Assembly (NCBI RefSeq): GCF_030651755.1
Contig: NZ_JAUSBZ010000144.1
Span: forward strand, 24,907 to 88,906
Length of the DNA: 64,000 bases
Origin: Phenylobacterium sp.
Lineage (GTDB): Bacteria > Pseudomonadota > Alphaproteobacteria > Caulobacterales > Caulobacteraceae
Direction: 5' to 3'
Part shown: in pieces, positions 1 to 64,000 of the stretch
How the letters are laid out: each line of letters starts with the position of its first letter
How positions within the stretch are numbered: position 1 is the first letter of the stretch
Program-made: the position numbers and the translations under genes
The notes under the pieces: generated by a model
Database searches by the model: none
The model's input: only the letters and a program-made list of their open reading frames with translations
What the model was told of the DNA's origin: nothing

Positions 1-138
1 CAAGCCCCGGCGCGTTCCGCCCGAAGCGAGAGCTTCGCCAACCGGCACGTTCCCCAGATGAAAACCACCTCTCGCGACGGCGGCGCAGCCCGCCGGCCCG
101 AGCCCACCACCGACGCCGAAGGGTGGGAAGAGTTTTAA
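1..138 (+). CDS. methyl-accepting chemotaxis protein, C-terminal end (5' partial)
   Basis: Frame 1 is open from base 1 and ends ...PEPTTDAEGWEEF, with TAA at 136-138. A C-terminal xWExF pentapeptide is the CheR/CheB tether of MCPs. The che operon starts 45 nt downstream. Only 45 codons are visible. Confidence 0.6.
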   Translation, partial: QAPARSARSESFANRHVPQMKTTSRDGGAARRPEPTTDAEGWEEF

Positions 139-183
139 GAATTTCGCTCTTAACTAAACCAACAAGTCTGGGGGGAAAGTCGG

Positions 184-483
184 ATGACGGACGCAGACGC
201 CAACATCGCTGAGGTTAGCCTCTGTCCGGTGCTCGACCTGCAAGCCGCCGAACCGTTGCGCGCAGAGCTCATGGCTCTGCGCGGGCGGCCGCTGCAAGTG
301 GACGCGTCCCAGGTCAGCCGGATTGGCGGACTTTGCCTGCAGGTCCTGCTGTCGGCGCGAATGACCTGGGCGGAGGACGGACTGCCGCTGCGCGTTGAGC
401 AGGCCTCTGACGGTTTCCTTGAACAACTGGCCGCCTTCGGCGGACCGCAGATCAACTTTGAACCCGAGGGGGCACACCTGTGA
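184..483 (+). CDS. STAS-domain (anti-sigma-antagonist-like) protein, first gene of the che operon
   Basis: 99-aa ORF with ATG at 184 and STAS-like sequence (LDLQAAEPLRAEL...LQVDASQVSRIGGLCLQVLL). Its TGA at 481-483 overlaps the GTG of the next gene (GTGA coupling). It occupies the slot of the gene named cheX in the Caulobacter che1 operon. Confidence 0.7.
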   Translation: MTDADANIAEVSLCPVLDLQAAEPLRAELMALRGRPLQVDASQVSRIGGLCLQVLLSARMTWAEDGLPLRVEQASDGFLEQLAAFGGPQINFEPEGAHL

Positions 484-845
484 ACAAAACTGTCCTGACC
501 ATCGACGATTCCCGGACCATGCGCGAAATGCTCAACATGGCCCTGGTCCAGGCCGGCTACCGGGTCATCCAGGCCGTTGACGGCATTGAGGGCCTTGAGG
601 TGCTTCGCGCCGAAGGGGCCGACGTGGTCATCACCGACATCAACATGCCCCGCATGGATGGTTTCGGCGTCATCGAAGGCGTCCGCGCCGATCCGGCCCA
701 CCGGGCCACCCCGATCCTCGTCCTCACCACCGAGAGCGACGCCACCAAGAAGGAACGCGCCCGGGCCGCCGGAGCCACCGGCTGGATCGTCAAGCCCTTC
801 AACCCGACCAAGCTTGTGGACGCCATCCGCCGCGTCGCCGCCTGA
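480..845 (+). CDS. cheY: chemotaxis response regulator CheY
   Basis: 121-aa single receiver domain with acidic pocket TIDDS, phospho-acceptor context VVITDINMPRMDG, LVLTT and the KPF lysine. It sits directly upstream of cheA. Confidence 0.9.
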   Translation: MNKTVLTIDDSRTMREMLNMALVQAGYRVIQAVDGIEGLEVLRAEGADVVITDINMPRMDGFGVIEGVRADPAHRATPILVLTTESDATKKERARAAGATGWIVKPFNPTKLVDAIRRVAA

Positions 846-892
846 GGCGGCCTTCGCCTGCGACCTAAGCTGACCTGAGTCCGGAGCACCCC

Positions 893-3265
893 GTGGATCC
901 ATTCGAGAGTATCAAGGCGACCTTCTTCCAGGAGTGCGAGGAGCTGCTCACCGACATGGAGTCGGGGCTTCTGGCCATGGAACAGGGCGACGACGATTCG
1001 GAGACCATCAATGCGGTCTTCCGGGCGGTGCATTCCGTCAAGGGCGGCGCCGGGGCCTTTGGGCTCGAGGAGCTGATCCGCTTCGCCCACGTCTTCGAGA
1101 CGGTCCTGGATGAGATGCGCTCGGGCCGGCTGCACCTGACGGACGAGGTCGCCAAGGTCCTGCTGCGCGCCTCCGACGTCCTGGCCGACCATGTGGCCGC
1201 CGCCCGCAGCGGCGGGGGGGTCGACGAAGGCCGGACTGTCGGCATGATCGCCGACCTTCAAGCGCTCATCGATCAGGATCGCGCCGCCGAACTGGGTCTG
1301 CACGACGACAACGCCAGCGCCCCCGCCGACGAGGACTTCGGCTTCGTGCCGATCGTGCTCAGCCTCGACGAACCGGCCAGCGACGCCCCAGAGGTGGATG
1401 TCGCCGCCCTGATGGCGGCCGCCTCCGATCCCGAACCGGCGACCAACCCCACCTGGGTCGTCACCTTCCGGCCCAAGGCCGACATGTACGCCAAGGCCAA
1501 TGAGGCCGCTCTGGTCCTGCGCGAGCTCTCGCGGCTGGGCGAGATCGAGGTCAGCCTGGATGCTTCGGCCGTGCCGCCCCTGGACCAGCTCTCGGCCGAA
1601 CAGGCCTATCTCTGCTGGACGATCCGGCTGGCGGGCGACAGGAGTGAAGCCGACATCCGCGAAGCCTTTGAATTTGTTGAGGATGACTGCGAGCTGAGCG
1701 TCGTCCGCGACGGCGAAGCCGCTGACGCCTCCGCTCCCGACCTGGCTATTGACGACGACAGCGACGCCTCGGCCAGCGCCGTCGAGGCCGCCGCCGCGGC
1801 GCCGCTGGATCTCGACGCCCTCCTGGCCCGGGTTCAGCCCCCGTCCGAGGCCGCCCCAGCCGATGCGGCCCCGCCCTCTCCCGAACCTGCGAAGACGGCG
1901 CCCGCCGAGACAAACGCCCCTGATCCCGCCAAACTGGATGTGGCCGGCCTTATCGCCCTGGCCGAGAAGGCCTCCCAGGACCACGCTCAGGCGGCCCCCC
2001 CGGCCGCCCCCAAGGTCGATGTGAAGACCGAGGCCCGCGCCAGCGCCGGCGCCCCGACCGCCGCCACCCCGACGATCCGGGTTGATCTCGACCGAGTCGA
2101 CCGGCTGATCAACGCGGTCGGCGAACTGGTCATCCAACAGGCCATGTTGTCTCAGCGGGTCTTTGAGAGCGGTCTGGCCCGCTCCTCCGACGTGGCCCTT
2201 GGCCTGGAAGACCTGGAGCTGCTGACCCGGGAGATCCAGGACAGCGTCATGGCCATCCGCGCCCAGCCGGTGAAGTCGGTCTTCCAGCGGATGCCGCGCC
2301 TGGTGCGTGAAGTGGCCGATCTGGTGGGCAAGAAGGTCCGCCTGGTCATGGACGGCGAGAACACCGAGGTCGACAAGACCGTCATCGAGCGCCTGTCCGA
2401 TCCCATCACCCATATGCTGCGCAACGCCATCGACCACGGGCTGGAGACGCCCGAGGAGCGGGAGGCCGGCGGCAAGGGCGTCGAAGGCACGGTCCGCTTG
2501 GCCGCCCTGCACCGGGGCGGACGCATCGTCATCGAGGTCCAGGATGACGGCCGCGGGATCAATCGCCCGCGGGTCCGCGGCATCGCCGTGACCAAGGGCC
2601 TGATCGCCGAGGATGCGGTCCTGTCCGACGACGAGATCGACAACCTGATCTTCCTGCCCGGCTTCTCCACCGCTGACGTGGTCTCGGACATTTCCGGTCG
2701 CGGCGTGGGCATGGACGTGGTCAAGCGCTCCATTCAGGCGCTTGGCGGACGGATCTCCATCACGTCTGAGCCCGGCAAGGGCTCGAAATTCTCCATGAGC
2801 CTGCCGCTGACCCTGGCCGTCCTTGACGGCATGGTGGTTTCGGCCGCTGACCAGACTCTGGTGGCGCCGCTCTCCAACATCGTCGAGAGCCTGACCCCGC
2901 GGGCCGAGGATGTTCACCTGATCGGCGGACGCGATGCGGTCATCTGCATCCGCGACACCTTCGTGCCGCTGATCGATGTGGGCGTCGCCCTCGGCTTCCG
3001 GGATACGCCGCTGCCGCCCGCCTCCGGGGTGGCCGTGCTGGTGGAAAGCGAAGGGGGCGGTAAGGCCGCCCTGCTGGTCGAGGCCATCCAGGGCCAGCGC
3101 CAGGTGGTGATCAAGAGCCTGGAAGCCAACTACCAGCATATCCACGGGGTCGCCGCGGCGACCATCCTGGGGGATGGCCGCGTCGCCCTGATCCTGGACG
3201 TGGACGCCCTGGTGACGACCTCGCGCCGAAAGGCGCCACGTATCGAGAAGCGAATGGCGGGTTGA
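893..3265 (+). CDS. cheA: chemotaxis histidine kinase CheA
   Basis: 790 aa. GTG at 893 is preceded by GGAGCA. N-terminal HPt domain ([12 protein letters not shown]), a long acidic/Pro-rich linker, kinase boxes [16 protein letters not shown] and GRGVGMD, and a C-terminal CheW-like domain. Confidence 0.95.
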
Positions 3266-3735
3266 CCATGACTGACACCGTGACCCAAGGCGTCGCTCAG
3301 CGGCGCGAACTGATCGCCTTCCGAATCGGCGACCAGGAGTTCTGCGTCGACATCATGTCGGTGCGAGAGATCCGCGGCTGGGCGCCGGCCACCCCCCTGC
3401 CCCGCACCCCGTCCTTCGTGAAGGGCGTGATCAACCTGCGCGGCGCGGTCCTGCCGATCATCGACCTGGGCGCCCGCCTGGGTCTGGACACCTCAGAGCC
3501 CACCGCCCGCCATGTCATCATGGTGGTCCATATCGGTGAGCGGACCATCGGCCTGCTGGTGGATGCGGTCTCCGACATCATCAATATGAGCGACGACCTG
3601 GTGCAACCGACCCCTGACGTCGCCAGCGACCAGGTGAAGACCTTCGTCAAGGGTCTGTTCGCCCTGGACGGCCGTATGGTCAGCCTCATCGCCCTCGATC
3701 GCGTCCTGCCCGAGACCGAAGCAGAGGCGGCATGA
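3262..3735 (+). CDS. cheW: chemotaxis coupling protein CheW
   Basis: 157-aa CheW fold ([25 protein letters not shown]...[13 protein letters not shown]). TTG at 3262 overlaps the cheA stop. ATG at 3268 is an equally plausible start. Confidence 0.9.
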
Positions 3736-4622
3736 CGCAGACCCCCGACTCCCGGCGCGGCGCAAAGAATGAGGGTCTGGTTGACGGCGAGTTCCTGCTG
3801 ACAGCTGAGGATTTCCGCAAGATCGCCCAGATCCTGCATTCCCACGCCGGCATCGCCCTCAACGAAGGCAAGGCCGCCCTGGTCTATTCGCGCCTGGCCA
3901 AGCGTCTGCGCACCCTCGGCCTGCGGAACTTCCGGGAATACTGCGCCCTGGTGGAGGACGCCGAGGCCCTGGACGAGCGCCAGGCGATGATGGCCGCCCT
4001 GACCACCAATGTGACGCGCTTCTTCCGCGAGCCGCACCATTTCGACCACCTGCGCGACCAGGTGATGCCCGAGCTCGCCGCCCGCGCCCGGGCTGGCGGT
4101 CGTGTGCGCATGTGGTCGGCCGCCTGCTCCAACGGCCAGGAACCCTATTCCATGGCCATCACCCTGCTGTCGGTCCTGCCCGAGGCCGCCAAGCTGGACG
4201 TGAAGATCCTGGCCACCGACATCGACCCCAACATGGTGGCCGAGGGCAAGGCCGGCTGTTACCGCGAAGACGCCGTTTCTCCCGTACCCCTGGAGCTGCG
4301 CCGCCGCTGGTTCGAGAAGGTCTCCGCGCCAGACGGGCGCATCTGGTCGGTCTCGCCCGAACTGCGCAACCTGGTGGCGTTCCGTGAACTGAATCTCATT
4401 GGCGACTGGCCCATGCGCGGCCGGTTCGACACCATCTTCTGCCGCAACGTGGTGATCTATTTCGACGAACCCACCCAGGAGCGCATCTGGAGCCGTTTCG
4501 TGCCAGCCATGAACCCTGGCGGCACCCTCTATATCGGCCACTCGGAGCGCGTCACCGGCCCGGCCGTTTCGACCCTGGAGACCGCCGGCCTGACCACCTA
4601 TCGTCTGAGGGCCAAGCCATGA
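3732..4622 (+). CDS. cheR: chemotaxis protein methyltransferase CheR
   Basis: 296 aa with a CheR N-terminal helical domain plus a SAM-methyltransferase core ([27 protein letters not shown]). Its ATG overlaps the cheW stop (ATGA). Confidence 0.93.
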
Positions 4623-5656
4623 CTGTTCGCGTCCTCATCGTCGATGACTCGGCCACCATGCGCAGTCTGATCGCCGCGACCCTGCGTCAGGATCCCGAGA
4701 TCGAGGTCCTGGGGTTCGCCAATGATCCCCTGGAAGCGCGCGAGGCCATCAAGCGCCTGAACCCCGACGTGATCACCCTCGATGTCGAGATGCCGCATAT
4801 GAGCGGCCTGGACTTCCTCGAGAAGATCATGCGCCTGCGGCCCATGCCGGTGGTGATGGTGTCCACCCTGACCCAGGCCGGCGCCGACGCCACCCTGTCG
4901 GCCATGGAGCTCGGCGCCGTCGATTGCGTCGGCAAGCCTGGCGCCGGAAACACGGCGTCGGAAGCCTTCGCCGACCTCGCCGATAAGGTGAAGGCCGCCG
5001 CCCGGGCCCGGGTTCGCCCCTTCGCCGGCCCTGTCGTCCGCGCCGAGGAAAACCGTTCCTACCGGGCTGAGGACATCATCGTGGCGATCGGCTCGTCCAC
5101 GGGCGGGGTGGAGGCCTTGATGACCATCCTCTCCGGCTTCCCGGCCACCTGCCCGCCGACCGTCATCACCCAGCACATGCCGGCCACCTTCACCAAGAGC
5201 TTCGCCGAGCGCCTGGACCGGATTTCCGGCGCCAAGGTGGCCGAGGCCTGGGACGGCGCCCGCCTGGCGCCCGGTCATGTCTATCTGGCGCCGGGTGGGA
5301 TCGCGCATCTGGAAGTCACCGGCACGACCCACCCCACCTGCCGCCTTCGCCAGGACGAGGCGGTGAATGGCCATCGCCCATCGGTGGACGTATTGTTTGA
5401 GTCTGTCGCGCGCCTGAACCGTCCGGCCCTGGGGGTGATCCTCACCGGCATGGGACGGGACGGCGCCCAGGGCCTCCTGAGCCTTCGCCAGGCCGGCGGC
5501 CGCACCCTGGGACAGGACGAGGCCAGTTGCGTCGTCTATGGCATGCCCCGCGCCGCCCACGAGATCGGAGCGGTGGAAAAGCAGTCGCCGCTTGCTCGCA
5601 TGAGCGCGGCAATCCTTGGTCTATGCGCGGCGACTGAGCCGCAGAGGAGCGCCTGA
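4619..5656 (+). CDS. cheB: protein-glutamate methylesterase/deamidase CheB
   Basis: 345 aa with an N-terminal receiver ([19 protein letters not shown]) and a C-terminal esterase ([15 protein letters not shown]). Its start overlaps the cheR stop. Confidence 0.93.
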
Positions 5657-6045
5657 TGCCCGCCCCCGGAGCCATCAAGACCTTGATCGCCGATGATCAG
5701 CAGTCCATGCGCTCGCTGATCCGCACCAGCCTGAACGCCCTTGGGATCACCCAGACCCGGGAGGCGGCCGATGGCGAGGACGCCTTGCGCGCCCTGCTGG
5801 CCCAGCCGGCCAATCTGGTGATCACCGACTTCAACATGCCCAAGCTCGACGGGCTGGGGCTGCTGCGGGCCATCCGCGCCCACGGTCCGATTTCGAAGAC
5901 CGCCGTCATCATGCTGACCGGCCGCGCCGACCGCGAGCTTGTGCAGCGGGCGGTGCAGTTCGGCGTGAACAATTATCTGGTCAAACCCTTCACGACGCAG
6001 ATCCTGAAGGAAAAGATCGAAGCCGTTTTCGGGCCCCTTGAATGA
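5656..6045 (+). CDS. cheY: chemotaxis response regulator CheY (second copy)
   Basis: 129-aa receiver (LIADDQ, VITDFNMPKLDG, IMLTG, VKPF). Its ATG shares a base with the cheB TGA. Confidence 0.9.
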   Translation: MPAPGAIKTLIADDQQSMRSLIRTSLNALGITQTREAADGEDALRALLAQPANLVITDFNMPKLDGLGLLRAIRAHGPISKTAVIMLTGRADRELVQRAVQFGVNNYLVKPFTTQILKEKIEAVFGPLE

Positions 6046-6599
6046 TCGTTGAGAACATCTCGAATCGGGCGGGCCGGCGGATCCATGTGGTCCAGGGCGA
6101 GCACTATGTCACCGACGACCCGGAGGTCACCCTGACCACCATTCTGGGGAGCTGCGTGGCCGTGTGCCTATGGGATCCCGAACGGGGCGTCGGCGGCATG
6201 AACCACTTCCTGCTGCCGGAAGGTAAGGCCGAGGGCGCCAACGAGGGCCGCCGCTATGGCGCCTTCGCCATGGAGCTCTTGATCAACGAACTGTTGCGCC
6301 TGGGCGCCCGTCGGGAACGCCTGCAGGCCAAGCTGTTCGGCGGCGCGCGCATGTTCAGCGGTCTGTCGGACGTGGGCGCCTCCAATATCGCCTTCGCCGA
6401 ACGTTTCATGCGGGATGAAGGCATTCCGGTCATGGGCACCAGCCTCGGGGGCTTTGGCGCCCGGCGCATCCAGTTCTGGCCCACCACGGGCCGAGCCCAG
6501 CAGAAGACCGTGACCGACACCCATGAACTGACCAACCTGAAAGAGGTCCCCAAGCCCGCCCCCGTGGTCGTCGACGACGGCGCGGTGGAGCTATTCTGA
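6042..6599 (+). CDS. cheD: chemoreceptor glutamine deamidase CheD
   Basis: 185-aa CheD family signature (ILGSCVAVCLWDP...GGMNHFLLP...KLFGGA). Start and stop overlap the neighbouring genes. Confidence 0.9.
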   Translation: MIVENISNRAGRRIHVVQGEHYVTDDPEVTLTTILGSCVAVCLWDPERGVGGMNHFLLPEGKAEGANEGRRYGAFAMELLINELLRLGARRERLQAKLFGGARMFSGLSDVGASNIAFAERFMRDEGIPVMGTSLGGFGARRIQFWPTTGRAQQKTVTDTHELTNLKEVPKPAPVVVDDGAVELF

Positions 6600-6979
6600 T
6601 GCGTCCCGGCCAGGTCGCCGTCCTTGCGCCGCCGCTTCTGTCCGCCCTGGCCGCGGAGATGGACCACGCCGGCGACCTGTGCGCCCGGCTGGAGGAGCTG
6701 GTCACCCGTCTCGCCGCCGCCGTGGAGGGCGAACCCCGGGAGCTGGCGCTGAGCGAGGCCCAGACCCTCGACGTCCTGACCCAGCACCTGTCCGCCGTGG
6801 CGGTGTTCATGCGCGGCATGTCGGAGCAGTTGACCACCGCCCGGTCGGTCGATCCCGATGCGGTCTTGGCCCTGGTGCCGCTCAGTGAGCTCGCCGGCCG
6901 GCTTCGCGGCGTGCTCTACAACGCCAGTCAGATCCCGCCGACGCCAGACGGCGCGTCCGGCGATCTCGACCTGTTCTAA
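6599..6979 (+). CDS. che-operon protein of unknown function (position of Caulobacter cheU)
   Basis: 126-aa ORF, translationally coupled (ATG at 6599 overlaps the cheD TGA). It looks helical and I recognise no motif. The call rests on coding context and synteny with the Caulobacter che1 operon. Confidence 0.5.
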   Translation: MRPGQVAVLAPPLLSALAAEMDHAGDLCARLEELVTRLAAAVEGEPRELALSEAQTLDVLTQHLSAVAVFMRGMSEQLTTARSVDPDAVLALVPLSELAGRLRGVLYNASQIPPTPDGASGDLDLF

Positions 6980-6990
6980 GGGGGGCCGCC

Positions 6991-7587
6991 GTGAGCCTCC
7001 ACCCCGATGTCCGGCTGAACCTGGCACGCTCCAATGTCCTGCTCATCGATGACAATGAACAGGCCCTGGAAGTGCTCGCCTCCATCTTCCGCGGCTTTGG
7101 CGTCCACCGGCAGGTGAAGTGCGGCTCGGCCGCCGACGCCCAGGCGGTGCTGCGTAGCCGCGAGATCGACCTGATCGTCTGCGACACGGTCATGCCCGAC
7201 ATGGACGGCTACAGCTTCGTCCGCTGGCTGCGGCGGGAAGGTCCTGAGGAGGCGCGCTTCGCCCCTGTGATCATGCTGACCGGCCACGCGGCGCGCTCGA
7301 CCATCGAAAGCAGCCGCGACTGCGGCGCCAATTTCATCGTCTCTAAACCCTTCACACCCGAAGTCCTGCTGCAGCGGATTTACTGGGTGGCGAAGGATGA
7401 ACGCTCCATGGTCCGCAGCGACTCCTATGTGGGCCCCGACCGCCGCTTCCGGAACGTAGGGCCGCCGCTCGGCGTCAAGGGCCGCCGTAAGGACGATCTG
7501 TCGGCCCACGTCGGGATAGCCAAGGATCCGAACATGGACCAGGACGAGATCGACAACCTGCTGAAGCCGCAAAGGGCCGCCCTATGA
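6991..7587 (+). CDS. CheY-like receiver protein with a ~70-aa Arg-rich C-terminal extension (Cle-like)
   Basis: 198 aa. The receiver covers residues 15-130 (LLIDDN, LIVCDTVMPDMDG, IMLTG, SKPF). An extension follows that contains GPDRRFRNVGPPLGVKGRRKDD (nt 7435-7491). Confidence 0.8.
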   Translation: MSLHPDVRLNLARSNVLLIDDNEQALEVLASIFRGFGVHRQVKCGSAADAQAVLRSREIDLIVCDTVMPDMDGYSFVRWLRREGPEEARFAPVIMLTGHAARSTIESSRDCGANFIVSKPFTPEVLLQRIYWVAKDERSMVRSDSYVGPDRRFRNVGPPLGVKGRRKDDLSAHVGIAKDPNMDQDEIDNLLKPQRAAL

Positions 7588-8063
7588 GCGACGCCGAGAT
7601 CTTCAAGGTCCGCAACCGCCTGGCCAACCATGTGAGCGAGCCGGGGGGCATGACCGCCGGGATGGCCGGCTCGCGCGCCGCCCGTGAGCTGGCCGCCCAG
7701 CAGGGCAAGTCCTATGAGGCTATCGGCGAAGCCCTGGAGACCCTGGAATGGCTCTGCCAGGACAAGTCCGCGCCGATGGATTCGGTCTATGACCTGTCGA
7801 CCACCGTGCTCGATATCGCCGGGCTGTTCGATGACAAGCAGCTGTGCCGCGCCGCCTACAGCCTCTGCGAACTGGCCGACAAGCTCCGCACCCGGGGCGC
7901 GGCGGACTGGGCGCCGATCAAGATCCATGTGAACGGCATGCGGCTGATCTGGAACACCGCCGAGGCGGACCGCGAGGGTCTGAACGCCATGGTCGAAGGC
8001 CTCTGGAGCCTGACCGAACATCTGAGCATCGGTGACGGCGAGGCCGAAGCGCCGGCTGCCTGA
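7584..8063 (+). CDS. che-operon protein of unknown function (position of Caulobacter cheE)
   Basis: 159-aa ORF whose ATG overlaps the upstream stop. It is the last gene of the operon. I recognise no motif. Confidence 0.5.
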   Translation: MSDAEIFKVRNRLANHVSEPGGMTAGMAGSRAARELAAQQGKSYEAIGEALETLEWLCQDKSAPMDSVYDLSTTVLDIAGLFDDKQLCRAAYSLCELADKLRTRGAADWAPIKIHVNGMRLIWNTAEADREGLNAMVEGLWSLTEHLSIGDGEAEAPAA

Positions 8064-8070
8064 GCACGAG

Positions 8071-8104
8071 TTGTCGCCGGAAGCCCTCAGGCCCCCGGCG
8101 ACAA
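8071..8104. terminator. hairpin between convergent genes (possible bidirectional terminator)
   Basis: TTGTCGCCGG (8071-8080) pairs perfectly with CCGGCGACAA (8095-8104), leaving a 14-nt loop. It lies between the cheE-like stop (8063) and the thiolase-like stop (8117). There is no U-tract on either strand. Confidence 0.4.
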
Positions 8105-8116
8105 ACCTGCGGCCGA

Positions 8117-9256
8117 TCAGGCCTCGTTGGTGAAGATCACCGTGCCCGAGGCGGCGAACATGCCGCCGACCCCGTGACAGACGCTGATCTTCGCGCCGTC
8201 CACCTGGGCCGGCGCAATGCCGCGCATCTGGCGCACGCTCTCCTGCAGGGCGTACATGCCGTACATGCCTGAGTGCATGTAGGAGAGCCCGCCGCCATTG
8301 GTGTTCAGCGGCAGCTTGCCGCCGATGGCGGTGTTGCGGCCATTGATGAAGTCCTTGGCCTCGCCCGGCTTGCAGAAGCCGAGGTCTTCCAGCCCATAGA
8401 GCGGCAGGTGGGCGAAGGCGTCATAGATCATCAGGTGATCCACATCGCCGTGGCTGATGCCGGCCTCGTCAAAGGCCTTCTTGCCCGAGACGCGGAAGGC
8501 CTTGGAGGTGGTGAAGTCCTCCATCTGGCTGACCAGGGGGGTTTCCACGCTCTCGCCCGTGCCCAGCACATAGACCGGCTTCTGCGGGAAGTCCTTGGCC
8601 CGCTCGGCGCTGGTCAGGATCAGCGCGCCGCCGCCGTCGGTGACCAGGCAGCACATCAGCTTGCGGAACGGCCAGGCGATCATGTCGGAGTTGAGGACAT
8701 CATCGATGGTGATCGGGTCACGATAGGAGGCGCGCGGGTTCTTGGCCGCCCACTCCCGCTGGATCACCGCCACATTGGCCAGGTCTTCCTCGGTCACCCC
8801 ATAGGTCTTCATGTAGCGAAGCACCGGGATGGTGAACATGGTCGGCGGGGCCGTGACCCCATAGGGCATTTCGAACTGCCCCATCAGGCTGGACGGCGCC
8901 CGGCCAAAGCCGCCGGCGCCGACCCGCGAACGGCCGGACTCGCCGTGGGTGATCAGGACGGTGGTGCACAGGCCCGCATTGATGGCCGCGGCCGCATGGC
9001 GGACATGCAGCATGAACGAGCAGCCGCCGACGCTGGTGCCGTCGGCATAGGTGGGCGTAATCCCCAGATACTGGGCGAGCTCCACCGGCGAGATGCCGGC
9101 GCAGGCCACGCCGTCGATGTCGGTGGGCTTCAGGCCGGCGTCGGCCAGGGCGTTGAGCGCCGCGTCAGCGTGCAGGCCGATCACGGACACGTCCGGAATC
9201 TTGCCCATCTTGGTGGTCTCAGCGGCGCCTACGACCGCAACAGATTTCTGCATCAT
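8117..9256 (-). CDS. thiolase-like protein (SCP-x / lipid-transfer type)
   Basis: 379 aa with a thiolase fold (VAVVGAAET..., DIDGVACAG, C-terminal NTNGGGLSYMHSGMYG and CHGVGG). It starts 7 nt after the DUF35 gene, the usual thiolase/DUF35 pairing. Confidence 0.8.
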   Translation of the reverse strand: MMQKSVAVVGAAETTKMGKIPDVSVIGLHADAALNALADAGLKPTDIDGVACAGISPVELAQYLGITPTYADGTSVGGCSFMLHVRHAAAAINAGLCTTVLITHGESGRSRVGAGGFGRAPSSLMGQFEMPYGVTAPPTMFTIPVLRYMKTYGVTEEDLANVAVIQREWAAKNPRASYRDPITIDDVLNSDMIAWPFRKLMCCLVTDGGGALILTSAERAKDFPQKPVYVLGTGESVETPLVSQMEDFTTSKAFRVSGKKAFDEAGISHGDVDHLMIYDAFAHLPLYGLEDLGFCKPGEAKDFINGRNTAIGGKLPLNTNGGGLSYMHSGMYGMYALQESVRQMRGIAPAQVDGAKISVCHGVGGMFAASGTVIFTNEA

Positions 9257-9263
9257 GGTCGCC

Positions 9264-9671
9264 TTACCCCTTGGCCGGCTGGAAGAACGGCAGCGTGATG
9301 GTGTCGCTCATCTTCTCGAAGACGACCTCCAGCGGCATGTCGAGCACCAGGGCCTCAGGCGTCTGGGGGCAGCCGACGATGTTGGTCATCATCCGCGGGC
9401 CTTCCTCAAGCTGCACCACGGCGATGGCGTAGGGCTCGGTCCCCATGTCCGGGCGGGGGCGATGGTTGATCACGTAGGAATAGAGGGTGGCGCGACCGCT
9501 GGCCTTGAAGACCTCGACATTGCGCGAGCCGGTCTTGGGCGCGAAGGGGCGCGGGGGGAAATAGGCTTCACCGGTCTCCTTGCAACGCTGGAGCAGAAGC
9601 TCCCCGTTGCGGGTCCCGTCCCAGAAATGCTGGGTCTCCGGAGTCGGCTCCGGCAAAATGCGAGGCGGCAT
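9264..9671 (-). CDS. DUF35 OB-fold acyl-CoA-associated protein
   Basis: 135 aa with typical DUF35 sequence (TQHFWDGTRNGELLLQRCKETGEAYFPPRPFAP...ATLYSYVINHR). It is paired with the downstream thiolase-like gene. Confidence 0.7.
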   Translation of the reverse strand: MPPRILPEPTPETQHFWDGTRNGELLLQRCKETGEAYFPPRPFAPKTGSRNVEVFKASGRATLYSYVINHRPRPDMGTEPYAIAVVQLEEGPRMMTNIVGCPQTPEALVLDMPLEVVFEKMSDTITLPFFQPAKG

Positions 9672-9766
9672 ACGTCTCCATCCCTCAAAAATGTTTTCAA
9701 AAATCCCGACCTGTTCCGGCCGAGCGGGCGCCAGAAAAGACGAGTGCGAGGCGCTTGTCGACCGGC

Positions 9767-10213
9767 TTAGACCGGAGAGCCCGAAAGACGTCGCCGGTCG
9801 CTGGCCGCGACCAGGGCCCGCCAGACCTCAGACTCCAGGGCCTTGGCGGCGGGATCGTCCCTGCGCTCCAGCTCGGCGTGCAGGGCGATCAGGGCCACCT
9901 TCAGCTCGCCATTGGCGCTTTGCAGCGCGCTGAGCCGCAGGCTTTCGTCCCGTCCCTCGGCGAGGGCGTGCAGCCAGCGGCGGCGGGAATCCTCATCCCA
10001 GACCTTGGCCCCCGCCCCCAGGAGGGCCCGGAGGTCAGCGTTTTCACGGGCCAGGATCTCGGCCGCCCCGTCCCACATCTCGGCGGCTAGACCCAGCAGG
10101 AGCGCCGAGAGACCAAGCTCCCCGGCCCGTTCGGCGGCCGGGATATTGGGCGCGGCGTTGCGGGCCACGCGGCCGGCCAGATCGGCCAGCACCTGGGAGA
10201 CGGCAGGGGTCAT
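9767..10213 (-). CDS. hypothetical helical protein (148 aa)
   Basis: I trimmed the 201-aa track ORF to the ATG at 10213, which overlaps the kinase TGA (ATGA coupling). The protein is Ala/Leu/Arg-rich and helical, with no motif I recognise. Confidence 0.55.
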   Translation of the reverse strand: MTPAVSQVLADLAGRVARNAAPNIPAAERAGELGLSALLLGLAAEMWDGAAEILARENADLRALLGAGAKVWDEDSRRRWLHALAEGRDESLRLSALQSANGELKVALIALHAELERRDDPAAKALESEVWRALVAASDRRRLSGSPV

Positions 10214-11238
10214 AGGTGTCCCATCACTTTCAGCGCGGCCCGGTCCTGGGCGTCGATCAGCGCCCAGGCCGGATAGACCAGGATCGGATCGCGATTGGCC
10301 CCGTCCAGCCAGGTCTTGGCGCTGGACACCCAGATGGCCTGGCCCTTCACGCAGGCGAACAGCTCCCACCATTTCAGGGCTTCCGGCGCGGCGGTGAGGC
10401 CGCTGGCGGCCTCCCAGGCGGCGATCGCCTCATCCCGGGGCAGGAGCCCGCCGGGATGCCCGCGACCGAAGGACCAGACGGGATTGAAGCTCCAGCCCAG
10501 GTCCTCCAGCGGGTCGCCCAGATGGCACATTTCCCAGTCGAGGACGCCGTGGATCTGGCCTTCGGTGTCATAGAGGAAGTTGCCGGTGCGGTAGTCGCCA
10601 TGCACCACCGCCACCTTCTGGGCCGGCGGCGGCGGGTTGGCCCGCAGCCAGCGAACGGCCGCCCGGATCACCGGCAGGGGCTCGGTCTCGTCGGCGTCCA
10701 GCACCCCTTCCCAATGGTCGAGTTCGCGAAGCCAGACGCTGTCGGCCTGGGTGGCGGGCAGAACCGCCGCCAGGCCGAGCGCTGCGGGATCGGCCCGGGC
10801 GATCTGGCCCAGGATCGTCCACTTGCGCCGCCCCAGCGCCGGCAGGCTGTCCAGATAGGGCGTCGTCCACAGGGGGCCGGTCCCGGCCTGGAAGCCGGCG
10901 ATCTCCTCGGCCACGAAGAAGGGGCTGCCAAGCGCGGTGTCCCCCTCCTCCAGCCAGAGCATTTCGGGCACTGGCACCTCGGTGCCATGGAAGGCGCGAT
11001 AGGCCTCGAACTCCACCCGTCGCTCGGTGTCGATCAGGCTGTCGGCCGGATCGCGTCGCAGGATCAGCCCCCGTCGCCGGGTCTCCCCGCCCTCGGTCCA
11101 GACCAGGGTGAAGCGATAGGTCTGGCGCGAGGCGCCGCCGGTGATGCGGGCGATCTCGGTGACCGCCACGCCCTGCGCCTGCGGCATCCTCGCCGCGGCG
11201 TAGGCGCCCAGGCGCTGGACGAGCTCAGGCTCCTCCAT
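10210..11238 (-). CDS. aminoglycoside-phosphotransferase-fold kinase
   Basis: The ATG at 11238 (MEEPELVQRLG...) sits 2 nt after the P450 stop. It carries the catalytic loop VVHGDYRTGNFL and the DWE...GDPLEDLGW motif typical of APH/choline-kinase-fold enzymes. Confidence 0.8.
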   Translation of the reverse strand: MEEPELVQRLGAYAAARMPQAQGVAVTEIARITGGASRQTYRFTLVWTEGGETRRRGLILRRDPADSLIDTERRVEFEAYRAFHGTEVPVPEMLWLEEGDTALGSPFFVAEEIAGFQAGTGPLWTTPYLDSLPALGRRKWTILGQIARADPAALGLAAVLPATQADSVWLRELDHWEGVLDADETEPLPVIRAAVRWLRANPPPPAQKVAVVHGDYRTGNFLYDTEGQIHGVLDWEMCHLGDPLEDLGWSFNPVWSFGRGHPGGLLPRDEAIAAWEAASGLTAAPEALKWWELFACVKGQAIWVSSAKTWLDGANRDPILVYPAWALIDAQDRAALKVMGHL

Positions 11239-11240
11239 GC

Positions 11241-12515
11241 TCAGCTCATCTTGAAGCGGATGGGCAGGGTCTTGGGCCCGTTGACGAACACCGCCTGGGA
11301 CATCTGCGGTTCGCCGGCCAGTTCCAGGGACTCCAGGCGCGGAATGAGCTCCTCCCAGAGGATCCGCATCTCCATCTTGGCCAGGTGCTGGCCCAGGCAC
11401 AGATGGGCGCCATAGCCGAAGGCCAGATGCTTGTTGGGCTTGCGGTCCACCCGGAAGGCCTGGGGATCGTCGAACACCGCCTCGTCGCGGTTGCCCGAGG
11501 CATAGCAGAGCATCAGCCAGTCCTGGGCCGCCAGGGCCCGGCCGCCGATTTCGGTGGGTTCGGCCACGGTGCGCATGAAGGTCTTCACCGGGGTGGTCCA
11601 GCGGATGGATTCATCCACCAGGCCCGCGATCAGGGACGGATCGGCTTTCAGCTTGGCCAGCTCCCCCGGATTTTCCGCCAGGCCCCAGATCGCGCCGCCG
11701 GTGGAGGAGGATGTGGTGTCGTGGCCGGCGGTGGCGACGATGATGTAGTAGCTCATCGCCTCGAACTCGGAGATCGGCTGGCCATCGATCATGCTGTTGG
11801 CGATCACGCTGGACAGGTCGTCCGTCGGATTGGCCCGACGGTCGGCCGACAGCTTGCGGAAATACTCGAAGAAGTCGGTGATGACGCCCGGGGTCAGCTT
11901 CGCGCCTGGATCGACCTCTTCCTTGCGGGCCAGTTCCGGATCGGCGGCGCCGAACAGCTCCTGGGTCAGCATCAGCATCCGCGGCTCGTCTTCGCGGGGC
12001 ACGCCCATGATCTCCATGACCACCCGAAGGGGATAATGCAGGGCCACTTCGCGGACGAAGTCGCAACTGCCCCCGGTGGCGGCCATCTGCTCCACGGCCG
12101 CCTTGGCCACCCCGCGGATGCGATCCTCCATGGACCGCAGGTTCTGCGGCATGAACCAGGCCTGGGTCAGGGCGCGGTATTTGTGGTGATCGGGCTCGTC
12201 CATGTGGATGAGGGTGCGCAGCAGGTGCGGGCTGCCACCGGTCATCTCGCGGATCTTGGCGTCGGTTTCCTGATTGACGATGGTCGGCGACTTGGCGCCG
12301 TTCAGGAAGAGCGCATTCTGCCGGCTGATCTCCAGGATGTCGGCGTGGCGCGTGGCGACCCAGAAGGGCTCGTAGCCCTCCGGCTCGGCCCGTCCGAACG
12401 CGTTATTGGCCCGCAGCCAGGCATAGGTTTCGTGTATGCGCCCATCGGCATAGGCCTTGGGGTCCACCAGAGTTTGCGCATGTTCTTGCGGTATGCGCAC
12501 GTTTGACTCAGTCAT
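11241..12515 (-). CDS. cytochrome P450
   Basis: 424 aa. Heme-thiolate loop FGYGAHLCLG, I-helix ATAGHDTTSS, an ExxR region, and GGAG 5 nt upstream of the ATG at 12515. Confidence 0.92.
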   Translation of the reverse strand: MTESNVRIPQEHAQTLVDPKAYADGRIHETYAWLRANNAFGRAEPEGYEPFWVATRHADILEISRQNALFLNGAKSPTIVNQETDAKIREMTGGSPHLLRTLIHMDEPDHHKYRALTQAWFMPQNLRSMEDRIRGVAKAAVEQMAATGGSCDFVREVALHYPLRVVMEIMGVPREDEPRMLMLTQELFGAADPELARKEEVDPGAKLTPGVITDFFEYFRKLSADRRANPTDDLSSVIANSMIDGQPISEFEAMSYYIIVATAGHDTTSSSTGGAIWGLAENPGELAKLKADPSLIAGLVDESIRWTTPVKTFMRTVAEPTEIGGRALAAQDWLMLCYASGNRDEAVFDDPQAFRVDRKPNKHLAFGYGAHLCLGQHLAKMEMRILWEELIPRLESLELAGEPQMSQAVFVNGPKTLPIRFKMS

Positions 12516-12608
12516 GATCGCTCCTGCGGGACCCCTTACGCTGCGGAATGCTTACCCAAGGGCAGCAATTTCGTTCCGTAACGTTAGGACGCCGACGCCT
12601 CCCTTGCC

Positions 12609-12625
12609 TTGTTCTACTTGAACAA
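12609..12625. promoter_or_regulatory. 17-bp palindrome in a divergent promoter region (candidate operator)
   Basis: TTGTTC-tactt-GAACAA, with perfect 6-bp arms. It lies in the AT-richer 187-bp gap between the P450 start (12515) and the divergent gene start (12703). Confidence 0.3.
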
Positions 12626-12702
12626 TTGATACTGCCAGCACAGGCGACGTCGCAATACCGACAATCAAACCGCTGTAGAAATTGCGTCCGGAGGAACCGC
12701 CC

Positions 12703-13785
12703 ATGCTGACCAAGGCCGACGACTTTCCCATCCACCAGACGCCGGAGCCGGTGGCCCATGCGGGGACCGACCGGAACTTCTACGACCGCTATTTTTTCAA
12801 CGGCTACAGCCCTGACGGGGCCACCTATTTCGCCATCGCCTTCGGGGTCTATCCGCACCTGAACATCGCCGACGCCCATTTCAGCGTCATCCGCGACGGG
12901 GTGCAGCACTGTGTGCACGCCTCGAAGGTCCTGCATTCCGAACGGCTGGATCTTCAGGTCGGGCCCATCTCCATCACCGTGGTCGAGCCGCTGCAGACCC
13001 TGAAGGTGACGGTGAAGGACGGCGAGGGCCTGGCCGCCGAGATCACCTTCAGCGGCCGCGCCTTCCCCATCGAGGAGCCGCGCTTCACCCGCCGCATCGG
13101 CCCGCGGGCCTTCATGGACTATACCCGCCTGACCCAGAACGTCCGCTGCGCCGGCTGGATCGAGGTGGACGGCTATCGTCAGGACCTGCCGGCGGGAACC
13201 GTGGGCTCCCGCGACCGCTCCTGGGGCATCCGGCCGGTGGGGGCGCCTGATCCCCAGCCGCCGGTCCCCATGACCATGAGCGGCTTTTTCTGGCAGTGGA
13301 CCCCGTTGAACTTCGCCGACCGCAGCGTCTTCTTCCACGTCAACGCCGATCCGGACGGGAGCGCCTGGAACACCCGGGCGGTGATCCTGCCGGACGGGGC
13401 GCCGCAGGGGAGCGGGTTTCACACCTCAGCGGCGCGGATGACGGAGGTGGAACTGGTTCCCGGCACGCGGCACGCCCGGGGCGGGGTGCTGGAAATCCCC
13501 TCTGAGGGGGGGCTCAAAAGGGTGCATTTCGCGCCATTTTTGACCTTTTTGATGCGCGGAATCGGCTATTCCGGCGCCTGGCGACACGGCGCCTACAAGG
13601 GTGAGCTGGTGGTCGAGCGCGAAGACATCGACCTGGCCGCCGCCGACATGGGGGCGCCTGAGCATGTCCACATCCAGGCCCTGTCCCGGGTGACCCTGAT
13701 CGAGCCCGACGGGACCGAGCAGTCGGGCATGGGGGTGTTCGAGCAGCTGATCGCCGGCCCCTACAAGCCCTACGGTCTCGGCTGA
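12703..13785 (+). CDS. conserved hypothetical protein (360 aa)
   Basis: I chose the ATG at 12703, which has GGAGGA 8 nt upstream; the track ORF starts at the TTG at 12682. Clean coding statistics. Motifs noticed are DDFPIHQTPEP, DRSWGIRP and FFWQW. The function is unknown to me. Confidence 0.65.
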   Translation: MLTKADDFPIHQTPEPVAHAGTDRNFYDRYFFNGYSPDGATYFAIAFGVYPHLNIADAHFSVIRDGVQHCVHASKVLHSERLDLQVGPISITVVEPLQTLKVTVKDGEGLAAEITFSGRAFPIEEPRFTRRIGPRAFMDYTRLTQNVRCAGWIEVDGYRQDLPAGTVGSRDRSWGIRPVGAPDPQPPVPMTMSGFFWQWTPLNFADRSVFFHVNADPDGSAWNTRAVILPDGAPQGSGFHTSAARMTEVELVPGTRHARGGVLEIPSEGGLKRVHFAPFLTFLMRGIGYSGAWRHGAYKGELVVEREDIDLAAADMGAPEHVHIQALSRVTLIEPDGTEQSGMGVFEQLIAGPYKPYGLG

Positions 13786-13854
13786 GCCCCGCGGGACTTG
13801 CCAAGCGGCCCCTGGACTGATCGGCTGAGCCTTCATCGCAGAGGGAGGTGATCC

Positions 13855-14793
13855 ATGCGGGGTTTTTTCGCCAAGATGTTCGGGCCACAGGCGGGCGCCA
13901 CGCCGCGGCCGGCGGCGACGGATGCGGCCGGCGTCGAGCGCACCTGGGTCTCCAGCGATGGCCTGAGGCTGTCGGCCCAGGACTATGGCGGCGCAGGGGG
14001 GCCAGCCCGGCTGCCGGTGATCTGCATCCACGGCCTGACCCGCAATGCCCGGGACTTTGAGGATGTAGCGCCGGCGATCGCCGCCACCGGCCGCCGGGTC
14101 CTGGCCCTGGACGTGCGGGGCCGCGGCCGCTCTGCCTATGACCCCAACCCGACCAACTACAACCCGGCCGTCTATGCAGGCGACGTGGCGAGCCTGATGG
14201 GCGAGGCCGGGATCGCCCGGGCCATCTTCCTGGGCACGTCGATGGGGGGGCTGATCACCATGACGCTCTCGACGATGCGGCCAGACCTGATCGCCGGCGC
14301 CATCCTCAACGACATCGGCCCGGAGATCGCCACCGAGGGCCTGACCCGGATCAGCGGCTATGTGGGCTCTGGCGGTCCCGCCGCCAGCTGGACCGAGGCC
14401 GCCGAGCGGACCCGGGCGATCAATGGCTCGGCCCAGCCGCACCTGACCGACGCCGACTGGGACCGGTTCGCCAGGCGCACCTGGCGGGAGGCCGAGCCCG
14501 GCAAGCTGGTGCTCGACTACGACCCGGCCATCGCCCAGGCCTTCGCCGCCGCCCCGGCCGGAACCCCGAGTCCCGACCTCTGGCCCCTGTTCATGGCGCT
14601 GGCCATCAACCGGCCGATGCTGCTGGTGCGTGGCGGGGCGTCGGACCTGCTGGCCGAGGACACGGCCGCGCGCATGCAGTCCCTGGCCCCGCAGCTGCGC
14701 CGGATCGACATCGACGGGGTTGGCCACGCCCCCACCCTGGATGAGCCCGCCGCCCGCAAGGCGATCACCGACTTCCTGGCCGACGCCCCCTGA
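13855..14793 (+). CDS. alpha/beta hydrolase
   Basis: 312 aa. Oxyanion-hole region ICIHGLTRN, nucleophile elbow GTSMGG, and a C-terminal GVGHAP histidine. Confidence 0.85.
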   Translation: MRGFFAKMFGPQAGATPRPAATDAAGVERTWVSSDGLRLSAQDYGGAGGPARLPVICIHGLTRNARDFEDVAPAIAATGRRVLALDVRGRGRSAYDPNPTNYNPAVYAGDVASLMGEAGIARAIFLGTSMGGLITMTLSTMRPDLIAGAILNDIGPEIATEGLTRISGYVGSGGPAASWTEAAERTRAINGSAQPHLTDADWDRFARRTWREAEPGKLVLDYDPAIAQAFAAAPAGTPSPDLWPLFMALAINRPMLLVRGGASDLLAEDTAARMQSLAPQLRRIDIDGVGHAPTLDEPAARKAITDFLADAP

Positions 14794-14905
14794 CCCGAGG
14801 CGATGCAGCTTGCCTTTGGGGCTCTGGCCTTGGCACTATCGTCAGATTGCACCGAAGGGGGCCGCACTTTTCAAGCGCCGGCCCAATTTTTGAGAGATTG
14901 AGACT

Positions 14906-15880
14906 TTGACGATTTTGGCTCAGGCGGCGAACGCCTCGCCGTCGATGGATTCGGATTCCTTCGCCTCGGTGGACGCCCTCGTCCAGGGGCTGGCTGGCGT
15001 CGGCTATATCGCCTCGCGCCGTATCGCCACGGCGCTCTACATGTCGGTCCACCTGCAGAAGCCGATCCTGGTGGAAGGGGTCGCCGGCGTCGGCAAGACG
15101 GAACTGGCGCTGTCGACCGCCACCCTGCTCGGCCTGCCGCTGATCCGCATGCAGTGCTATGAGGGCCTGGACGAGTCCAAGGCCCTGTACGAGTGGAAGT
15201 ACGGCAAGCAGCTCCTCTACACCCAGATCCTCAAGGACCGCATGGGGGCCGAACTGGCGGATGCGGCCGGCATGGACGAGGCCATGGAGCGCCTGCACGG
15301 CATGGGCGACATGTTCTTCTCCGAGCCCTTCCTGGAGCCCCGGCCCCTGATGAAGGCCCTGCGGGAAGACGATGGCTGCGTCCTGCTGATCGACGAGATC
15401 GACAAGTCCGACGAGGCCTTCGAGGCCTTCCTGCTGGAGGTGCTGTCGGCCTATCAGGCCTCGGTGCCTGAGCTCGGCGTCATCAAGGCCAAGACCCCGC
15501 CCATCGTCTTCCTGACCTCCAACAATGTGCGCGACCTGGGCGACGCGCTGAAGCGCCGCTGTCTGCACCTGCACATCCCCCTGCCCGAGGCCAGCCTGGA
15601 GCGCCGCATCGTCGCCAGCCGGGTGCCGAATATCGAAGAACGCCTGACCCACCAGCTGGTCGGCTTCGTCCAGGCCCTGCGGCAGATGGACCTGCGCAAA
15701 TCGCCCTCGATCTCCGAGACGGTGGACTGGGCCCGGGCGCTGATCCTGATGCACGCCGACAGCCTGGACGCGGCCATGGTGCGCGACACCCTGAACGTGA
15801 TCCTGAAATACGAGCAGGATATTCAGATGGTCGAGCCGCAGGTGAGCGAACTGCTGCGGACGGCCCAGACGACACCGTAG
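14906..15880 (+). CDS. MoxR/CoxD-like AAA+ ATPase
   Basis: 324 aa. Walker A GVAGVGKT, Walker B LLIDEIDK, and a sensor region. The track start is TTG at 14906; ATG at 14945 is an alternative. Confidence 0.85.
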   Translation: MTILAQAANASPSMDSDSFASVDALVQGLAGVGYIASRRIATALYMSVHLQKPILVEGVAGVGKTELALSTATLLGLPLIRMQCYEGLDESKALYEWKYGKQLLYTQILKDRMGAELADAAGMDEAMERLHGMGDMFFSEPFLEPRPLMKALREDDGCVLLIDEIDKSDEAFEAFLLEVLSAYQASVPELGVIKAKTPPIVFLTSNNVRDLGDALKRRCLHLHIPLPEASLERRIVASRVPNIEERLTHQLVGFVQALRQMDLRKSPSISETVDWARALILMHADSLDAAMVRDTLNVILKYEQDIQMVEPQVSELLRTAQTTP

Positions 15881-15890
15881 GCGCCGCGCC

Positions 15891-17273
15891 ATGCAGCACC
15901 AGATGGAGGACTTCATCCGCGCCCTTCGGGCCGCCGATGTGAAGGTCTCGCCGGCTGAGTCCATCGACGCCCACGAGGCCGTGGCCCGCATCGGCTACGC
16001 CGATCGCGAGCTGCTGAAGGACGCGCTGTGCGCGACGCTCGCCAAGAGCGAGGACGAGGTGGCCCGGTTCGACCGAGCCTTCGACAACTTCTTCGCCCGC
16101 GATCCCTTCGACTTCGCCACACCGCCCCCGCCGCCGGAGGGGGGCGAGGCCCCGCCGCCCGAGGCGAGGCTGGAAGACGTGTCCGAAGAGGCCGCAGGCT
16201 CAGAACTCGCCCAGATCATTCTGGCGGGCGATTCCACCGCGCTCAGCCAGGCCATGGAACGCGCCGCCCAGGCCGCCCAGGTCTCGGAGATCAGGCTTTC
16301 CACCCAGAAGAGCCGCCTGACGAGGCGGCTGCTGGACGAGATGGGCGTGGCCGAGATCGAGAAGATCATCAGCCAGGCCCGCAGGCTGGAAGGCGAAGGC
16401 GGAAACGCCCTGGCCGACCGGCTGGAGGCCGGCCGCAAGATCGTGGCGGCCGAAGCCCAGCGCTATGTCCAGCGCCAGCATGACCTCTATGCGTCGGAGA
16501 GCGGCCGCCAGCTGCGCGAGGAGCTGTTGGCCCGAAAGGCGCTGAACGCCGAGGGCGGCATCGATCCCGTCGACCTGCAGGTGATGCAGGCCCTGGTGCG
16601 CAAGATGGCCAAGCGCCTGGCCGACCGTTACTCGCGTCGCCGCAACCGGGCCCGCAGGGGTCACCTGGACGTGCGCCGGACCCTGCGCCAGTCGATGGCC
16701 TATGGCGGGGTGCCGTTCAATGTCGTCTGGAAGACCGAGCGGGTCGACAAACCCAAGATCATCGCCATCTGCGACGTCTCCAAGTCGGTGGCTGCGGCCG
16801 CCCAGTTCCTGCTGACCTTCCTCTACAGCCTCAATGAGGTGGTCGACCGGATGGACGCCTACGCCTTTTCCGGCCGCATGATCCCGGTGAACCAGATCCT
16901 GGACGAGCACGGGGTGGACAAGGCGATCCTGGAGGTCCTGAAGCTGATCGGCTTCCAGCAGACCGACTATGGCCGCGCCCTGCAGGACTTCGCCGAGAAC
17001 CATCTCGACAAGCTCGACCGCCACACCACGGTGATCTTCTTAGGCGACGCCCGGTCCAACTATGCCGATCCGCGCCTGGACATCATGCGCACCATCCACG
17101 AGCGGTCCCGTTCGGTGATCTGGCTGAACCCGGAGCCGGAGAGCTACTGGAACCAGGGCGACAGCGTCATGAACCGCTACCTGCCCTTCTGCCACCTGGC
17201 CAAGACCTGCAACACGCTCGACCAGCTCGAACGCATCATCGAAGACGTCCTGCGCCAGTACGTCCCGCACTGA
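15891..17273 (+). CDS. VWA-domain (CoxE-like) protein
   Basis: 460 aa with a C-terminal VWA domain carrying a MIDAS motif DxSxS (CDVSKS) and FLGDARSN. It starts 10 nt after the MoxR-like gene, the canonical MoxR-VWA pairing. Confidence 0.8.
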   Translation: MQHQMEDFIRALRAADVKVSPAESIDAHEAVARIGYADRELLKDALCATLAKSEDEVARFDRAFDNFFARDPFDFATPPPPPEGGEAPPPEARLEDVSEEAAGSELAQIILAGDSTALSQAMERAAQAAQVSEIRLSTQKSRLTRRLLDEMGVAEIEKIISQARRLEGEGGNALADRLEAGRKIVAAEAQRYVQRQHDLYASESGRQLREELLARKALNAEGGIDPVDLQVMQALVRKMAKRLADRYSRRRNRARRGHLDVRRTLRQSMAYGGVPFNVVWKTERVDKPKIIAICDVSKSVAAAAQFLLTFLYSLNEVVDRMDAYAFSGRMIPVNQILDEHGVDKAILEVLKLIGFQQTDYGRALQDFAENHLDKLDRHTTVIFLGDARSNYADPRLDIMRTIHERSRSVIWLNPEPESYWNQGDSVMNRYLPFCHLAKTCNTLDQLERIIEDVLRQYVPH

Positions 17274-17280
17274 GGGGTGG

Positions 17281-18207
17281 TCAGTCCCGGCGCGGCCAGC
17301 GGTGGGAAATGTAGATCCGGCTGTCGGTGAACCCGCCGCGGAGATAGGCGTCGGCCACGGCGATCTCTTCCCGCGCCTTAGCGATCGCCGCACCGATCCG
17401 GTCGGTAGACGGTGAGGGATAGCTGGTCGCCTCGCCCAGGCGCTTCCAGCTGAACCTCTGCCAGAAAGAAAGCTTGACCCGCGGCGGCCCGACACCGCCC
17501 GATACGCCGGACGCCTCGCCATCGTTGACCTCCTGGCTCCGAAAGCGGACGTTGATGTAGGTCTCTACGCCGCTGCTGTAGCCGAACCAGATCGACTGCT
17601 GTCGGCCATGGAGTTCGCGGGTGATGACGCCGGCCTCGGCCATGGCCGGCCGGGGCGGAAATGACCAGCCGAGATCCTGCAACAGGGGCAGCAATTCCGC
17701 CCGCATGGCTTCGCGTAGGGAGGTCTCAGGCGGCGTCGTGCGGGACGTGGCTCGCCGCGCCAGCCTGATCCATTCGAGACCGTCCGTCTCCCCCGCACGA
17801 TAACCACACAGGCTTTCAGCCAAGACGAGGGGCGCCTCGTATTCATCCGCGTCTGGCGGAATGGGGGGCAGCTCGCCCATCGACATCGGTTCGCCTGCGT
17901 CCTCCGCGGAAGCTAGCAACCACTGAAGCTGGCCATCCCGATACGCCTTCGCCCGGGTGAAGCTCGCGGTATCGATGATCTCGGCCCCCAGGGCCTCCCC
18001 ACACGCCCCAGAAACGCGGGGAAGTTCGGCCAGCAGATCGTCAGAGGCGCTTCCAACCAGGACAAGCCAGCCGGACGGCAGGTCAGCCATCACCAGCCCC
18101 ACGCCGACCTCCTGGCTCACCTCGCCCGCGACCTCCAGCCTCAGACACTCCAGCAGCGCCTGCCGCCGCTCCGCCTTCACCGCCACCCAGCTAAGCTTAA
18201 GGCCCAT
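17281..18207 (-). CDS. hypothetical two-domain protein, candidate immunity partner of the upstream toxin-like gene
   Basis: I trimmed the 359-aa track ORF, whose first 35 codons overlap the upstream gene. ATG at 18207 has GGGGAAAAGGGGG ending 6 nt upstream; ATG at 18234 is an alternative. The C-terminal half (LLPLLQDLGWSF...SIWFGYSS...YINVRF) reminds me of DUF4304-type immunity-associated domains. That comparison is from memory only. Confidence 0.5.
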   Translation of the reverse strand: MGLKLSWVAVKAERRQALLECLRLEVAGEVSQEVGVGLVMADLPSGWLVLVGSASDDLLAELPRVSGACGEALGAEIIDTASFTRAKAYRDGQLQWLLASAEDAGEPMSMGELPPIPPDADEYEAPLVLAESLCGYRAGETDGLEWIRLARRATSRTTPPETSLREAMRAELLPLLQDLGWSFPPRPAMAEAGVITRELHGRQQSIWFGYSSGVETYINVRFRSQEVNDGEASGVSGGVGPPRVKLSFWQRFSWKRLGEATSYPSPSTDRIGAAIAKAREEIAVADAYLRGGFTDSRIYISHRWPRRD

Positions 18208-18253
18208 CGGTCGCCCCCTTTTCCCCAGGAACATGGTTTGCCGTCTACGGCTA

Positions 18254-19411
18254 TTACTTTCTTTGATCCAATACTGGAGGTGCGAAAGGACTCGAAACAG
18301 CAGAAGCGGCTTTGCCCACGTCTGGCGGCACGGTATGATATAGAATAAATTTATCCCCAAGAAGCTCTTGGGCCAAAATCTGATTTGGAGTCAGACGCAC
18401 GTCAAAACCAAATTTATCCTCAAACCGGATCAGGTTTTCCGATACACCATCCGGATACCAATACCGCGTTCTTTCTTCATTGAGAAAATCCCGTTTTTTT
18501 GTTATAGGCATCCAATCTTCTGCATCAAGAACTTCATCACCATTTCTTGGCCAATAGCCAACCAATGGCCTGGGCTCTCCATTCAATTTACTTCGCGTGA
18601 TGCCGAGAAGATCGCCGAGATTCCCCTTCCCCTTCGTTGAAAGCCCATTGGACCAACGCTGAGCGAAGCCGTCAGAGAATCCACCAAATGCACCGCCCAG
18701 AACCGCCGCCTGGCCCGCATTCTCCGATGACGGAGTTCGACCATTCAAATAGTCTTGCGCCGTTGTTGTAGCCGCCGCGCCGAATGCACCAGCGCGGACC
18801 GGGCCTGCCGGCAGCGCCGCTGCGCCGACGGCACCGCCTATAGCGGCGCCGACGCTATCGGCGGCGGTCGATGTCCGCCCCTGTAGGGTATCCGTGCCAA
18901 TCTGCACGCCAAGCCCCGCCACGCCTCCGCCGCCGACAATGGCGGCGATTTCTCTGCCTGTCAGTGCGGCTGCGCCAGCCAGTCGAGGGGCGGCGGCGAC
19001 AACGCCCATGGCAGGCGCTGCCGCAGCGGTCGCGGCGACACCCATGACAGCGCCGCCTGCATTGCCTACGCCCTTGGCGATGGGACGCTGATCGGCGTCC
19101 AGACGACCTCTCGTCTGCTCATCCCGAAGGTTTGAACGGAAGCTCTCTCCCAGATCTGCCCCATTTGCCGCCTGGAAGAGCGCATTGGCTCCGGCGGCAA
19201 GTCGGTCCGCGCCTCCGAGGGTCATGACATTTGCCGCCCCCCTCACGGCCGTATCGATCTGCATCGCCCCTTGCTGAGCCAAAGCGCTAGCCTTGCGCAG
19301 GGTCGGAGATCCTCGAACCGCTACGGCGAGCTTTCTTTGCGCATTCAAGCGCGCAGCTTCGACTTTTGCCAACTTCTCTCGAAGGGCAACCGCCTGAGTT
19401 AACATGGACAT
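18254..19411 (-). CDS. modular toxin-like protein: coiled-coil N-terminus, Gly/Ala-zipper region, low-GC C-terminal PD-(D/E)xK-like domain
   Basis: 385 aa with no signal peptide. Residues 113-250 are a GxxxG/AxxxA-rich zipper (AIVGGGGVAGLGVQIG, GAAIGGAVGAAAL, AVLGGAFGGF). Residues ~253-385 are encoded by ~47% GC DNA and contain YWYPDG-x9-EDK. The CDS call is firm; the function is inferred. Confidence 0.55.
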   Translation of the reverse strand: MSMLTQAVALREKLAKVEAARLNAQRKLAVAVRGSPTLRKASALAQQGAMQIDTAVRGAANVMTLGGADRLAAGANALFQAANGADLGESFRSNLRDEQTRGRLDADQRPIAKGVGNAGGAVMGVAATAAAAPAMGVVAAAPRLAGAAALTGREIAAIVGGGGVAGLGVQIGTDTLQGRTSTAADSVGAAIGGAVGAAALPAGPVRAGAFGAAATTTAQDYLNGRTPSSENAGQAAVLGGAFGGFSDGFAQRWSNGLSTKGKGNLGDLLGITRSKLNGEPRPLVGYWPRNGDEVLDAEDWMPITKKRDFLNEERTRYWYPDGVSENLIRFEDKFGFDVRLTPNQILAQELLGDKFILYHTVPPDVGKAASAVSSPFAPPVLDQRK

Positions 19412-19557
19412 TCTGCGGCTGGCGCAGCCAGCCGTCCCTCAAGGTGTGGAAGGCTTACACTCGGCGTGCGTTCAGCACGTCAGCGGTCTAATCCTGCCAC
19501 AAAGAGAACGAGCGTCCAGAACAAAATAGGAACATCTCTCTCGCGCGCCGCCGGGCC

Positions 19558-21744
19558 CTACCCCGCCGCTAGCTCCGACGCCTTCAGCGGCAGGCTCCGC
19601 ACCCGCTTGCCGGTCGCGGCGAAGATGGCGTTGGTGACGGCCGGAACCACCGGCGGCAGGGCAGGTTCGCCGAGGCCCGTGGGCGGATTGTCGGACTTGA
19701 GGAAGTGGGTCTCGATCACCGGGGCGTCATGGATGCGCAGCAGGGGGAAGGTGTCGAAATTGGCCTGTTCGACCTGACCGTCCTTGATGGTGATCTCGCC
19801 GAACATCTCCGAGATGCCGTCGATCACCGAGCCTTCGATCTGGTTGAGCGCGCCCACGGGATTGATGATCTGGCGGCCGACGTCGGCGGCGACCCAGACC
19901 TTCTCCACCTTCACCGTCCCATCGTCAGCGACCGCCACCTGGGCCACCTCGGCGAAATAGCCCAGATGGCTGTAGTGGAAGGCGATGCCCTGGCCCTGGC
20001 GGGGGCCGAGCGTGGTCTTGCCCCAGCCGGCCTTTTCAGCGGCCAGGCGCACGACGCCGGCCATGCGTTCGGCGTTGAGGCCGCCCTGGCCGTCGGCCGC
20101 GGCGGCGTTGCCGAGCAGGCGCAGGCGCATCTCCACCGGATCGACCCCGCCGGCATGGGCCAGCTCGTCGATGAAGGACTGCACCACAAAGGCGATGGCG
20201 TTGCTGCCCGGCGCCCGCAGGGGCCCCGTCGGCACGCCCAGGGGCATCATGGAGACGTCGAGTTTGTAGTTGCCGAGGAACTGGGCGGGGAATTCGGTCG
20301 GGGCCATGCCGGCGCTGCGGGCGGTGGCCTCGCCCTCGCCGAAGGTGACGAAGTGATTGGCCCAGGCGGTGATATTGCCTGAGGCGTCGACCCCGCCGCG
20401 GAAGTGGTGGAAGCCGGCCGGACGATAGAAGTCGTGGCGCATGTCGTCTTCCCGGGTCCAGACCAGCTTGACCGGGGCGCCGGCCTCCCGGGCGATCCAG
20501 GCGGCCTCGACCATGTAGTCGTTCATCAGCCGGCGACCGAAGCCGCCGCCTGAGCGGGTCATGTGGACGATGACATTTTCCGGCGCGATGCCGAGCGTCG
20601 TGGCCACCAGCTGGCGGCCGGGTTCGGGCAGCTGGGTCGGGGCCCAGATCTCCATCTTGCCGTGATGGAAGTGGGCCGTGCAGTTCTGCGGCTCCAGGGT
20701 GGCGTGGGACAGGAAGGGATAGAAGTAGTCGGCCTCCACCGTCTTGGCTGAGGCCGCCAGCGCGGCCTCCACATCGCCGTCGCTGCGCAGGGTCTTGCCG
20801 CCCTTGGCCGCCGTGAGGCTGCGAGCCTGGCCGGCATAGCCCGGCGTCGACTGGCTGGAGGTGGGATGATCGGCCCACTGAATATTCAGAGCCTGCCGGG
20901 CCTTCTCAGCCGCCCACCAGGAGTCGGCGACCACGGCCACGCCGGGCAGCAGGCCGTCGAGTTCGGTCCCGCCCTCGACCACAAAGGCCTTGCGCACGCC
21001 CTTGATCCCTTGCGCGGCGGCGAGGTCGACGCTGGCCACCTTGGCCCCGAACACGGGGGCCTTGGCGTAGGCGGCGTAGAGCATGCCCGGCAGGCGCATA
21101 TCGATGCCGAACAGGGGCTGTCCGGTGACGATGGCGGCGGTGTCCACCTGCGGAATCGGCTGACCGATGATGCGGTAGGCCGAGGCGTCCTTGAGCTTGA
21201 GGCTCGACAGCTCCGGCGCGGTCTGGGCGGCGGCCTTGGCGGCGAGCGACCCATAGGTCGCCCGGCGGCGGCTGGCGGCGTGAACCACGACGCCCGGCTC
21301 AGTGGTCAGGCTGGCGGCGTCCACGCCCCAGTCGGCGGCCGCCGCCGCCATCAGCATGGCCCGGCCGGCGGCGCCCACCTGGCGCAGCTGGTCCCAGTGC
21401 AGGGGGGTGGCCATGGAGCCGCCGGCGAACTGGCGGCCATAGGCGACCGGATCATTGCCGGCCTGGACCGTGCGGACATTGGCCCAGTCCACGTCCAGCT
21501 CCTCGGCGATCAGCATGGGCAGGGAGGTCTTGATGCCCTGGCCGATCTCCGGGTTCTTCGAGACGATGGTGACGATGCCGTCCGGGGCGATCTGCACATA
21601 GGCGTTGAGCTTGGCGAGACTATCGGCCGCTGCGCCCTTGCCCGCGAAGGAGAAGGCCAGGACCAGGCCGCCCGCGGCGCCCGAGGCCAGCACGGCCCGG
21701 CGGGAGGGGGAGAAGCCTTCAGTGATGTTGGAGATGACGCCCAT
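19558..21744 (-). CDS. molybdopterin-dependent oxidoreductase, large subunit (IorB/aldehyde-oxidase family), Tat-exported
   Basis: I trimmed to the ATG at 21744 (MGVISNITEGFSPSRRAVLASGAAGGLVLAF, an RR Tat-like signal). Large Mo-hydroxylase beta-subunit-like sequence. It starts 5 nt after the 2Fe-2S subunit gene. Confidence 0.85.
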   Translation of the reverse strand: MGVISNITEGFSPSRRAVLASGAAGGLVLAFSFAGKGAAADSLAKLNAYVQIAPDGIVTIVSKNPEIGQGIKTSLPMLIAEELDVDWANVRTVQAGNDPVAYGRQFAGGSMATPLHWDQLRQVGAAGRAMLMAAAAADWGVDAASLTTEPGVVVHAASRRRATYGSLAAKAAAQTAPELSSLKLKDASAYRIIGQPIPQVDTAAIVTGQPLFGIDMRLPGMLYAAYAKAPVFGAKVASVDLAAAQGIKGVRKAFVVEGGTELDGLLPGVAVVADSWWAAEKARQALNIQWADHPTSSQSTPGYAGQARSLTAAKGGKTLRSDGDVEAALAASAKTVEADYFYPFLSHATLEPQNCTAHFHHGKMEIWAPTQLPEPGRQLVATTLGIAPENVIVHMTRSGGGFGRRLMNDYMVEAAWIAREAGAPVKLVWTREDDMRHDFYRPAGFHHFRGGVDASGNITAWANHFVTFGEGEATARSAGMAPTEFPAQFLGNYKLDVSMMPLGVPTGPLRAPGSNAIAFVVQSFIDELAHAGGVDPVEMRLRLLGNAAAADGQGGLNAERMAGVVRLAAEKAGWGKTTLGPRQGQGIAFHYSHLGYFAEVAQVAVADDGTVKVEKVWVAADVGRQIINPVGALNQIEGSVIDGISEMFGEITIKDGQVEQANFDTFPLLRIHDAPVIETHFLKSDNPPTGLGEPALPPVVPAVTNAIFAATGKRVRSLPLKASELAAG

Positions 21745-21749
21745 GGTCT

Positions 21750-22211
21750 TCAGGCCTCCTGGCCGGCGGCGCGCTTGATGGCGGCGCGGATGCGAACATA
21801 GGTGGCGCAACGGCAGATATTCCCCGCCATGGCCGCGTCGATATCGTCGTCGGTGGGGCTCGGGTTCTGGGACAGGAGCGCCGTGGCCGACATGATCTGG
21901 CCCGGCTGGCAGTAGCCGCACTGGGCCACGTCCAGCTCGCTCCAGGCCTTCTGGACCCGGGCGCCGACCGGCAGCGCGCTGGCGCCCTCGATGGTGGTGA
22001 TCTTGGCGTCGCCGATGACCTCGATGGGGGTCATGCAGGCGCGGATGGGGGCGCCGTCAGCATGGACGGTGCAGGCGCCGCACTGGGCGATCCCGCAGCC
22101 ATACTTGGTCCCCACCAGGCCGAGGGTGTCGCGCAGCACCCACAGGAGTGGGGTGTCGGGCTCGACATCGGCGGTCATCGCCTTGCCGTTGACGTTGAGC
22201 TGGTAGGCCAT
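21750..22211 (-). CDS. (2Fe-2S)-binding small subunit of the molybdenum hydroxylase (IorA-like)
   Basis: I trimmed to the ATG at 22211 ([10 protein letters not shown]...). It has two [2Fe-2S] cysteine clusters: [12 protein letters not shown] and CGYCQPG...CRCATY. Confidence 0.9.
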
Positions 22212-22349
22212 GCCCCGTTCCCCTGTTCTGGTTTCCTCAGATACCAAGAGTACGGGCGCCGGGCCTGCAGGTAAACGGCTGTTCGAATTTGCGCTCTAGC
22301 CTTGCGCGCGTTTCATCCGACAGCCGGCGCCCGCTTTTCGGAACGCGCT

Positions 22350-23045
22350 CTAGAGGCGGGGGATCAGGATCACCGCGTCAGGCAGCTCGTTGGGGTTGTC
22401 GGTGGGGTCGGCGGGGAAGTGCTCGGCCAGGATATCGCCCACCTGGGTGACGGCGGCCACCAGGCCGTCAGCCGTGCGCCCGGCCTTGGCCTGCGCCACC
22501 AGGGCGGCGATGGCGGCGTCCCAGCGACTCTGGTCGACCACCGCGGCGACGCCCTCGTCAGCGATCAGCTCAACCCCATGCTCGGCCAGGGAGACGAAGA
22601 TCAGCACCCCGGTGCGCTCCCGGGTCTGGTGCAGGTTGCGGGCCAGGAACAGCTCCTGGGCGTGACGGCGGGTGCGGTCGAGTTTGACGCTGCGAGGCGT
22701 CATGAAACGGCGCACGGGGCCCACAGAGCCAATCACCGCCACCAGGATGAACAGCACCGCCTGCAGCACGAGCGTGGTGGTCAGGGCGCCGCGCACGGCC
22801 AGCTCCACCGCCGCCCCGGCCTGGGCCGCGGTCCAGGGGGCGAAGGCGTCGGGCACCGAGACCTGGACGCCGGCCAGCAGCAGGATGGCCGGCGCAGCCA
22901 GGGCCGTGAGCCCGGCCCACAGGAAGGGGGTCTCGCGATAGTCCGAGGACTCCTCGGCGATGACGCAATAGAGCTCGCCGCGGGTGCGGGTCTCAGCGGC
23001 GCGGACGGCGGCCTTGACCGCCTGGGTTTCCTGATCGTTCAGCAT
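22350..23045 (-). CDS. TPM-domain membrane protein
   Basis: I trimmed to the ATG at 23045, which sits 1 nt after the upstream gene's TGA (23047-23049). It has central TM segments and a TPM-like C-terminal part (GVLIFVSLAEHGVELIADEG). It is the third member of the LemA-TPM-TPM triad. Confidence 0.75.
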   Translation of the reverse strand: MLNDQETQAVKAAVRAAETRTRGELYCVIAEESSDYRETPFLWAGLTALAAPAILLLAGVQVSVPDAFAPWTAAQAGAAVELAVRGALTTTLVLQAVLFILVAVIGSVGPVRRFMTPRSVKLDRTRRHAQELFLARNLHQTRERTGVLIFVSLAEHGVELIADEGVAAVVDQSRWDAAIAALVAQAKAGRTADGLVAAVTQVGDILAEHFPADPTDNPNELPDAVILIPRL

Positions 23046-23046
23046 C

Positions 23047-23850
23047 TCACCAGCTCCCCGAGGATCCGCCGCCGCCGAAACCGCCGCCGCCGCCGGAGAA
23101 GCCCCCGCCGCCAAAGCCGCCGCCACCCCCGAAGCCGCCGCCGCCACGACCGCTGCTGCTGGAGATCAGCAGAGGCAGGAGCCACCAGAGGCTGGAGCCC
23201 CGGCCGCGGCGTCCGCGACCCCGCCCGAAGGCGCCCATGAAGCCGCCGATGATCCAGAGCACGATGAACAGGACAAAGATGATCGGGGCGGTCAGGCCCT
23301 CTTCCCCATGGGACTGTTCGGCCGCCGCCGCGGCGCGGGCCAGGGCCTCGTCCTCCGGCAGGGCCAGTTGGTCGATGATGGCCTGGGTTCCGGCGATGAC
23401 GCCGGCCTCCATCTCGCCGGCGCGGAACTGCGGCAGGACCACGGCCTGCAGGATGGTGGAGGAGAGCGCGTCGGTGAGGATCGGCTCCAGGCCATAGCCC
23501 ACCTCGATGCGGACCTTGCGCTGGTTGGGGGCGACGATGAACAGGGCGCCGGAGTCGGTCTCGGCCTCGCCGATCCCCCAGTGGCGGCCCAGCTGATAGC
23601 CGAAGTCCTCGATCTCATAGCCCTGCAGATCGGCCAGGGTGACCACCACCAGCTGGCGGCCGCTGGCGGTCTCCAGGGCGGCGAGCTGTTCGGTGAGCTG
23701 GGCCTCGGTCTGCGGCGAGAGCATGTTCGCGCCGTCGACGACGCGGCCGCTCAGCGCCGGAAAGCTGGGCGCGGTCTGGGCGTGTCCCGTCCCGGCAAGC
23801 GCCAGGACGAGACCGATGGCCAGGGCGCAGGCGGCGCCGAACGACCTCAT
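23047..23850 (-). CDS. TPM-domain protein (YgcG-like), secreted, with TM helix and Gly-rich tail
   Basis: 267 aa with a signal peptide (ALAGTGHAQ), a TPM domain (VVDGANMLSPQTEAQL...QLVVVTL...ALFIVAPNQRKVRIEVGYG), a TM helix, and a C-terminal GGGGFGGGG tail. Its ATG overlaps the LemA stop. Confidence 0.8.
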   Translation of the reverse strand: MRSFGAACALAIGLVLALAGTGHAQTAPSFPALSGRVVDGANMLSPQTEAQLTEQLAALETASGRQLVVVTLADLQGYEIEDFGYQLGRHWGIGEAETDSGALFIVAPNQRKVRIEVGYGLEPILTDALSSTILQAVVLPQFRAGEMEAGVIAGTQAIIDQLALPEDEALARAAAAAEQSHGEEGLTAPIIFVLFIVLWIIGGFMGAFGRGRGRRGRGSSLWWLLPLLISSSSGRGGGGFGGGGGFGGGGFSGGGGGFGGGGSSGSW

Positions 23851-24536
23851 TGGGCGGGCGCAGGCTCAACCGCAGGCGCCGGAAGCGGGGCTGGCGCAGG
23901 GGCCGGCAGGGGCGCAGGCGCCGGCGCTGCGGGCTGTTCGAAGGTCACCGTCGGCGCGGTCTGGGCCGAGGCGGCGGCTTCGAAGGTCTGCATGGGCTCT
24001 GCCCAGCCATGGACGGTGTTGGCCCAGATGGCGCCCGGGAAGGTGCGGATCTCGGTGTTGTAGTCGCGCACGGCCTCATTGTAGTCGCGCCGGGCGATGG
24101 CGATGCGGTTCTCGGTGCCCTCCAGCTGGCTCTGCAGGGCCAGGAAGTTCTGGTTGGACTTCAGCTCCGGATAGCGCTCCTGGATCATCATCAGCCGGCC
24201 AAGCACCCCCGACAGCTGGTTCTGGGCTTGGGCGAACCGTTGGAACTGCTCGGGATCGGTGATGGTGTCGGCATTGACCTGCACCTGGGTGGCCGAGGCG
24301 CGGGCCTCGGTGACGGCCACCAGGACCTCACGTTCCTGGGCGGCGAAGCCCTGGACGGTGGAGACCAGGTTGGGGATCAGGTCCGAGCGGCGCTGATACT
24401 GGTTCTGGACCTCGGCCCAGGCGGCCTTGGCCCGCTCATCCTTGGTGGGAATGGTGTTGATGCCGCAGCCGGCAAGCGCCAGCGGGACGGCGATCAGGAC
24501 GGCGGCGCGGGCGAGGCGGGCGAACAGTCTGGACAA
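23847..24536 (-). CDS. lemA: LemA family lipoprotein
   Basis: I chose the TTG at 24536, which has GGAG 8 nt upstream. This gives MSRLFARLARAAVLIAVPLALAGCG (LAGC lipobox). LemA core: NTIPTKDERAKAAWAEVQNQYQRRSDLIPNLV...RRDYNEAVRDYN. Confidence 0.85.
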   Translation of the reverse strand: MSRLFARLARAAVLIAVPLALAGCGINTIPTKDERAKAAWAEVQNQYQRRSDLIPNLVSTVQGFAAQEREVLVAVTEARASATQVQVNADTITDPEQFQRFAQAQNQLSGVLGRLMMIQERYPELKSNQNFLALQSQLEGTENRIAIARRDYNEAVRDYNTEIRTFPGAIWANTVHGWAEPMQTFEAAASAQTAPTVTFEQPAAPAPAPLPAPAPAPLPAPAVEPAPAQ

Positions 24537-24621
24537 GGCGGGGCGCTCCAAAGCGGCGATGGCGCAGTTTCGCCGCGAATGTGGGCTGCGCCTTGACCTG
24601 ACGCAATGGGGGGCGCGCGTC

Positions 24622-25224
24622 TCAGGCGCTGAGCGCCTCCTCCACCTGGTCCAGGCGGTCCTTTCCGAAGAACATCTCCTGGCCCACAAAGAAGGTGGGG
24701 ATGCCGAAGGCGCCCCGGGCGGCGGCGGCTTCGGTCGCAGCCATCAGCTCGGCCTTGACCTCCGGATCCTGGGTGGCCGCCAGCAGGGCCTGGGCGTCCA
24801 GGCCCGCAGCGGAGAGGACCTCGGCGACCACGGCCGGGTCGTCCATCTTGCGCCCCTGCTCCCACATGGCCGCCAGCACGGCTTCCATATAGGGGGCCTC
24901 AACGCCGGCTCGCCGGGCGGCGACCAGGCCGCGCATGATCAGCAGGGTGTTGACCGGAAAGTGCGGGTTCATCTGGAAGGCGGCGAGGCCATGGCGGGCG
25001 ACGAAGCGCTTCGTCTCCAGGTTCTCATAGGCGAGCTTGCCCTTGACCTCGCCGAACGCCTCCATGGGCGAGCGGTTGTTGGTCAGCTTGAACAGCCCGC
25101 CCAGAAGGACCGGCCTCACCTCCAGCTTCGCCCCGGTGCGCGCCAGGATGGGCGCCAGGGCCTTCCAGGACAGGTAGGCGTTGGGACTGCCGAAATCGAA
25201 CAGGAATTCCAGGGTGGCGGCCAT
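24622..25224 (-). CDS. 2-hydroxychromene-2-carboxylate isomerase family (DsbA-like) protein
   Basis: I trimmed to the ATG at 25224, which has AAGGAGAG upstream. Sequence: MAATLEFLFDFGSPNAYL...GIPTFFVGQEMFFGKDRL. Confidence 0.8.
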   Translation of the reverse strand: MAATLEFLFDFGSPNAYLSWKALAPILARTGAKLEVRPVLLGGLFKLTNNRSPMEAFGEVKGKLAYENLETKRFVARHGLAAFQMNPHFPVNTLLIMRGLVAARRAGVEAPYMEAVLAAMWEQGRKMDDPAVVAEVLSAAGLDAQALLAATQDPEVKAELMAATEAAAARGAFGIPTFFVGQEMFFGKDRLDQVEEALSA

Positions 25225-25241
25225 CGGCGCTCTCTCCTTGC

Positions 25242-25982
25242 TCACCAGGTCTCCGTCCACGGACGAATATCAAGCTCGTGGGTCCAGGCCGAACGGGCCT
25301 GGCGGTGCAGGGCCACATAGGTGGCGGCGATATCGGCGGGCTTGAGCACACGATCATCGGCCAGGCGCTGCTCGATGTCGGACATGTTCGCGCGACTGAA
25401 GACGCCATCGATGGCGCCGTCCACCACCACATGGGCCACATGGATCCCCTGAGGCCCCAGTTCCCGGGCCAGGCTCTGGGCGATGGCGCGCAGGCCATGC
25501 TTGGCCGCGGCGAAGGCGGCGAACCCCTCGCGACCGCGGACCGAGGCCGTGGCGCCGGTGAACAGGATCGTCCCGCGTCCCCGGGGCGTCATCACCCGGG
25601 CGGCCTCGCGGGCGGTGAGGAAGCCTGCGAAACAGGCCATCTCCCAGACCTTGGTGAAGACGCGGCTGGTGGTCTCCAGGATGGGGAAGCGGACATTGGC
25701 CCCGATGTTGAACACCACCACCTCGATGGGACCGACCTCGGCCTCGATGCGGTCGAACAGGGCAGCCATCTCCGCCTCGTCCCGGGCGTCGACCCCATAG
25801 GCCCTAGCCTGGCCGCCAGCGGCGATGATCTCATCGGCCAGGCTCTGGAGCTGGTCGCCGTTGCGGGGCCGCCGCGTCACACAGGCCACGAGGCCCTCGG
25901 CGGCGAAGGCCTTGGCGATCGCCCCGCCGACCCCGTCCCCGGCGCCAATGACGACACAAGCGCCTCTCGGTTCATCGGCCAT
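25242..25982 (-). CDS. SDR family oxidoreductase
   Basis: 246 aa. Rossmann motif VIGAGDGVGGAIA, and an active-site region FAAFAAAKHGLRA (YxxxK-like, here AxxxK). Confidence 0.8.
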   Translation of the reverse strand: MADEPRGACVVIGAGDGVGGAIAKAFAAEGLVACVTRRPRNGDQLQSLADEIIAAGGQARAYGVDARDEAEMAALFDRIEAEVGPIEVVVFNIGANVRFPILETTSRVFTKVWEMACFAGFLTAREAARVMTPRGRGTILFTGATASVRGREGFAAFAAAKHGLRAIAQSLARELGPQGIHVAHVVVDGAIDGVFSRANMSDIEQRLADDRVLKPADIAATYVALHRQARSAWTHELDIRPWTETW

Positions 25983-25992
25983 GGGCTACTCC

Positions 25993-26015
25993 GTTCATTA
26001 TCTGAACTTAGGTTC
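25993..26015. promoter_or_regulatory. GTTC/GAAC half-site array (candidate HxlR operator)
   Basis: GTTCA-ttatc-TGAAC-ttag-GTTC in the 91-bp divergent gap between the SDR gene (start 25982) and hxlR (start 26074). Confidence 0.3.
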
Positions 26016-26073
26016 GTATTGAATCTGGATGGAGTCAATCGCATCATGGCTCAGCGACTGGAGGCGGCGCGCG

Positions 26074-26547
26074 ATGAAATGGGATGATCTGGCCCGCGAG
26101 CCCTGTTCGGTGGCGCGGTCCCTGGCGGTGATCGGCGACCGCTGGACCCTGATGATCCTGCGCGACGTCTTTCTGGGCGTCCGACGGTTCGAGGCCTTCC
26201 AAGCCAGGCTCGGCATTTCCCGCAGCATCGTCACCGAACGGCTGAACCTGCTGGTCGCCGAAGGCGTCCTGGAGCGTCGCCCCTATCAGGACCGGCCGGT
26301 GCGCCACGAATACCGCCTGACCGACAAGGGCCTCGACCTGCATCCGGTGATCATGGCCCTCGTCGATTGGGGCGACCGCCACTATGCTGGCGCGGTCGGC
26401 CCGCCGATCCTGCGGCGCCACAAGGGCTGCGGCTGCGACTTCCACGCCGTCCAGGTCTGTTCCGAATGCGGCGAGCCCGTCACCGCCCGCGACGTGGAGG
26501 CGCGGCCAGGACCCGGCGTGGCCCCAGAGGCCAAGCCGGTCGCCTGA
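26074..26547 (+). CDS. HxlR-family transcriptional regulator
   Basis: I trimmed to the ATG at 26074 (MKWDDLAREPCSVARSLAVIGDRWTLMILRD, the HxlR wHTH signature). It has a C-terminal Cys-rich tail (CGCDFHAVQVCSECG). Confidence 0.85.
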   Translation: MKWDDLAREPCSVARSLAVIGDRWTLMILRDVFLGVRRFEAFQARLGISRSIVTERLNLLVAEGVLERRPYQDRPVRHEYRLTDKGLDLHPVIMALVDWGDRHYAGAVGPPILRRHKGCGCDFHAVQVCSECGEPVTARDVEARPGPGVAPEAKPVA

Positions 26548-26557
26548 GCATCCGCCC

Positions 26558-28441
26558 TCAGGTCCGCGTGGCGAACTCCGCATCGCCGGTGGCCGCCACC
26601 TGGGCGTCGTCGAAGGAGGCGTGGGCTGAGGTATAGAGCCGGGAATAGAGCCCCTGGTTGGCCATCAGCACGTCATGGGGTCCCTGCTCCAGGATGTGGC
26701 CCTGCTGGAGGACGATGATCTTGTCGGCGTCGCGGATGGTGGCCAGCCGGTGGGCGATGACGATGCAAGTGCGCCCTGCGAACAGCACCTTCAGCGCCTT
26801 CTGGATCGCCTGTTCGGTGAAAGAGTCGATATTGGCCGTGGCCTCATCGAGGATCAGGATCTGCGGGTCGGCGACCAGGGCGCGGGCGAAGGACAACAGC
26901 TGCCGCTGGCCGAGCGAGATGTTGCGCCCTCGCTGGCCGAGCTGGGTGTCGTAGCCCTCGGGCAGACGCATGATGAAGTCGTGGGCCGAGACCGACCTGG
27001 CCGCCGAGATCACGTCCTCCCGGGTGGCGCCCTCAGTGTTGTAGCGGATGTTCTCCTCGATGGTGCCGCTGAACAGGAAGGGCTCCTGCAGCACCATGCC
27101 GATATTGCGGCCGAGGGACTCCAGGGTCACGTCGCGCACGTCGCGGCCGCCGATCAGCACCTGGCCCTGGTCCACCTCATAGAAGCGGTGGGCGAGCGCA
27201 ATGATGCTGGTCTTGCCCGAGCCGGTGGGGCCGACCAGGGCGACCACCTGGCGGGGCTGCACCTCGAAGCTCACATTGTGCAGGACGGGGCGGGCCGGGT
27301 CATAGCCGAAGGTGACATCGCGGAACTCCACCGTCGGCTCGAAGTCGGCCAGGGGCTCGGCGCCGGGCTTGTCGACGATGGTCACCGGCACATCCAGCAC
27401 CTCGAAGATGCGGTGACCGGCCGCCATGGCCCGCTGCATGATGGTGTACTGCATGGACAGCATGCGGACCGGATCGAAGAAGCGCTGCACATAGAAGATG
27501 AAGGCGACCATGACGCCCACATCCAGGCGTCCGCCCAGGACGGCGTTACCGCCGACCACGATGACGATGCCCATGGCCAGGCCGGTCAGGACGTCGACCG
27601 TGGGGACCATCACCTGGGTCATGGCCGCCGAGCCGTTCTGGGCGGTCATGTTCTCCCGGGCCTTCTCCTCATAGAGCTTGAAGTTCATCGCCTCGCGGCG
27701 GCTCTCCTGGACCGTGCGGACGCCTTGGATGTTCTCGGCCAGCGCGCTGTTGGCGGTGGAGGAGGCGTCCCGGGCTTCCCGGAACGTCTTCTTGGAGAAG
27801 GGCAGCCAGATGGCCCGGACCACGATCAGGGCCGGGATCACGGTCAGGGTCAGCAGGCCCAGCTGCAGGTCCATGCTGAGCAGGGCGACGGTGATGCCAA
27901 TCAAGAGCGCGATGTCGCCGACAGCGCCTGTGGTGCTCTCCAGGAACTCCTGCAGGGCGTTCACGTCGCCCTGAAGCCTGGCCATGATCCGGCCCACATG
28001 GGTCTTGTCCATGAAGGACAGGGACACGTCCTGGAAGTGGCTGAACATGGAGCGGCGGACATCGAAAATGACCCGCTGGGCCAGCCGCGAGCTCATCCAC
28101 TGCTCGAGGAAGAAGGCGGCCGCGTTGAGGATCACCACGCCCACGAAGATGGCGATGATGGTGTCGAGGCGGGCGTCATCGCCGCCGCCGACCGCTGCGT
28201 TCACCGCCTGGCCGATCATGTAGGGGATGGCGATGGCCGTGGCCGCCGAGATCAGCACGGCGATCTGGGCGCCGATGACGAAGGCCTTGTGCGGCTTCAG
28301 ATAGTGGACGAAGCGGCCGAGGATCTTCGGATTGATCGAAGCGAAGATCTCCTCGGCGTCGTCGCTGCCGAGCGTCGCCCGGGCCTTGCGCGGCGTCTGA
28401 GAGGCGACGTCGGTTCCGCGGTCGAAGACAAAGTCGCTCAT
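26558..28441 (-). CDS. ABC transporter, fused permease/ATPase (exporter half-transporter)
   Basis: 627 aa with an N-terminal 6-TM domain, Walker A GPTGSGKTS, signature LSLGQRQ and Walker B ILILDEAT. Confidence 0.9.
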   Translation of the reverse strand: MSDFVFDRGTDVASQTPRKARATLGSDDAEEIFASINPKILGRFVHYLKPHKAFVIGAQIAVLISAATAIAIPYMIGQAVNAAVGGGDDARLDTIIAIFVGVVILNAAAFFLEQWMSSRLAQRVIFDVRRSMFSHFQDVSLSFMDKTHVGRIMARLQGDVNALQEFLESTTGAVGDIALLIGITVALLSMDLQLGLLTLTVIPALIVVRAIWLPFSKKTFREARDASSTANSALAENIQGVRTVQESRREAMNFKLYEEKARENMTAQNGSAAMTQVMVPTVDVLTGLAMGIVIVVGGNAVLGGRLDVGVMVAFIFYVQRFFDPVRMLSMQYTIMQRAMAAGHRIFEVLDVPVTIVDKPGAEPLADFEPTVEFRDVTFGYDPARPVLHNVSFEVQPRQVVALVGPTGSGKTSIIALAHRFYEVDQGQVLIGGRDVRDVTLESLGRNIGMVLQEPFLFSGTIEENIRYNTEGATREDVISAARSVSAHDFIMRLPEGYDTQLGQRGRNISLGQRQLLSFARALVADPQILILDEATANIDSFTEQAIQKALKVLFAGRTCIVIAHRLATIRDADKIIVLQQGHILEQGPHDVLMANQGLYSRLYTSAHASFDDAQVAATGDAEFATRT

Positions 28442-30327
28442 GCCCGCACCCCTTCGGTCTGATTGGCGGCGAGCGCGTCAGGGGGCGGATCCTCCGTCAG
28501 GGCGCCGCCATCGGCCCGGGTCTGCAGGGCGTAGAGGTCGGCATAGACGCCGCCGGCGGCCACCAGGCTCTGGTGGTCGCCCCGCTCCACGACCCGGCCC
28601 TCGTCCAGCACGATGATCTGATCGGCGTGCATGAGGGAGGACAGGCGGTGGGCGATGATCACGGTCGCCTTGGCCTTGGTGGCGCTGGCCAGGGCGTCGC
28701 GGACCTTGCGCTCGGTCACCGCGTCGATGGCCGCGGTGGAGTCGTCGAAGATCATCACGCCCGGACCCGGCACCACGCCGCGGGCGATGGACATCCGCTG
28801 GCGCTGGCCGCCGGACAGGGCCACGCCCCGCTCGCCGACCCGGGTCGTGTAGCCGACGGGCAGGCCGGCGATATAGTCGTGCAGCTGGGCGGTGCGGGCG
28901 GCGCCGACGATGCGGTCCTCCTCGGCCCAGGGATCGGCATAGGCGACATTGTTGGTCACCGTGGTGTCGAACAGGAAGGCCTCCTGCTGCACCAGGCCGA
29001 CATATTCCCGCAGGGAGGCCAGGCTGACCTCGCGGATGTCCTGGCCATCAATGGTGATCCTACCGCCGGTGACGTCGTAGAAGCGGGGGATCAGGTTGGC
29101 GATGGTCGACTTGCCACTGCCCGGCGCGCCGACGACGCCCAGGGTCTGGCCGGGCCGGACCTCGAAGCTGACATCGCTGAGCACCGGGCGGCCCTCGTCA
29201 TAGGAAAAGTCCACATGCTCGAAGCGCAGGATCCCCTGGGTCGGGGCCAGCGGCTGGGCGCCGGGCGCATCGGCGATCTCGGGCTCCAGGTCGAGCACCT
29301 CAAACACCCGGCCGCCGGACGAGGTGGCCCGAGCAGCCGAGGCGAAGATCATGGCGATCTGCCGGATCGGGGCCTGCAACAGGGTCATGTAGGTGAGGAA
29401 TTCGGTGAGCCGGCCCACCGACATGGCGCCGGCGATCACCTGATGGCCGCCATACCAGAGCAGCAGGGCCATGGAGCCGTAATAGCTGAGCGTCATGGCG
29501 GTGATGGCGCGGAAGCGCAGGGTGATGCGCTTGAACGAATACTGCAGGGCGTTGTCGGCGGCGACGTCGAATTTGGCCATCTCGAAGGCCTTGGCCGAGA
29601 AGGCGCGCACCACCCGGATGCCCTGGAGGTTCTCCTCCATGGTCAGCGTCAGGACCGACATCAGCTGCTGGACCCGCAGCCAGGTCACCCGCAGCAGAAA
29701 GCCCATCCGCGCCAGGAACCAGCCGGCGATCGGCACGAAGGCCAGCGCCAGGAAGGCCATGGTCACGTCGGTGGAGAACATCATGAAGGCCGAGACCGAC
29801 AGCAGCATGACGAGCGTCAGGGTCTGCATCATCCCGCCCTGGATGAAGGCTCGCGTGCCCTCCAGGTCTAGCATGCCCCGGGTCACCAGGTCGCCGGAAT
29901 GGATCTTGTCGTGAAAGCCGAAGGAGAGGCGCTGGAGCTGCTGGAAAAAGGCGAGCCTCAGGTCATAGGCCACCTTCTGGCTGACCTTTTCAGCCACATA
30001 GCCCCCATAGCCGGTGAGCAGGCCCCGCAGGCTGGCGGCGCCCAGGACGAGCAGGGCGGTGGTGACCAGGGCGCTCTGCACATCGTCGACGCTGGCGTTC
30101 TCGCTGGCCAGCAGCAGGTGGGCCTGATCCACCGCCTGGCCAAACAGCCGGGGCAGGGTGAGGCTGAACAGGGCTGCGCCGATGGAGCAGCCGACGGCCA
30201 GGGCGACCAGGCCCGGATAGCGCAGGGCCAATCCCATGATTCTGCGCAGGACCCGGGGCATGGCCGAGACGTCAATCGACACAGAATCCGCCGCCGCTTC
30301 CCTGGGGGAGGGGCGTGAATCACTCAT
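28438..30327 (-). CDS. ABC transporter, fused permease/ATPase (partner half-transporter)
   Basis: 629 aa with Walker A GAPGSGKST, signature LSGGQRQ and Walker B VMIFDDST. Its stop overlaps the start of the downstream half-transporter, so a heterodimer is likely. Confidence 0.9.
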   Translation of the reverse strand: MSDSRPSPREAAADSVSIDVSAMPRVLRRIMGLALRYPGLVALAVGCSIGAALFSLTLPRLFGQAVDQAHLLLASENASVDDVQSALVTTALLVLGAASLRGLLTGYGGYVAEKVSQKVAYDLRLAFFQQLQRLSFGFHDKIHSGDLVTRGMLDLEGTRAFIQGGMMQTLTLVMLLSVSAFMMFSTDVTMAFLALAFVPIAGWFLARMGFLLRVTWLRVQQLMSVLTLTMEENLQGIRVVRAFSAKAFEMAKFDVAADNALQYSFKRITLRFRAITAMTLSYYGSMALLLWYGGHQVIAGAMSVGRLTEFLTYMTLLQAPIRQIAMIFASAARATSSGGRVFEVLDLEPEIADAPGAQPLAPTQGILRFEHVDFSYDEGRPVLSDVSFEVRPGQTLGVVGAPGSGKSTIANLIPRFYDVTGGRITIDGQDIREVSLASLREYVGLVQQEAFLFDTTVTNNVAYADPWAEEDRIVGAARTAQLHDYIAGLPVGYTTRVGERGVALSGGQRQRMSIARGVVPGPGVMIFDDSTAAIDAVTERKVRDALASATKAKATVIIAHRLSSLMHADQIIVLDEGRVVERGDHQSLVAAGGVYADLYALQTRADGGALTEDPPPDALAANQTEGVRA

Positions 30328-30469
30328 CTGAAAATGTCCAATCTTGGTATGACGCCATCATGCGGCGCCACCAGGGGTCGCGCCACCGTCTTTTGACGCC
30401 GCCGCCAAATAGTCAGCCTACGTGACATCCGTCCCCGCCCGGGGCGCCGGATTGACCCGACAAGTTGCG

Positions 30470-31264
30470 TCAGGCGCCCTGAGGTTGCGCCTGTGGCGCC
30501 ACGGTCACTGGATGTTCCGGCGCCTGGGGGCGCGGCCGCAACCGTTCGCCCTTCAGCCAGATCTTCAGAGCTTCCCAGTGGATGGCGCCCATGACCCCAA
30601 GGGTCATCCAGGGATGGGTGAGCCAGGCGCGCAGCAGGGCCTGGTCGCTGAGCGGGCGGCGGTCGCCCGCGAAGCTGGCCGAAAGCAGCGGGCCTGCCCC
30701 GTCGGACACCGTGATGTTCACCGCCACCTTCGCCCCCGGCGGCCGGATCGTGAAGGCGTAGCTGAGGGCCATGTCCATGAAGGGAGAGACATAGAAGACC
30801 TTGTCCGTCGCCTGGCGAACCATCGCACCGGCCGCATCGAGCGGCGCCGGGATCAGATAGCTGTGGCGGTCGCCAAAGGTGTTGTTCACCTCATAGAGGA
30901 TGGCGCTGAGGCTTCCGTCCCCGCGGTGGCAGAAATAGACGCTGATCGGGTTGAACACCGCGCCCAGAATCCGCGGCATACAGAGCAGGCGCACAGGTCC
31001 GCTGCTCTCCAGGCCTGCCGCCGCCAGGTGGGCCTCCACCTGCGCCTTCAGGGGGCGGTCGGAGCCATCTCCATGGTCAGCGCCGTGAAAACTCAGCAGG
31101 CCCGGGGCGTCAAACCCCAAGAGGCGCAAGTCCCGGGCCAGGTCAGGCCCCTCGTCGAGGTCCACGAGCAGCATGAAGATGCGATAGCTCAAGGCATGCG
31201 CCCGGGGCCGTGTCCGTCCATGGACGACGCGGCCGAGATAGAGGCCTGAGGCCGGCTGGCTCAC
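30470..31264 (-). CDS. DUF1365 family protein
   Basis: 264 aa. The N-terminus LYLGRVVHGRTRPRAHALSYRIFMLLVDLDE is typical of DUF1365. Its start overlaps the stop of the FAD oxidoreductase gene. Confidence 0.75.
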   Translation of the reverse strand: MSQPASGLYLGRVVHGRTRPRAHALSYRIFMLLVDLDEGPDLARDLRLLGFDAPGLLSFHGADHGDGSDRPLKAQVEAHLAAAGLESSGPVRLLCMPRILGAVFNPISVYFCHRGDGSLSAILYEVNNTFGDRHSYLIPAPLDAAGAMVRQATDKVFYVSPFMDMALSYAFTIRPPGAKVAVNITVSDGAGPLLSASFAGDRRPLSDQALLRAWLTHPWMTLGVMGAIHWEALKIWLKGERLRPRPQAPEHPVTVAPQAQPQGA

Positions 31265-32610
31265 GCGGCCGCCTCGGCTGGGACCTGCGCCGGTGGGTCG
31301 CCCAGCCGGATGCGGCTGGATTCGCCCGCCACCGACCAGGGACGCCGGACGCCGCCCAGCTGTTCGGCCACCGCCAGGCCCGACTGCAGCCCATCCTCAT
31401 GGAAGCCGTGGCCGAAATAGGAGCCGCAGAACCAGGTCCGGTTGGCGCCTTGCAGGGACCAAAGCTCATCCTGGGCGGCCAGGGCGCCGGCGTCGAACAG
31501 GGGGTGCTCGTAGACCTCCGTGCGGATCACCGCCTCCGGGGCGATCTCACGGGTGGGGTTGAGGGTGACGAAAAGCTCCGGCTTGGCCGGCAGGCTCTGC
31601 AGCTTGTTCATCCAGTAGGTGACGCAGCCCTCCTCGGCCGAACCGCGGCGGCCGATATGGTTCCAGCTGGTCCAGGCCGCCCGACGCCGGGGCATCAGGG
31701 CCTGATCCGTGTGCAGCACCGTCAGGTTGCGGCTGTAGCGGAAGGCTGAGAGCAGTCGGGTCTCTTCGACGCCGGGGTCTTCCAGCAGGGCGAGCGCCTG
31801 ATCCCCGTGGGTGGCGATCACCACCTCGTCGAACCGCTCCACCTGGCCGCCCGCCAGACGGATATCGACCCCACCAGCATCCCGTCGCACGCCCACCACC
31901 CGAACCCCGGCGCGGATCTCGCCCTGGAAGGCCGCGCTAAGCCGTTCCACATAGGTGCGACTGCCCCCCTTCACCGTGCGCCAGAGACCGCGGCCGAAGA
32001 CGCTCATCATGCCGTGGTTCTGGAAGAAGCGGATGAGGGCGGCGGCCGGATAGGCGCCGATGGCGCCCAGCGGGGTCGACCAGATGGCCGCCGCCTGGGG
32101 CAGCAGATGATCATCCCGGAAAGCCTGGCAGTAGCCCTTCTGCTTCAGGTAGTCGTCGAGACTGGTGAGGGGCGCCTCAAGGGCCGCGAGGTCCCGGGGG
32201 CCGTGGCGATAGAACCGGGTCACGTCCCGCAGCATCCCCCAGTATCGGGCGCTGAAGAAGTTGCGCTTCTGGGCGAACAGCGAGCCGGAGGAATATTCAA
32301 ACGCCCCATCATCCAGAGAGACGCTGAGCGCCATGTCGGCTTCCACGGTGGCCACGTCCAGATGCCGCAGGAGGGCGGTGAAGTTCGGATAGTTGTCTTC
32401 GTTATAGACGATGAAGCCGGTGTCCACCGGCACGGTCCCCTCGGAGGCGCCCGGGGCCTCGACGGTGTTGGCGTGGCCGCCCAGGCGGTTGTCGCCCTCG
32501 AACAGGGTCACCTTGTGGCGGGAGCCGAGAAGCCAGGCTGCGGAGAGACCTGAGACGCCGGCGCCGATGACGGCGATCCGCAACGGCCTGGAACTGTTCT
32601 CTGCGCCCAC
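31261..32610 (-). CDS. FAD-dependent oxidoreductase (amine-oxidase / desaturase-like)
   Basis: 449 aa. GTG at 32610 has AAGGAG 5 nt upstream. Dinucleotide-binding motif IAVIGAGVSGLSAA. Confidence 0.85.
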   Translation of the reverse strand: MGAENSSRPLRIAVIGAGVSGLSAAWLLGSRHKVTLFEGDNRLGGHANTVEAPGASEGTVPVDTGFIVYNEDNYPNFTALLRHLDVATVEADMALSVSLDDGAFEYSSGSLFAQKRNFFSARYWGMLRDVTRFYRHGPRDLAALEAPLTSLDDYLKQKGYCQAFRDDHLLPQAAAIWSTPLGAIGAYPAAALIRFFQNHGMMSVFGRGLWRTVKGGSRTYVERLSAAFQGEIRAGVRVVGVRRDAGGVDIRLAGGQVERFDEVVIATHGDQALALLEDPGVEETRLLSAFRYSRNLTVLHTDQALMPRRRAAWTSWNHIGRRGSAEEGCVTYWMNKLQSLPAKPELFVTLNPTREIAPEAVIRTEVYEHPLFDAGALAAQDELWSLQGANRTWFCGSYFGHGFHEDGLQSGLAVAEQLGGVRRPWSVAGESSRIRLGDPPAQVPAEAAA

Positions 32611-32648
32611 GGGAGCTCCTTAGTTTTTCTGATCGACCAGCGGAGCGC

Positions 32649-32676
32649 TGATCCGGCTCCGACCTCAAGCTGTACG
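32649..32676 (+). promoter_or_regulatory. candidate ECF (sigmaE/ChrR-type) promoter
   Basis: TGATCC (32649-32654), then 16 nt, then TGTACG (32671-32676), about 120 nt upstream of the CFA-synthase-like ATG. TGATCC is, as I recall, the -35 element of RpoE-ChrR-type promoters. The -10 match is weak. Confidence 0.3.
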
Positions 32677-32798
32677 GGGCGAGTCATGGGGCGGATGCAG
32701 CCTCAGGCCGACGCATCCGAACGACGAGCGCGTGCGTAGTCTGACAGGAATCGACAGGCTGGGCGTGCGTCCCGGCGACTGGAAAGGATCCTGCCGTC

Positions 32799-33827
32799 AT
32801 GAGCTTCGTGGGTTCGGCCATTCAGGCCTTCGAGGGCGCGCCGGCGCCAGACCTGATGCGCCGGGCGGCCATCGAACTGCTGGTGTCCAACGCCCGGCGG
32901 CAACTGGGCAAGGCCGGCCCCCAGGCCGAGGCCGCCTTCGCCCGGGAGATGGCCGCACGGCCCATCGCCGAACACACCACCGCGGCCAATGAGCAGCACT
33001 ATGAGCTGCCGGCGGCCTTCTTTCAGAAGGTGCTGGGCCCGCAGCTGAAATATTCCAGCAGCCTCTATGATCCCGGCGTCGAGGATCTGGGCGCGGCCGA
33101 GGAGAACGCGCTTTCCGAAACCGCCGAGCACGCCGGACTTGCTGACGGGCAGGAGATCCTGGAGCTGGGCTGTGGCTGGGGATCTCTGACGCTGTGGATG
33201 GCCCGCGCCCTGCCGGGCGCGAAGATCACCGCGGTCTCCAATTCCGCAAGCCAGGGGGCCTATATCCGCGAACAGGCCCGGGCCGCCGGCCTGACCAATG
33301 TGACAGTGCTCACCGCCGACATGAACACCTTCGAAGCACCGGGGCGTTTCGACCGGGTGGTATCGGTGGAGATGTTCGAGCACATGGCCAACTGGCGCGC
33401 CCTGCTTGGCCAGGTGCGCGGCTGGCTGAAGCCCGATGGCCGGGCCTTCATCCATGTCTTCACCCACCGCACCACCCCTTACCGGTTCGACGTCGAGGAC
33501 GAATCCGACTGGATCGGCCAGCACTTCTTTTCCGGAGGCGTCATGCCGAGCCATGGCCTGATGGCCCAGTTCCCCGACCTGTTCGAGGTGGAAGCCGACT
33601 GGCGATGGTCGGGGCGCCACTACGAGCGCACCGCGCTCGACTGGCTGGCCAATTTCGACCGCAACGACGCGGCCATCCGCGACGTTCTGCGGGAGGTCTA
33701 TGGTGAGGCTGCGCCCCTTTGGCGACGGCGTTGGCGACTGTTCTTCCTGGCGACGGCGGGCCTGTTCGGCCACCACGGCGGAGAGGAGTGGGGTGTCAGC
33801 CACTATCGTCTCAAGCCGGTCCCCTGA
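32799..33827 (+). CDS. cyclopropane-fatty-acyl-phospholipid-synthase-like SAM methyltransferase
   Basis: 342 aa. NEQHYELPAAFFQKVLGPQLKYSSSLY (CFA synthase N-motif), SAM motif ILELGCGWG, and VSVEMFEHM. Confidence 0.88.
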   Translation: MSFVGSAIQAFEGAPAPDLMRRAAIELLVSNARRQLGKAGPQAEAAFAREMAARPIAEHTTAANEQHYELPAAFFQKVLGPQLKYSSSLYDPGVEDLGAAEENALSETAEHAGLADGQEILELGCGWGSLTLWMARALPGAKITAVSNSASQGAYIREQARAAGLTNVTVLTADMNTFEAPGRFDRVVSVEMFEHMANWRALLGQVRGWLKPDGRAFIHVFTHRTTPYRFDVEDESDWIGQHFFSGGVMPSHGLMAQFPDLFEVEADWRWSGRHYERTALDWLANFDRNDAAIRDVLREVYGEAAPLWRRRWRLFFLATAGLFGHHGGEEWGVSHYRLKPVP

Positions 33828-33841
33828 AGGAATAGAATCCC

Positions 33842-34252
33842 ATGCTGAAATACCTCATCGGCTATCTGGGCGCGGGCCTGGCCTTCGCCATTATCGACGC
33901 GGTCTGGCTGACCACGGTCGGACCCAAGCTCTATCGGCCGACCCTGGACGAGGTGCTGGCCGACCAGTTCGCCCTTGGTCCGGCCATCGCCTTCTACCTG
34001 ATCTACATCGCCGGCATCATGATCCTGGCGGTCAGTCCTGCGGTTCGCGACGGCGGATGGACCCAGGCGCTGACCACCGGCGCCATCCTGGGCTTCCTCT
34101 GCTACGCCACCTATGACCTGACCAACCAGGCCACCCTGAAGGTCTGGGCGACCCACATCACCCTGGCCGACATCGCCTGGGGCACATTCCTGACCGGCGC
34201 TTCGGCCACCGCCGGCTATTTCGTCACCCGCTGGGCCGAGCGGGCCTTCTAA
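33842..34252 (+). CDS. DUF2177 membrane protein
   Basis: 136 aa with 4 predicted TM segments. It resembles DUF2177 (IIDAVWLTTVGPKLYRP...YATYDLTN). It starts 14 nt after the CFA-synthase-like gene. Confidence 0.7.
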   Translation: MLKYLIGYLGAGLAFAIIDAVWLTTVGPKLYRPTLDEVLADQFALGPAIAFYLIYIAGIMILAVSPAVRDGGWTQALTTGAILGFLCYATYDLTNQATLKVWATHITLADIAWGTFLTGASATAGYFVTRWAERAF

Positions 34253-34472
34253 GGGCTCGCCCCCCCTTCCGGCGCCGCCCCATCCGGCCTTTGTTCGGAT
34301 TGGGCGGCCGTTGTCGTTGCGGAATTCCGCTGTCATTGTGCGGCCCAAGGGCGGCCCGGGCGGCGGTCAGGCATATTGCGTCTGATCCCCCCGGAGCCAC
34401 GCCGTCCCCCAACGATAATCAGACGCGCCCTGCGCCCGGGACTCCCGGTCAGCAGGCGCCGGGAGGAATTTG

Positions 34473-36056
34473 ATGGAAGATTTGAAAGAGCGCGTGGGCC
34501 TGGACGAACGGCTCGACCAGGCCGCGGTCACCGGCATGACCATGGCCGTCTGGGCCGATGTCCAGCCCGACAAGACCGCCGTCGTCGACGCCTATGGCAA
34601 GTCGCGCACCTTCGCGCAGGTCAACGCCAACGCCAACCGGCTCGCCCGCCTCTTCCGTCAGCATGGTGTCCAGCCCGGCGACAGCCTGGCCCTGGTCTGT
34701 TCGAACCGCGCCGAATTCATTGAGGTCCTGGCCGCCACCATGCGCGCCGGCGTACGCATCACTCCGGTCAACTGGCACCTGAACGCCGACGAAATCGCCT
34801 ACATCATCAATGACTGTGAGGCCAAGGTCCTGGTCGGCGACGTCCGAGTGGCGGTGATCGGCGAGGCCGCGACCCACTGCCCGCATCTGACGCTCAAGCT
34901 GTCGCTGGGCGGGGAGATTGACGGCTTCGTGGACTATGACACCGCGCTTTCGCCCCTGGACGGTTCGGACATCCCCGATCCGGTTCTGGGCAACCAGATG
35001 ATGTACACCTCTGGCACGACCGGGCGGCCCAAGGGCGTGTTCCGTCCGACCCCTGTGGTCACGCCCGTCAGCATCCTGGCCGGCCGCGGCTATGACGACA
35101 CCTCGATCCAGCTGTGCGCCGGTCCGGCCTATCACGCCGCCCCCCTGGCCTTCGACGTACGGGCGGCCATGGGCACGGGCTCGACCCTGATCTTCATGGA
35201 CAAGTGGGATTCTGAAGCTGTTCTGCGCACCATCAGCGAGCAGAAGGTCACCCACCTGCACATGGTGCCGATCATGTTCCAGCGCCTGCTGGACCTGCCG
35301 GCCGAGGTGAAGGCCAAGTACCCGGTCGACCACGTCCGCTACATCGTCCACGGCGCGGCGCCCTGCCCGCCCGAGGTCAAGCAGGCCATGATCGACTGGT
35401 TCGGCCCGGTTCTCAGCGAATACTATGCCGGCTCCGAAGGCGGGGCGGGCTTCACCATCAACTCCGACGAGTGGCTGAAGAAGCCCGGCAGCGTGGGCAA
35501 GCGCCCGGCCCTGCTGCAGGTCCGGATCATCGACGAGCAGGGCAACGACTGCCCCAACGGCGTGCCCGGCACCATCTATCACCAGCTCCCCCCCGGCGGG
35601 GGCTTCCAGTACTACAAGGACGAGGCCAAGACCCAGGCCTCCCGGGTCGACGACTTCTTCACCATGGGCGATGTCGGCTATTTCGACGAGGACGACTACC
35701 TGTTCCTTACCGGCCGCAGCGCCGAGACCATCATCTCCGGCGGGGTGAACGTCTATCCGCAGGAGATCGACAACGAGCTGATCAAGCATCCGGCCGTCGC
35801 CGACTCCTCCACCGTCGGCATCCCGCACCCCGAATGGGGAGAGCAGGTGAAGGCGGTCATCATGCTCAACGAGGGCTATGAGCCCAGCGACCAGCTGGCC
35901 CATGAGATCCTCGACTTCGCCCGCAAGGCCCTGCCCGGCTTCAAGGTCCCACGCAGCCTGGACTTCGTCACCGAACTGCCCCGCAGCGAGGCGGGCAAGA
36001 TCCAGCGCAACAAGGTCCGCGCCCCCTATTGGGAAGGCCGCGCCCGGCAGATCTGA
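34473..36056 (+). CDS. acyl-CoA synthetase (AMP-forming ligase)
   Basis: ATG at 34473 is 6 nt after GGAGG; the track start is TTG at 34470. AMP-binding motifs MMYTSGTTGRPKG, YYAGSEGG, GDVGYFDEDDYLFLTGR, and the C-terminal GKIQR. Confidence 0.92.
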   Translation: MEDLKERVGLDERLDQAAVTGMTMAVWADVQPDKTAVVDAYGKSRTFAQVNANANRLARLFRQHGVQPGDSLALVCSNRAEFIEVLAATMRAGVRITPVNWHLNADEIAYIINDCEAKVLVGDVRVAVIGEAATHCPHLTLKLSLGGEIDGFVDYDTALSPLDGSDIPDPVLGNQMMYTSGTTGRPKGVFRPTPVVTPVSILAGRGYDDTSIQLCAGPAYHAAPLAFDVRAAMGTGSTLIFMDKWDSEAVLRTISEQKVTHLHMVPIMFQRLLDLPAEVKAKYPVDHVRYIVHGAAPCPPEVKQAMIDWFGPVLSEYYAGSEGGAGFTINSDEWLKKPGSVGKRPALLQVRIIDEQGNDCPNGVPGTIYHQLPPGGGFQYYKDEAKTQASRVDDFFTMGDVGYFDEDDYLFLTGRSAETIISGGVNVYPQEIDNELIKHPAVADSSTVGIPHPEWGEQVKAVIMLNEGYEPSDQLAHEILDFARKALPGFKVPRSLDFVTELPRSEAGKIQRNKVRAPYWEGRARQI

Positions 36057-36064
36057 CGCCAAGG

Positions 36065-36094
36065 TTCGCCGCGCCGGCTCTTCGGCGCGGCGAA
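36065..36094 (+). terminator. stem-loop terminator candidate
   Basis: TTCGCCGCGCCG (36065-36076) pairs with CGGCGCGGCGAA (36083-36094): 12 bp with a 6-nt loop, 9 nt after the ligase stop. It is followed by ATCTTG, a weak U-tract. Confidence 0.55.
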
Positions 36095-36174
36095 ATCTTG
36101 CGAAAACATCCGTGTTTGGCGTGACTGCGGACGCCATGGCATGTACCGCGGCCGTTGCAGCCTGCGAGTAAGAC

Positions 36175-37341
36175 ATGCCCATTCCCTTCATCGACCTGCA
36201 GGCCCAGCGACGACGGCTGGGCGAACCCCTGGAAGCCGCCATCCTCGAGGTGGTCCGCTCAGGCGCCTATGTCATGGGACCGCAGATCGGCCAGCTGGAA
36301 GCCGCCCTCGCCGAATTCGGACAGGCGCCGCACGTCCTGTCCTGCGGCTCGGGGACAGAGGCCCTGATGCTGCCGCTGATGGCCTGGGAGATCGGGCCAG
36401 GGGACGCGGTCTTCTGCCCCTCCTTCACCTTCGCGGCCACCGCCGAGGTCGTGCCCCTGGTCGGCGCTTCGCCGGTCTTTGTCGATATCCTGCCTGACAC
36501 CTACAATATGGACGCCGCCCACCTGGACGCGGCCATCGCCGCGGTGAAGGCCGAAGGCAAGCTCACCCCCCGTGCGGTGATCGCGGTCGACCTGTTTGGC
36601 CAGCCCGCCGACTATCCCGCCATCAGCGCGGTCTGCCAGAAGCACGGCCTGAAGCTGATCGCCGATTCCGCCCAAGGCTTCGGTTGCACCCTGGAGGGCC
36701 GTCACCCCCTGCACTGGGCCGACGTGGCCACCACCAGCTTCTTCCCGGCCAAGCCGCTGGGCTGCTACGGCGACGGCGGGGCGGTGCTCTGCAAGGACGC
36801 GCGTCTGCACGACCTGCTGGTCTCCCTGCGGGTCCACGGCCAGGCGGTGAAGTCGGATCTCGAGGGGCGCACCTTCGACCATGATCCCAAGTATCTGAAC
36901 ATGCGGATCGGCATGAACGCCCGCATGGACACGATCCAGGCCGCCGTCCTGCTGCAGAAGCTGTCCATCTTCGCTGACGAGATCGAGGCCCGGAACCGGG
37001 TGGCCGAGCGCTACGCCCAAGGCCTGTCCGACGTGGCGCGGACGCCTAAAGTGATCGAGGGCGGGGTTTCGGTCTGGGCGCAATATACGATCGAGATGGA
37101 CGACCGTGACGGCCTGGCCGCCCATCTGAAGGCCGCCGAAATTCCCACCGCCGTCTATTATCCGATCCCGATCCACAAACAGGGCGTCTATTCGGGCTAT
37201 CCTGTGGGGCCCGGCGGCTTGCCGGCGACCATGGCGGCGGCTGACCGAGTCATCAGCCTGCCCATGCACCCCTATCTGGAGGCCGACGTGCAGGATCAGA
37301 TCATCGCCGCCATCCGGGCCTTCGCCGGTCGCAACATATGA
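36175..37341 (+). CDS. DegT/DnrJ/EryC1/StrS-family sugar aminotransferase
   Basis: 388 aa PLP aminotransferase for nucleotide sugars (MPIPFIDLQAQ..., GSGTEAL, FFPAKPLGCYGDGG with the PLP lysine). Confidence 0.9.
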   Translation: MPIPFIDLQAQRRRLGEPLEAAILEVVRSGAYVMGPQIGQLEAALAEFGQAPHVLSCGSGTEALMLPLMAWEIGPGDAVFCPSFTFAATAEVVPLVGASPVFVDILPDTYNMDAAHLDAAIAAVKAEGKLTPRAVIAVDLFGQPADYPAISAVCQKHGLKLIADSAQGFGCTLEGRHPLHWADVATTSFFPAKPLGCYGDGGAVLCKDARLHDLLVSLRVHGQAVKSDLEGRTFDHDPKYLNMRIGMNARMDTIQAAVLLQKLSIFADEIEARNRVAERYAQGLSDVARTPKVIEGGVSVWAQYTIEMDDRDGLAAHLKAAEIPTAVYYPIPIHKQGVYSGYPVGPGGLPATMAAADRVISLPMHPYLEADVQDQIIAAIRAFAGRNI

Positions 37342-38702
37342 GCGCCAGCGGCGATCATCCGACCTCGGATCGAATGGCCGAGGCCTTCGAGGCAAGGGCT
37401 GAGTCCCGGGACCTGGTCATCGGCGTCATTGGCCTGGGCTATGTGGGCCTGCCCCTGGCTGAGGGCTTCCTCGGCAAGGGCTTTCGGGTCCTGGCCTATG
37501 ACCCGGACGTCGCCAAGATCGCGGCCCTGCGGGCCGGGCGCAGCTATATCAAGCACATCTCTGACGACCGGGTGGCGGCCATGGACGCCACAGGGCGCCT
37601 GGAAGCCACGACAGACGAGAGCCGGCTGGCGAGCGCCGACGCCCTGCTGATGTGCGTGCCTACCCCATTGAACGTCCACCGCGAGCCGGACCTCTCCTTC
37701 GTGGCCGATTGCGCCAAGACCATTTCGCGGCATCTGCGCCGGGGCCAGCTGGTGGTGCTGGAATCCACCACCTATCCCGGCACCAGCGAGGAACTGATCC
37801 GGCCGATCCTGGAGCAGGCTACGGGCCTGAAGTCCGGCGTCGACTTCGCCATCGCCTACAGCCCCGAGCGGGAAGATCCCGGCAATCTCGATTTCGGGGC
37901 GACCACCATCCCCAAGGTGGTCGGCGCTGACACCGAGGCCGAGCGGCGGATGGCCATCGCCCTCTATTCGCCCCTGACCCAGGTAGTGCCGGTCAGCGAC
38001 CTGAAGACCGCCGAGGCGGTCAAGCTGACGGAGAACATCTTCCGGCTGGTCAACATCGCGCTCGTCAACGAGCTGAAGGTGGTCTTCGAGAGCATGGACA
38101 TCGACATCTGGGAGGTGATCGACGCGGCCAAGACCAAGCCCTTTGGCTATATGCCCTTCTATCCGGGGCCGGGACTGGGCGGCCACTGCATCGCCATCGA
38201 TCCCTTCTACCTGACCTGGAAGGCCCGGGCGCATGGGGAGGCGACCCGGTTCATCGAGCTGGCTGGCGACGTGGTCGCCGCCCTGCCGCGCCGGGTGGTG
38301 GAGGCGGTGGCTGAGTCCCTGTCCAGCCGCGAGGGCAAGGCGGTCAAGGGCGCGCGCATCCTGGTGGTGGGCCTGGCCTACAAGAAGAACGTCGACGACA
38401 TGCGCGAGAGCCCCTCGCTGCATGTGATCCGCCTGTTGCGTGAGCGCGGGGCTCAGGTGGACTATTACGACCCGCACATCCCGGTCGTGCACGACACGGG
38501 CGAGCATCCGGAGGTGGCGGGCATGGCCTCCATCGGCTGGGACGAGGCGAGCCTTGCGACCTACGACTGCGCGGTGATCTGCACGGACCACGACATGGTG
38601 GACTATGCGACCCTGACCCGCGTCGTGCCCCTGGTGATCGACACCCGCAACGCCGTCGGCCGCCTGGCCCCGGACTTCGCCGACCAGGTTCGCAAGGCCT
38701 GA
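37338..38702 (+). CDS. nucleotide-sugar dehydrogenase (UDP-glucose/GDP-mannose dehydrogenase family)
   Basis: 454 aa. NAD motif VIGLGYVGLP and catalytic region GPGLGGHCIAIDP. Its ATG overlaps the aminotransferase stop. Confidence 0.9.
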   Translation: MSASGDHPTSDRMAEAFEARAESRDLVIGVIGLGYVGLPLAEGFLGKGFRVLAYDPDVAKIAALRAGRSYIKHISDDRVAAMDATGRLEATTDESRLASADALLMCVPTPLNVHREPDLSFVADCAKTISRHLRRGQLVVLESTTYPGTSEELIRPILEQATGLKSGVDFAIAYSPEREDPGNLDFGATTIPKVVGADTEAERRMAIALYSPLTQVVPVSDLKTAEAVKLTENIFRLVNIALVNELKVVFESMDIDIWEVIDAAKTKPFGYMPFYPGPGLGGHCIAIDPFYLTWKARAHGEATRFIELAGDVVAALPRRVVEAVAESLSSREGKAVKGARILVVGLAYKKNVDDMRESPSLHVIRLLRERGAQVDYYDPHIPVVHDTGEHPEVAGMASIGWDEASLATYDCAVICTDHDMVDYATLTRVVPLVIDTRNAVGRLAPDFADQVRKA

Positions 38703-38739
38703 GGGCTGACCAAGCCGCGCGAAGCGCCGAAAAGGTGAA

Positions 38740-38812
38740 ACCACCAAGGACACGAAGGACACGAAGCTATCCGTGCGAGCGGGAGCTTTGTGTCCTTCGT
38801 GTCCTTGGTGGT
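38740..38812. repeat. 73-nt near-perfect inverted repeat (29-bp stem, 15-nt loop)
   Basis: 38740-38768 pairs with 38784-38812: 28 Watson-Crick pairs plus one G-T. The left arm contains the tandem GGACACGAA GGACACGAA. It lies between convergent stops at 38702 and 38854. Confidence 0.85.
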
Positions 38813-38853
38813 GGAATTCTTTCAGGGCGCCTGCGGCGCCGCGATGCTGCGCC

Positions 38854-39666
38854 CTACTTGAACCAGCAGAGCTGTTCGGTGGTGGCCAGGAGGACGCCGT
38901 CGCGGGACCAGAGCGCGCCGTGCTGGTCGAAGAAGCCGCTCTCGAAACGCCGGGCCTGGGCCAGGGCCAGGACGAAATCGCCGCCGACAGCCGCCAGTTC
39001 GGCCGGCGTGGCGTGGAAATAGACGCTCATGCTCACCGTCGAGGCCGGCCGGCGCTCAGGACTGCGGTAGAAGATGCGCGGGGCGAAGACGTCGGCCAGG
39101 CCCGCCAGCAGCGGGTAGTCCAGCGGCCTGGCCTGATGGTCGCGCACCCAGGTCCGCGTCAGGCTGTCGTCATTGGCCTGCAAGGGGGCCGAACCCGACA
39201 CCTGGCGGGTCTCGAACATGGCGGTGAAGAAGCCCGCCCGGCCAGGCACGCCTTCGATCGCCTCGGGCGGGGTGACGCCGTCGGGGAAGCTCGCCTCATG
39301 GGTGGAGAAGGTCTCCCGCCGCTGGCCGAGCGTCACCATGGCCATGGCCACCGCGGCGTTGTTCTGGATCAGCTCGGAGGTCCAGAACTCCACCGACTTG
39401 CCCTGGCGCACGGGCCTCGTGGAGAGGCTGAGCGGCGATTCATCGAGTCCGCCCATCAGGTTGACCGTCATGGCCACCGGCGTGCCCCCGTGATCGCCCT
39501 CGGCCAGGACCGCCTTCAGCAGCAGGGCCGCCGTCCAGCCGCCCCAGGGGCCGATCATGTTCCAGTAGCGCTTGTCGATCCGGGAGTCCCACAGGCGGGG
39601 ACCGGCGGGGTGCAGCGGCAGGGCTTCGTCGAAATCGTGCAGGCGCACGGGCGCGGCGTCGTCCAT
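38854..39666 (-). CDS. acyl-CoA thioesterase (double hotdog, TesB-like)
   Basis: I trimmed to the ATG at 39666, which has GAGGG 7 nt upstream. About 270 aa. The N-terminal half has MIGPWGGWTAALLLKA, typical of thioesterase-II-like proteins. Confidence 0.7.
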   Translation of the reverse strand: MDDAAPVRLHDFDEALPLHPAGPRLWDSRIDKRYWNMIGPWGGWTAALLLKAVLAEGDHGGTPVAMTVNLMGGLDESPLSLSTRPVRQGKSVEFWTSELIQNNAAVAMAMVTLGQRRETFSTHEASFPDGVTPPEAIEGVPGRAGFFTAMFETRQVSGSAPLQANDDSLTRTWVRDHQARPLDYPLLAGLADVFAPRIFYRSPERRPASTVSMSVYFHATPAELAAVGGDFVLALAQARRFESGFFDQHGALWSRDGVLLATTEQLCWFK

Positions 39667-39758
39667 GGGAAATCCCTCAATGAAATGCAGGCGCGGCGGG
39701 GAGGCCGCGAACAATAGGCCCGCTTCTAGGGAGGGCGCCGCAGGGGAAGGCTAGATCG

Positions 39759-40751
39759 TCAGTTCCAGACCGCGGCGATCCGGGCGGCCTCGGCGCGACC
39801 CTGCTCCAGACCGGCGCGGGCCGCATCCGGACGGCGGGCGAAGTTCATCAGATTGATCCCCATGGCGGCCGCGCTGCCAGCGTTGGGACTAATGAGCACG
39901 GCCTCGGCGCCCGAACCGGTCAGGGCCGCGATCTCCTCGTCCAGTTGCCGGGCCATGGCCTCGGCGGCGGGACCTGCGCTGTCGCCGCCGCGCACCTGCA
40001 CCAAGACCACCAGATCATGGCCCTTGGCCATGTCGGCGTTCAGGGAAGACCGCATGCCGCCGTCGATATAACGCCGGCCCTGCAGCGTCACCGGCGGATA
40101 GACGCCTGGCACCGAACAGGAGGAGGCCACAGCCCGGGTGACGCCGACGCCGGACTCCTTCGTCCACAGCTGAAAGGCCCCGGTCATGGCGTCGACCGCG
40201 GTGCAGGCGAAACCCTGGCTCGGCCAGGCGTCCTCGGCGAGGTTCGCAAACGACCGGCCGAAGGAGGCGATGAAGGCCGCCTCATCCACCGTCTCGGCGG
40301 ACAGCGCAAAGGCGCCGATGTCGGCGCGCACGGCCTCGGCGGGGCGGGCGCCGGAGCGGGCCTCCTGCATCATCTTCATCAGGGGGGTGAGGTCTGGACC
40401 GGCCGGACGTAGGCTGTCGCCGGACTTGGCCGGCGCCTGGCGTGGACGGTCGGCCTCGGCCAGGATGGGGGCGGCCAGCTCTGCGGCCGGGTCGCCCAGG
40501 GCCAGCCGGGCGCCGACGAATGAACCCGCCGAGGTCCCGAGGATGAAGTCCGCGGCGCCCAGGTCGACGCCGGCCTGGGCGAGGCCTGCGATGAGGCCCG
40601 ACTCCCAGGCGATGCCCACCGGTCCGCCACCGCCCAACACCAGCGCCTTGCTCACCGCTCTCTCCCAACCGCGTTCTGTCTTTCCGTCACGATCGGGCGC
40701 CTTGGCGGCCATGTCCACGTGGTCGGCCACAACGAATGAGAGCGCAGCCAA
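39759..40751 (-). CDS. patatin-like phospholipase
   Basis: Oxyanion motif LGGGGPVG, nucleophile GTSAGS, and a DGG-containing C-terminal part (YIDGGM). The track start is TTG at 40751; ATG at 40712 is an alternative. Confidence 0.85.
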   Translation of the reverse strand: MAALSFVVADHVDMAAKAPDRDGKTERGWERAVSKALVLGGGGPVGIAWESGLIAGLAQAGVDLGAADFILGTSAGSFVGARLALGDPAAELAAPILAEADRPRQAPAKSGDSLRPAGPDLTPLMKMMQEARSGARPAEAVRADIGAFALSAETVDEAAFIASFGRSFANLAEDAWPSQGFACTAVDAMTGAFQLWTKESGVGVTRAVASSCSVPGVYPPVTLQGRRYIDGGMRSSLNADMAKGHDLVVLVQVRGGDSAGPAAEAMARQLDEEIAALTGSGAEAVLISPNAGSAAAMGINLMNFARRPDAARAGLEQGRAEAARIAAVWN

Positions 40752-40829
40752 GGACTGCGCTCTCTCCGTCAGGATGAGACCGGAACTCCCCCAAGCCCGG
40801 CCGACGCCCCCACAGGGGTAAGGACGCTC

Positions 40830-41393
40830 CTAACAGGCCTTTTCGCGGTAGAGGCCCAGCAGGTGGTTCATCCGCTGTTGTTGCGGCGAGACGGTCGGCG
40901 CATCGACCTCACCCCCGGCGGCGATGGCCTGACCGACAGCCTGTGAGCTGGAGTCGGCCACCGCGCTGAGCGCCTGGGCGGCGAAGGGACTGAAGGCCCC
41001 ACCCACCATGCCGCGGGCCAGCCCATAGCGGGCCGCGCCGCCCAGGACGCCCCCGGCCACGCCGCCGGCCATGCCACGGCCCTGCTTGGCCCGCTGGGCC
41101 TGTTTGGCGGCTTCGGCCTGCTCGGCCATCAGCTGGGCGTTCAGGGTGTTGGCCTCCGCCCCGATCTGTTCGCAGCTCATGGCCCGGTCGCCAGGCCGCA
41201 GGACCTGATAGACATTGGGGTCAATCAGCGGCGCGGCGGGCGCGGCCGGAGCAACGGCAGGGGCTTCGACGGGCGCTTCAACGGCGGGGGGCGGGGCCTC
41301 GGCCGCCAGCGGCGGGGCGGCGTCGATCGTCTGGGCGACCGCGCCGGTGGCGGCCAGCACCAGGGCGGCCGTGGCGCAAAGCAAACGCTTCAT
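40830..41393 (-). CDS. secreted hypothetical protein with Pro/Ala spacer and glycine-zipper segment
   Basis: 187 aa with GGAGA 8 nt upstream of the ATG. Signal peptide MKRLLCATAALVLAATGAVAQ, a PA-rich spacer, a coiled region, then GMAGGVAGGVLGGAARYGLARGMVGGAF. The mature part has two Cys, and the last residue is Cys. Confidence 0.6.
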   Translation of the reverse strand: MKRLLCATAALVLAATGAVAQTIDAAPPLAAEAPPPAVEAPVEAPAVAPAAPAAPLIDPNVYQVLRPGDRAMSCEQIGAEANTLNAQLMAEQAEAAKQAQRAKQGRGMAGGVAGGVLGGAARYGLARGMVGGAFSPFAAQALSAVADSSSQAVGQAIAAGGEVDAPTVSPQQQRMNHLLGLYREKAC

Positions 41394-41431
41394 GGTTCAA
41401 GTCTCCATTGAAAGGGAAGGGACGGAAGGGA

Positions 41432-42592
41432 TCACTGGCCGCGCGCCTTGCGGATCTCGGACACCAGGGCGGCGTTGAACCCCTGGAAGGCGGCCCGGCT
41501 GAGGGCGGCGTAGCGCTTGGGCGAGATCTCGGCGTCGTAGACCAGGCTCTGGCGATAGATCGACCCGAAGCCGATACTCACCAGGGCGTTGTGCGTGGCG
41601 ATGGAGTCGGAGCGGTCGGCGGTCTGGGCGAGGATGCCGAAGGGCTGAGGCGTGTAGGCGCCCTTGGTGCTGAACCAGCCGGGCATGGCCCCGCCGCTGT
41701 TGTTCCCCCAGACGAAGTCCACATGCGAGGTCGGATTGACGCCGAAGCGCAGCTCCGCATCAACCGATCCTGAGCCGCGGTAGGTCCGCTGGCCGGTGCT
41801 GTCCATGTCGATGTAGTCGATCAGCAGCCGGGGCGTGATGAAGATGGCGTCCAGGTCGCGACTGGCCCGGCCAATGGTCATCAACGCGCCCGACGCGGCG
41901 ATCGCGCCCATGCCGGTCTCAAAGGCGTGGCCCTTGATTGGCGGCAGGGCCCGGGGCCCGTAGGCGATCCAGGCCTTTGTCGCCCGGCTGTCGATGATTC
42001 CCTTGCCGCCCAACGGCTCGGTATGGCGGGCCAGGCGCGCCACCTGTTCAGACGCCAGCAGGGTGGCCAGGTCGACAACCTCGAAGCCAGCCGCCTCCAA
42101 CTGGCTCACCAGATCGGCATAGGCGGCGTCGGCCAGATCCCGCGCCATGTCGTCGGTCAATCCCACCAGTCTGGTGGCGATCTCGGTGCGACGTTGAACG
42201 GTCTGCGTCCCGGCCCCGGCGGCGAAGGCGCTGGCGCTGGCGCCATGGACAAAGGCCAGGGTGTAGCCTGGGATGGCGATCTTCGGCCGGTTGGCGAGAT
42301 AGCGGGTCGCATGCCCCTGCAGCGCGACCGGCAGGGGCGCCGCCATGTCGGGCATCATGTCCAGTTGCGCCAGGCTTACCCGCCCTCCGGACTCCGACCC
42401 CACATAGCTGCGCCCCACAGCCCCGCTGACCGAGGTGGCGCCGGTCCGCCCGGACGAGGCGTCCTTGGCGGGCGGGGTTCCCGGCGGCGGCCCATAGAGG
42501 GCGCCGAAGGGGTCGGCCTGGGCGAAGGCGGAGCCTGCGAGTGCGAGGAGGGCGACCGCCGCAGCGGTCATGCCCGTCGGGCCTTGGCGCAT
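41432..42592 (-). CDS. secreted hypothetical protein (~386 aa)
   Basis: I trimmed to the ATG at 42592 (MRQGPTGMTAAAVALLALAGSAFAQ signal); ATG at 42571 is an alternative. I recognise no motif. It lies 38 nt upstream of the 187-aa gene, so the two are probably an operon. Confidence 0.6.
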   Translation of the reverse strand: MRQGPTGMTAAAVALLALAGSAFAQADPFGALYGPPPGTPPAKDASSGRTGATSVSGAVGRSYVGSESGGRVSLAQLDMMPDMAAPLPVALQGHATRYLANRPKIAIPGYTLAFVHGASASAFAAGAGTQTVQRRTEIATRLVGLTDDMARDLADAAYADLVSQLEAAGFEVVDLATLLASEQVARLARHTEPLGGKGIIDSRATKAWIAYGPRALPPIKGHAFETGMGAIAASGALMTIGRASRDLDAIFITPRLLIDYIDMDSTGQRTYRGSGSVDAELRFGVNPTSHVDFVWGNNSGGAMPGWFSTKGAYTPQPFGILAQTADRSDSIATHNALVSIGFGSIYRQSLVYDAEISPKRYAALSRAAFQGFNAALVSEIRKARGQ

Positions 42593-42776
42593 GGGGGAAT
42601 GGCCTTGGTTCAGGGACGGAGGACGTTGTGGCGTCAACCTGAGCCCTGCGACCTCCCGCCGCATGATCCAAACGGACTATAGTCGGCTCCAGCCCCCATC
42701 CGCACCGCTTGCGGTCTGTCCCAACCCATGGGAAGGCTCGTCAAACAGGTGTTTTAAGCCATTAGGGAGACGAGAG

Positions 42777-43742
42777 ATGAAGGCTGCGGTCTATTACGAG
42801 AACGGCGGTCCCGAGGTCCTGAAATACGAGGAAATCCCGGACCCGGTCTGCCATCCCAAGGGCGTCATTATCCGCGTCGAGGCCATCGCCATCGAGGGCG
42901 GCGACACCCTGAACCGCTGGCGCGGCCCGCTGATGACCAATCCGCACGTGGTCGGCTATCAGGCCGCCGGCGAGATCATCGAGATCGGCGAGCAGGTCAC
43001 CAATGTGAAGGTCGGCCAGAAGGTCGCCACCGTGAACAACTGGGGCAGCCACGCCGAGCTGCGCTCGGTTCCCGCGCGCAACTGCTGGCCGATCCCAGAG
43101 GGCTTCGACGTGCGCAAGGCCGCCGCGATCCCCGTCACCTTCGGCACGGCTCATGACTGCCTGTTCGAGTTCGGCCGCATGAAGAAGGGCGAGACCGTCC
43201 TGGTGCAGGCCGGGGCCTCTGGCGTCGGCGTCGCCGCCATCCAGCTGGCCAAGCGGGCCGGCGCGGGGCTGATCCTCGCCACCGCCTCGTCCGACGAGCG
43301 GCTGGAGAAGCTCAAGCGCCTCGGCCTCGATCACGGCATCAACTACACCCGCGACGACGTGGTGAAGGAGGTCAAGCGCCTGACCGACAACAAGGGCGTC
43401 AATGTTGTGGTCGATTCCGTCGGCGGCTCGACCCTGCAGGGCTCGATCAATTCGCTCGCCTATCGCGGCCGGGTCTCGATGGTCGGCGCGGCCGGGCGCG
43501 AGCCCATGGTGGTCGATGTCGGCTCGATGATGGGCGGCAACCGCGCCCTGTCCGGCGTCTTCCTGGGCGCCGAAATCGGCACCGATCGGGTGCACGACAA
43601 CATCCAGCAGCTGATCGAAGACGCCGCCAAGGGCGAGCTGGAAGTGATCATCGACAAGGAATTCCCCCTGTCGGACGCCGCCGGCGCGCACGCCTATATC
43701 GAGAGCCGCAAGGCGGTCGGTCGGGTGGTGCTGGTCCCCTGA
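42777..43742 (+). CDS. zinc-type alcohol dehydrogenase / quinone oxidoreductase family protein
   Basis: I trimmed to the ATG at 42777, which has GGGAGA upstream. MKAAVYYENGGPEVLKYEEIPDP, and cofactor motif VQAGASGVG. Confidence 0.88.
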   Translation: MKAAVYYENGGPEVLKYEEIPDPVCHPKGVIIRVEAIAIEGGDTLNRWRGPLMTNPHVVGYQAAGEIIEIGEQVTNVKVGQKVATVNNWGSHAELRSVPARNCWPIPEGFDVRKAAAIPVTFGTAHDCLFEFGRMKKGETVLVQAGASGVGVAAIQLAKRAGAGLILATASSDERLEKLKRLGLDHGINYTRDDVVKEVKRLTDNKGVNVVVDSVGGSTLQGSINSLAYRGRVSMVGAAGREPMVVDVGSMMGGNRALSGVFLGAEIGTDRVHDNIQQLIEDAAKGELEVIIDKEFPLSDAAGAHAYIESRKAVGRVVLVP

Positions 43743-43824
43743 TCGTCTGGTGACCGGACGGCGCGAGCGCAGGCTGCGCCGTCCCCACCCTCTAAACCCC
43801 ATCCGCATCGACAAGGAGGCCGCC

Positions 43825-44661
43825 ATGCCCCGCGCCGCCGTCAACGGCATCGAGATCGAGTACGAGACCTTCGGACCGGACGACGCCCCGGCCGTCCTGC
43901 TGATCAACGGCCTGGGGTCGCAGATGACCCGCTGGCCCGTCCCCTTCTGCGAGAAGCTGGTGGCCCGGGGATACCGCGCTATCCGTTTCGACAACCGGGA
44001 TGTGGGCCGTTCCACCTGGTTCCAGTCCGGGGATCGCTACACCCTGTCAGATATGGCCGCCGACGCCACGGGCCTGCTGGACCACCTGAAGATCGACAGG
44101 GCCCATGTGGCGGGCGTGTCCATGGGCGGCATGATCGCGCAGACGGTGGCCATTGAGCATCCGGACCGCGTACGCTCGCTGACCTCGATCATGTCGGCCA
44201 CCGGCGCGCCTGGAACCATGGACGCGACGCCTGAGGCCGCCGCCGTGCTGACCCAGGTCGCGCCGGACCCCACCGTGGACGAAGAGGCCTTCGTCGCTCA
44301 CGGGATGAAAAACGCGCGGATCATCGGCAGTCCGGGCTATCCGTGGTCGGACGAGGCCCTGCGCGAACGGGTGCTGTCGGAGATGCGCCGGGCCTTCAAT
44401 CCCAAGGGCGTGCAGCGCCAACGCGGCGCCATCGGCGCCAGCGGCGACCGCACCGAAAAGCTGGCGAAGCTGACCGTGCCCACCGTCGTCCTGCATGGCG
44501 AGGTCGATCCGCTGATCCCCAAGGCCGGCGGCGAGGCCACGGCCAGGGCGATTCCCGGCGCAGAGCTGCGGATCATTCCCGGCATGGGCCACGACCTGCC
44601 CGAAGCCCTCTACGACACCATCATCGACGCCATTGTCGCGGCCGCCGAACGGGCGCGCTGA
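43825..44661 (+). CDS. alpha/beta hydrolase
   Basis: I trimmed to the ATG at 43825, which has AAGGAGG upstream. LLINGLGSQ, nucleophile elbow GVSMGG, and a C-terminal GMGHD. Confidence 0.85.
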
Positions 44662-44684
44662 AGCCATTATCGAAGGAGCATTTC

Positions 44685-45476
44685 ATGGGACGTCTCGAAG
44701 GCTTTTCAGCCGTGGTCACCGGCGCGGCCAGCGGCATCGGCCGGGCCAGCGCCAGCCTGTTCGCCCGTGAGGGCGCCCGGGTGGTCTGCGTCGATCGGGC
44801 CGAGGCCGTGGAAGAGACCGCCGCCTCCATCCAGGCCCATGGGGGCCAGGCCATCGCCATGACCGGCGACGCCGGCGACGAGGCCTTCGTGCAGTCCTAC
44901 ATTCAGCGGGCGGTGGATGAGTTCGGCGGCCTGGACGTGGTCTACGCCAACGCCGGGATCACCGGCGGCCCCACCCCCTTCTTCGAGCTGACGCCGGAGA
45001 TCTGGGCCGAGGTGCTGCGGATCAATCTGATCGGCCCCTTCCTGGCCATCAAGCACGCCAGCAAGATCATGATCCCCAAGGGCAAGGGTTCGATCATCTG
45101 CACCGCCTCGGTGGCGGGCATTCGCTCGGGCGCGGGGCCGGCCTCCTATTCGGCCTCCAAGGCCGGGGTCATCAACCTGGCCACCACGGCGGCCAATGAG
45201 CTCTATGGCACGGGCGTGCGGGTCAACGCCGTCTGCCCCGGCCTGATCGAGACCGGCATGACCCAGAGCGTCTTCGACTATGCCAGGTCCCGCGGCAGCG
45301 AGGGCCGGATCGGTCAGCTCAATCCGCTGACCCGGGCCGGCGTCCCCGACGAGATCGCCCACATGGCGCTGTTCCTGGCCAGCGACGAGGCCTCCTATGT
45401 CAACGGCCAGGCCATCGCCGTGGACGGCGGCCTGTCTTCCTCCCACCCGGTGGGCAAGCGCGGCGGCCCCCGCTAG
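44685..45476 (+). CDS. SDR family oxidoreductase
   Basis: I trimmed to the ATG at 44685, which has GAAGGAG upstream. [13 protein letters not shown], and the catalytic YSASKAG. Confidence 0.9.
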
Positions 45477-45579
45477 GACGATGGCTTGAGAGGGCGCGGG
45501 GCTTTGCCTTGCGCCCCGGCGAGCGCTAGAAGCGGCCCTCGCACTTCCTCAAGACCAGCCCCAAAGCCGTACAGCACCC

Positions 45580-46326
45580 ATGGCCGGACATTCAAAGTTC
45601 AAGAACATCATGCACCGCAAGGGCCGCGCCGATGCGGTGCGGTCCAAGCTGTTTTCCAAGCTCAGCCGCGAGATCACCGTGGCGGCCAAGTCGGGCATGC
45701 CCGACCCGGCCATGAACTCCCGCCTGCGTCTGGCCGTGGCCAACGCCAAGGCCGAGTCCATGCCCAAGGACAATATCGACCGGGCGATCAAGAAGGCCTC
45801 AGGCGCCGACGCCGAGGCCTATGAGGAAATCCGCTACGAGGGCTTTGGCCCCGGCGGGGTAGGCCTGATCATCGAGGCCCTCACCGACAACCGCAATCGC
45901 GCCGCGGCCAATGTGCGGGCCATCTTCTCCAAGAACGGCGGCAATCTGGGGGAGACCGGCTCGGTCTCCTTCATGTTCGACCGGGTGGGCCAGATCGTCT
46001 ATCCGGCCAGCGCCGGCTCGGAAGACAAGGTCATGGAAGCCGCCATCGAGGCCGGCGCCGAGGACGTGGAGTCCGACGAGGACACCCACACCATCTTCAC
46101 CGCCTTTGAAGACCTGTCGGAGGTCGCCCAGACCCTTGAAGCTTCCCTTGGCGAGGCCAAGTCCACCGCCATCGCCTGGCGGCCCAAGACCCTGACGCCG
46201 GTGGAGGGGGAGCCGGTCGCGACGCTGATGAAGCTGATCGACGCCCTGGAGGACGATGACGACGTCCAGAACGTCTATGGCAATTACGACGTCTCTGACG
46301 CCGATCTGGAAACCTACGCCGGCTAA
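45580..46326 (+). CDS. yebC: YebC/PmpR family DNA-binding regulator
   Basis: 248 aa. The N-terminus [32 protein letters not shown] is diagnostic. Confidence 0.95.
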
Positions 46327-46371
46327 GCCACGTCCTGTGAAGCCACGTCGTCGCTGACGCGTTGATCGGCG

Positions 46372-47073
46372 ATGGAATGGCTCACCGCATATGTCGTCCC
46401 GGTCCTGGGCGCGGTCCTCGCTGGCGGTCTGATTGGCCTTGAGCGGGAGTATCGCGGCCGGCCGGCGGGCTTTCGCACCCACATCCTGGTGGCGCTGACC
46501 TCCGCCCTGCTGATGCTGGCGGCGATCCATCAGCTGGAGTGGATGGGCGAGGTCGAAAACGACGTCATCCGCATAGACCCGACCCGGATGGCGCACGGGA
46601 TCCTCACCGGCATCGGCTTTCTGTGCGGCGGCGTGATCTTCCGTCACGGCTTGAGCGTCCATGGCCTGACGACGGCGGCCTCCCTTTGGATCACCTCGGC
46701 CCTGGGAACCCTCTATGGCGTGGGCTTCTACGGCCTGGCGATTGGCGGCACCGCCGTCACCCTGCTGGTGCTCGGCGTTCTGCGCTGGGCAGACCGGCGC
46801 ATTCCGCAACTGCGGATCATGGATGTGAAGGTCCGCTATCGCCGGGCTGGCGCGATCAGCGAGGAAGCGTTTCGCGAACTGGTGGGTGAGTTCGGCTTGG
46901 ACGCCGGGGCGATCAGCGAGCGCCTGTGGTCTGGCGAGAACGAGGACGAGGCCCGTGTAGAGCACCGCGCCACCCTGCGCGGAACCGGCGCCTCCAATAT
47001 GGCTCGGCTGGCCGAGCGTCTCCGCGAGGATCGGCGGGTCGTGGAGTATAGCCTCATCCCGCGGAAAGACTGA
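46372..47073 (+). CDS. mgtC: MgtC/SapB family membrane protein
   Basis: 233 aa. GGLIGLEREYRGRPAGFRTHILV and GLTTAASLW motifs, plus a C-terminal ACT-like soluble domain. Confidence 0.85.
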   Translation: MEWLTAYVVPVLGAVLAGGLIGLEREYRGRPAGFRTHILVALTSALLMLAAIHQLEWMGEVENDVIRIDPTRMAHGILTGIGFLCGGVIFRHGLSVHGLTTAASLWITSALGTLYGVGFYGLAIGGTAVTLLVLGVLRWADRRIPQLRIMDVKVRYRRAGAISEEAFRELVGEFGLDAGAISERLWSGENEDEARVEHRATLRGTGASNMARLAERLREDRRVVEYSLIPRKD

Positions 47074-47117
47074 GGCAGGCGACAGGACGGGGGGCAAGGT
47101 GCTAGAGACCGCGCCCC

Positions 47118-47606
47118 ATGACCTTGAAACTCTGGATCGAAATCAATCATCAGGCCCCCTACCGCACCGGGGGTTGGGCCTGGCTCCGACAGGACGGCAA
47201 GGCCGTTTCGGGCGCCGCCGGCGGGGACCGTGACCTGGATGTCGAGGCCTTTTGCGTGCGGGCTCTGCAGACGGCCCTGACCGATCTGCCCGCTGAAACC
47301 GCCGTGGCCCTGCATCTGTCTGAGCCCCTCCTGATCGAGGGCGTCCGCACCATGTCGACCCGGCGCGCGGCCGGTTGGAAGACCGAGGCGGGTGAGGATG
47401 CTCCGGAGGCTGAAGCCTGGGAGATGGTCGCCAAGGCCCTGACCGGACGGGCGCTCAGCCTGGTCCGCACCCAGCCCACCGACGCGCGCAGCCCCGCCGG
47501 TTTCGCCGCGGCCTGGGCCGAGCTTGGCCGCGACAAGGCCAAGACCAAGGGGACGTTCAAGAACCTGATCCCTAAGCCCAACCTGGCCAAAATCCGCGGC
47601 CTTTAG
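47118..47606 (+). CDS. RNase H-like domain protein with non-canonical active-site residues
   Basis: 162 aa. By eye it aligns to E. coli RNase HI; for example GWKTEAGEDAPEAEAW aligns with GWKTADKKPVKNVDLW. The first, third and fourth catalytic acidic positions are not Asp here (EINHQ, HLSEP, AAWAELG). Confidence 0.45.
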   Translation: MTLKLWIEINHQAPYRTGGWAWLRQDGKAVSGAAGGDRDLDVEAFCVRALQTALTDLPAETAVALHLSEPLLIEGVRTMSTRRAAGWKTEAGEDAPEAEAWEMVAKALTGRALSLVRTQPTDARSPAGFAAAWAELGRDKAKTKGTFKNLIPKPNLAKIRGL

Positions 47607-47673
47607 ACCCTAGCCACAGTCGGTGACTTCGACGAGGCCGCCCCAACCTCTCGCGACGGGCGGGTAGCCGGCG

Positions 47674-48528
47674 CTAGGCCTTGCCTGCGAGTTCCTGGCG
47701 GGTGGAATGGGTCAGGTCGACCAGGAAATCGATCATCGCCTTCACCCGGGGGTTGGATCGCAGGTCGCGATGCACAACCAACCAAAGACCAAGCACGAGT
47801 TCCGGAGCGCCGGGGGTGACCCGCTCGAGATCCGGGTCGATCTCGCCCATGAAGCAAGGCAACAGCGCGCAGCCAAGTCCAGCGCGTACGGCGACCTGAT
47901 GCGTAGCAAAGTCGCTCGCGCGCAACACAGGTTCGCGGCCCTTGAGGCGCGACTCAGGAAATCGCGCGATGGCGCTCTGGGCCGGTTGCTCGTGGAAGCA
48001 CAACCAGCCGTTTTCGCCGCCCCCGCGCCTCTGATACCCCGCGAAGCCCACTTCTCCGACACGGCGCACCAGCAGATCGCCGCCCTCGGGCCGGGCAAGC
48101 CGAAGGGCGATGTCAGTTTCTCGCCGCGTAAGGCTCAGCACTTCTGAACCGGCAAGCAATTCCACGTTCAAGCCGGGGTGCCGCTCTTGGAACGCTGACA
48201 ACCGCGGAACCAGCCACCAAGTCGCCAGAGATTCAGTGGTTGAGACACGTACCCGTCCAGTAGGACGCGTCGGAGCGCCTTCCGCCAAGCGGACGATGTC
48301 GTGCGCCGCGAGTTCAAAAGGCTCGGCCCGGCCGAGCACAGCCTGGCCGAACTCCGTCAAGGCATAGCCGGCGCGAGATCGATCAAACAAGAGGTGGCCG
48401 AGCGCCTTCTCCAAATCCCCGATCCGTTTGATGACTGTCGAGGGGCTAGCGTTCACCGCCCTGGCGGCGCCGGTAGCAGTGCCCGCACGCGCCACGGCGA
48501 CGAAATACCGAACATCTTCCCAGTCCAT
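47674..48528 (-). CDS. LysR-family transcriptional regulator
   Basis: HTH N-terminus MDWEDVRYFVAVARAGTATGAARAVNASPSTVIKRI, from the ATG at 48528; the track ORF starts 6 codons earlier at GTG 48546. It is divergent from the WrbA-like gene. Confidence 0.88.
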   Translation of the reverse strand: MDWEDVRYFVAVARAGTATGAARAVNASPSTVIKRIGDLEKALGHLLFDRSRAGYALTEFGQAVLGRAEPFELAAHDIVRLAEGAPTRPTGRVRVSTTESLATWWLVPRLSAFQERHPGLNVELLAGSEVLSLTRRETDIALRLARPEGGDLLVRRVGEVGFAGYQRRGGGENGWLCFHEQPAQSAIARFPESRLKGREPVLRASDFATHQVAVRAGLGCALLPCFMGEIDPDLERVTPGAPELVLGLWLVVHRDLRSNPRVKAMIDFLVDLTHSTRQELAGKA

Positions 48529-48623
48529 CTTCGGAATCTCGAACACCGCATGGCGAAGGTCAATGCTGACAGGCCAAGCTCATGCCAATAGCTGGAGTGC
48601 TTCCGATATGAGGAGCATTTCCA

Positions 48624-49297
48624 ATGACCAAGATCGCTGTTGTATATCATTCCGGAAGCGGCCGAACTGGGCTGCTCGCCAAGGCAATCCATCGCGGTGC
48701 GGATCGTGTCGAAGGAGTTGAGGCTGAACTCCTGCGTATCACGACTGACCAGCTCGACCAGCGCCTGCGTTGGCGCGACGACGAGATGATGCGAACACTA
48801 CAGGACTCTGATGGCGTCATCTTCGGCTGCACCACCCTGATGGGGATGCCGAGCGCACCTTTTAAGGCATTCATGGAAGGCTGCTCGAACCGTGGTGGAT
48901 CCAGGGTTGGAAGGACAAGTTCGCGGGTGGCTTCACGAACTCGGCGTCTCTCAACGGCGACAAGACAAACACGCAGATCCAGTTGCTGGTGTTCGCAGCT
49001 CAGATGAGCATGTTCTGGGTCCCGATGGGGGATCACCCCGGGGCCAACTGGAGCGGCTCGACCCAGAACGATTTCAATCGCCTTGGGGCCTTCCTCGGGC
49101 CGATGAGCCAGAGTCTGGCGGACGTGGCCGTCGAGGCGGCGACACCGGCGAGTGACCTTGTCACCGGCGAGCGCTACGGCGAGCGCTTTGCACGCGTCGT
49201 ACGCCACTGGTCGTCTGGCGGGGACTACCAAACCGAACGCTTCGTCGACGCAGCCACATCGGCCGCCAGGGCGCGTGCTGCACCCTTCGCCAAATGA
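48624..49297 (+). pseudogene. WrbA/flavodoxin-like NAD(P)H:quinone oxidoreductase, frameshifted
   Basis: AGGAG lies upstream of the ATG at 48624. Frame 0 reads MTKIAVVYHSGSGRTG...FKAFMEGCS and then degenerates. The homologous continuation EPWWIQGWKDKFAGGFTNSASLNGDK...MSMFWVPMG... runs in the -1 frame from ~48887 to the stop at 49297. That implies a single 1-nt shift near 48880-48890. Confidence 0.7.
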
Positions 49298-49738
49298 CGA
49301 GTTTGGCGGCCTGTCTGACGACCTCGGAATGATGAGTAGGACCCCAGGCGCCAGACCCGGTTGGCTTGCGCGATGCGTAGAAGGCTGATCCTACGGCCAC
49401 GGAGGATCTCGATGTCAACCGCCAACAAATCTGTTGGCCTGCGATGCGATGTATGGCGCAAAGGGGTGGGAGGCTTCGGCAGGGCTGCCGGAGCCTCTCT
49501 TGCGGCAGGCGGCCCCCTAAAACCCCGTGCTGACAAACAGACTTGGCCGGGCCAAGGCCTTGGTTCTGACCGCCAACCTTGTTAGGGCAGGCGCAGAAAC
49601 AAGCCTAAGGCGCTCCTTCCTGCGCGCCACCTCCCCCGTCTGAACAGCCGCCGCGGTCACTGGCGGGTCCTGGTGCGCCCCGAATTCATGAGAGCCTAAA
49701 CACCCCCTTAACCCTGGGGCGGGCTAATCGGCCGGTAG

Positions 49739-49753
49739 GAACAATCCCCGAAC
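49739..49753 (+). promoter_or_regulatory. alphaproteobacterial LexA (SOS) box upstream of ruvC
   Basis: GAAC-aatcccc-GAAC is an exact match to the complement of the direct-repeat operator GTTC-N7-GTTC. It ends 18 nt upstream of the ruvC ATG at 49772. Confidence 0.6.
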
Positions 49754-49771
49754 ACGCCTATAGAGTCGCCC

Positions 49772-50290
49772 ATGGCCGCCGTGCGAATCCTTGGACTGGA
49801 CCCCGGCCTCCGCCGCACCGGCTGGGGGGTGATCACCATAGAGGGCGCGCGCCTGGCCCATGTGGCCCATGGGGTCATCGCACCCAAGGACTCCCTGCCC
49901 TTCTCCGAACGCCTGCTGGTGCTGTTCGAGGCCATCAGCGCGCTTGTCGCCGAGCACGCCCCTGACGAAGCGGCGGTGGAGGAGACCTTCATGAACAACA
50001 ACGCCGCCTCCGCCCTGAAGCTGGGCCACGCCCGGGCCATGGCCCTGGTGGCGCCGGCCAGGGCCGGCCTGCCGGTGGCCGAATACGCCGCCACCGTGGT
50101 CAAGAAGGCCGTGGTCGGCACTGGCGGCGCCGACAAGGACCAGGTGGCCTTCATGATCGCCCGGTTGCTGCCGGCCGCCGGCGGGGTCACCGCCGACGCC
50201 GCCGACGCCCTGGCTGTGGCCATCGCCCATGCCCACGCCCGCACCGCCCGCAGCCTGGCGAGCCGCACGCCATCGAGGAAGGTGGCGTGA
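49772..50290 (+). CDS. ruvC: Holliday junction resolvase RuvC
   Basis: 172 aa. [25 protein letters not shown], and [11 protein letters not shown]. Confidence 0.95.
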
Positions 50291-50907
50291 TGATCGGCCG
50301 GCTGCGCGGAACGGTCGCCGAGATCGGCGAGGAAGACGCCCTGATCGACGTCCTCGGCGTCGGTTATGTGGTCCGCTGCGGGGTCCGCACCCTCTCGCGC
50401 CTGCCCCCGGTGGGCGAAGAGGCCGTTTTGCACATCGAGACCCAGTGGAGCGAGCAGGCGGGCATGCGCCTCTATGGCTTTCTCAGCCGGGACGAGCGCC
50501 GCACCTTCCTGATCCTCAAGGAGATTCAAGGCGTCGGACCCAAGGCGGCTCTCTCCGTCCTGGACGTGCTGCCGCCGGCCGAGCTGGCCGCCGCCGCCGG
50601 CCGCCAGGACAAGGCCGCCATCGCCCGCGCCCAAGGGGTGGGACCCAAGCTCGCCCTGCGCATCGCCACGGAGCTGAAGGACAAGCCCCTCACCGACCTG
50701 CCGGTCAGCGCGTTCGCGCCAGGCGCGGGCGCAGCAGACCCCGCGCCGGCCCCCTCGGCCTCGGGCGAGGCCGTCGCCGCCCTGATGGGCCTGGGCGTCG
50801 CCGAGCCTCAGGCCCGACGCCTGGTGGAGGCCGCCGTGCTGCGGCTGGGTGAGGACGCCGAGGCCGGCGCCCTGATCAAGGCCGCCCTGCAGGAGCTGGG
50901 TCGATGA
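50287..50907 (+). CDS. ruvA: Holliday junction branch-migration protein RuvA
   Basis: 206 aa. MIGRLRGTV...GVGYVV, and the HhH region [13 protein letters not shown]...[12 protein letters not shown]. Confidence 0.95.
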
Positions 50908-51935
50908 CCCGCCTGGTCAGCGGCGAGGCCGCGCCGGCCGAGGGAACCGACCGAGCCTATCGTCCGCAGACGCTCGCCGAATTCGTCGGCCAGGAGCAGT
51001 CCAAGGCCAATCTTCGCATCTTCATCCAGGCGGCCCGGGACCGGGGCGACACCCTGGATCACGTCCTGCTGTTTGGCCCGCCGGGCCTTGGCAAGACGAC
51101 GCTGGCCCAGATCATCGCCCGGGAGATGGGGGTGAACTTCCGCGCCACCTCCGGCCCGGTCCTGGCCAAGGCCGGGGATCTCGCGGCCATCCTGACCAAT
51201 CTGGAGGCCGGCGACGTCCTCTTCATCGACGAGATTCACCGCCTGGCGGCCAATGTGGAGGAGATCCTCTATCCCGCCATGGAGGACCACGTCCTGGACC
51301 TGATCATCGGCGAAGGCCCCTCGGCCCGCTCCATCCGCATCGATCTGGCGCCCTTCACCCTGGTGGCGGCCACGACCCGGGCCGGCCTTCTGGCCACGCC
51401 TCTGCGCGACCGGTTCGGCATCCCGGTGCGGCTGGAATTCTACACCACCGACGAACTGATCAAGGTGCTGGCCCATGCGGCGGGCAAGATGGGCGTCAAC
51501 CTGACCAAGGACGGCGCCGCCGAGATCGCCGCCCGCGCCCGCGGCACGCCCAGGGTCGCCGGCCGGCTTCTGCGCCGGGTCCGCGACTTCGCCGCCGCCG
51601 AGGGCGCCGCGGCCATCGACAAGGGCGCGGCCGGACGGGGCCTGGCGCGCCTTGAAGTGGACGAGGTGGGTCTGGACTCCCTGGACCGCCGCTATCTGCG
51701 CGCCCTGATCGACAACTATGGGGGCGGGCCGGCGGGGGTGGAGACCATCGCCTACGCCATCGCCGAGGCCCGGGACGCCGTTGAGGACGTCATCGAGCCC
51801 TATCTGATGCAGCAGGGCTTCATCCAGCGAACCCCCCGGGGCCGGGTGGCCTGCGCCAAGGCCTATGCGCATCTGGGCCTGACGCCGCCGCCGCAACCGC
51901 CCGGGGCTGGCCAACCCACCCTGTTCGACGAGTAG
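50904..51935 (+). CDS. ruvB: Holliday junction helicase RuvB
   Basis: 343 aa. Walker [10 protein letters not shown], Walker B LFIDEIHR, and [16 protein letters not shown]. Confidence 0.97.
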
Positions 51936-51948
51936 CGGAGGCCCCTGC

Positions 51949-52407
51949 ATGACCCCCGTCCCTGGTGAGCCCTCCGCCGGCTGGATCGAAGGCCGCGAGC
52001 ACGTCCTGCCGGTCAGGATCTATTACGAGGACACCGACTTCACCGGCGTCGTCTATCACGGCAACTATCTGCGCTACTTCGAGCGCGGGCGGTCGGACTT
52101 CCTGCGGCTGGCCGGGGTGCGCCACGCCGAGCTGCTGGACCAGGAGACGCCGAGCGCCTTCACCATCGTGCGCATGGAGCTGGACTTCAAAGCCCCGGCC
52201 CGGATCGATGACGCCCTGCAGGTGCGCACCACCTATGACCGCGTGAAGGGCCCTCGGCTGTTCATCAGCCAGAGGATCGTCCGCGGCGAGACCCTGATCG
52301 CCCAGGCGGCGGTGATGGCCGCCTGCATCGGTCTGGATGGCCGCCCCCGCAAGCCGCCGCTTGGCATGGCGCAAGCGCTTTCACCCTATTTTCAGGCCGG
52401 CGACTGA
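51949..52407 (+). CDS. ybgC: tol-pal-associated acyl-CoA thioesterase YbgC
   Basis: 152-aa 4HBT hotdog protein (VRIYYEDTDFTGVVYHGNYLRYFERGR). It lies upstream of tolQ. Confidence 0.85.
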   Translation: MTPVPGEPSAGWIEGREHVLPVRIYYEDTDFTGVVYHGNYLRYFERGRSDFLRLAGVRHAELLDQETPSAFTIVRMELDFKAPARIDDALQVRTTYDRVKGPRLFISQRIVRGETLIAQAAVMAACIGLDGRPRKPPLGMAQALSPYFQAGD

Positions 52408-52654
52408 TCTGAGGCGGGATGGCCAAGTCCCAACTTGCGTCGCGTGCCGGAGCCTGATTCATCGACGTCGTTCCCCTGATCTCCCGCACAGGGCCGAGGG
52501 TCGGTCGATGAGCAGGGTTCAGTAACCATATTCCTGTTCCACTGCAGGGCGTACGGGCGTGATCGTCATGATCTGGCGCCTTAAGTTCGCCACCGCAGCG
52601 TCTCACTTCACCTTCGGGCGAGATTCGCCCACCTGACAACGGAGCCCGTACCGC

Positions 52655-53365
52655 ATGGACCCCGCCGCCTCCGCCAGCCTGACGGCCGAGAGCTTCTCGA
52701 TGGTCGCGCTCTTTATGCGCGCCGACTGGGTGATCAAGGCCGTGATGATCGGACTTGGCCTGGCCTCCCTGTTTTCCTGGGCGGTGATCCTGGACAAGCT
52801 GCTGCGCTTCGCCGCGCTCAACCGGCACGCCGATCAGTTCGAAGATCAGGTTTCGTCGGGCCGGTCCCTGGAAGAAATCGCCAACGAGGCCGGCGAACGC
52901 CCCCGCCACGCCCTGCCCCGCATGTTGCAGGCCGCCCTTCGGGAGTGGCGTGAGGCCCGCACCAAGGGTCTGTCCACCGACAGCCAGGCTGGCTTTCTGA
53001 TCCAGCGAATAGACCGGGTGCTGGACGCCATAATCGCTCGGGAGAGCGCCCGGGTCGAAGAAGGCCTGCCGCTCCTGGCCATCGTCGCCACCGCCTCGCC
53101 CTTTGTCGGTCTGTTCGGGACCGTCTGGGGGATCATGGAAGCGTTCCAGGCCATCGCCATCCAGCAGAACACCAATCTGACGGTCGTGGCCCCGGCCATC
53201 GCCGAGGCCCTGTTCGCCACGGCCATTGGCCTGGCCGCCGCCATCCCGGCCTATATCGCCTACAACAAGTTCTCCTCCGACGCCGCCCGCTACGGCGGTC
53301 GACTGGAAGGTTTCGCCGATGACCTGGCCACCGCGATCCAGCGGCGGCTGAGCGACCGGGCCTGA
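52655..53365 (+). CDS. tolQ: Tol-Pal system protein TolQ
   Basis: 236-aa MotA/TolQ/ExbB channel protein (ASPFVGLFGTVWGIM, APAIAEALFATAIGL). Confidence 0.93.
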   Translation: MDPAASASLTAESFSMVALFMRADWVIKAVMIGLGLASLFSWAVILDKLLRFAALNRHADQFEDQVSSGRSLEEIANEAGERPRHALPRMLQAALREWREARTKGLSTDSQAGFLIQRIDRVLDAIIARESARVEEGLPLLAIVATASPFVGLFGTVWGIMEAFQAIAIQQNTNLTVVAPAIAEALFATAIGLAAAIPAYIAYNKFSSDAARYGGRLEGFADDLATAIQRRLSDRA

Positions 53366-53368
53366 GGC

Positions 53369-53848
53369 ATGGCGCTTTCCTCCCATGACGCCTATTCGGC
53401 TGGCGGCGGACGGCGGCGGCGGCGATCGAGCCGACGCGGCGCCCTGTCGGAGATCAATGTCACGCCCCTGGTGGACGTGATGCTGGTGCTGCTGATCGTG
53501 TTCATGATCTCCGCCCCGCTGCTCACGGTCGGTGTGCCGCTGGAACTGCCCAAGACCGAGGCCAGCGCCATCCCCGATCAGTCCGAGCCCCTGACGGTGT
53601 CCGTCCGCGCCGATGGCAGCATCTTCATCGACGAAGAAGAGACCGCCTTCGCCAGCCTGTCGCCCCGCCTCATCGCCATGGCCGGCGGCGTGACCGAGCG
53701 GCCGATCTATGTGCGCGCCGACGGGCGGACAAACTATGGTCTGGTCGCCCAGGTGATGGCCGCCCTGGCCAGTTCGGGCTTCACCTCCATCAACCTGCTC
53801 ACCGAAACCGGCGGCCCTTCGTCGGGCGCGGATCAGGCAGCGCGCTGA
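53369..53848 (+). CDS. tolR: Tol-Pal system protein TolR
   Basis: 159-aa ExbD/TolR protein (EINVTPLVDVMLVLLIVFM, YVRADGRTNYGLV). Confidence 0.9.
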   Translation: MALSSHDAYSAGGGRRRRRSSRRGALSEINVTPLVDVMLVLLIVFMISAPLLTVGVPLELPKTEASAIPDQSEPLTVSVRADGSIFIDEEETAFASLSPRLIAMAGGVTERPIYVRADGRTNYGLVAQVMAALASSGFTSINLLTETGGPSSGADQAAR

Positions 53849-53857
53849 AGGCGACCC

Positions 53858-54772
53858 ATGCGCGGCGAGCGGTCAGACCTGGGCACAGCCCTCATGTTCT
53901 CGGCCATCCTGCACGTGGTGGTGCTTGGGGCTGCGCTGATCCCGTGGCCCTGGGCCCGCGAGCTCAAGGTCGGGACGGTGGTTCCCATCAATATCGTGAG
54001 TTCGATCCCTGCCAATCCCCGCCCGGCCGTACAAGGCCCGCAGGAGCAGACCGCCCAGACCGAGGCGCCCGAGCCCGACGCGCCCCTGGAGGCGCCATCC
54101 GCCGCCCCAGAACCGCAACCCCAGCCTGAGCCGGCGCCGCAGCCGACGCCGCCGCAACCCGCCCCCACGCCGCCGCCGAAGGCGCCGGCCCCAAAGCCCG
54201 CCCCGACGCCGACGCCCAAACCTGCGCCCACCCCGGCGCCGAAGCCGGCCCCAGCCCCGGCTCCGACTCCGGCTCCGGCTCCCACGCCAACGCCCAAGGC
54301 GCCGGCCCCGAAGCCCGCCCCGGCCGCGCCGCCGAAAAAGTCCGACGCCCTGGACCTGGACGCCCTGGCCTCGAGCCTGAAGGGATCGCAAAGCTCGTCC
54401 GCCGCCCGCGGCGCCGCGCGTCCGGAAACCGCCACCCAGGCGCGCCCAACCACAGGCAGCGGCCTGTCCGGCGCCGCCATGTCGGGCCTGGCCGAAGAAC
54501 TGCAGCGCCGGTGGAACCCCAACTGCGAAGTTGAGGCGGCCCGCAATGTCCGGGTCCGCGTCACCTTCCGGCTTGGCAGCGATGGTCGGGTGGTGGGCGA
54601 CGTCCGGGCCGGCGGCCAGGAGACCTCGTCAGACCCCGTCACCCGGGCGGCCGCCGAGCGGGCGATCCGCGCGGTCTATAGCGCCGCCCCCTTCACCACC
54701 CTTCCCAGGGAGTTCTACGGCGACCAGATCGCTGTAAGCTTCAACGCCGCCCAGGCGTGCGCCGACAATTGA
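53858..54772 (+). CDS. tolA: Tol-Pal system protein TolA
   Basis: 304 aa with an N-terminal TM anchor, a long Pro/Ala/Lys-rich spacer and a C-terminal TolA/TonB-like domain. It sits between tolR and tolB. Confidence 0.8.
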   Translation: MRGERSDLGTALMFSAILHVVVLGAALIPWPWARELKVGTVVPINIVSSIPANPRPAVQGPQEQTAQTEAPEPDAPLEAPSAAPEPQPQPEPAPQPTPPQPAPTPPPKAPAPKPAPTPTPKPAPTPAPKPAPAPAPTPAPAPTPTPKAPAPKPAPAAPPKKSDALDLDALASSLKGSQSSSAARGAARPETATQARPTTGSGLSGAAMSGLAEELQRRWNPNCEVEAARNVRVRVTFRLGSDGRVVGDVRAGGQETSSDPVTRAAAERAIRAVYSAAPFTTLPREFYGDQIAVSFNAAQACADN

Positions 54773-54786
54773 GGAGCAACTAGCCC

Positions 54787-56085
54787 ATGCGACTGCGGAT
54801 CCTGTTCGTCGCCCTGACAGCGGCCCTGCTGTCGGTCGGCGCCCTCACAAGCCCCGCCCAGGCCCAGATCGAAGTGGACGTCAATCGCGGGGATATCCAG
54901 CCGCTGCCGGTGGCTGTCCCGGGCTTCCGCGGAGAGCGCGGCGCGGAGATCGCCCAGGTGATCACCAACAATCTGGAGCGATCGGGCCTGTTCCGGCCCA
55001 TTGATCCGGCCGCCTTCATCGAGCGTGACCTGGACATCCGCTATCAGCCCCGTTTCGCCGACTGGAAGACGATCAACGCCCAGGGCCTCGTCAATGGCGA
55101 GGTGACGGTCGACGCCACCGGGCGGCTGACGGTCAATTTCCGCCTCTGGGACGTCTTCGCCGAGCAGCAGCTGCTCGGCATGCAGTTCACCTCCACCTCG
55201 GAAAACTGGCGGCGCGTGGCGCACAAGATTTCGGATGCGGTCTATGAGCGCCTGACCGGCGAGAAGGGCTATTTCGACACCCGCGTGGTCTTCGTGGCCG
55301 AAAGCGGTGGGCGGATCGACCGGGTCAAGCGGCTGGCGATCATGGACCAGGACGGCGCCAATCCCAGCTATCTGACCGACGGCTCCTACATCGTCATGAC
55401 CCCCAGGTTCTCCTCCACCAGCCAGGAGATCACCTATATGGCCCTGCGGCCGGAAGGGTCGTCGATCTACCTGTTCAATCTGGAGACGGGGCGCCGGGAG
55501 AGCCTGGGCTCCTTCAACGGCATGGTTTTCGCCCCGCGTTTCTCCCACGACGGGGGCAAGGTGGCCTTTTCGGTGGAGCGGGGGGGTAATACCGACATTC
55601 ATGTGATGGACCTGCGCAGCCGCTCCACAAGCCGTCTGACCACTGACCCCTCCATCGACACCTCGCCCTCCTTCTCCCCCGATGGCCGGCAGATCACCTT
55701 CAACTCCGACCGGGGGGGGAGCCCGCAGCTCTATGTTATGAACGCCGACGGATCAGGAGAGCGGCGGATTTCCTTTGGCGCAGGCCGGTATATGACGCCG
55801 GTCTGGAGCCCCACCGGGGAGTTCATCGCCTTCACCAAGCAGGCGGGCGGGCGATTCCACATCGGCGTGATGCGTCCCGACGGGTCGGGGGAGCGCCTGC
55901 TGACCACCAGCTACCTGGACGAAGGCCCCACCTGGGCCCCCAATGGCAGAGTTTTGATGTTCTCCCGTGAAACGCCTGGTGGAGCTGCGCGTTTGTGGAC
56001 GGTTGACGTGACGGGACGCATCGTGCGGCCGGCGCCCTACCCCCAATCGGGGTCGGATCCGGCCTGGTCGCCGCTACTCAACTGA
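54787..56085 (+). CDS. tolB: Tol-Pal system beta-propeller protein TolB
   Basis: 432 aa with a signal peptide and repeated propeller motifs ([52 protein letters not shown]). Confidence 0.95.
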
Positions 56086-56220
56086 TAAGTGAATGTAGGA
56101 GCAGGCGATTAGTATTGTTGGCCTAGTTCAGAGTCGCCATAAAGCCAATGCGCAGATCCATTGTCTTCGGCGCTTGGCGCGCCGCCCGTCGGAAACGTTG
56201 AACAAGGAAATAACTTCGAA

Positions 56221-56769
56221 ATGACCACATCTTCCATCACCAAGCGCGCCGCCCAGTTCGCGGTGATCGCTCTGGCCGCAGCCTCCGTCACCGCCTGCGC
56301 CTCGCGTCCGCAACCCACGACCCCTGCGCCGGGTCCGACGGGCCCGCCGCCCAGCACCCAGCCTTCGACGCCGGCCCCGCCGGTCAGCCAAGGCGCTCTG
56401 CCCGGCACCCAGCAGGACTTCGTGATCAATGTCGGCGATCGGGTCTATTTTGACTTCGACTCCTACTCGGTCCGTTCGGACGCCGCTCCGGTCCTGGAAG
56501 CCCAGGCCGCCTGGCTGAACCGCTATCCGGCCGTCATGATCCGCCTCGAAGGCAATGCCGACGAACGCGGCACCCGTGAATACAACCTGGCCCTGGGCGC
56601 CCGTCGCGCCAACGCCGTGCGGGACTTCCTGGTGTCCCGCGGCGTGTCCTCCAGCCGGATCACCACCGTGTCCTACGGCAAGGAACGTCCGATCGATCCG
56701 GGTACTTCGGAAGACGCTTACCAGCGCAACCGGAACGCCCACACCGCGATCACCTCTGGCGCCCGCTAG
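56221..56769 (+). CDS. pal: peptidoglycan-associated lipoprotein Pal
   Basis: I trimmed to the ATG at 56221 (MTTSSITKRAAQFAVIALAAASVTAC lipobox). OmpA-like domain: VYFDFDSYSVRSDA...LEGNADERGTREYNLALGARRA. Confidence 0.93.
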   Translation: MTTSSITKRAAQFAVIALAAASVTACASRPQPTTPAPGPTGPPPSTQPSTPAPPVSQGALPGTQQDFVINVGDRVYFDFDSYSVRSDAAPVLEAQAAWLNRYPAVMIRLEGNADERGTREYNLALGARRANAVRDFLVSRGVSSSRITTVSYGKERPIDPGTSEDAYQRNRNAHTAITSGAR

Positions 56770-56792
56770 GCGCGCTCAAGGTCTCTGACAGC

Positions 56793-56823
56793 GAGAGGGG
56801 ATCCCTTCGGGGGTCCCCTCTTT
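56793..56823 (+). terminator. Rho-independent terminator after pal
   Basis: GAGGGGATCCC (56795-56805), a TTCG tetraloop, GGGGTCCCCTC (56810-56820), then TTTG. The stem is 11 bp with one G-U, starting 26 nt after the pal TAG. Confidence 0.7.
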
Positions 56824-56925
56824 GCTGCCGGGTCGACGTCCAGGCCATTGGCGCCGCGGAACGTCCGGCCCATGATGCGTCAAGCGCCGCAATTTCGGCC
56901 TTTCGGCCCCCTAGATGATTTGACC

Positions 56926-57795
56926 ATGACCCATCGCCGACGCATCGCCCTGTCCGCCGCCCTGGCCCTCTCCCTGACCCTTGTGGGTCCGATGGCCGCG
57001 CCGATCGCCCTGGCCCAGACCTCCATGAGCGATCCCCTGGACGCTCGGGACGCCCGCCGGGTCGAACGCATGGAGCAGGTGGTGCGCGAACTGCGCGCCA
57101 TCGTCTTTCAGGGACGTGACACCGGCCGTCCGGTGGTGGTGCAACCGGCCGAGACCGACTACCGGATCGAGGAGTTGAACCGTCGGCTGACCGATCTGGA
57201 AAGCGTCATCACCCGCCTGACCGGACAGATCGAGACCACCAATTTCGAACTGCGGCAGAGCCGGGACAAGACCACCGCCCTGGAAAACCAGCTGGCGGCG
57301 ATGAACCAGAAGATCGCAGCCCTCGAAGTCTTTACTGGCGTCCCCCCGACCGGGGGCGGCGGGACTCCGTCCAGCTTCTCCGGCCCGCCGCCCACCGCCT
57401 CTGGCGGCGGCTCGCCGCAGGCTGATTTCGACCGGGCCCGGGGCCTGATGCTCAGCGGCGACTACAGCGCCGCTGAAGCCGCCTTCGAGACCTTTGTTGG
57501 TCGTCATGGCAATGCGGGCCTGGCCCCCGAGGCCAACTACTGGCTGGGCAAGACGCTCGTGGTGCGCGGCGCCGACGCCGAGGCCGCCAGCGCCTTCATC
57601 GCCGCCATCCGTGGCTGGCCGACCACCGCCTGGGCGCCCGACGCGGTGCTGGAGCTTTCACGTTCGCTGATCGCGCTGGGCCGCAGCAGCGAGGCCTGTC
57701 AGACCTTGAGCGAACTGGGCCGGCGCTATCCCGCGGCCGCGCCCTCGATCCAATCCCGGGCCGCAGCGGCGCGAACCCAGGCCCGGTGCGGCTGA
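56926..57795 (+). CDS. cpoB: Tol-Pal system protein CpoB/YbgF
   Basis: I trimmed to the ATG at 56926, which gives a signal peptide ending ALAQ. It has a coiled-coil N-domain and C-terminal TPR-like repeats (ANYWLGKTL...). It is in the conserved position after pal. Confidence 0.8.
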   Translation: MTHRRRIALSAALALSLTLVGPMAAPIALAQTSMSDPLDARDARRVERMEQVVRELRAIVFQGRDTGRPVVVQPAETDYRIEELNRRLTDLESVITRLTGQIETTNFELRQSRDKTTALENQLAAMNQKIAALEVFTGVPPTGGGGTPSSFSGPPPTASGGGSPQADFDRARGLMLSGDYSAAEAAFETFVGRHGNAGLAPEANYWLGKTLVVRGADAEAASAFIAAIRGWPTTAWAPDAVLELSRSLIALGRSSEACQTLSELGRRYPAAAPSIQSRAAAARTQARCG

Positions 57796-59069
57796 GCCCT
57801 CAGCCGGAGCGACCTCGGGACTTCGCCGCCGCGGACGTCCTCCTTGATGCGCATCTGAGCCCGACATCGGCGGCCCCCCTGGCGGTCGCCTATTCCGGAG
57901 GGGGCGACAGCCTGGCCCTGTTGCTTGCGGTGGCGGCCTGGAGCCGCCCCCTGGGCCGGCGTGTGATCGTTCTCCACGTAGATCATGGCCTGCAAGCCGC
58001 CTCCGGCGCCTGGGTCGAGCATTGCCGTCAGACCGCCGAAGCCCTGGGCCTGCCCTTTCAGGCGCTCGCCTGGACGGGCGACAAGCCCGAGCGGGGCCTT
58101 CCGGCCGCCGCCCGCGCCGCCCGCCACAGCCTGCTCGCCCAGGCCGCCCGGGCGAAGGGCGCCAGGGTGCTGCTCATGGGCCATACCGCCGATGATGTGC
58201 TCGAGGCCCGGCAGATGCGGCGGGATGGCGCCACCACGCCCGAGCCCCGCCCCTGGGGTCCCAGCCCGGCCTGGCCGGAGGGACGGGACCTGTTCATCCT
58301 CCGCCCCCTGCTGAGATCCACCCGAGCAGACCTCCGCGCTCACCTGCGCCGACAGCCACTGACCTGGATCGAGGACCCCGCCAATCTTGACCCGACCTAT
58401 GCGCGATCCCGCGCCCGGGCGCATCTGGCGCAGACGCCCAGCCCCATGGGGGAGCCAGCCGCCCGCGCTGCGGACCTTCGACCGCTGGCCCGGATCGCCC
58501 GCCATGACGCCACAGGGACGATCGTCTGGGACCGACGGGCGGTCAGGTCCGCGACGTCTACAGACCTCGCCCGGATGGTGGCTGTGGCCTGTCTCTGCGC
58601 CGCAGGGGGCGTGCGGCCGCCGCGACGCGGAGCCGTGGACCGGATTGTCACTCGGCTCGCCGCCGATGGGGACTTCGTCGCCACCCTGGCCGGGGCGCGC
58701 ATCGTCGCTGACTCCAGGGTGTTGCAGGTGTCTCGGGAGGCCGGAGAGGCGGCCCGCGGGGGCCTGGCGACAGTTACGCTCGCCCCGGGCGTCAGCCTGG
58801 TGTGGGATGGCCGGTTCGAGGTGGTGAGCGACCATCCAGGCTGGAGTATCGGCCCCCTGGCCGGACGGATGAGCGCCCTGGCCCCCGCATCGCGTCAGGC
58901 GCTCAGATCAGTCCTGCCCGCCCTGCGGCGGGCGCTTCCGGCGCTGATCTCTCCGGAGGGCGAGGTCGTGCTGGCCGCGCCTGGTATCGCGGTTCAGGGG
59001 CTGGTCCAGGCGAGGTTCGACGCCGCCTCGGGTCTGATAGCGCAGGAACCCAATGAGGCGGCCGACTGA
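57786..59069 (+). CDS. tilS: tRNA(Ile)-lysidine synthetase TilS
   Basis: 427 aa. PP-loop motif AVAYSGGGDSLAL, GHTADD, and the conserved position downstream of the tol-pal cluster. Confidence 0.8.
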   Translation: MRLSPQPERPRDFAAADVLLDAHLSPTSAAPLAVAYSGGGDSLALLLAVAAWSRPLGRRVIVLHVDHGLQAASGAWVEHCRQTAEALGLPFQALAWTGDKPERGLPAAARAARHSLLAQAARAKGARVLLMGHTADDVLEARQMRRDGATTPEPRPWGPSPAWPEGRDLFILRPLLRSTRADLRAHLRRQPLTWIEDPANLDPTYARSRARAHLAQTPSPMGEPAARAADLRPLARIARHDATGTIVWDRRAVRSATSTDLARMVAVACLCAAGGVRPPRRGAVDRIVTRLAADGDFVATLAGARIVADSRVLQVSREAGEAARGGLATVTLAPGVSLVWDGRFEVVSDHPGWSIGPLAGRMSALAPASRQALRSVLPALRRALPALISPEGEVVLAAPGIAVQGLVQARFDAASGLIAQEPNEAAD

Positions 59070-59077
59070 AAGCCCGA

Positions 59078-60493
59078 TCAGAGCGACTTGAGAATGCCCT
59101 CGACCATCTTCTTGGCGTCGCCGAACAGCATCATGGTGTTGTCGCGGAAGAAGAGCTCGTTATCGACGCCGGCATAGCCCGAGCTCATGCCGCGCTTCAC
59201 GAACAGGACCGTGCGCGCCTTCTCCACGTCGAGGATCGGCATGCCGTAGATGGCTGAGGTGGGATCGGTCTTGGCCGCCGGGTTGGTGACGTCATTGGCG
59301 CCGATGACGAAGGCGACGTCGGCGGTGGAGAATTCCGAATTGATGTCCTCCAGCTCGAAGACCTCGTCATAGGAGACCTGGGCCTCGGCCAGCAGCACGT
59401 TCATGTGGCCGGGCATGCGGCCGGCCACCGGGTGGATGGCGTATTTCACCTCGACGCCTTCGGCCTTCAGGACATCGCCCATCTCGCGCAGGGCGTGCTG
59501 GGCCTGGGAGACAGCCATGCCGTAGCCCGGGACGATGATCACCTTGCTGGCGTTCTTCATGATGAAGGCGGCGTCCTCGGCCGAGCCCTGCTTGACCGGC
59601 CGGGTCTCGACGTGGCCGCCGGCGGCCGCGGCGCTGTCGTCGGCGCCGAAGCCCCCCAGGATCACCGAGATGAAGGACCGGTTCATGCCCTTGCACATGA
59701 TGTAGGACAGGATCGCGCCGGACGAGCCCACCAGGGCGCCGGTGATGATCAGGGTGGTGTTCTCAAGCGTGAAGCCCAGGGCCGCGGCGGCCCACCCCGA
59801 ATAGGAGTTCAGCATCGAGACGACGACGGGCATGTCGGCGCCGCCGATGGGGATGATCAGGGTGATCCCGATCAGCAGGGCCAGCGCGAAAATGCCCCAG
59901 AAGGCCCAGACAGCCGCGCCGCCGCTGACCACCAGCACCACCACCAGGGCGACGATGCCCACGGCGATGGCCAGGTTCAGCAGGTGCCGGGCCGGCAGCA
60001 GGATGGGGGCGCCGGACATGTTGCCGTTCAGCTTGGCGAAGGCGATCACCGAGCCGGTGAAGGTCACCGCACCGATAGCCAGGCCCAGCGACAGCTCGAT
60101 CAGGGAGATCAAGTGGATTTCGCCGGCCACGCCGATCCCATAGGCCTCAGGCGTATAGATGGCCGCCACCGCCACCAGACAGGCGGCCAGGCCGACCAGG
60201 CTGTGGAAGGCCGCCACCAGCTGCGGCATCGACGTCATGGGCACCTTGCGGGCGATCACCGCGCCGATCCCGCCGCCGATGGCCACGCCGCCGAGGATCA
60301 GGGCCAGGGTCAGGACATCCAGGGCGCCCTGCCCCAGCAGGGTCGCCATCACTGTGCCGACGGCGATGGCCATGCCGATCATGCCGTTGCGGTTGCCCGC
60401 CCGGCTGGTCTCGGGACTGGAAAGGCCGCGCAGGGCCAGGATGAAGAGCACCCCGGACACGAGGTAGAGAATGGCCGCGAGATTGGCGTTCAT
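59078..60493 (-). CDS. pntB: NAD(P) transhydrogenase subunit beta
   Basis: 471 aa with a multi-TM N-terminal part and a C-terminal NADP(H) domain (VIIVPGYGMAVSQAQH, GRMPGHMNVLLAEA, VIGANDVTNP). Confidence 0.96.
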   Translation of the reverse strand: MNANLAAILYLVSGVLFILALRGLSSPETSRAGNRNGMIGMAIAVGTVMATLLGQGALDVLTLALILGGVAIGGGIGAVIARKVPMTSMPQLVAAFHSLVGLAACLVAVAAIYTPEAYGIGVAGEIHLISLIELSLGLAIGAVTFTGSVIAFAKLNGNMSGAPILLPARHLLNLAIAVGIVALVVVLVVSGGAAVWAFWGIFALALLIGITLIIPIGGADMPVVVSMLNSYSGWAAAALGFTLENTTLIITGALVGSSGAILSYIMCKGMNRSFISVILGGFGADDSAAAAGGHVETRPVKQGSAEDAAFIMKNASKVIIVPGYGMAVSQAQHALREMGDVLKAEGVEVKYAIHPVAGRMPGHMNVLLAEAQVSYDEVFELEDINSEFSTADVAFVIGANDVTNPAAKTDPTSAIYGMPILDVEKARTVLFVKRGMSSGYAGVDNELFFRDNTMMLFGDAKKMVEGILKSL

Positions 60494-60516
60494 GGTGTTG
60501 CCCCCTTAAGCCGGCT

Positions 60517-60837
60517 CTACTTCTGCTTCTTCTTGTACATGGCGAGCATGCGCTGGGTGACCAGGAAGCCCCCGAAGATGTTCACTGCCGCCAACGCTGC
60601 AGCCAGGGCGCCTGCGCCCTTGGAGATCATCACGCTGCCGCTTAAGGCCGCGCCCTCGACGCCGTGGGCCGCGGCCGCCAGCAGGGCGCCGACGATGATC
60701 ACCGAGGAAATGGCGTTGGTCACCGCCATCAGCGGCGTGTGCAGGGCCGGCGTTACGCTCCAGACCACGTAATAGCCGACAAAGATGGCGAGCACGAAGA
60801 TCGCCAGGCGGAAGACGGTGGGATCGACAGCTTCCAT
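60517..60837 (-). CDS. pntAB: NAD(P) transhydrogenase subunit alpha, part 2 (membrane)
   Basis: 106-aa, 3-TM protein ([27 protein letters not shown]). It sits between the alpha-1 and beta genes. Confidence 0.9.
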
Positions 60838-60861
60838 GGGGGTCGTCCTCTCTCTATCGGG

Positions 60862-61989
60862 TCAGCTGGCCAGGGCGGGGTGAACCACCGCCCCGCCGCG
60901 GGTCACCAGGGCGGCCTTGAGAATCTCATCCTCGTAGTCAGGGGCGAAAGCGCCCTCCTTGTCGAGGAACAGGCCGGCGAAGGCGAACAGGTTGCGGGCG
61001 TACAGGGCCGAGGCGTCGGCGGCGATCCGCCCGGGCAGATTGGCGTAGCCGACGATCTTCACGCCGCCCGTTTCCACGACCTCGCCCGCCACCGCGCCCT
61101 CGACATTGCCGCCCTGCTCGACGGCCAGGTCAACGATGACAGAGCCCGGACGCATGGAGGCGACCTGGTCGGCGCTGATCAGCCGAGGCGCGGGACGTCC
61201 AGGAATCAGGGCGGTGGTGATGACCAGGTCCTGCTTGCGGATGTGTTCGGAGACCAGAGCGGCCTGCTTGGCCTGGTATTCGGCGCTCATTTCCTTGGCG
61301 TAGCCGGCGGCGGTCTCGGCGGCCTTGAACTCTTCGTCCTCCACGGCGATGAATTTGGCGCCCAGGCTCTCCACCTGCTCCTTGGAGGCCGGGCGCACGT
61401 CAGTGGCGGTGACCACCGCCCCCAGGCGCCGGGCTGTGGCGATGGCCTGCAGGCCAGCGACGCCGGCGCCCATGACGAAGACCTTGGCGGCGGCGACAGT
61501 GCCGGCCGCGGTCATCATCATCGGCATGACCTTGCCATAGGCGTTGGCGGCTTCCAGCACCGCCCGGTAGCCCGCCAGATTGGCCTGGGAGGACAGCACG
61601 TCCATCACCTGGGCGCGGGTGATCCGCGGCACGAACTCCATGGTGAATGCAGAGACCCCCTTGGCGGCCAGGGCCTGCAGGGTCGCCTTGTCCTGGTGGG
61701 GGTTGAGCATGCCGACGACGATGGCCTCGGCCCTGAGCCCGGCGATTTCGGCCTCTGTCGGTCCGCGCACCTTGAACAGCACGTCAGCCTTGGCCAGGGC
61801 GGCGCCAAGATCGGCCAGGTCTGCGCCGGCTGCGGCGTAGTCAGCGTCGGGATAGGAGGAGGTCTCGCCGGCCCCGCTTTCCACGATCACCGCAAAGCCG
61901 GCGGCGATCAGCTTCTTCACCGTATCTGGCGTCATGGCGACACGGGTCTCCCCGGCGCGGCGTTCCTTGGTGACGGCGATGACGGCCAT
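60862..61989 (-). CDS. pntAA: NAD(P) transhydrogenase subunit alpha, part 1 (dI)
   Basis: 375-aa alanine-dehydrogenase-like dI domain (ETRVAMTPD, VMGAGVAGLQAIATA). Confidence 0.95.
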   Translation of the reverse strand: MAVIAVTKERRAGETRVAMTPDTVKKLIAAGFAVIVESGAGETSSYPDADYAAAGADLADLGAALAKADVLFKVRGPTEAEIAGLRAEAIVVGMLNPHQDKATLQALAAKGVSAFTMEFVPRITRAQVMDVLSSQANLAGYRAVLEAANAYGKVMPMMMTAAGTVAAAKVFVMGAGVAGLQAIATARRLGAVVTATDVRPASKEQVESLGAKFIAVEDEEFKAAETAAGYAKEMSAEYQAKQAALVSEHIRKQDLVITTALIPGRPAPRLISADQVASMRPGSVIVDLAVEQGGNVEGAVAGEVVETGGVKIVGYANLPGRIAADASALYARNLFAFAGLFLDKEGAFAPDYEDEILKAALVTRGGAVVHPALAS

Positions 61990-62176
61990 GGTCGAGGTCC
62001 CCCCGGTCGGAAAATCCGGCGGACCTTAGGGATGTCAGTGGCGCCTTGTCCAGAAATCGATCAGCGATTTCCAAACGGATGTTTAAGGCGCCAGGTCTCA
62101 AACGGTTTGGGCATGCGAACGCCGCCCGCGCCGTACGACGGGGGCGGCGGTCATTTCGCCAAGATCTCAACGATGT

Positions 62177-62416
62177 TTAGTGGGCCTGGCCGGGCTTTTC
62201 GCGCAGCAGCAGGACGCCGAGCACGGCGGTCACGACGGCCGAGATCAGGCCGGCCATGAAGCCGCCCGGGGTGCAGAACCACACAATGAACAGCAGCAGG
62301 ACGCTGACGAGGGCCAGAGAGCCCCACTTGGTCAGGCCCATGAACAGGTTGTAGGTCGCAACCTGCTCCTGGATTTCCATTTCGCCGCGGTGATAGTCGG
62401 AAGCCTGTTCGCCCAT
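62177..62416 (-). CDS. aa3-type cytochrome c oxidase subunit IV-like small membrane protein
   Basis: 79 aa. DYHRGEMEIQEQVATYNLFMGLTKWGSL closely resembles my recollection of Paracoccus subunit IV (HGEMDIRHQQATF...). It has one or two TM helices. Confidence 0.65.
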   Translation of the reverse strand: MGEQASDYHRGEMEIQEQVATYNLFMGLTKWGSLALVSVLLLFIVWFCTPGGFMAGLISAVVTAVLGVLLLREKPGQAH

Positions 62417-62481
62417 GGCGGCCGGGTCTCTCTCTTACGGAACCTGATTGACTGCGGTGCTACACGAGAGCGCGCGCCGGC

Positions 62482-63540
62482 TCAAGATGGCCATACCGCC
62501 AGCAGCGTTCGCAGCGCCGCGACCAGCGCCAGGGGCTGATCGACCATCACATGATGGTTGGCGTTAGGAATGGCGATCTCGATCATGTCCTTAGGCAGGG
62601 GATTGGGCCGGCTGTCCTGGCGCCTCGCGATCACCTGCGATTCTTCCCCATGGATGTGGGCGACGGGCACCTGGACCTTAGGCGGGCCTTCGGTGACCAG
62701 GGCGTTCATGGCGCTGCGGTCGAGCTTGTTCCACATGGCCGGGTCGAACATCCAGGTCCAGCCTTCGCCGGACCCGTCCTCCAGCGGCGCCCGTTTCAGG
62801 GAGCGGCGGGCGATGAAATCGGCGACGAACAGGTGTCCGGCGGCCTGGGGGGGCATGAAGCGGAAGCGGGCAAGCGCCTGTTCCAGATTCGCATAGACCC
62901 GCTTGGGACGGTCGGTGGTGGGGATGTTGCGCACCTGCTCCATGCGGCGCTCCATCTCCTCGCGCTCCTTGGGCGGCGGGCCGCCAAAGCCGGTGTCGAC
63001 CAGCACGGCGGCGTGCATGCGCTCAGGATAGCGGCTGGCGGCGTAGAAGACCTGGGAGCCGCCGAAGGAGTGGCCGATATAGACCGGCTTGCGGCCGCCG
63101 TCATAGAGACCCGTCGCCTTCGCCACCGCCTCGGCGTCCTCGGCGAAGTCCTGGAAGGCGTAGCTCTCCCGCCAGTCCGAAGCGCCCATGCCGGCCAGGG
63201 ACATCGACGCCACCCGGTAGTCCTCAGCCAGATAGGGGGCGATGAAGCTCCACCAGTCGGCATGGGCGCTGTTGCCATGGACCAGCAGCAGGCCGGGCTT
63301 GCCCACCTCGCCCCAGGTCAGCACCTCGATCTGGGTGCCGAGCGAGGTGACGAAGCCGCGCTGGGGCTCTTTGGCGATGGCCGCCTCGAACCAGGCCGGG
63401 GCCGGCGGCTTCTCGCCCTTAAAGGGGGCCAGCGGCGCCTGAATTTCCGGCGGCAGTTCGCCGGGCTTGGTGGGGACTGGCCGGTCGTCCTCGAACTCGG
63501 CGGCGGCCACGGCGGGGGGGGTCTTGCTCTGGTCGGTCAT
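62482..63540 (-). CDS. alpha/beta hydrolase
   Basis: 352 aa. LLVHGNSAHADWW, nucleophile elbow IGHSFGG, and a C-terminal NANHHVMVDQP. Confidence 0.85.
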   Translation of the reverse strand: MTDQSKTPPAVAAAEFEDDRPVPTKPGELPPEIQAPLAPFKGEKPPAPAWFEAAIAKEPQRGFVTSLGTQIEVLTWGEVGKPGLLLVHGNSAHADWWSFIAPYLAEDYRVASMSLAGMGASDWRESYAFQDFAEDAEAVAKATGLYDGGRKPVYIGHSFGGSQVFYAASRYPERMHAAVLVDTGFGGPPPKEREEMERRMEQVRNIPTTDRPKRVYANLEQALARFRFMPPQAAGHLFVADFIARRSLKRAPLEDGSGEGWTWMFDPAMWNKLDRSAMNALVTEGPPKVQVPVAHIHGEESQVIARRQDSRPNPLPKDMIEIAIPNANHHVMVDQPLALVAALRTLLAVWPS

Positions 63541-63544
63541 GGGG

Positions 63545-64000
63545 TCAGGCCTGCCGCGCCTGGCGGTCGCCCGGCTTTCGTTTGATGTGGCGCATCCCCT
63601 TGAAGACGCCGGTGCCGGTCATCAGCATGCGTTCGCCGCACCAGATCTTGCCGCGCACCGTGAAGACGTCGTCCTGTTCCGAGATGATTTCGCTGCCGCC
63701 CTCGACCCAGTCGCCCATCTGGGCGCCGGAGAGGAAGTCGGTGGTCAGTCGCACCGTGACCCAGCCGATCTCCCGCTGGTTGGAGATCACCCGGCCCCAG
63801 GCCATGTCGGCGAAGCTCATCAGCATGCCGCCGTGGCAGTTGTTCATGCCGTTGGCGTGATGCTCCTCCACCCGGAAGGCCATGATCTCGTTATTGGCCT
63901 CGTCCCGCTTCGAATAGAAGGGGCCGACCGTGCGGCCAAAGCCGCGCTGCCAGAGGTTGATCACATAGCCGTCCGGTACGACGGCGGTCTGGACGGGGGT
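63545..64000 (-). CDS. PaaI/hotdog-fold thioesterase (5' end beyond the window)
   Basis: Motif [17 protein letters not shown]. The reading frame stays open upstream of the track's GTG at 63964 (..[18 protein letters not shown]) to the window edge, so the true start is probably outside the window. Confidence 0.75.

Follow-up and report, generated by a model that had tools for sequence, protein, structure and literature searches.

A predicted SOS-inducible accessory gene pair of Caulobacterales with a phage-related body and a nuclease-like C-terminus

The glycine zipper of Tde1, a DNase of the Agrobacterium type VI secretion system (T6SS), makes the target inner membrane permeable and is required for target-cell entry (PMC10240207). 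Phage gp16-like proteins are soluble yet able to insert in the inner membrane, where they put their C-terminal part in the host cytoplasm, and ejection proteins often swap domains (PMC8954989). In Caulobacter, the LexA consensus is GTTCN7GTTC, ruvC is a named SOS gene, and bapE, which promotes death after damage, is among the late SOS genes (PMC12700426). Here we describe a two-gene locus, A-B, in a 64,000-nt stretch of Phenylobacterium sp. DNA (the window), which an earlier note had taken for a toxin- or bacteriocin-like locus. From its sequence, the module is best explained as a LexA-repressed, DNA-damage-inducible accessory module of Caulobacterales; that it may further encode a colicin/S-pyocin-like nuclease toxin, induced by the SOS response and accompanied by a protective partner, is a reading that we hold tentatively, as possible rather than probable.

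The gene pair and its predicted LexA operator

Gene A (18254..19411, minus strand; 385 aa, ATG start) comes from the ORF list, and gene B (17281..18207, minus strand; 308 aa) is its commonest partner. The ORF list also holds a 359-aa ORF with a TTG start (17281..18360) that overlaps A. Started at the in-frame ATG at 18207, B has 308 aa and a 46-nt gap to A; an alternative ATG at 18234 leaves a 19-nt gap. We favour 18207, since the N-terminus MG(L/V)xLxW is common to all B homologues and DNA homology with A-less relatives restarts at exactly this position. The layout given in the earlier note thus stands: two co-directional minus-strand genes lie 19–46 nt apart among convergent neighbouring gene sets, with iorAB-like genes upstream in the same direction as A and B and MoxR/CoxE-VWA genes converging on them. 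As the convergent coxE-like gene ends at 17273 and B at 17281, there is no room for a lysis or release gene. Secretion-system genes are likewise not adjacent, as had been claimed: secretion and prophage genes are absent within ±10 kb (surveyed in a 95%-identical relative), and none were seen by eye in the rest of the window.

The 5' leader of A (19412..19518, minus strand) is conserved in three related loci (L001, L005, and L012) and contains a 7-bp hairpin (19417–19433) that ends 5 nt before the ATG, the predicted fold (−16.9 kcal/mol, z = −1.4) being not significant. Immediately beyond it, 108 nt upstream of the A ATG, lies a predicted LexA (SOS) operator, GTTCCTATTTTGTTC, of the form GTTC-N7-GTTC (19519..19533, minus strand). 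In most A homologues this box overlaps a TTGAC-like −35 element. The exact motif occurs twice in the 64-kb window (0.91 copies expected), and the second copy, directly upstream of ruvC-ruvA-ruvB, provides an internal control for the LexA search in the window.

An exact box also precedes A homologues, on the gene's strand, in 13 sequence-distinct lineages (80–264 nt from the first aligned codon), at least eight of which have it in different neighbourhoods; by an estimate from the shuffle rate, ~0.03 such upstream boxes would be expected by chance. A further locus pair (L043/44) has a box with one mismatch, and in L017 the box is exact but lies on the opposite strand. Taken together, the exact box upstream of A, its recurrence across lineages, and the ruvC box in the same window lead us to predict that A is under LexA/SOS control from a DNA-damage-inducible promoter, such that the conserved box predicts induction of A-B by mitomycin C or UV. 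The box upstream of A was absent from the earlier note, as was the kinship with phage ejection proteins described below.

Phage-related body and nuclease-like C-terminus

The first 110 residues of A are basic (pI 11.1) and predicted, at low confidence, to be helical; as the earlier note had it, no signal peptide is seen, though this was judged by eye only. They are followed by the Gly/Ala-zipper helices (residues 113–250; 18662..19075, minus strand), recognised from composition, hydropathy, and an AlphaFold2 (AF2) model, and here too the earlier description is confirmed: 39 Ala and 30 Gly are found among 138 residues, together with 7 of A's 11 GxxxG motifs and a dense small-xxx-small spacing. 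Weakly hydrophobic peaks fall at residues ~118–146, 154–173, and 182–206, and eight glycines (G116, G120, G162, G166, G188, G192, G193, and G196) are invariant. The AF2 model is poor overall (mean pLDDT 57.9), with helices from residue 141 on (pLDDT 54–72) and residues 104–140 below 50.

Within this N-terminal body, residues 40–125 (19037..19294, minus strand) form a conserved module, RGAANxxTxGGAD..., in common with phrog_5880 proteins of P22-like phages. Specifically, these residues share 41% identity over 79 aa (BLASTP E = 3e-11) with P0203, a protein of a P22-like phage, and align with phrog_5880 proteins over 86 columns (hhalign probability 98.7%, E = 2e-16); a PHROG scan places A residues 45–222 on profile positions 46–211 of 661 (E = 3.5e-4). 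The homology is limited to ~86 columns, and A gave no match over the full-length phrog_5880 profile. The gene for P0203, itself one of the phrog_5880 proteins, is found two genes past that of a 'DNA ejection' protein, and the gene after it weakly matches a tailspike (PHROG E = 3.7e-4). In L025 the phage protein is placed in a virion structural/ejection operon. A itself is not in such an operon, phage genes being absent from the window and from most loci. By these alignments, homology links A residues 40–125 to the gp16-position ejection proteins of P22-like phages, and we propose that the body of A derives from a podophage ejection protein of this inner-membrane-penetrating type.

This kinship raises the possibility, which we consider improbable, that A is a phage-linked accessory, either loaded in trans into P22-like virions or acting at the site of phage DNA entry, with B protecting the carrier. 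In the virion case, the SOS box would synchronise A with prophage induction, and the injected extra ejection protein would cut recipient DNA; in the entry-site case, A would serve as an inner-membrane decoy nuclease that keeps superinfecting phage out. Besides the homology of residues 40–125 and the frequent domain swaps among ejection proteins (PMC8954989), some genomic contexts point this way: in L046, A-B sits between the large terminase and portal genes of a P22-like phage, in the moron region; in L044, A is directly upstream of a Terminase_3 gene; and in L041 an integrase adjoins it. However, most loci, the window included, contain no phage genes, the GenBank phage and plasmid collections gave no hits, and IMG/VR yielded a single contig with the module, in which A is truncated. 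Moreover, the shared module comprises just ~86 aa, and a packaging signal is not known.

A bolder version, a long shot in our estimation, would have A as a chromosomal hitchhiker effector that loads into or co-operates with the P22-like ejectosome and cuts recipient DNA, with carriers protected by B. Synthesis of A would be timed to prophage induction by the LexA box, and A would be injected with the phage DNA or inserted at the DNA-entry site. If true, this would constitute a new protein-delivery route, with phage capsids serving as the secretion system for a host-encoded nuclease. In a less extreme form, A would be a bacteriocin that translocates itself by means of an entry domain captured from a gp16-like phage protein.

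The C-terminal domain of A (residues 253–385; 18257..18655, minus strand) bears a PD-(D/E)xK-type signature, with key residues K262, G266, D267, D321, E331, K333, G335, Q344, and D364. Across 139 diverse representatives there is little or no variation at K262, G266, E/D267, D321, E331, K333, G335, and Q344, and each of the four signature residues expected of a PD-(D/E)xK nuclease (E/D267, D321, E331, and K333) is either invariant or conserved to at least 94%; position 267 is Asp in A and Glu in 94% of the A family. AF2 models residues 253–385 at pLDDT 73–89, except for 281–310 (46–62) and the tail from 371, in the order helix, short strands, strand 329–334, helix 342–354, strand 355–360, which fits an alpha-beta-beta-beta-alpha-beta core. 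From the invariant residues and this predicted fold order, the domain fits a PD-(D/E)xK nuclease, weakly VRR-NUC-like.

The assignment is not statistically established, since neither Foldseek nor PDB-profile searches gave a significant match and Pfam E-values to a PD-(D/E)xK member family lie at 0.05–0.18. VRR_NUC tops the Pfam scans, matching 2 of 59 members (best E = 0.049; cut-off 23.8 bits), and is the sole Pfam match of the subgroup consensus sequences (E = 0.18, below cut-off). The best Foldseek match in PDB and BFVD, to lambda exonuclease, is not significant (E = 2.5), and PDB profile searches returned nothing. T7 endonuclease I aligns with PD and ExK in register, at an hhalign P of 0.02 (probability 2%).

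This C-terminal family is constant. Among the best representatives, 145 of 149 carry both the body and the same C-terminal domain, and the other four are frameshifted or truncated. A polymorphic C-terminal fold was therefore rejected, and with it the possibility, raised in the earlier note, that the N-terminal body recurs fused to differing toxin C-termini; where the body does occur with another C-terminus, the proteins are phage ejection proteins and not other toxins. Homologues that always carry the same C-terminus with uniform composition had been named beforehand as evidence against a toxin, and the constancy of the C-terminus, the first half of that pattern, is what was seen. The A family spans at least 350 clusters at 50% identity (E ≤ 1e-10), whose members named by their source are all 'hypothetical.'

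The composition of A nonetheless sets its 3' end apart. GC falls to 0.43–0.51 across 18200–18700, taking in the last ~400 nt of A, against 0.60–0.74 around it. GC3 is 0.41 in residues 253–385, 0.61–0.63 in the rest of A, 0.80 in B, and 0.89–0.92 in neighbouring host genes, so that all of A is compositionally foreign, not its 3' end alone; the earlier claim of a foreign C-terminus thus holds for its sharply lower GC but not as a trait of that part only. The extra C-terminal drop in GC3 is confined to the clade of A itself (L001, L005, L012, and L013) and to L027.

By nucleotide identity and GC3, the C-terminal domain and the A-B spacer form a low-GC mosaic block (18222..18700, minus strand). 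Against L005, the block shows 35–77% nucleotide identity in bins from 18640 to 18222, with flanks at 77–98%; against L001, block and flanks stand at 95–100% and 77–100%. Between strains, the body of A is 87–91% identical and the C-terminus 55–57%. Read from these alignments, the C-terminal block recombines between strains, as allelic replacement within one family only.

Accessory distribution and the partner gene

In the A-less relative L023, blastn boundaries and gene maps show that A, its leader, and the spacer (18208..19513, minus strand) are missing, a 1306-bp segment being replaced by 78 bp. A-less relatives retain B in place together with the box, which there lies upstream of B. These comparisons indicate that A is an accessory gene, lost from or gained at a site whose synteny is otherwise kept. 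Site presence/absence, foreign codon usage, the recombining block, and mobile contexts together suggest accessory behaviour of the conflict type. The contexts include homologues beside the integrase of L041 and the terminase of L044, others near toxin-antitoxin-like genes, and the L046 moron region with its HipA fragment.

The same features make it very improbable that A is a repair or recombination nuclease of the SOS regulon, that is, a membrane-tethered, VRR-NUC-like structure-specific nuclease or resolvase, with B an unrelated or accessory SOS gene. The LexA box, the weak VRR_NUC resemblance, and the position of B behind a box even without A would suit such an enzyme, but a patchy distribution with foreign codon usage, a mosaic C-terminus, a phage-derived, membrane-active body, and variable, mobile genomic contexts would not be expected of one.

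The main rival to the colicin-like reading, which we nevertheless regard as rather unlikely, is self-killing of a BapE-like or toxin-antitoxin-like kind: unexported A would enter the cell's own inner membrane and degrade the chromosome after severe DNA damage or phage-triggered SOS, and B, where present, would be an antidote that sets the threshold. LexA control would be shared with Caulobacter bapE, which has GTTCGCGTTATGTTC in its promoter and whose role in damage-induced death is noted above (PMC12700426). Self-killing requires no export, in keeping with the absence of a signal peptide and of secretion genes, and A homologues that have no partner are viable. The neighbourhoods also offer some encouragement, as a HipA toxin fragment lies beside the module in the L046 moron region, and in L009 and L016 a small divergent 2-TM protein with its own LexA box lies beside A. 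Yet self-killing would leave unexplained the intact B of A-less strains, the exchange and diversification of the C-terminus between strains, and a body whose parent protein is made for entering membranes from the outer side; PADLOC, too, gave no match.

The predicted B protein is cytoplasmic, with two alpha/beta domains (residues 1–99, acidic; 160–305, basic) joined by an acidic disordered linker, and no recognisable fold or family was found for it. B-like genes adjoin A in L015, L018, L020, L035, L036, L041, and L046. In L014 and L017 they run divergently from A, here with two paralogues, a tandem arrangement seen once. By gene order, B is linked to A across many unrelated contexts and orientations. 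Adjacency nonetheless holds in ~9 lineages, and B is absent from ~6: intact A homologues are without any B in L009, L016/33/34, L019, L032, and L043/44, and L027 has an unrelated 167-aa gene downstream of A. Across the clade B is syntenic, and it is 81–83% identical whether the A C-terminus is 55% or 81–88% identical; its partial correlation is 0.15 with the A C-terminus and 0.73 with the A body. An immunity gene that co-varies with the toxin domain, tried as a description of B, was rejected on this correlation and on the absence of B in ~6 lineages.

These patterns bear on a further alternative, quite improbable in our judgement and closest to the polymorphic-toxin idea of the earlier note, in which A is cargo of a T6SS, T4SS, or T1SS encoded elsewhere. 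Its N-terminus would bind an adaptor or chaperone, and B would be immunity or a chaperone serving the hydrophobic region. The arrangement of a Gly-zipper body, an enzyme domain, and a partner resembles Tde1 with Tap1 and Tdi1, B follows the body and not the C-terminus (as suits a chaperone), and the C-terminal block recombines. Set against this, searches of A turned up no PAAR, MIX, LXG, XVIPCD, or other trafficking domain, and none of the ~25 loci examined contains secretion genes. The C-terminal family is moreover constant, SOS control is atypical of such effectors, and a chaperone lacking its client would not persist in A-less strains.

The searches agree with the earlier statement that no known trafficking or pre-toxin module is present: Pfam, NCBIfam, and PADLOC contain no trafficking, pre-toxin, or toxin domain for A or B, Pfam/NCBIfam give no match for A or its 19 homologues, and no PADLOC-DB model matches A or B. 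Nor does Pfam reveal a recognisable receptor-binding or translocation domain or Tol/Ton box in A. On this sequence evidence A-B is not a classical polymorphic toxin. What stands of the earlier view of a toxin- or bacteriocin-like locus is an accessory gene with a linked partner, a recombining C-terminus, and now a LexA box; its polymorphic-toxin architecture does not, given the one C-terminal family (145 of 149), a B that does not co-vary, and intact A without B.

The locus beside known systems

In the colicin-like reading, DNA damage would lead to LexA cleavage and derepression of the promoter at 19519–19533, so that A and B would be co-transcribed. The A product would be soluble and membrane-insertable through residues 40–125 and the Gly/Ala-zipper helices, and its PD-(D/E)xK-type C-terminal domain would cut nucleic acid. 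Lysis of damaged cells would free A, as with a nuclease colicin or S-type pyocin, and the zipper region would take the nuclease across the inner membrane of a neighbour, as the Tde1 glycine zipper does. B, or another partner in other lineages, would shield producers and kin, and B would stay on as an orphan protector in relatives that have lost A. The inferred steps are that LexA binds the box and that A-B is induced, that A has nuclease activity, inserts into membranes, is toxic, and is released and taken up, and that B protects.

Several observations weaken this reading. No receptor or Tol/Ton box, lysis gene, or secretion system was found, and B does not co-vary with the C-terminus, unlike colicin–immunity pairs. 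Intact A also occurs without B, and a cytoplasmic DNase lacking immunity in cis would be hard to maintain. Furthermore, B in A-less strains has the predicted SOS promoter only, which is odd for an immunity gene, as constitutive expression would be expected.

If the colicin-like reading is true, the A family would add to Caulobacterales a class of SOS-inducible killing module not described before, with a membrane-entry part captured from a phage DNA-ejection protein, and crossing of the inner membrane without a secretion system would be directly testable. It would tie together phage ejectosome biology, glycine-zipper translocation (as in Tde1), and colicin-type SOS regulation, and would place a second candidate damage-induced nuclease beside BapE in the Caulobacter-type damage response.

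Nuclease colicins (E2–E9) and S-type pyocins share with A-B the predicted damage induction, an operator overlapping the promoter, a C-terminal nuclease-like domain with a Gly-rich region ahead of it, a co-directional gene immediately downstream, strain-variable presence, and a recombining cytotoxic block. However, A has no homology to their domains, its nuclease type is PD-(D/E)xK-like as opposed to HNH or colicin RNase, and at 385 aa it is small for the comparison; A-B also has no lysis gene or Tol/Ton box, and its partner, missing in several lineages, does not co-vary with the cytotoxic domain. Tde1/Tdi1 similarly combines a glycine zipper before a C-terminal DNase-type domain with an adjacent protective gene, but Tde1, an Ntox15 (HxxD) protein, depends on Tap1, VgrG, and the T6SS, genes for which are not found at A-B. 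The A zipper is, in addition, much longer (~140 aa), linked to a phage-derived module, and, unlike Tde1, under predicted SOS control.

Compared by promoter and description, BapE of Caulobacter crescentus (CC_0627 / CCNA_00663) comes from the same bacterial order and has a GTTC-N7-GTTC LexA box; it is a non-repair endonuclease that kills after heavy damage, and bapE also has DriD sites, none of which were found upstream of A. To our knowledge, BapE has no partner gene or membrane segment. The phrog_5880 proteins resemble A in their homologous module followed by Gly/Ala-rich helices, but they are 700–976 aa long, with a different C-terminal part of ~400–600 aa and no nuclease-like domain, and are encoded in a virion structural operon, whereas A is usually alone in the chromosome. 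Finally, VRR-NUC (PF08774), T7 endonuclease I, and CdiA-CT toxins of the PD-(D/E)xK fold match A in the helix-1 Glu/Asp, the (P)D and ExK in consecutive strands, the later helix with L(S/T)xxQ, and the modelled order of helix, three strands, helix, and strand. A differs from these families in lacking a significant HMM or fold match, in its additional conserved P-x-D-x-G motif (residues 362–366) and C-terminal tail, and—in its own clade—in a 20-aa insertion.

Gene structures, composition and promoter of the A–B pair

The two co-directional genes described in the earlier note are both present on the minus strand in the ORF list. Gene A is a 385-aa ATG ORF (18254..19411, minus strand), and the ORF downstream of it ends at 17281, its longest form (TTG at 18360) overlapping gene A. 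We place the start of this second gene, gene B, at the ATG at 18207 (308 aa), because all B homologues begin MG(L/V)xLxW and because DNA homology to relatives lacking A resumes exactly at this position. The Gly/Ala zipper proposed for A residues 113–250 is evident in composition and spacing (39 Ala and 30 Gly per 138 residues; dense GxxxG and small-xxx-small spacing), and the region has three weakly hydrophobic peaks. GC content falls to 0.43–0.51 in 18200–18700 (versus 0.60–0.74 in surrounding DNA). GC3 is 0.89–0.92 in neighbouring host genes, 0.80 in gene B, 0.61–0.63 in A residues 1–252 and 0.41 in residues 253–385, a contrast with host genes that makes the whole of gene A compositionally foreign. 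Thus the sharp drop taken to mark foreign C-terminal DNA holds, but the rest of A is foreign as well, and the extra drop in GC3 in the 3' part is limited to the close clade (the window and the related loci L001, L005, L012, and L013) plus L027, the locus of a distant A homologue.

Other features of this region were also recorded. A perfect 7-bp hairpin (GGCUGGC-UGC-GCCAGCC, window 19417–19433, minus strand) ends 5 nt before the A ATG, occupies the expected Shine-Dalgarno position of the gene and is conserved in close relatives; as a regulatory element it was rejected, its folding energy being not unusual (z = -1.4). Long antisense or overlapping ORFs run across the region—e.g., 17957–18343 (+) and 18368–18640 (+), the latter encoding 90 aa opposite the low-GC part of A—and are by-products of high GC, with no evidence found that they are genes. 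Rfam searches and terminator and promoter scans of 17000–19800 gave no matches.

Alignment of upstream regions with relatives revealed a conserved GTTCCTATTTTGTTC at 19519–19533, 108 nt before the A ATG. In Caulobacter the LexA consensus reads GTTC-N7-GTTC (PMC12700426), and the window has only 2 exact copies of it (0.91 expected). The second (49739–49753) is a predicted SOS operator directly upstream of ruvC-ruvA-ruvB (49772–51935), and it serves as an internal positive control because ruvC belongs to the known SOS genes of Caulobacter (PMC12700426). Across fetched loci, 13 A lineages that differ in sequence have an exact same-strand box 80–264 nt ahead of the first aligned codon; at least 8 of these lineages occupy different genomic neighbourhoods, and ~0.03 such boxes are expected by chance (an estimate from the shuffle rate). 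Among the remaining loci, the L043/44 box has one mismatch, that of L017 is exact and lies on the opposite strand of a divergent intergenic region, and no box precedes A in L035 and L041, the L041 box lying between A and B. For most lineages, the box coincides in part with a -35-like TTGAC element that is followed ~17 nt on by a TAnnnT-like element. We infer LexA repression of gene A and predict that it is SOS-induced.

Two genes downstream of its distant A homologue, L027 encodes a DriD-type regulator with a WYL/WCX domain (10362–11348). In Caulobacter crescentus, DriD co-regulates bapE, the gene for an SOS-induced endonuclease. A DriD site upstream of A was considered and set aside, as comparison by eye with the published didA, driD, and bapE promoters gave no convincing match.

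Origin and predicted activity of the two parts of gene A

Searches of Pfam, NCBIfam, and PADLOC returned no known domain in either protein, in line with the earlier view that A carries no known trafficking or pre-toxin module, and PHROGs gave weak matches only. Nor did Foldseek at E <= 0.001 find a match (A model against PDB and BFVD, B model against PDB), and neither GenBank phages nor PLSDB plasmids contained a meaningful tblastn match to A, B, a C-terminal consensus, or the A-related proteins P0203 and P0205. PDB sequence matches obtained with A, its profiles A1 and A3, and the consensus were spurious hits to designed repeat proteins. The family is nonetheless sizeable: a word-indexed search was limited to 19 relatives of A, while an exhaustive profile search recovered 739 at E <= 1e-3, 350 at E <= 1e-10, and 225 at E <= 1e-30, counted as representatives of 50%-identity clusters. 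All named homologues belong to Phenylobacterium, Caulobacteraceae, or Caulobacterales MAGs, and every member with a source name is a "hypothetical protein."

A profile search built on 54 diverse members also recovered proteins of 700–976 aa (P0202–P0207) that share with A only residues ~40–125 plus Gly/Ala-rich helices. BLASTP of A against P0203 gave 41% identity over 79 aa (E = 3e-11), and hhalign of the A module against these phage-type proteins gave a probability of 98.7% (E = 2e-16, 86 columns). The five that were scanned (P0202, P0203, P0205–P0207) are solid members of phrog_5880 (E 1e-24 to 6e-48), the same PHROG that A matches weakly. P0203 sits in a P22-like phage, preceded in order by terminase, P22 portal, capsid, a gp10-like stabilisation protein, a phrog_598 "DNA ejection" protein, and a 253-aa gene, and followed immediately by a gene that weakly matches a tailspike (PHROG E = 3.7e-4). 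By gene order, P0203 occupies the gp16 position of a gp14/gp15/gp16-like ejection operon. Proteins of the gp16 type are soluble with transmembrane regions, refold and insert in the host inner membrane, and deliver their C-terminal part to the cytoplasm; domain swapping is common among ejection proteins (PMC8954989). Judged by this homology, the N-terminal body of A comes from a phage ejection protein. A tape-measure origin was rejected, since the phrog_167 match (E = 0.017) is limited to the Gly/Ala region and tail genes are absent nearby.

The earlier note had suggested the architecture of a polymorphic toxin, a class defined by one body joined to varied C-termini. When the profile was split at A residue 253 and the best 149 representatives were scored for both parts, body and the same C-terminal domain occurred together in 145; the apparent "different C-termini" of P0090 and P0151 are frameshifts, and those of P0091 and P0162 truncations. 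The body does recur with other C-termini in the phage proteins P0202–P0207, but within the A family the C-terminus is one family, and the polymorphic feature falls away.

This C-terminal family has the consensus KGxLGE ... PD ... vExKFG ... LSxxQ ... DHflPxDvG, and in 139 diverse sequences K262, G266, E/D267, D321, E331, K333, G335, L340, Q344, A347, P362, D364, and G366 are invariant or near-invariant. The AF2 model (pLDDT 73–89, except residues 281–310 and the extreme tail) orders helix 259–276, short strands, strand 329–334 (ExK), helix 342–354 (Q344), and strand 355–360, a modelled layout that matches the core of PD-(D/E)xK nucleases, helix 1 carrying an acidic residue. We take the ExK-x(4-6)-L(S/T)xxQ spacing to resemble that of VRR-NUC. 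Pfam searches with 20 members of homologue set A1, 59 C-terminal domains, and 4 consensus sequences gave VRR_NUC alone, below threshold: it is the family matched by the largest number of C-terminal domains (2 of 59, E = 0.049) and the sole match of the consensus sequences (E = 0.18). Against T7 endonuclease I, hhalign placed PD and ExK in register (P = 0.02); Foldseek and PDB sequence searches were negative. We consider the domain likely to be a nuclease, with activity predicted from these features. That such a nuclease would serve in repair, as a lesser rival has it, we regard as highly improbable. In the close clade a ~20-aa insertion, YWPRNGDEVLDAEDWMPITK (A residues ~283–302, window 18505–18564), lies between helix 1 and the first strand, where model confidence is low; it is absent from all other clades.

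Partner genes and the accessory locus

Gene B yielded no recognisable family or fold (Pfam, NCBIfam, PADLOC; Foldseek of the model against PDB); its model has two alpha/beta domains, 1–99 (acidic) and 160–305 (basic), joined by an acidic disordered linker. A B-like gene lies downstream of A in L015, L018, L020, L035, L036, and L046, is reduced to the N-terminal domain in the same position in L041/42, and stands divergently upstream in L014 and, as two tandem paralogues, in L017. Because adjacency persists across these different arrangements, it argues for a functional link between A and B. The divergence of B follows that of the A body (r = 0.88, partial r = 0.73) and not that of the C-terminus (partial r = 0.15), so the proposed pairing of a toxin with a linked immunity gene is upheld in linkage but not in the part of A that B tracks.

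Intact A homologues also occur without B (L009, L016/33/34, L019, L032, L043/44), and in L027 an unrelated, overlapping 167-aa gene sits beside A. In B-less L009 and L016 a conserved ~65-aa protein with two transmembrane segments (..WHWI.LAALATVIPAAKALSR.GLSPWWAI..VPIVGWFGLWAFAY.RWPKV..) is encoded divergently from A and has a LexA box of its own upstream (gene at L009 9522–9824, minus strand, box 9819–9833; gene at L016 4667–4945, minus strand, box 4972–4986); this protein may stand in for B as a partner or be a membrane protein of the SOS response.

Gene A is accessory. In close relatives A and B occupy one and the same site, flanked by iorAB-like and CoxE/MoxR genes; at this site L023 and L021/22 have B, at 68% and 54% identity respectively, but no A. 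L023 has 78 bp in place of window positions 19513–18208, and in both L021 and L023 the LexA box is retained immediately before B. What lies ahead of B at this site is variable; in A-less L021/L022 a 1108-aa fused biotin-carboxylase/carboxyltransferase gene (4617–7943) lies between the iorB-like gene and B. On the contig of P0016, a distant A–B pair directly follows a Dcm-type DNA methylase and a Vsr gene, again beside iorAB-like genes in a different orientation.

The strongest rival explanation, a self-directed module like BapE or an abortive one, would tolerate partner-less A copies and make export unnecessary. It leaves orphan B unexplained, however, along with exchange of the C-terminus and the outside-in ancestry of the A body, and we judge it unlikely. 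The exchange is visible between close relatives. P0005 and P0007 are 87–91% identical to A in the body and only 55–57% in the C-terminal domain; against L005, nucleotide identity drops from 77–98% to 35–77% only at ~18640–18222 and recovers at the B start, while against L001 the block 18222–18640 is 95–100% identical with flanks at 77–100%. Strains thus exchange the C-terminal block as a single piece. In the comparison of window 18222–18940 with L001, several flanking A and B stretches reach only 77–90% identity beside the 95–100% block, and the pattern suggests recent exchange of the block between strains.

Distant A homologues occupy unrelated neighbourhoods, adjoining a phage-type integrase in L041 and, in L044, immediately preceding a Terminase_3 gene. 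In L046, an IMG/VR sequence of a P22-like phage, a truncated A, a B-like gene, and a HipA fragment lie between large terminase and portal; this ~5-kb insert (noted at 2463–5200) holds, besides these, a second fragment of the A N-terminus, the HipA piece being HipA_C. A phage-linked hitchhiker or exclusion function of A is a lesser rival that we hold to be rather improbable.

Inspection of the window by eye found neither secretion nor prophage genes, in agreement with the earlier statement that secretion-system genes are not adjacent. Its other genes, identified by eye with Pfam support for +/-10 kb, comprise a chemotaxis operon, iorAB, moxR/coxE, ABC exporters, ruvCAB, tolQR/tolB, and a transhydrogenase; the chemotaxis operon (480–8063) is complete (CheY, CheA, CheW, CheR, CheB, CheD-like, and more, by eye from N-terminal sequences) and unrelated to the A–B finding. 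A further lesser rival, in which A is an effector carried as cargo by a secretion system whose genes lie elsewhere, appears improbable.

The A–B pair as a possible SOS-induced nuclease toxin

The best match to these data, tentatively held, is that A–B is a colicin/S-pyocin-like nuclease toxin that is induced by damage and comes with a protective partner. We favor this prediction because SOS control is combined with a body from a protein that enters the inner membrane from outside, because a catalytic-type C-terminal domain is joined to patchy presence and a recombining C-terminal block, and because the partner is often linked to A and kept as an orphan. The zipper of A would act as in Tde1, where passage through the inner membrane of the target depends on the zipper (PMC10240207), and so carry A across that membrane.

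The family of gene A is undescribed in the databases searched. A possible homology to BapE, which was compared by promoter and description only, is the main risk to novelty. We know of no other gene with a LexA box in front of it whose product joins a PD-(D/E)xK-like domain to a Gly/Ala zipper and an ejection module of the gp16 type; compared with SOS-induced nuclease toxins, the gene A module is alike in kind.
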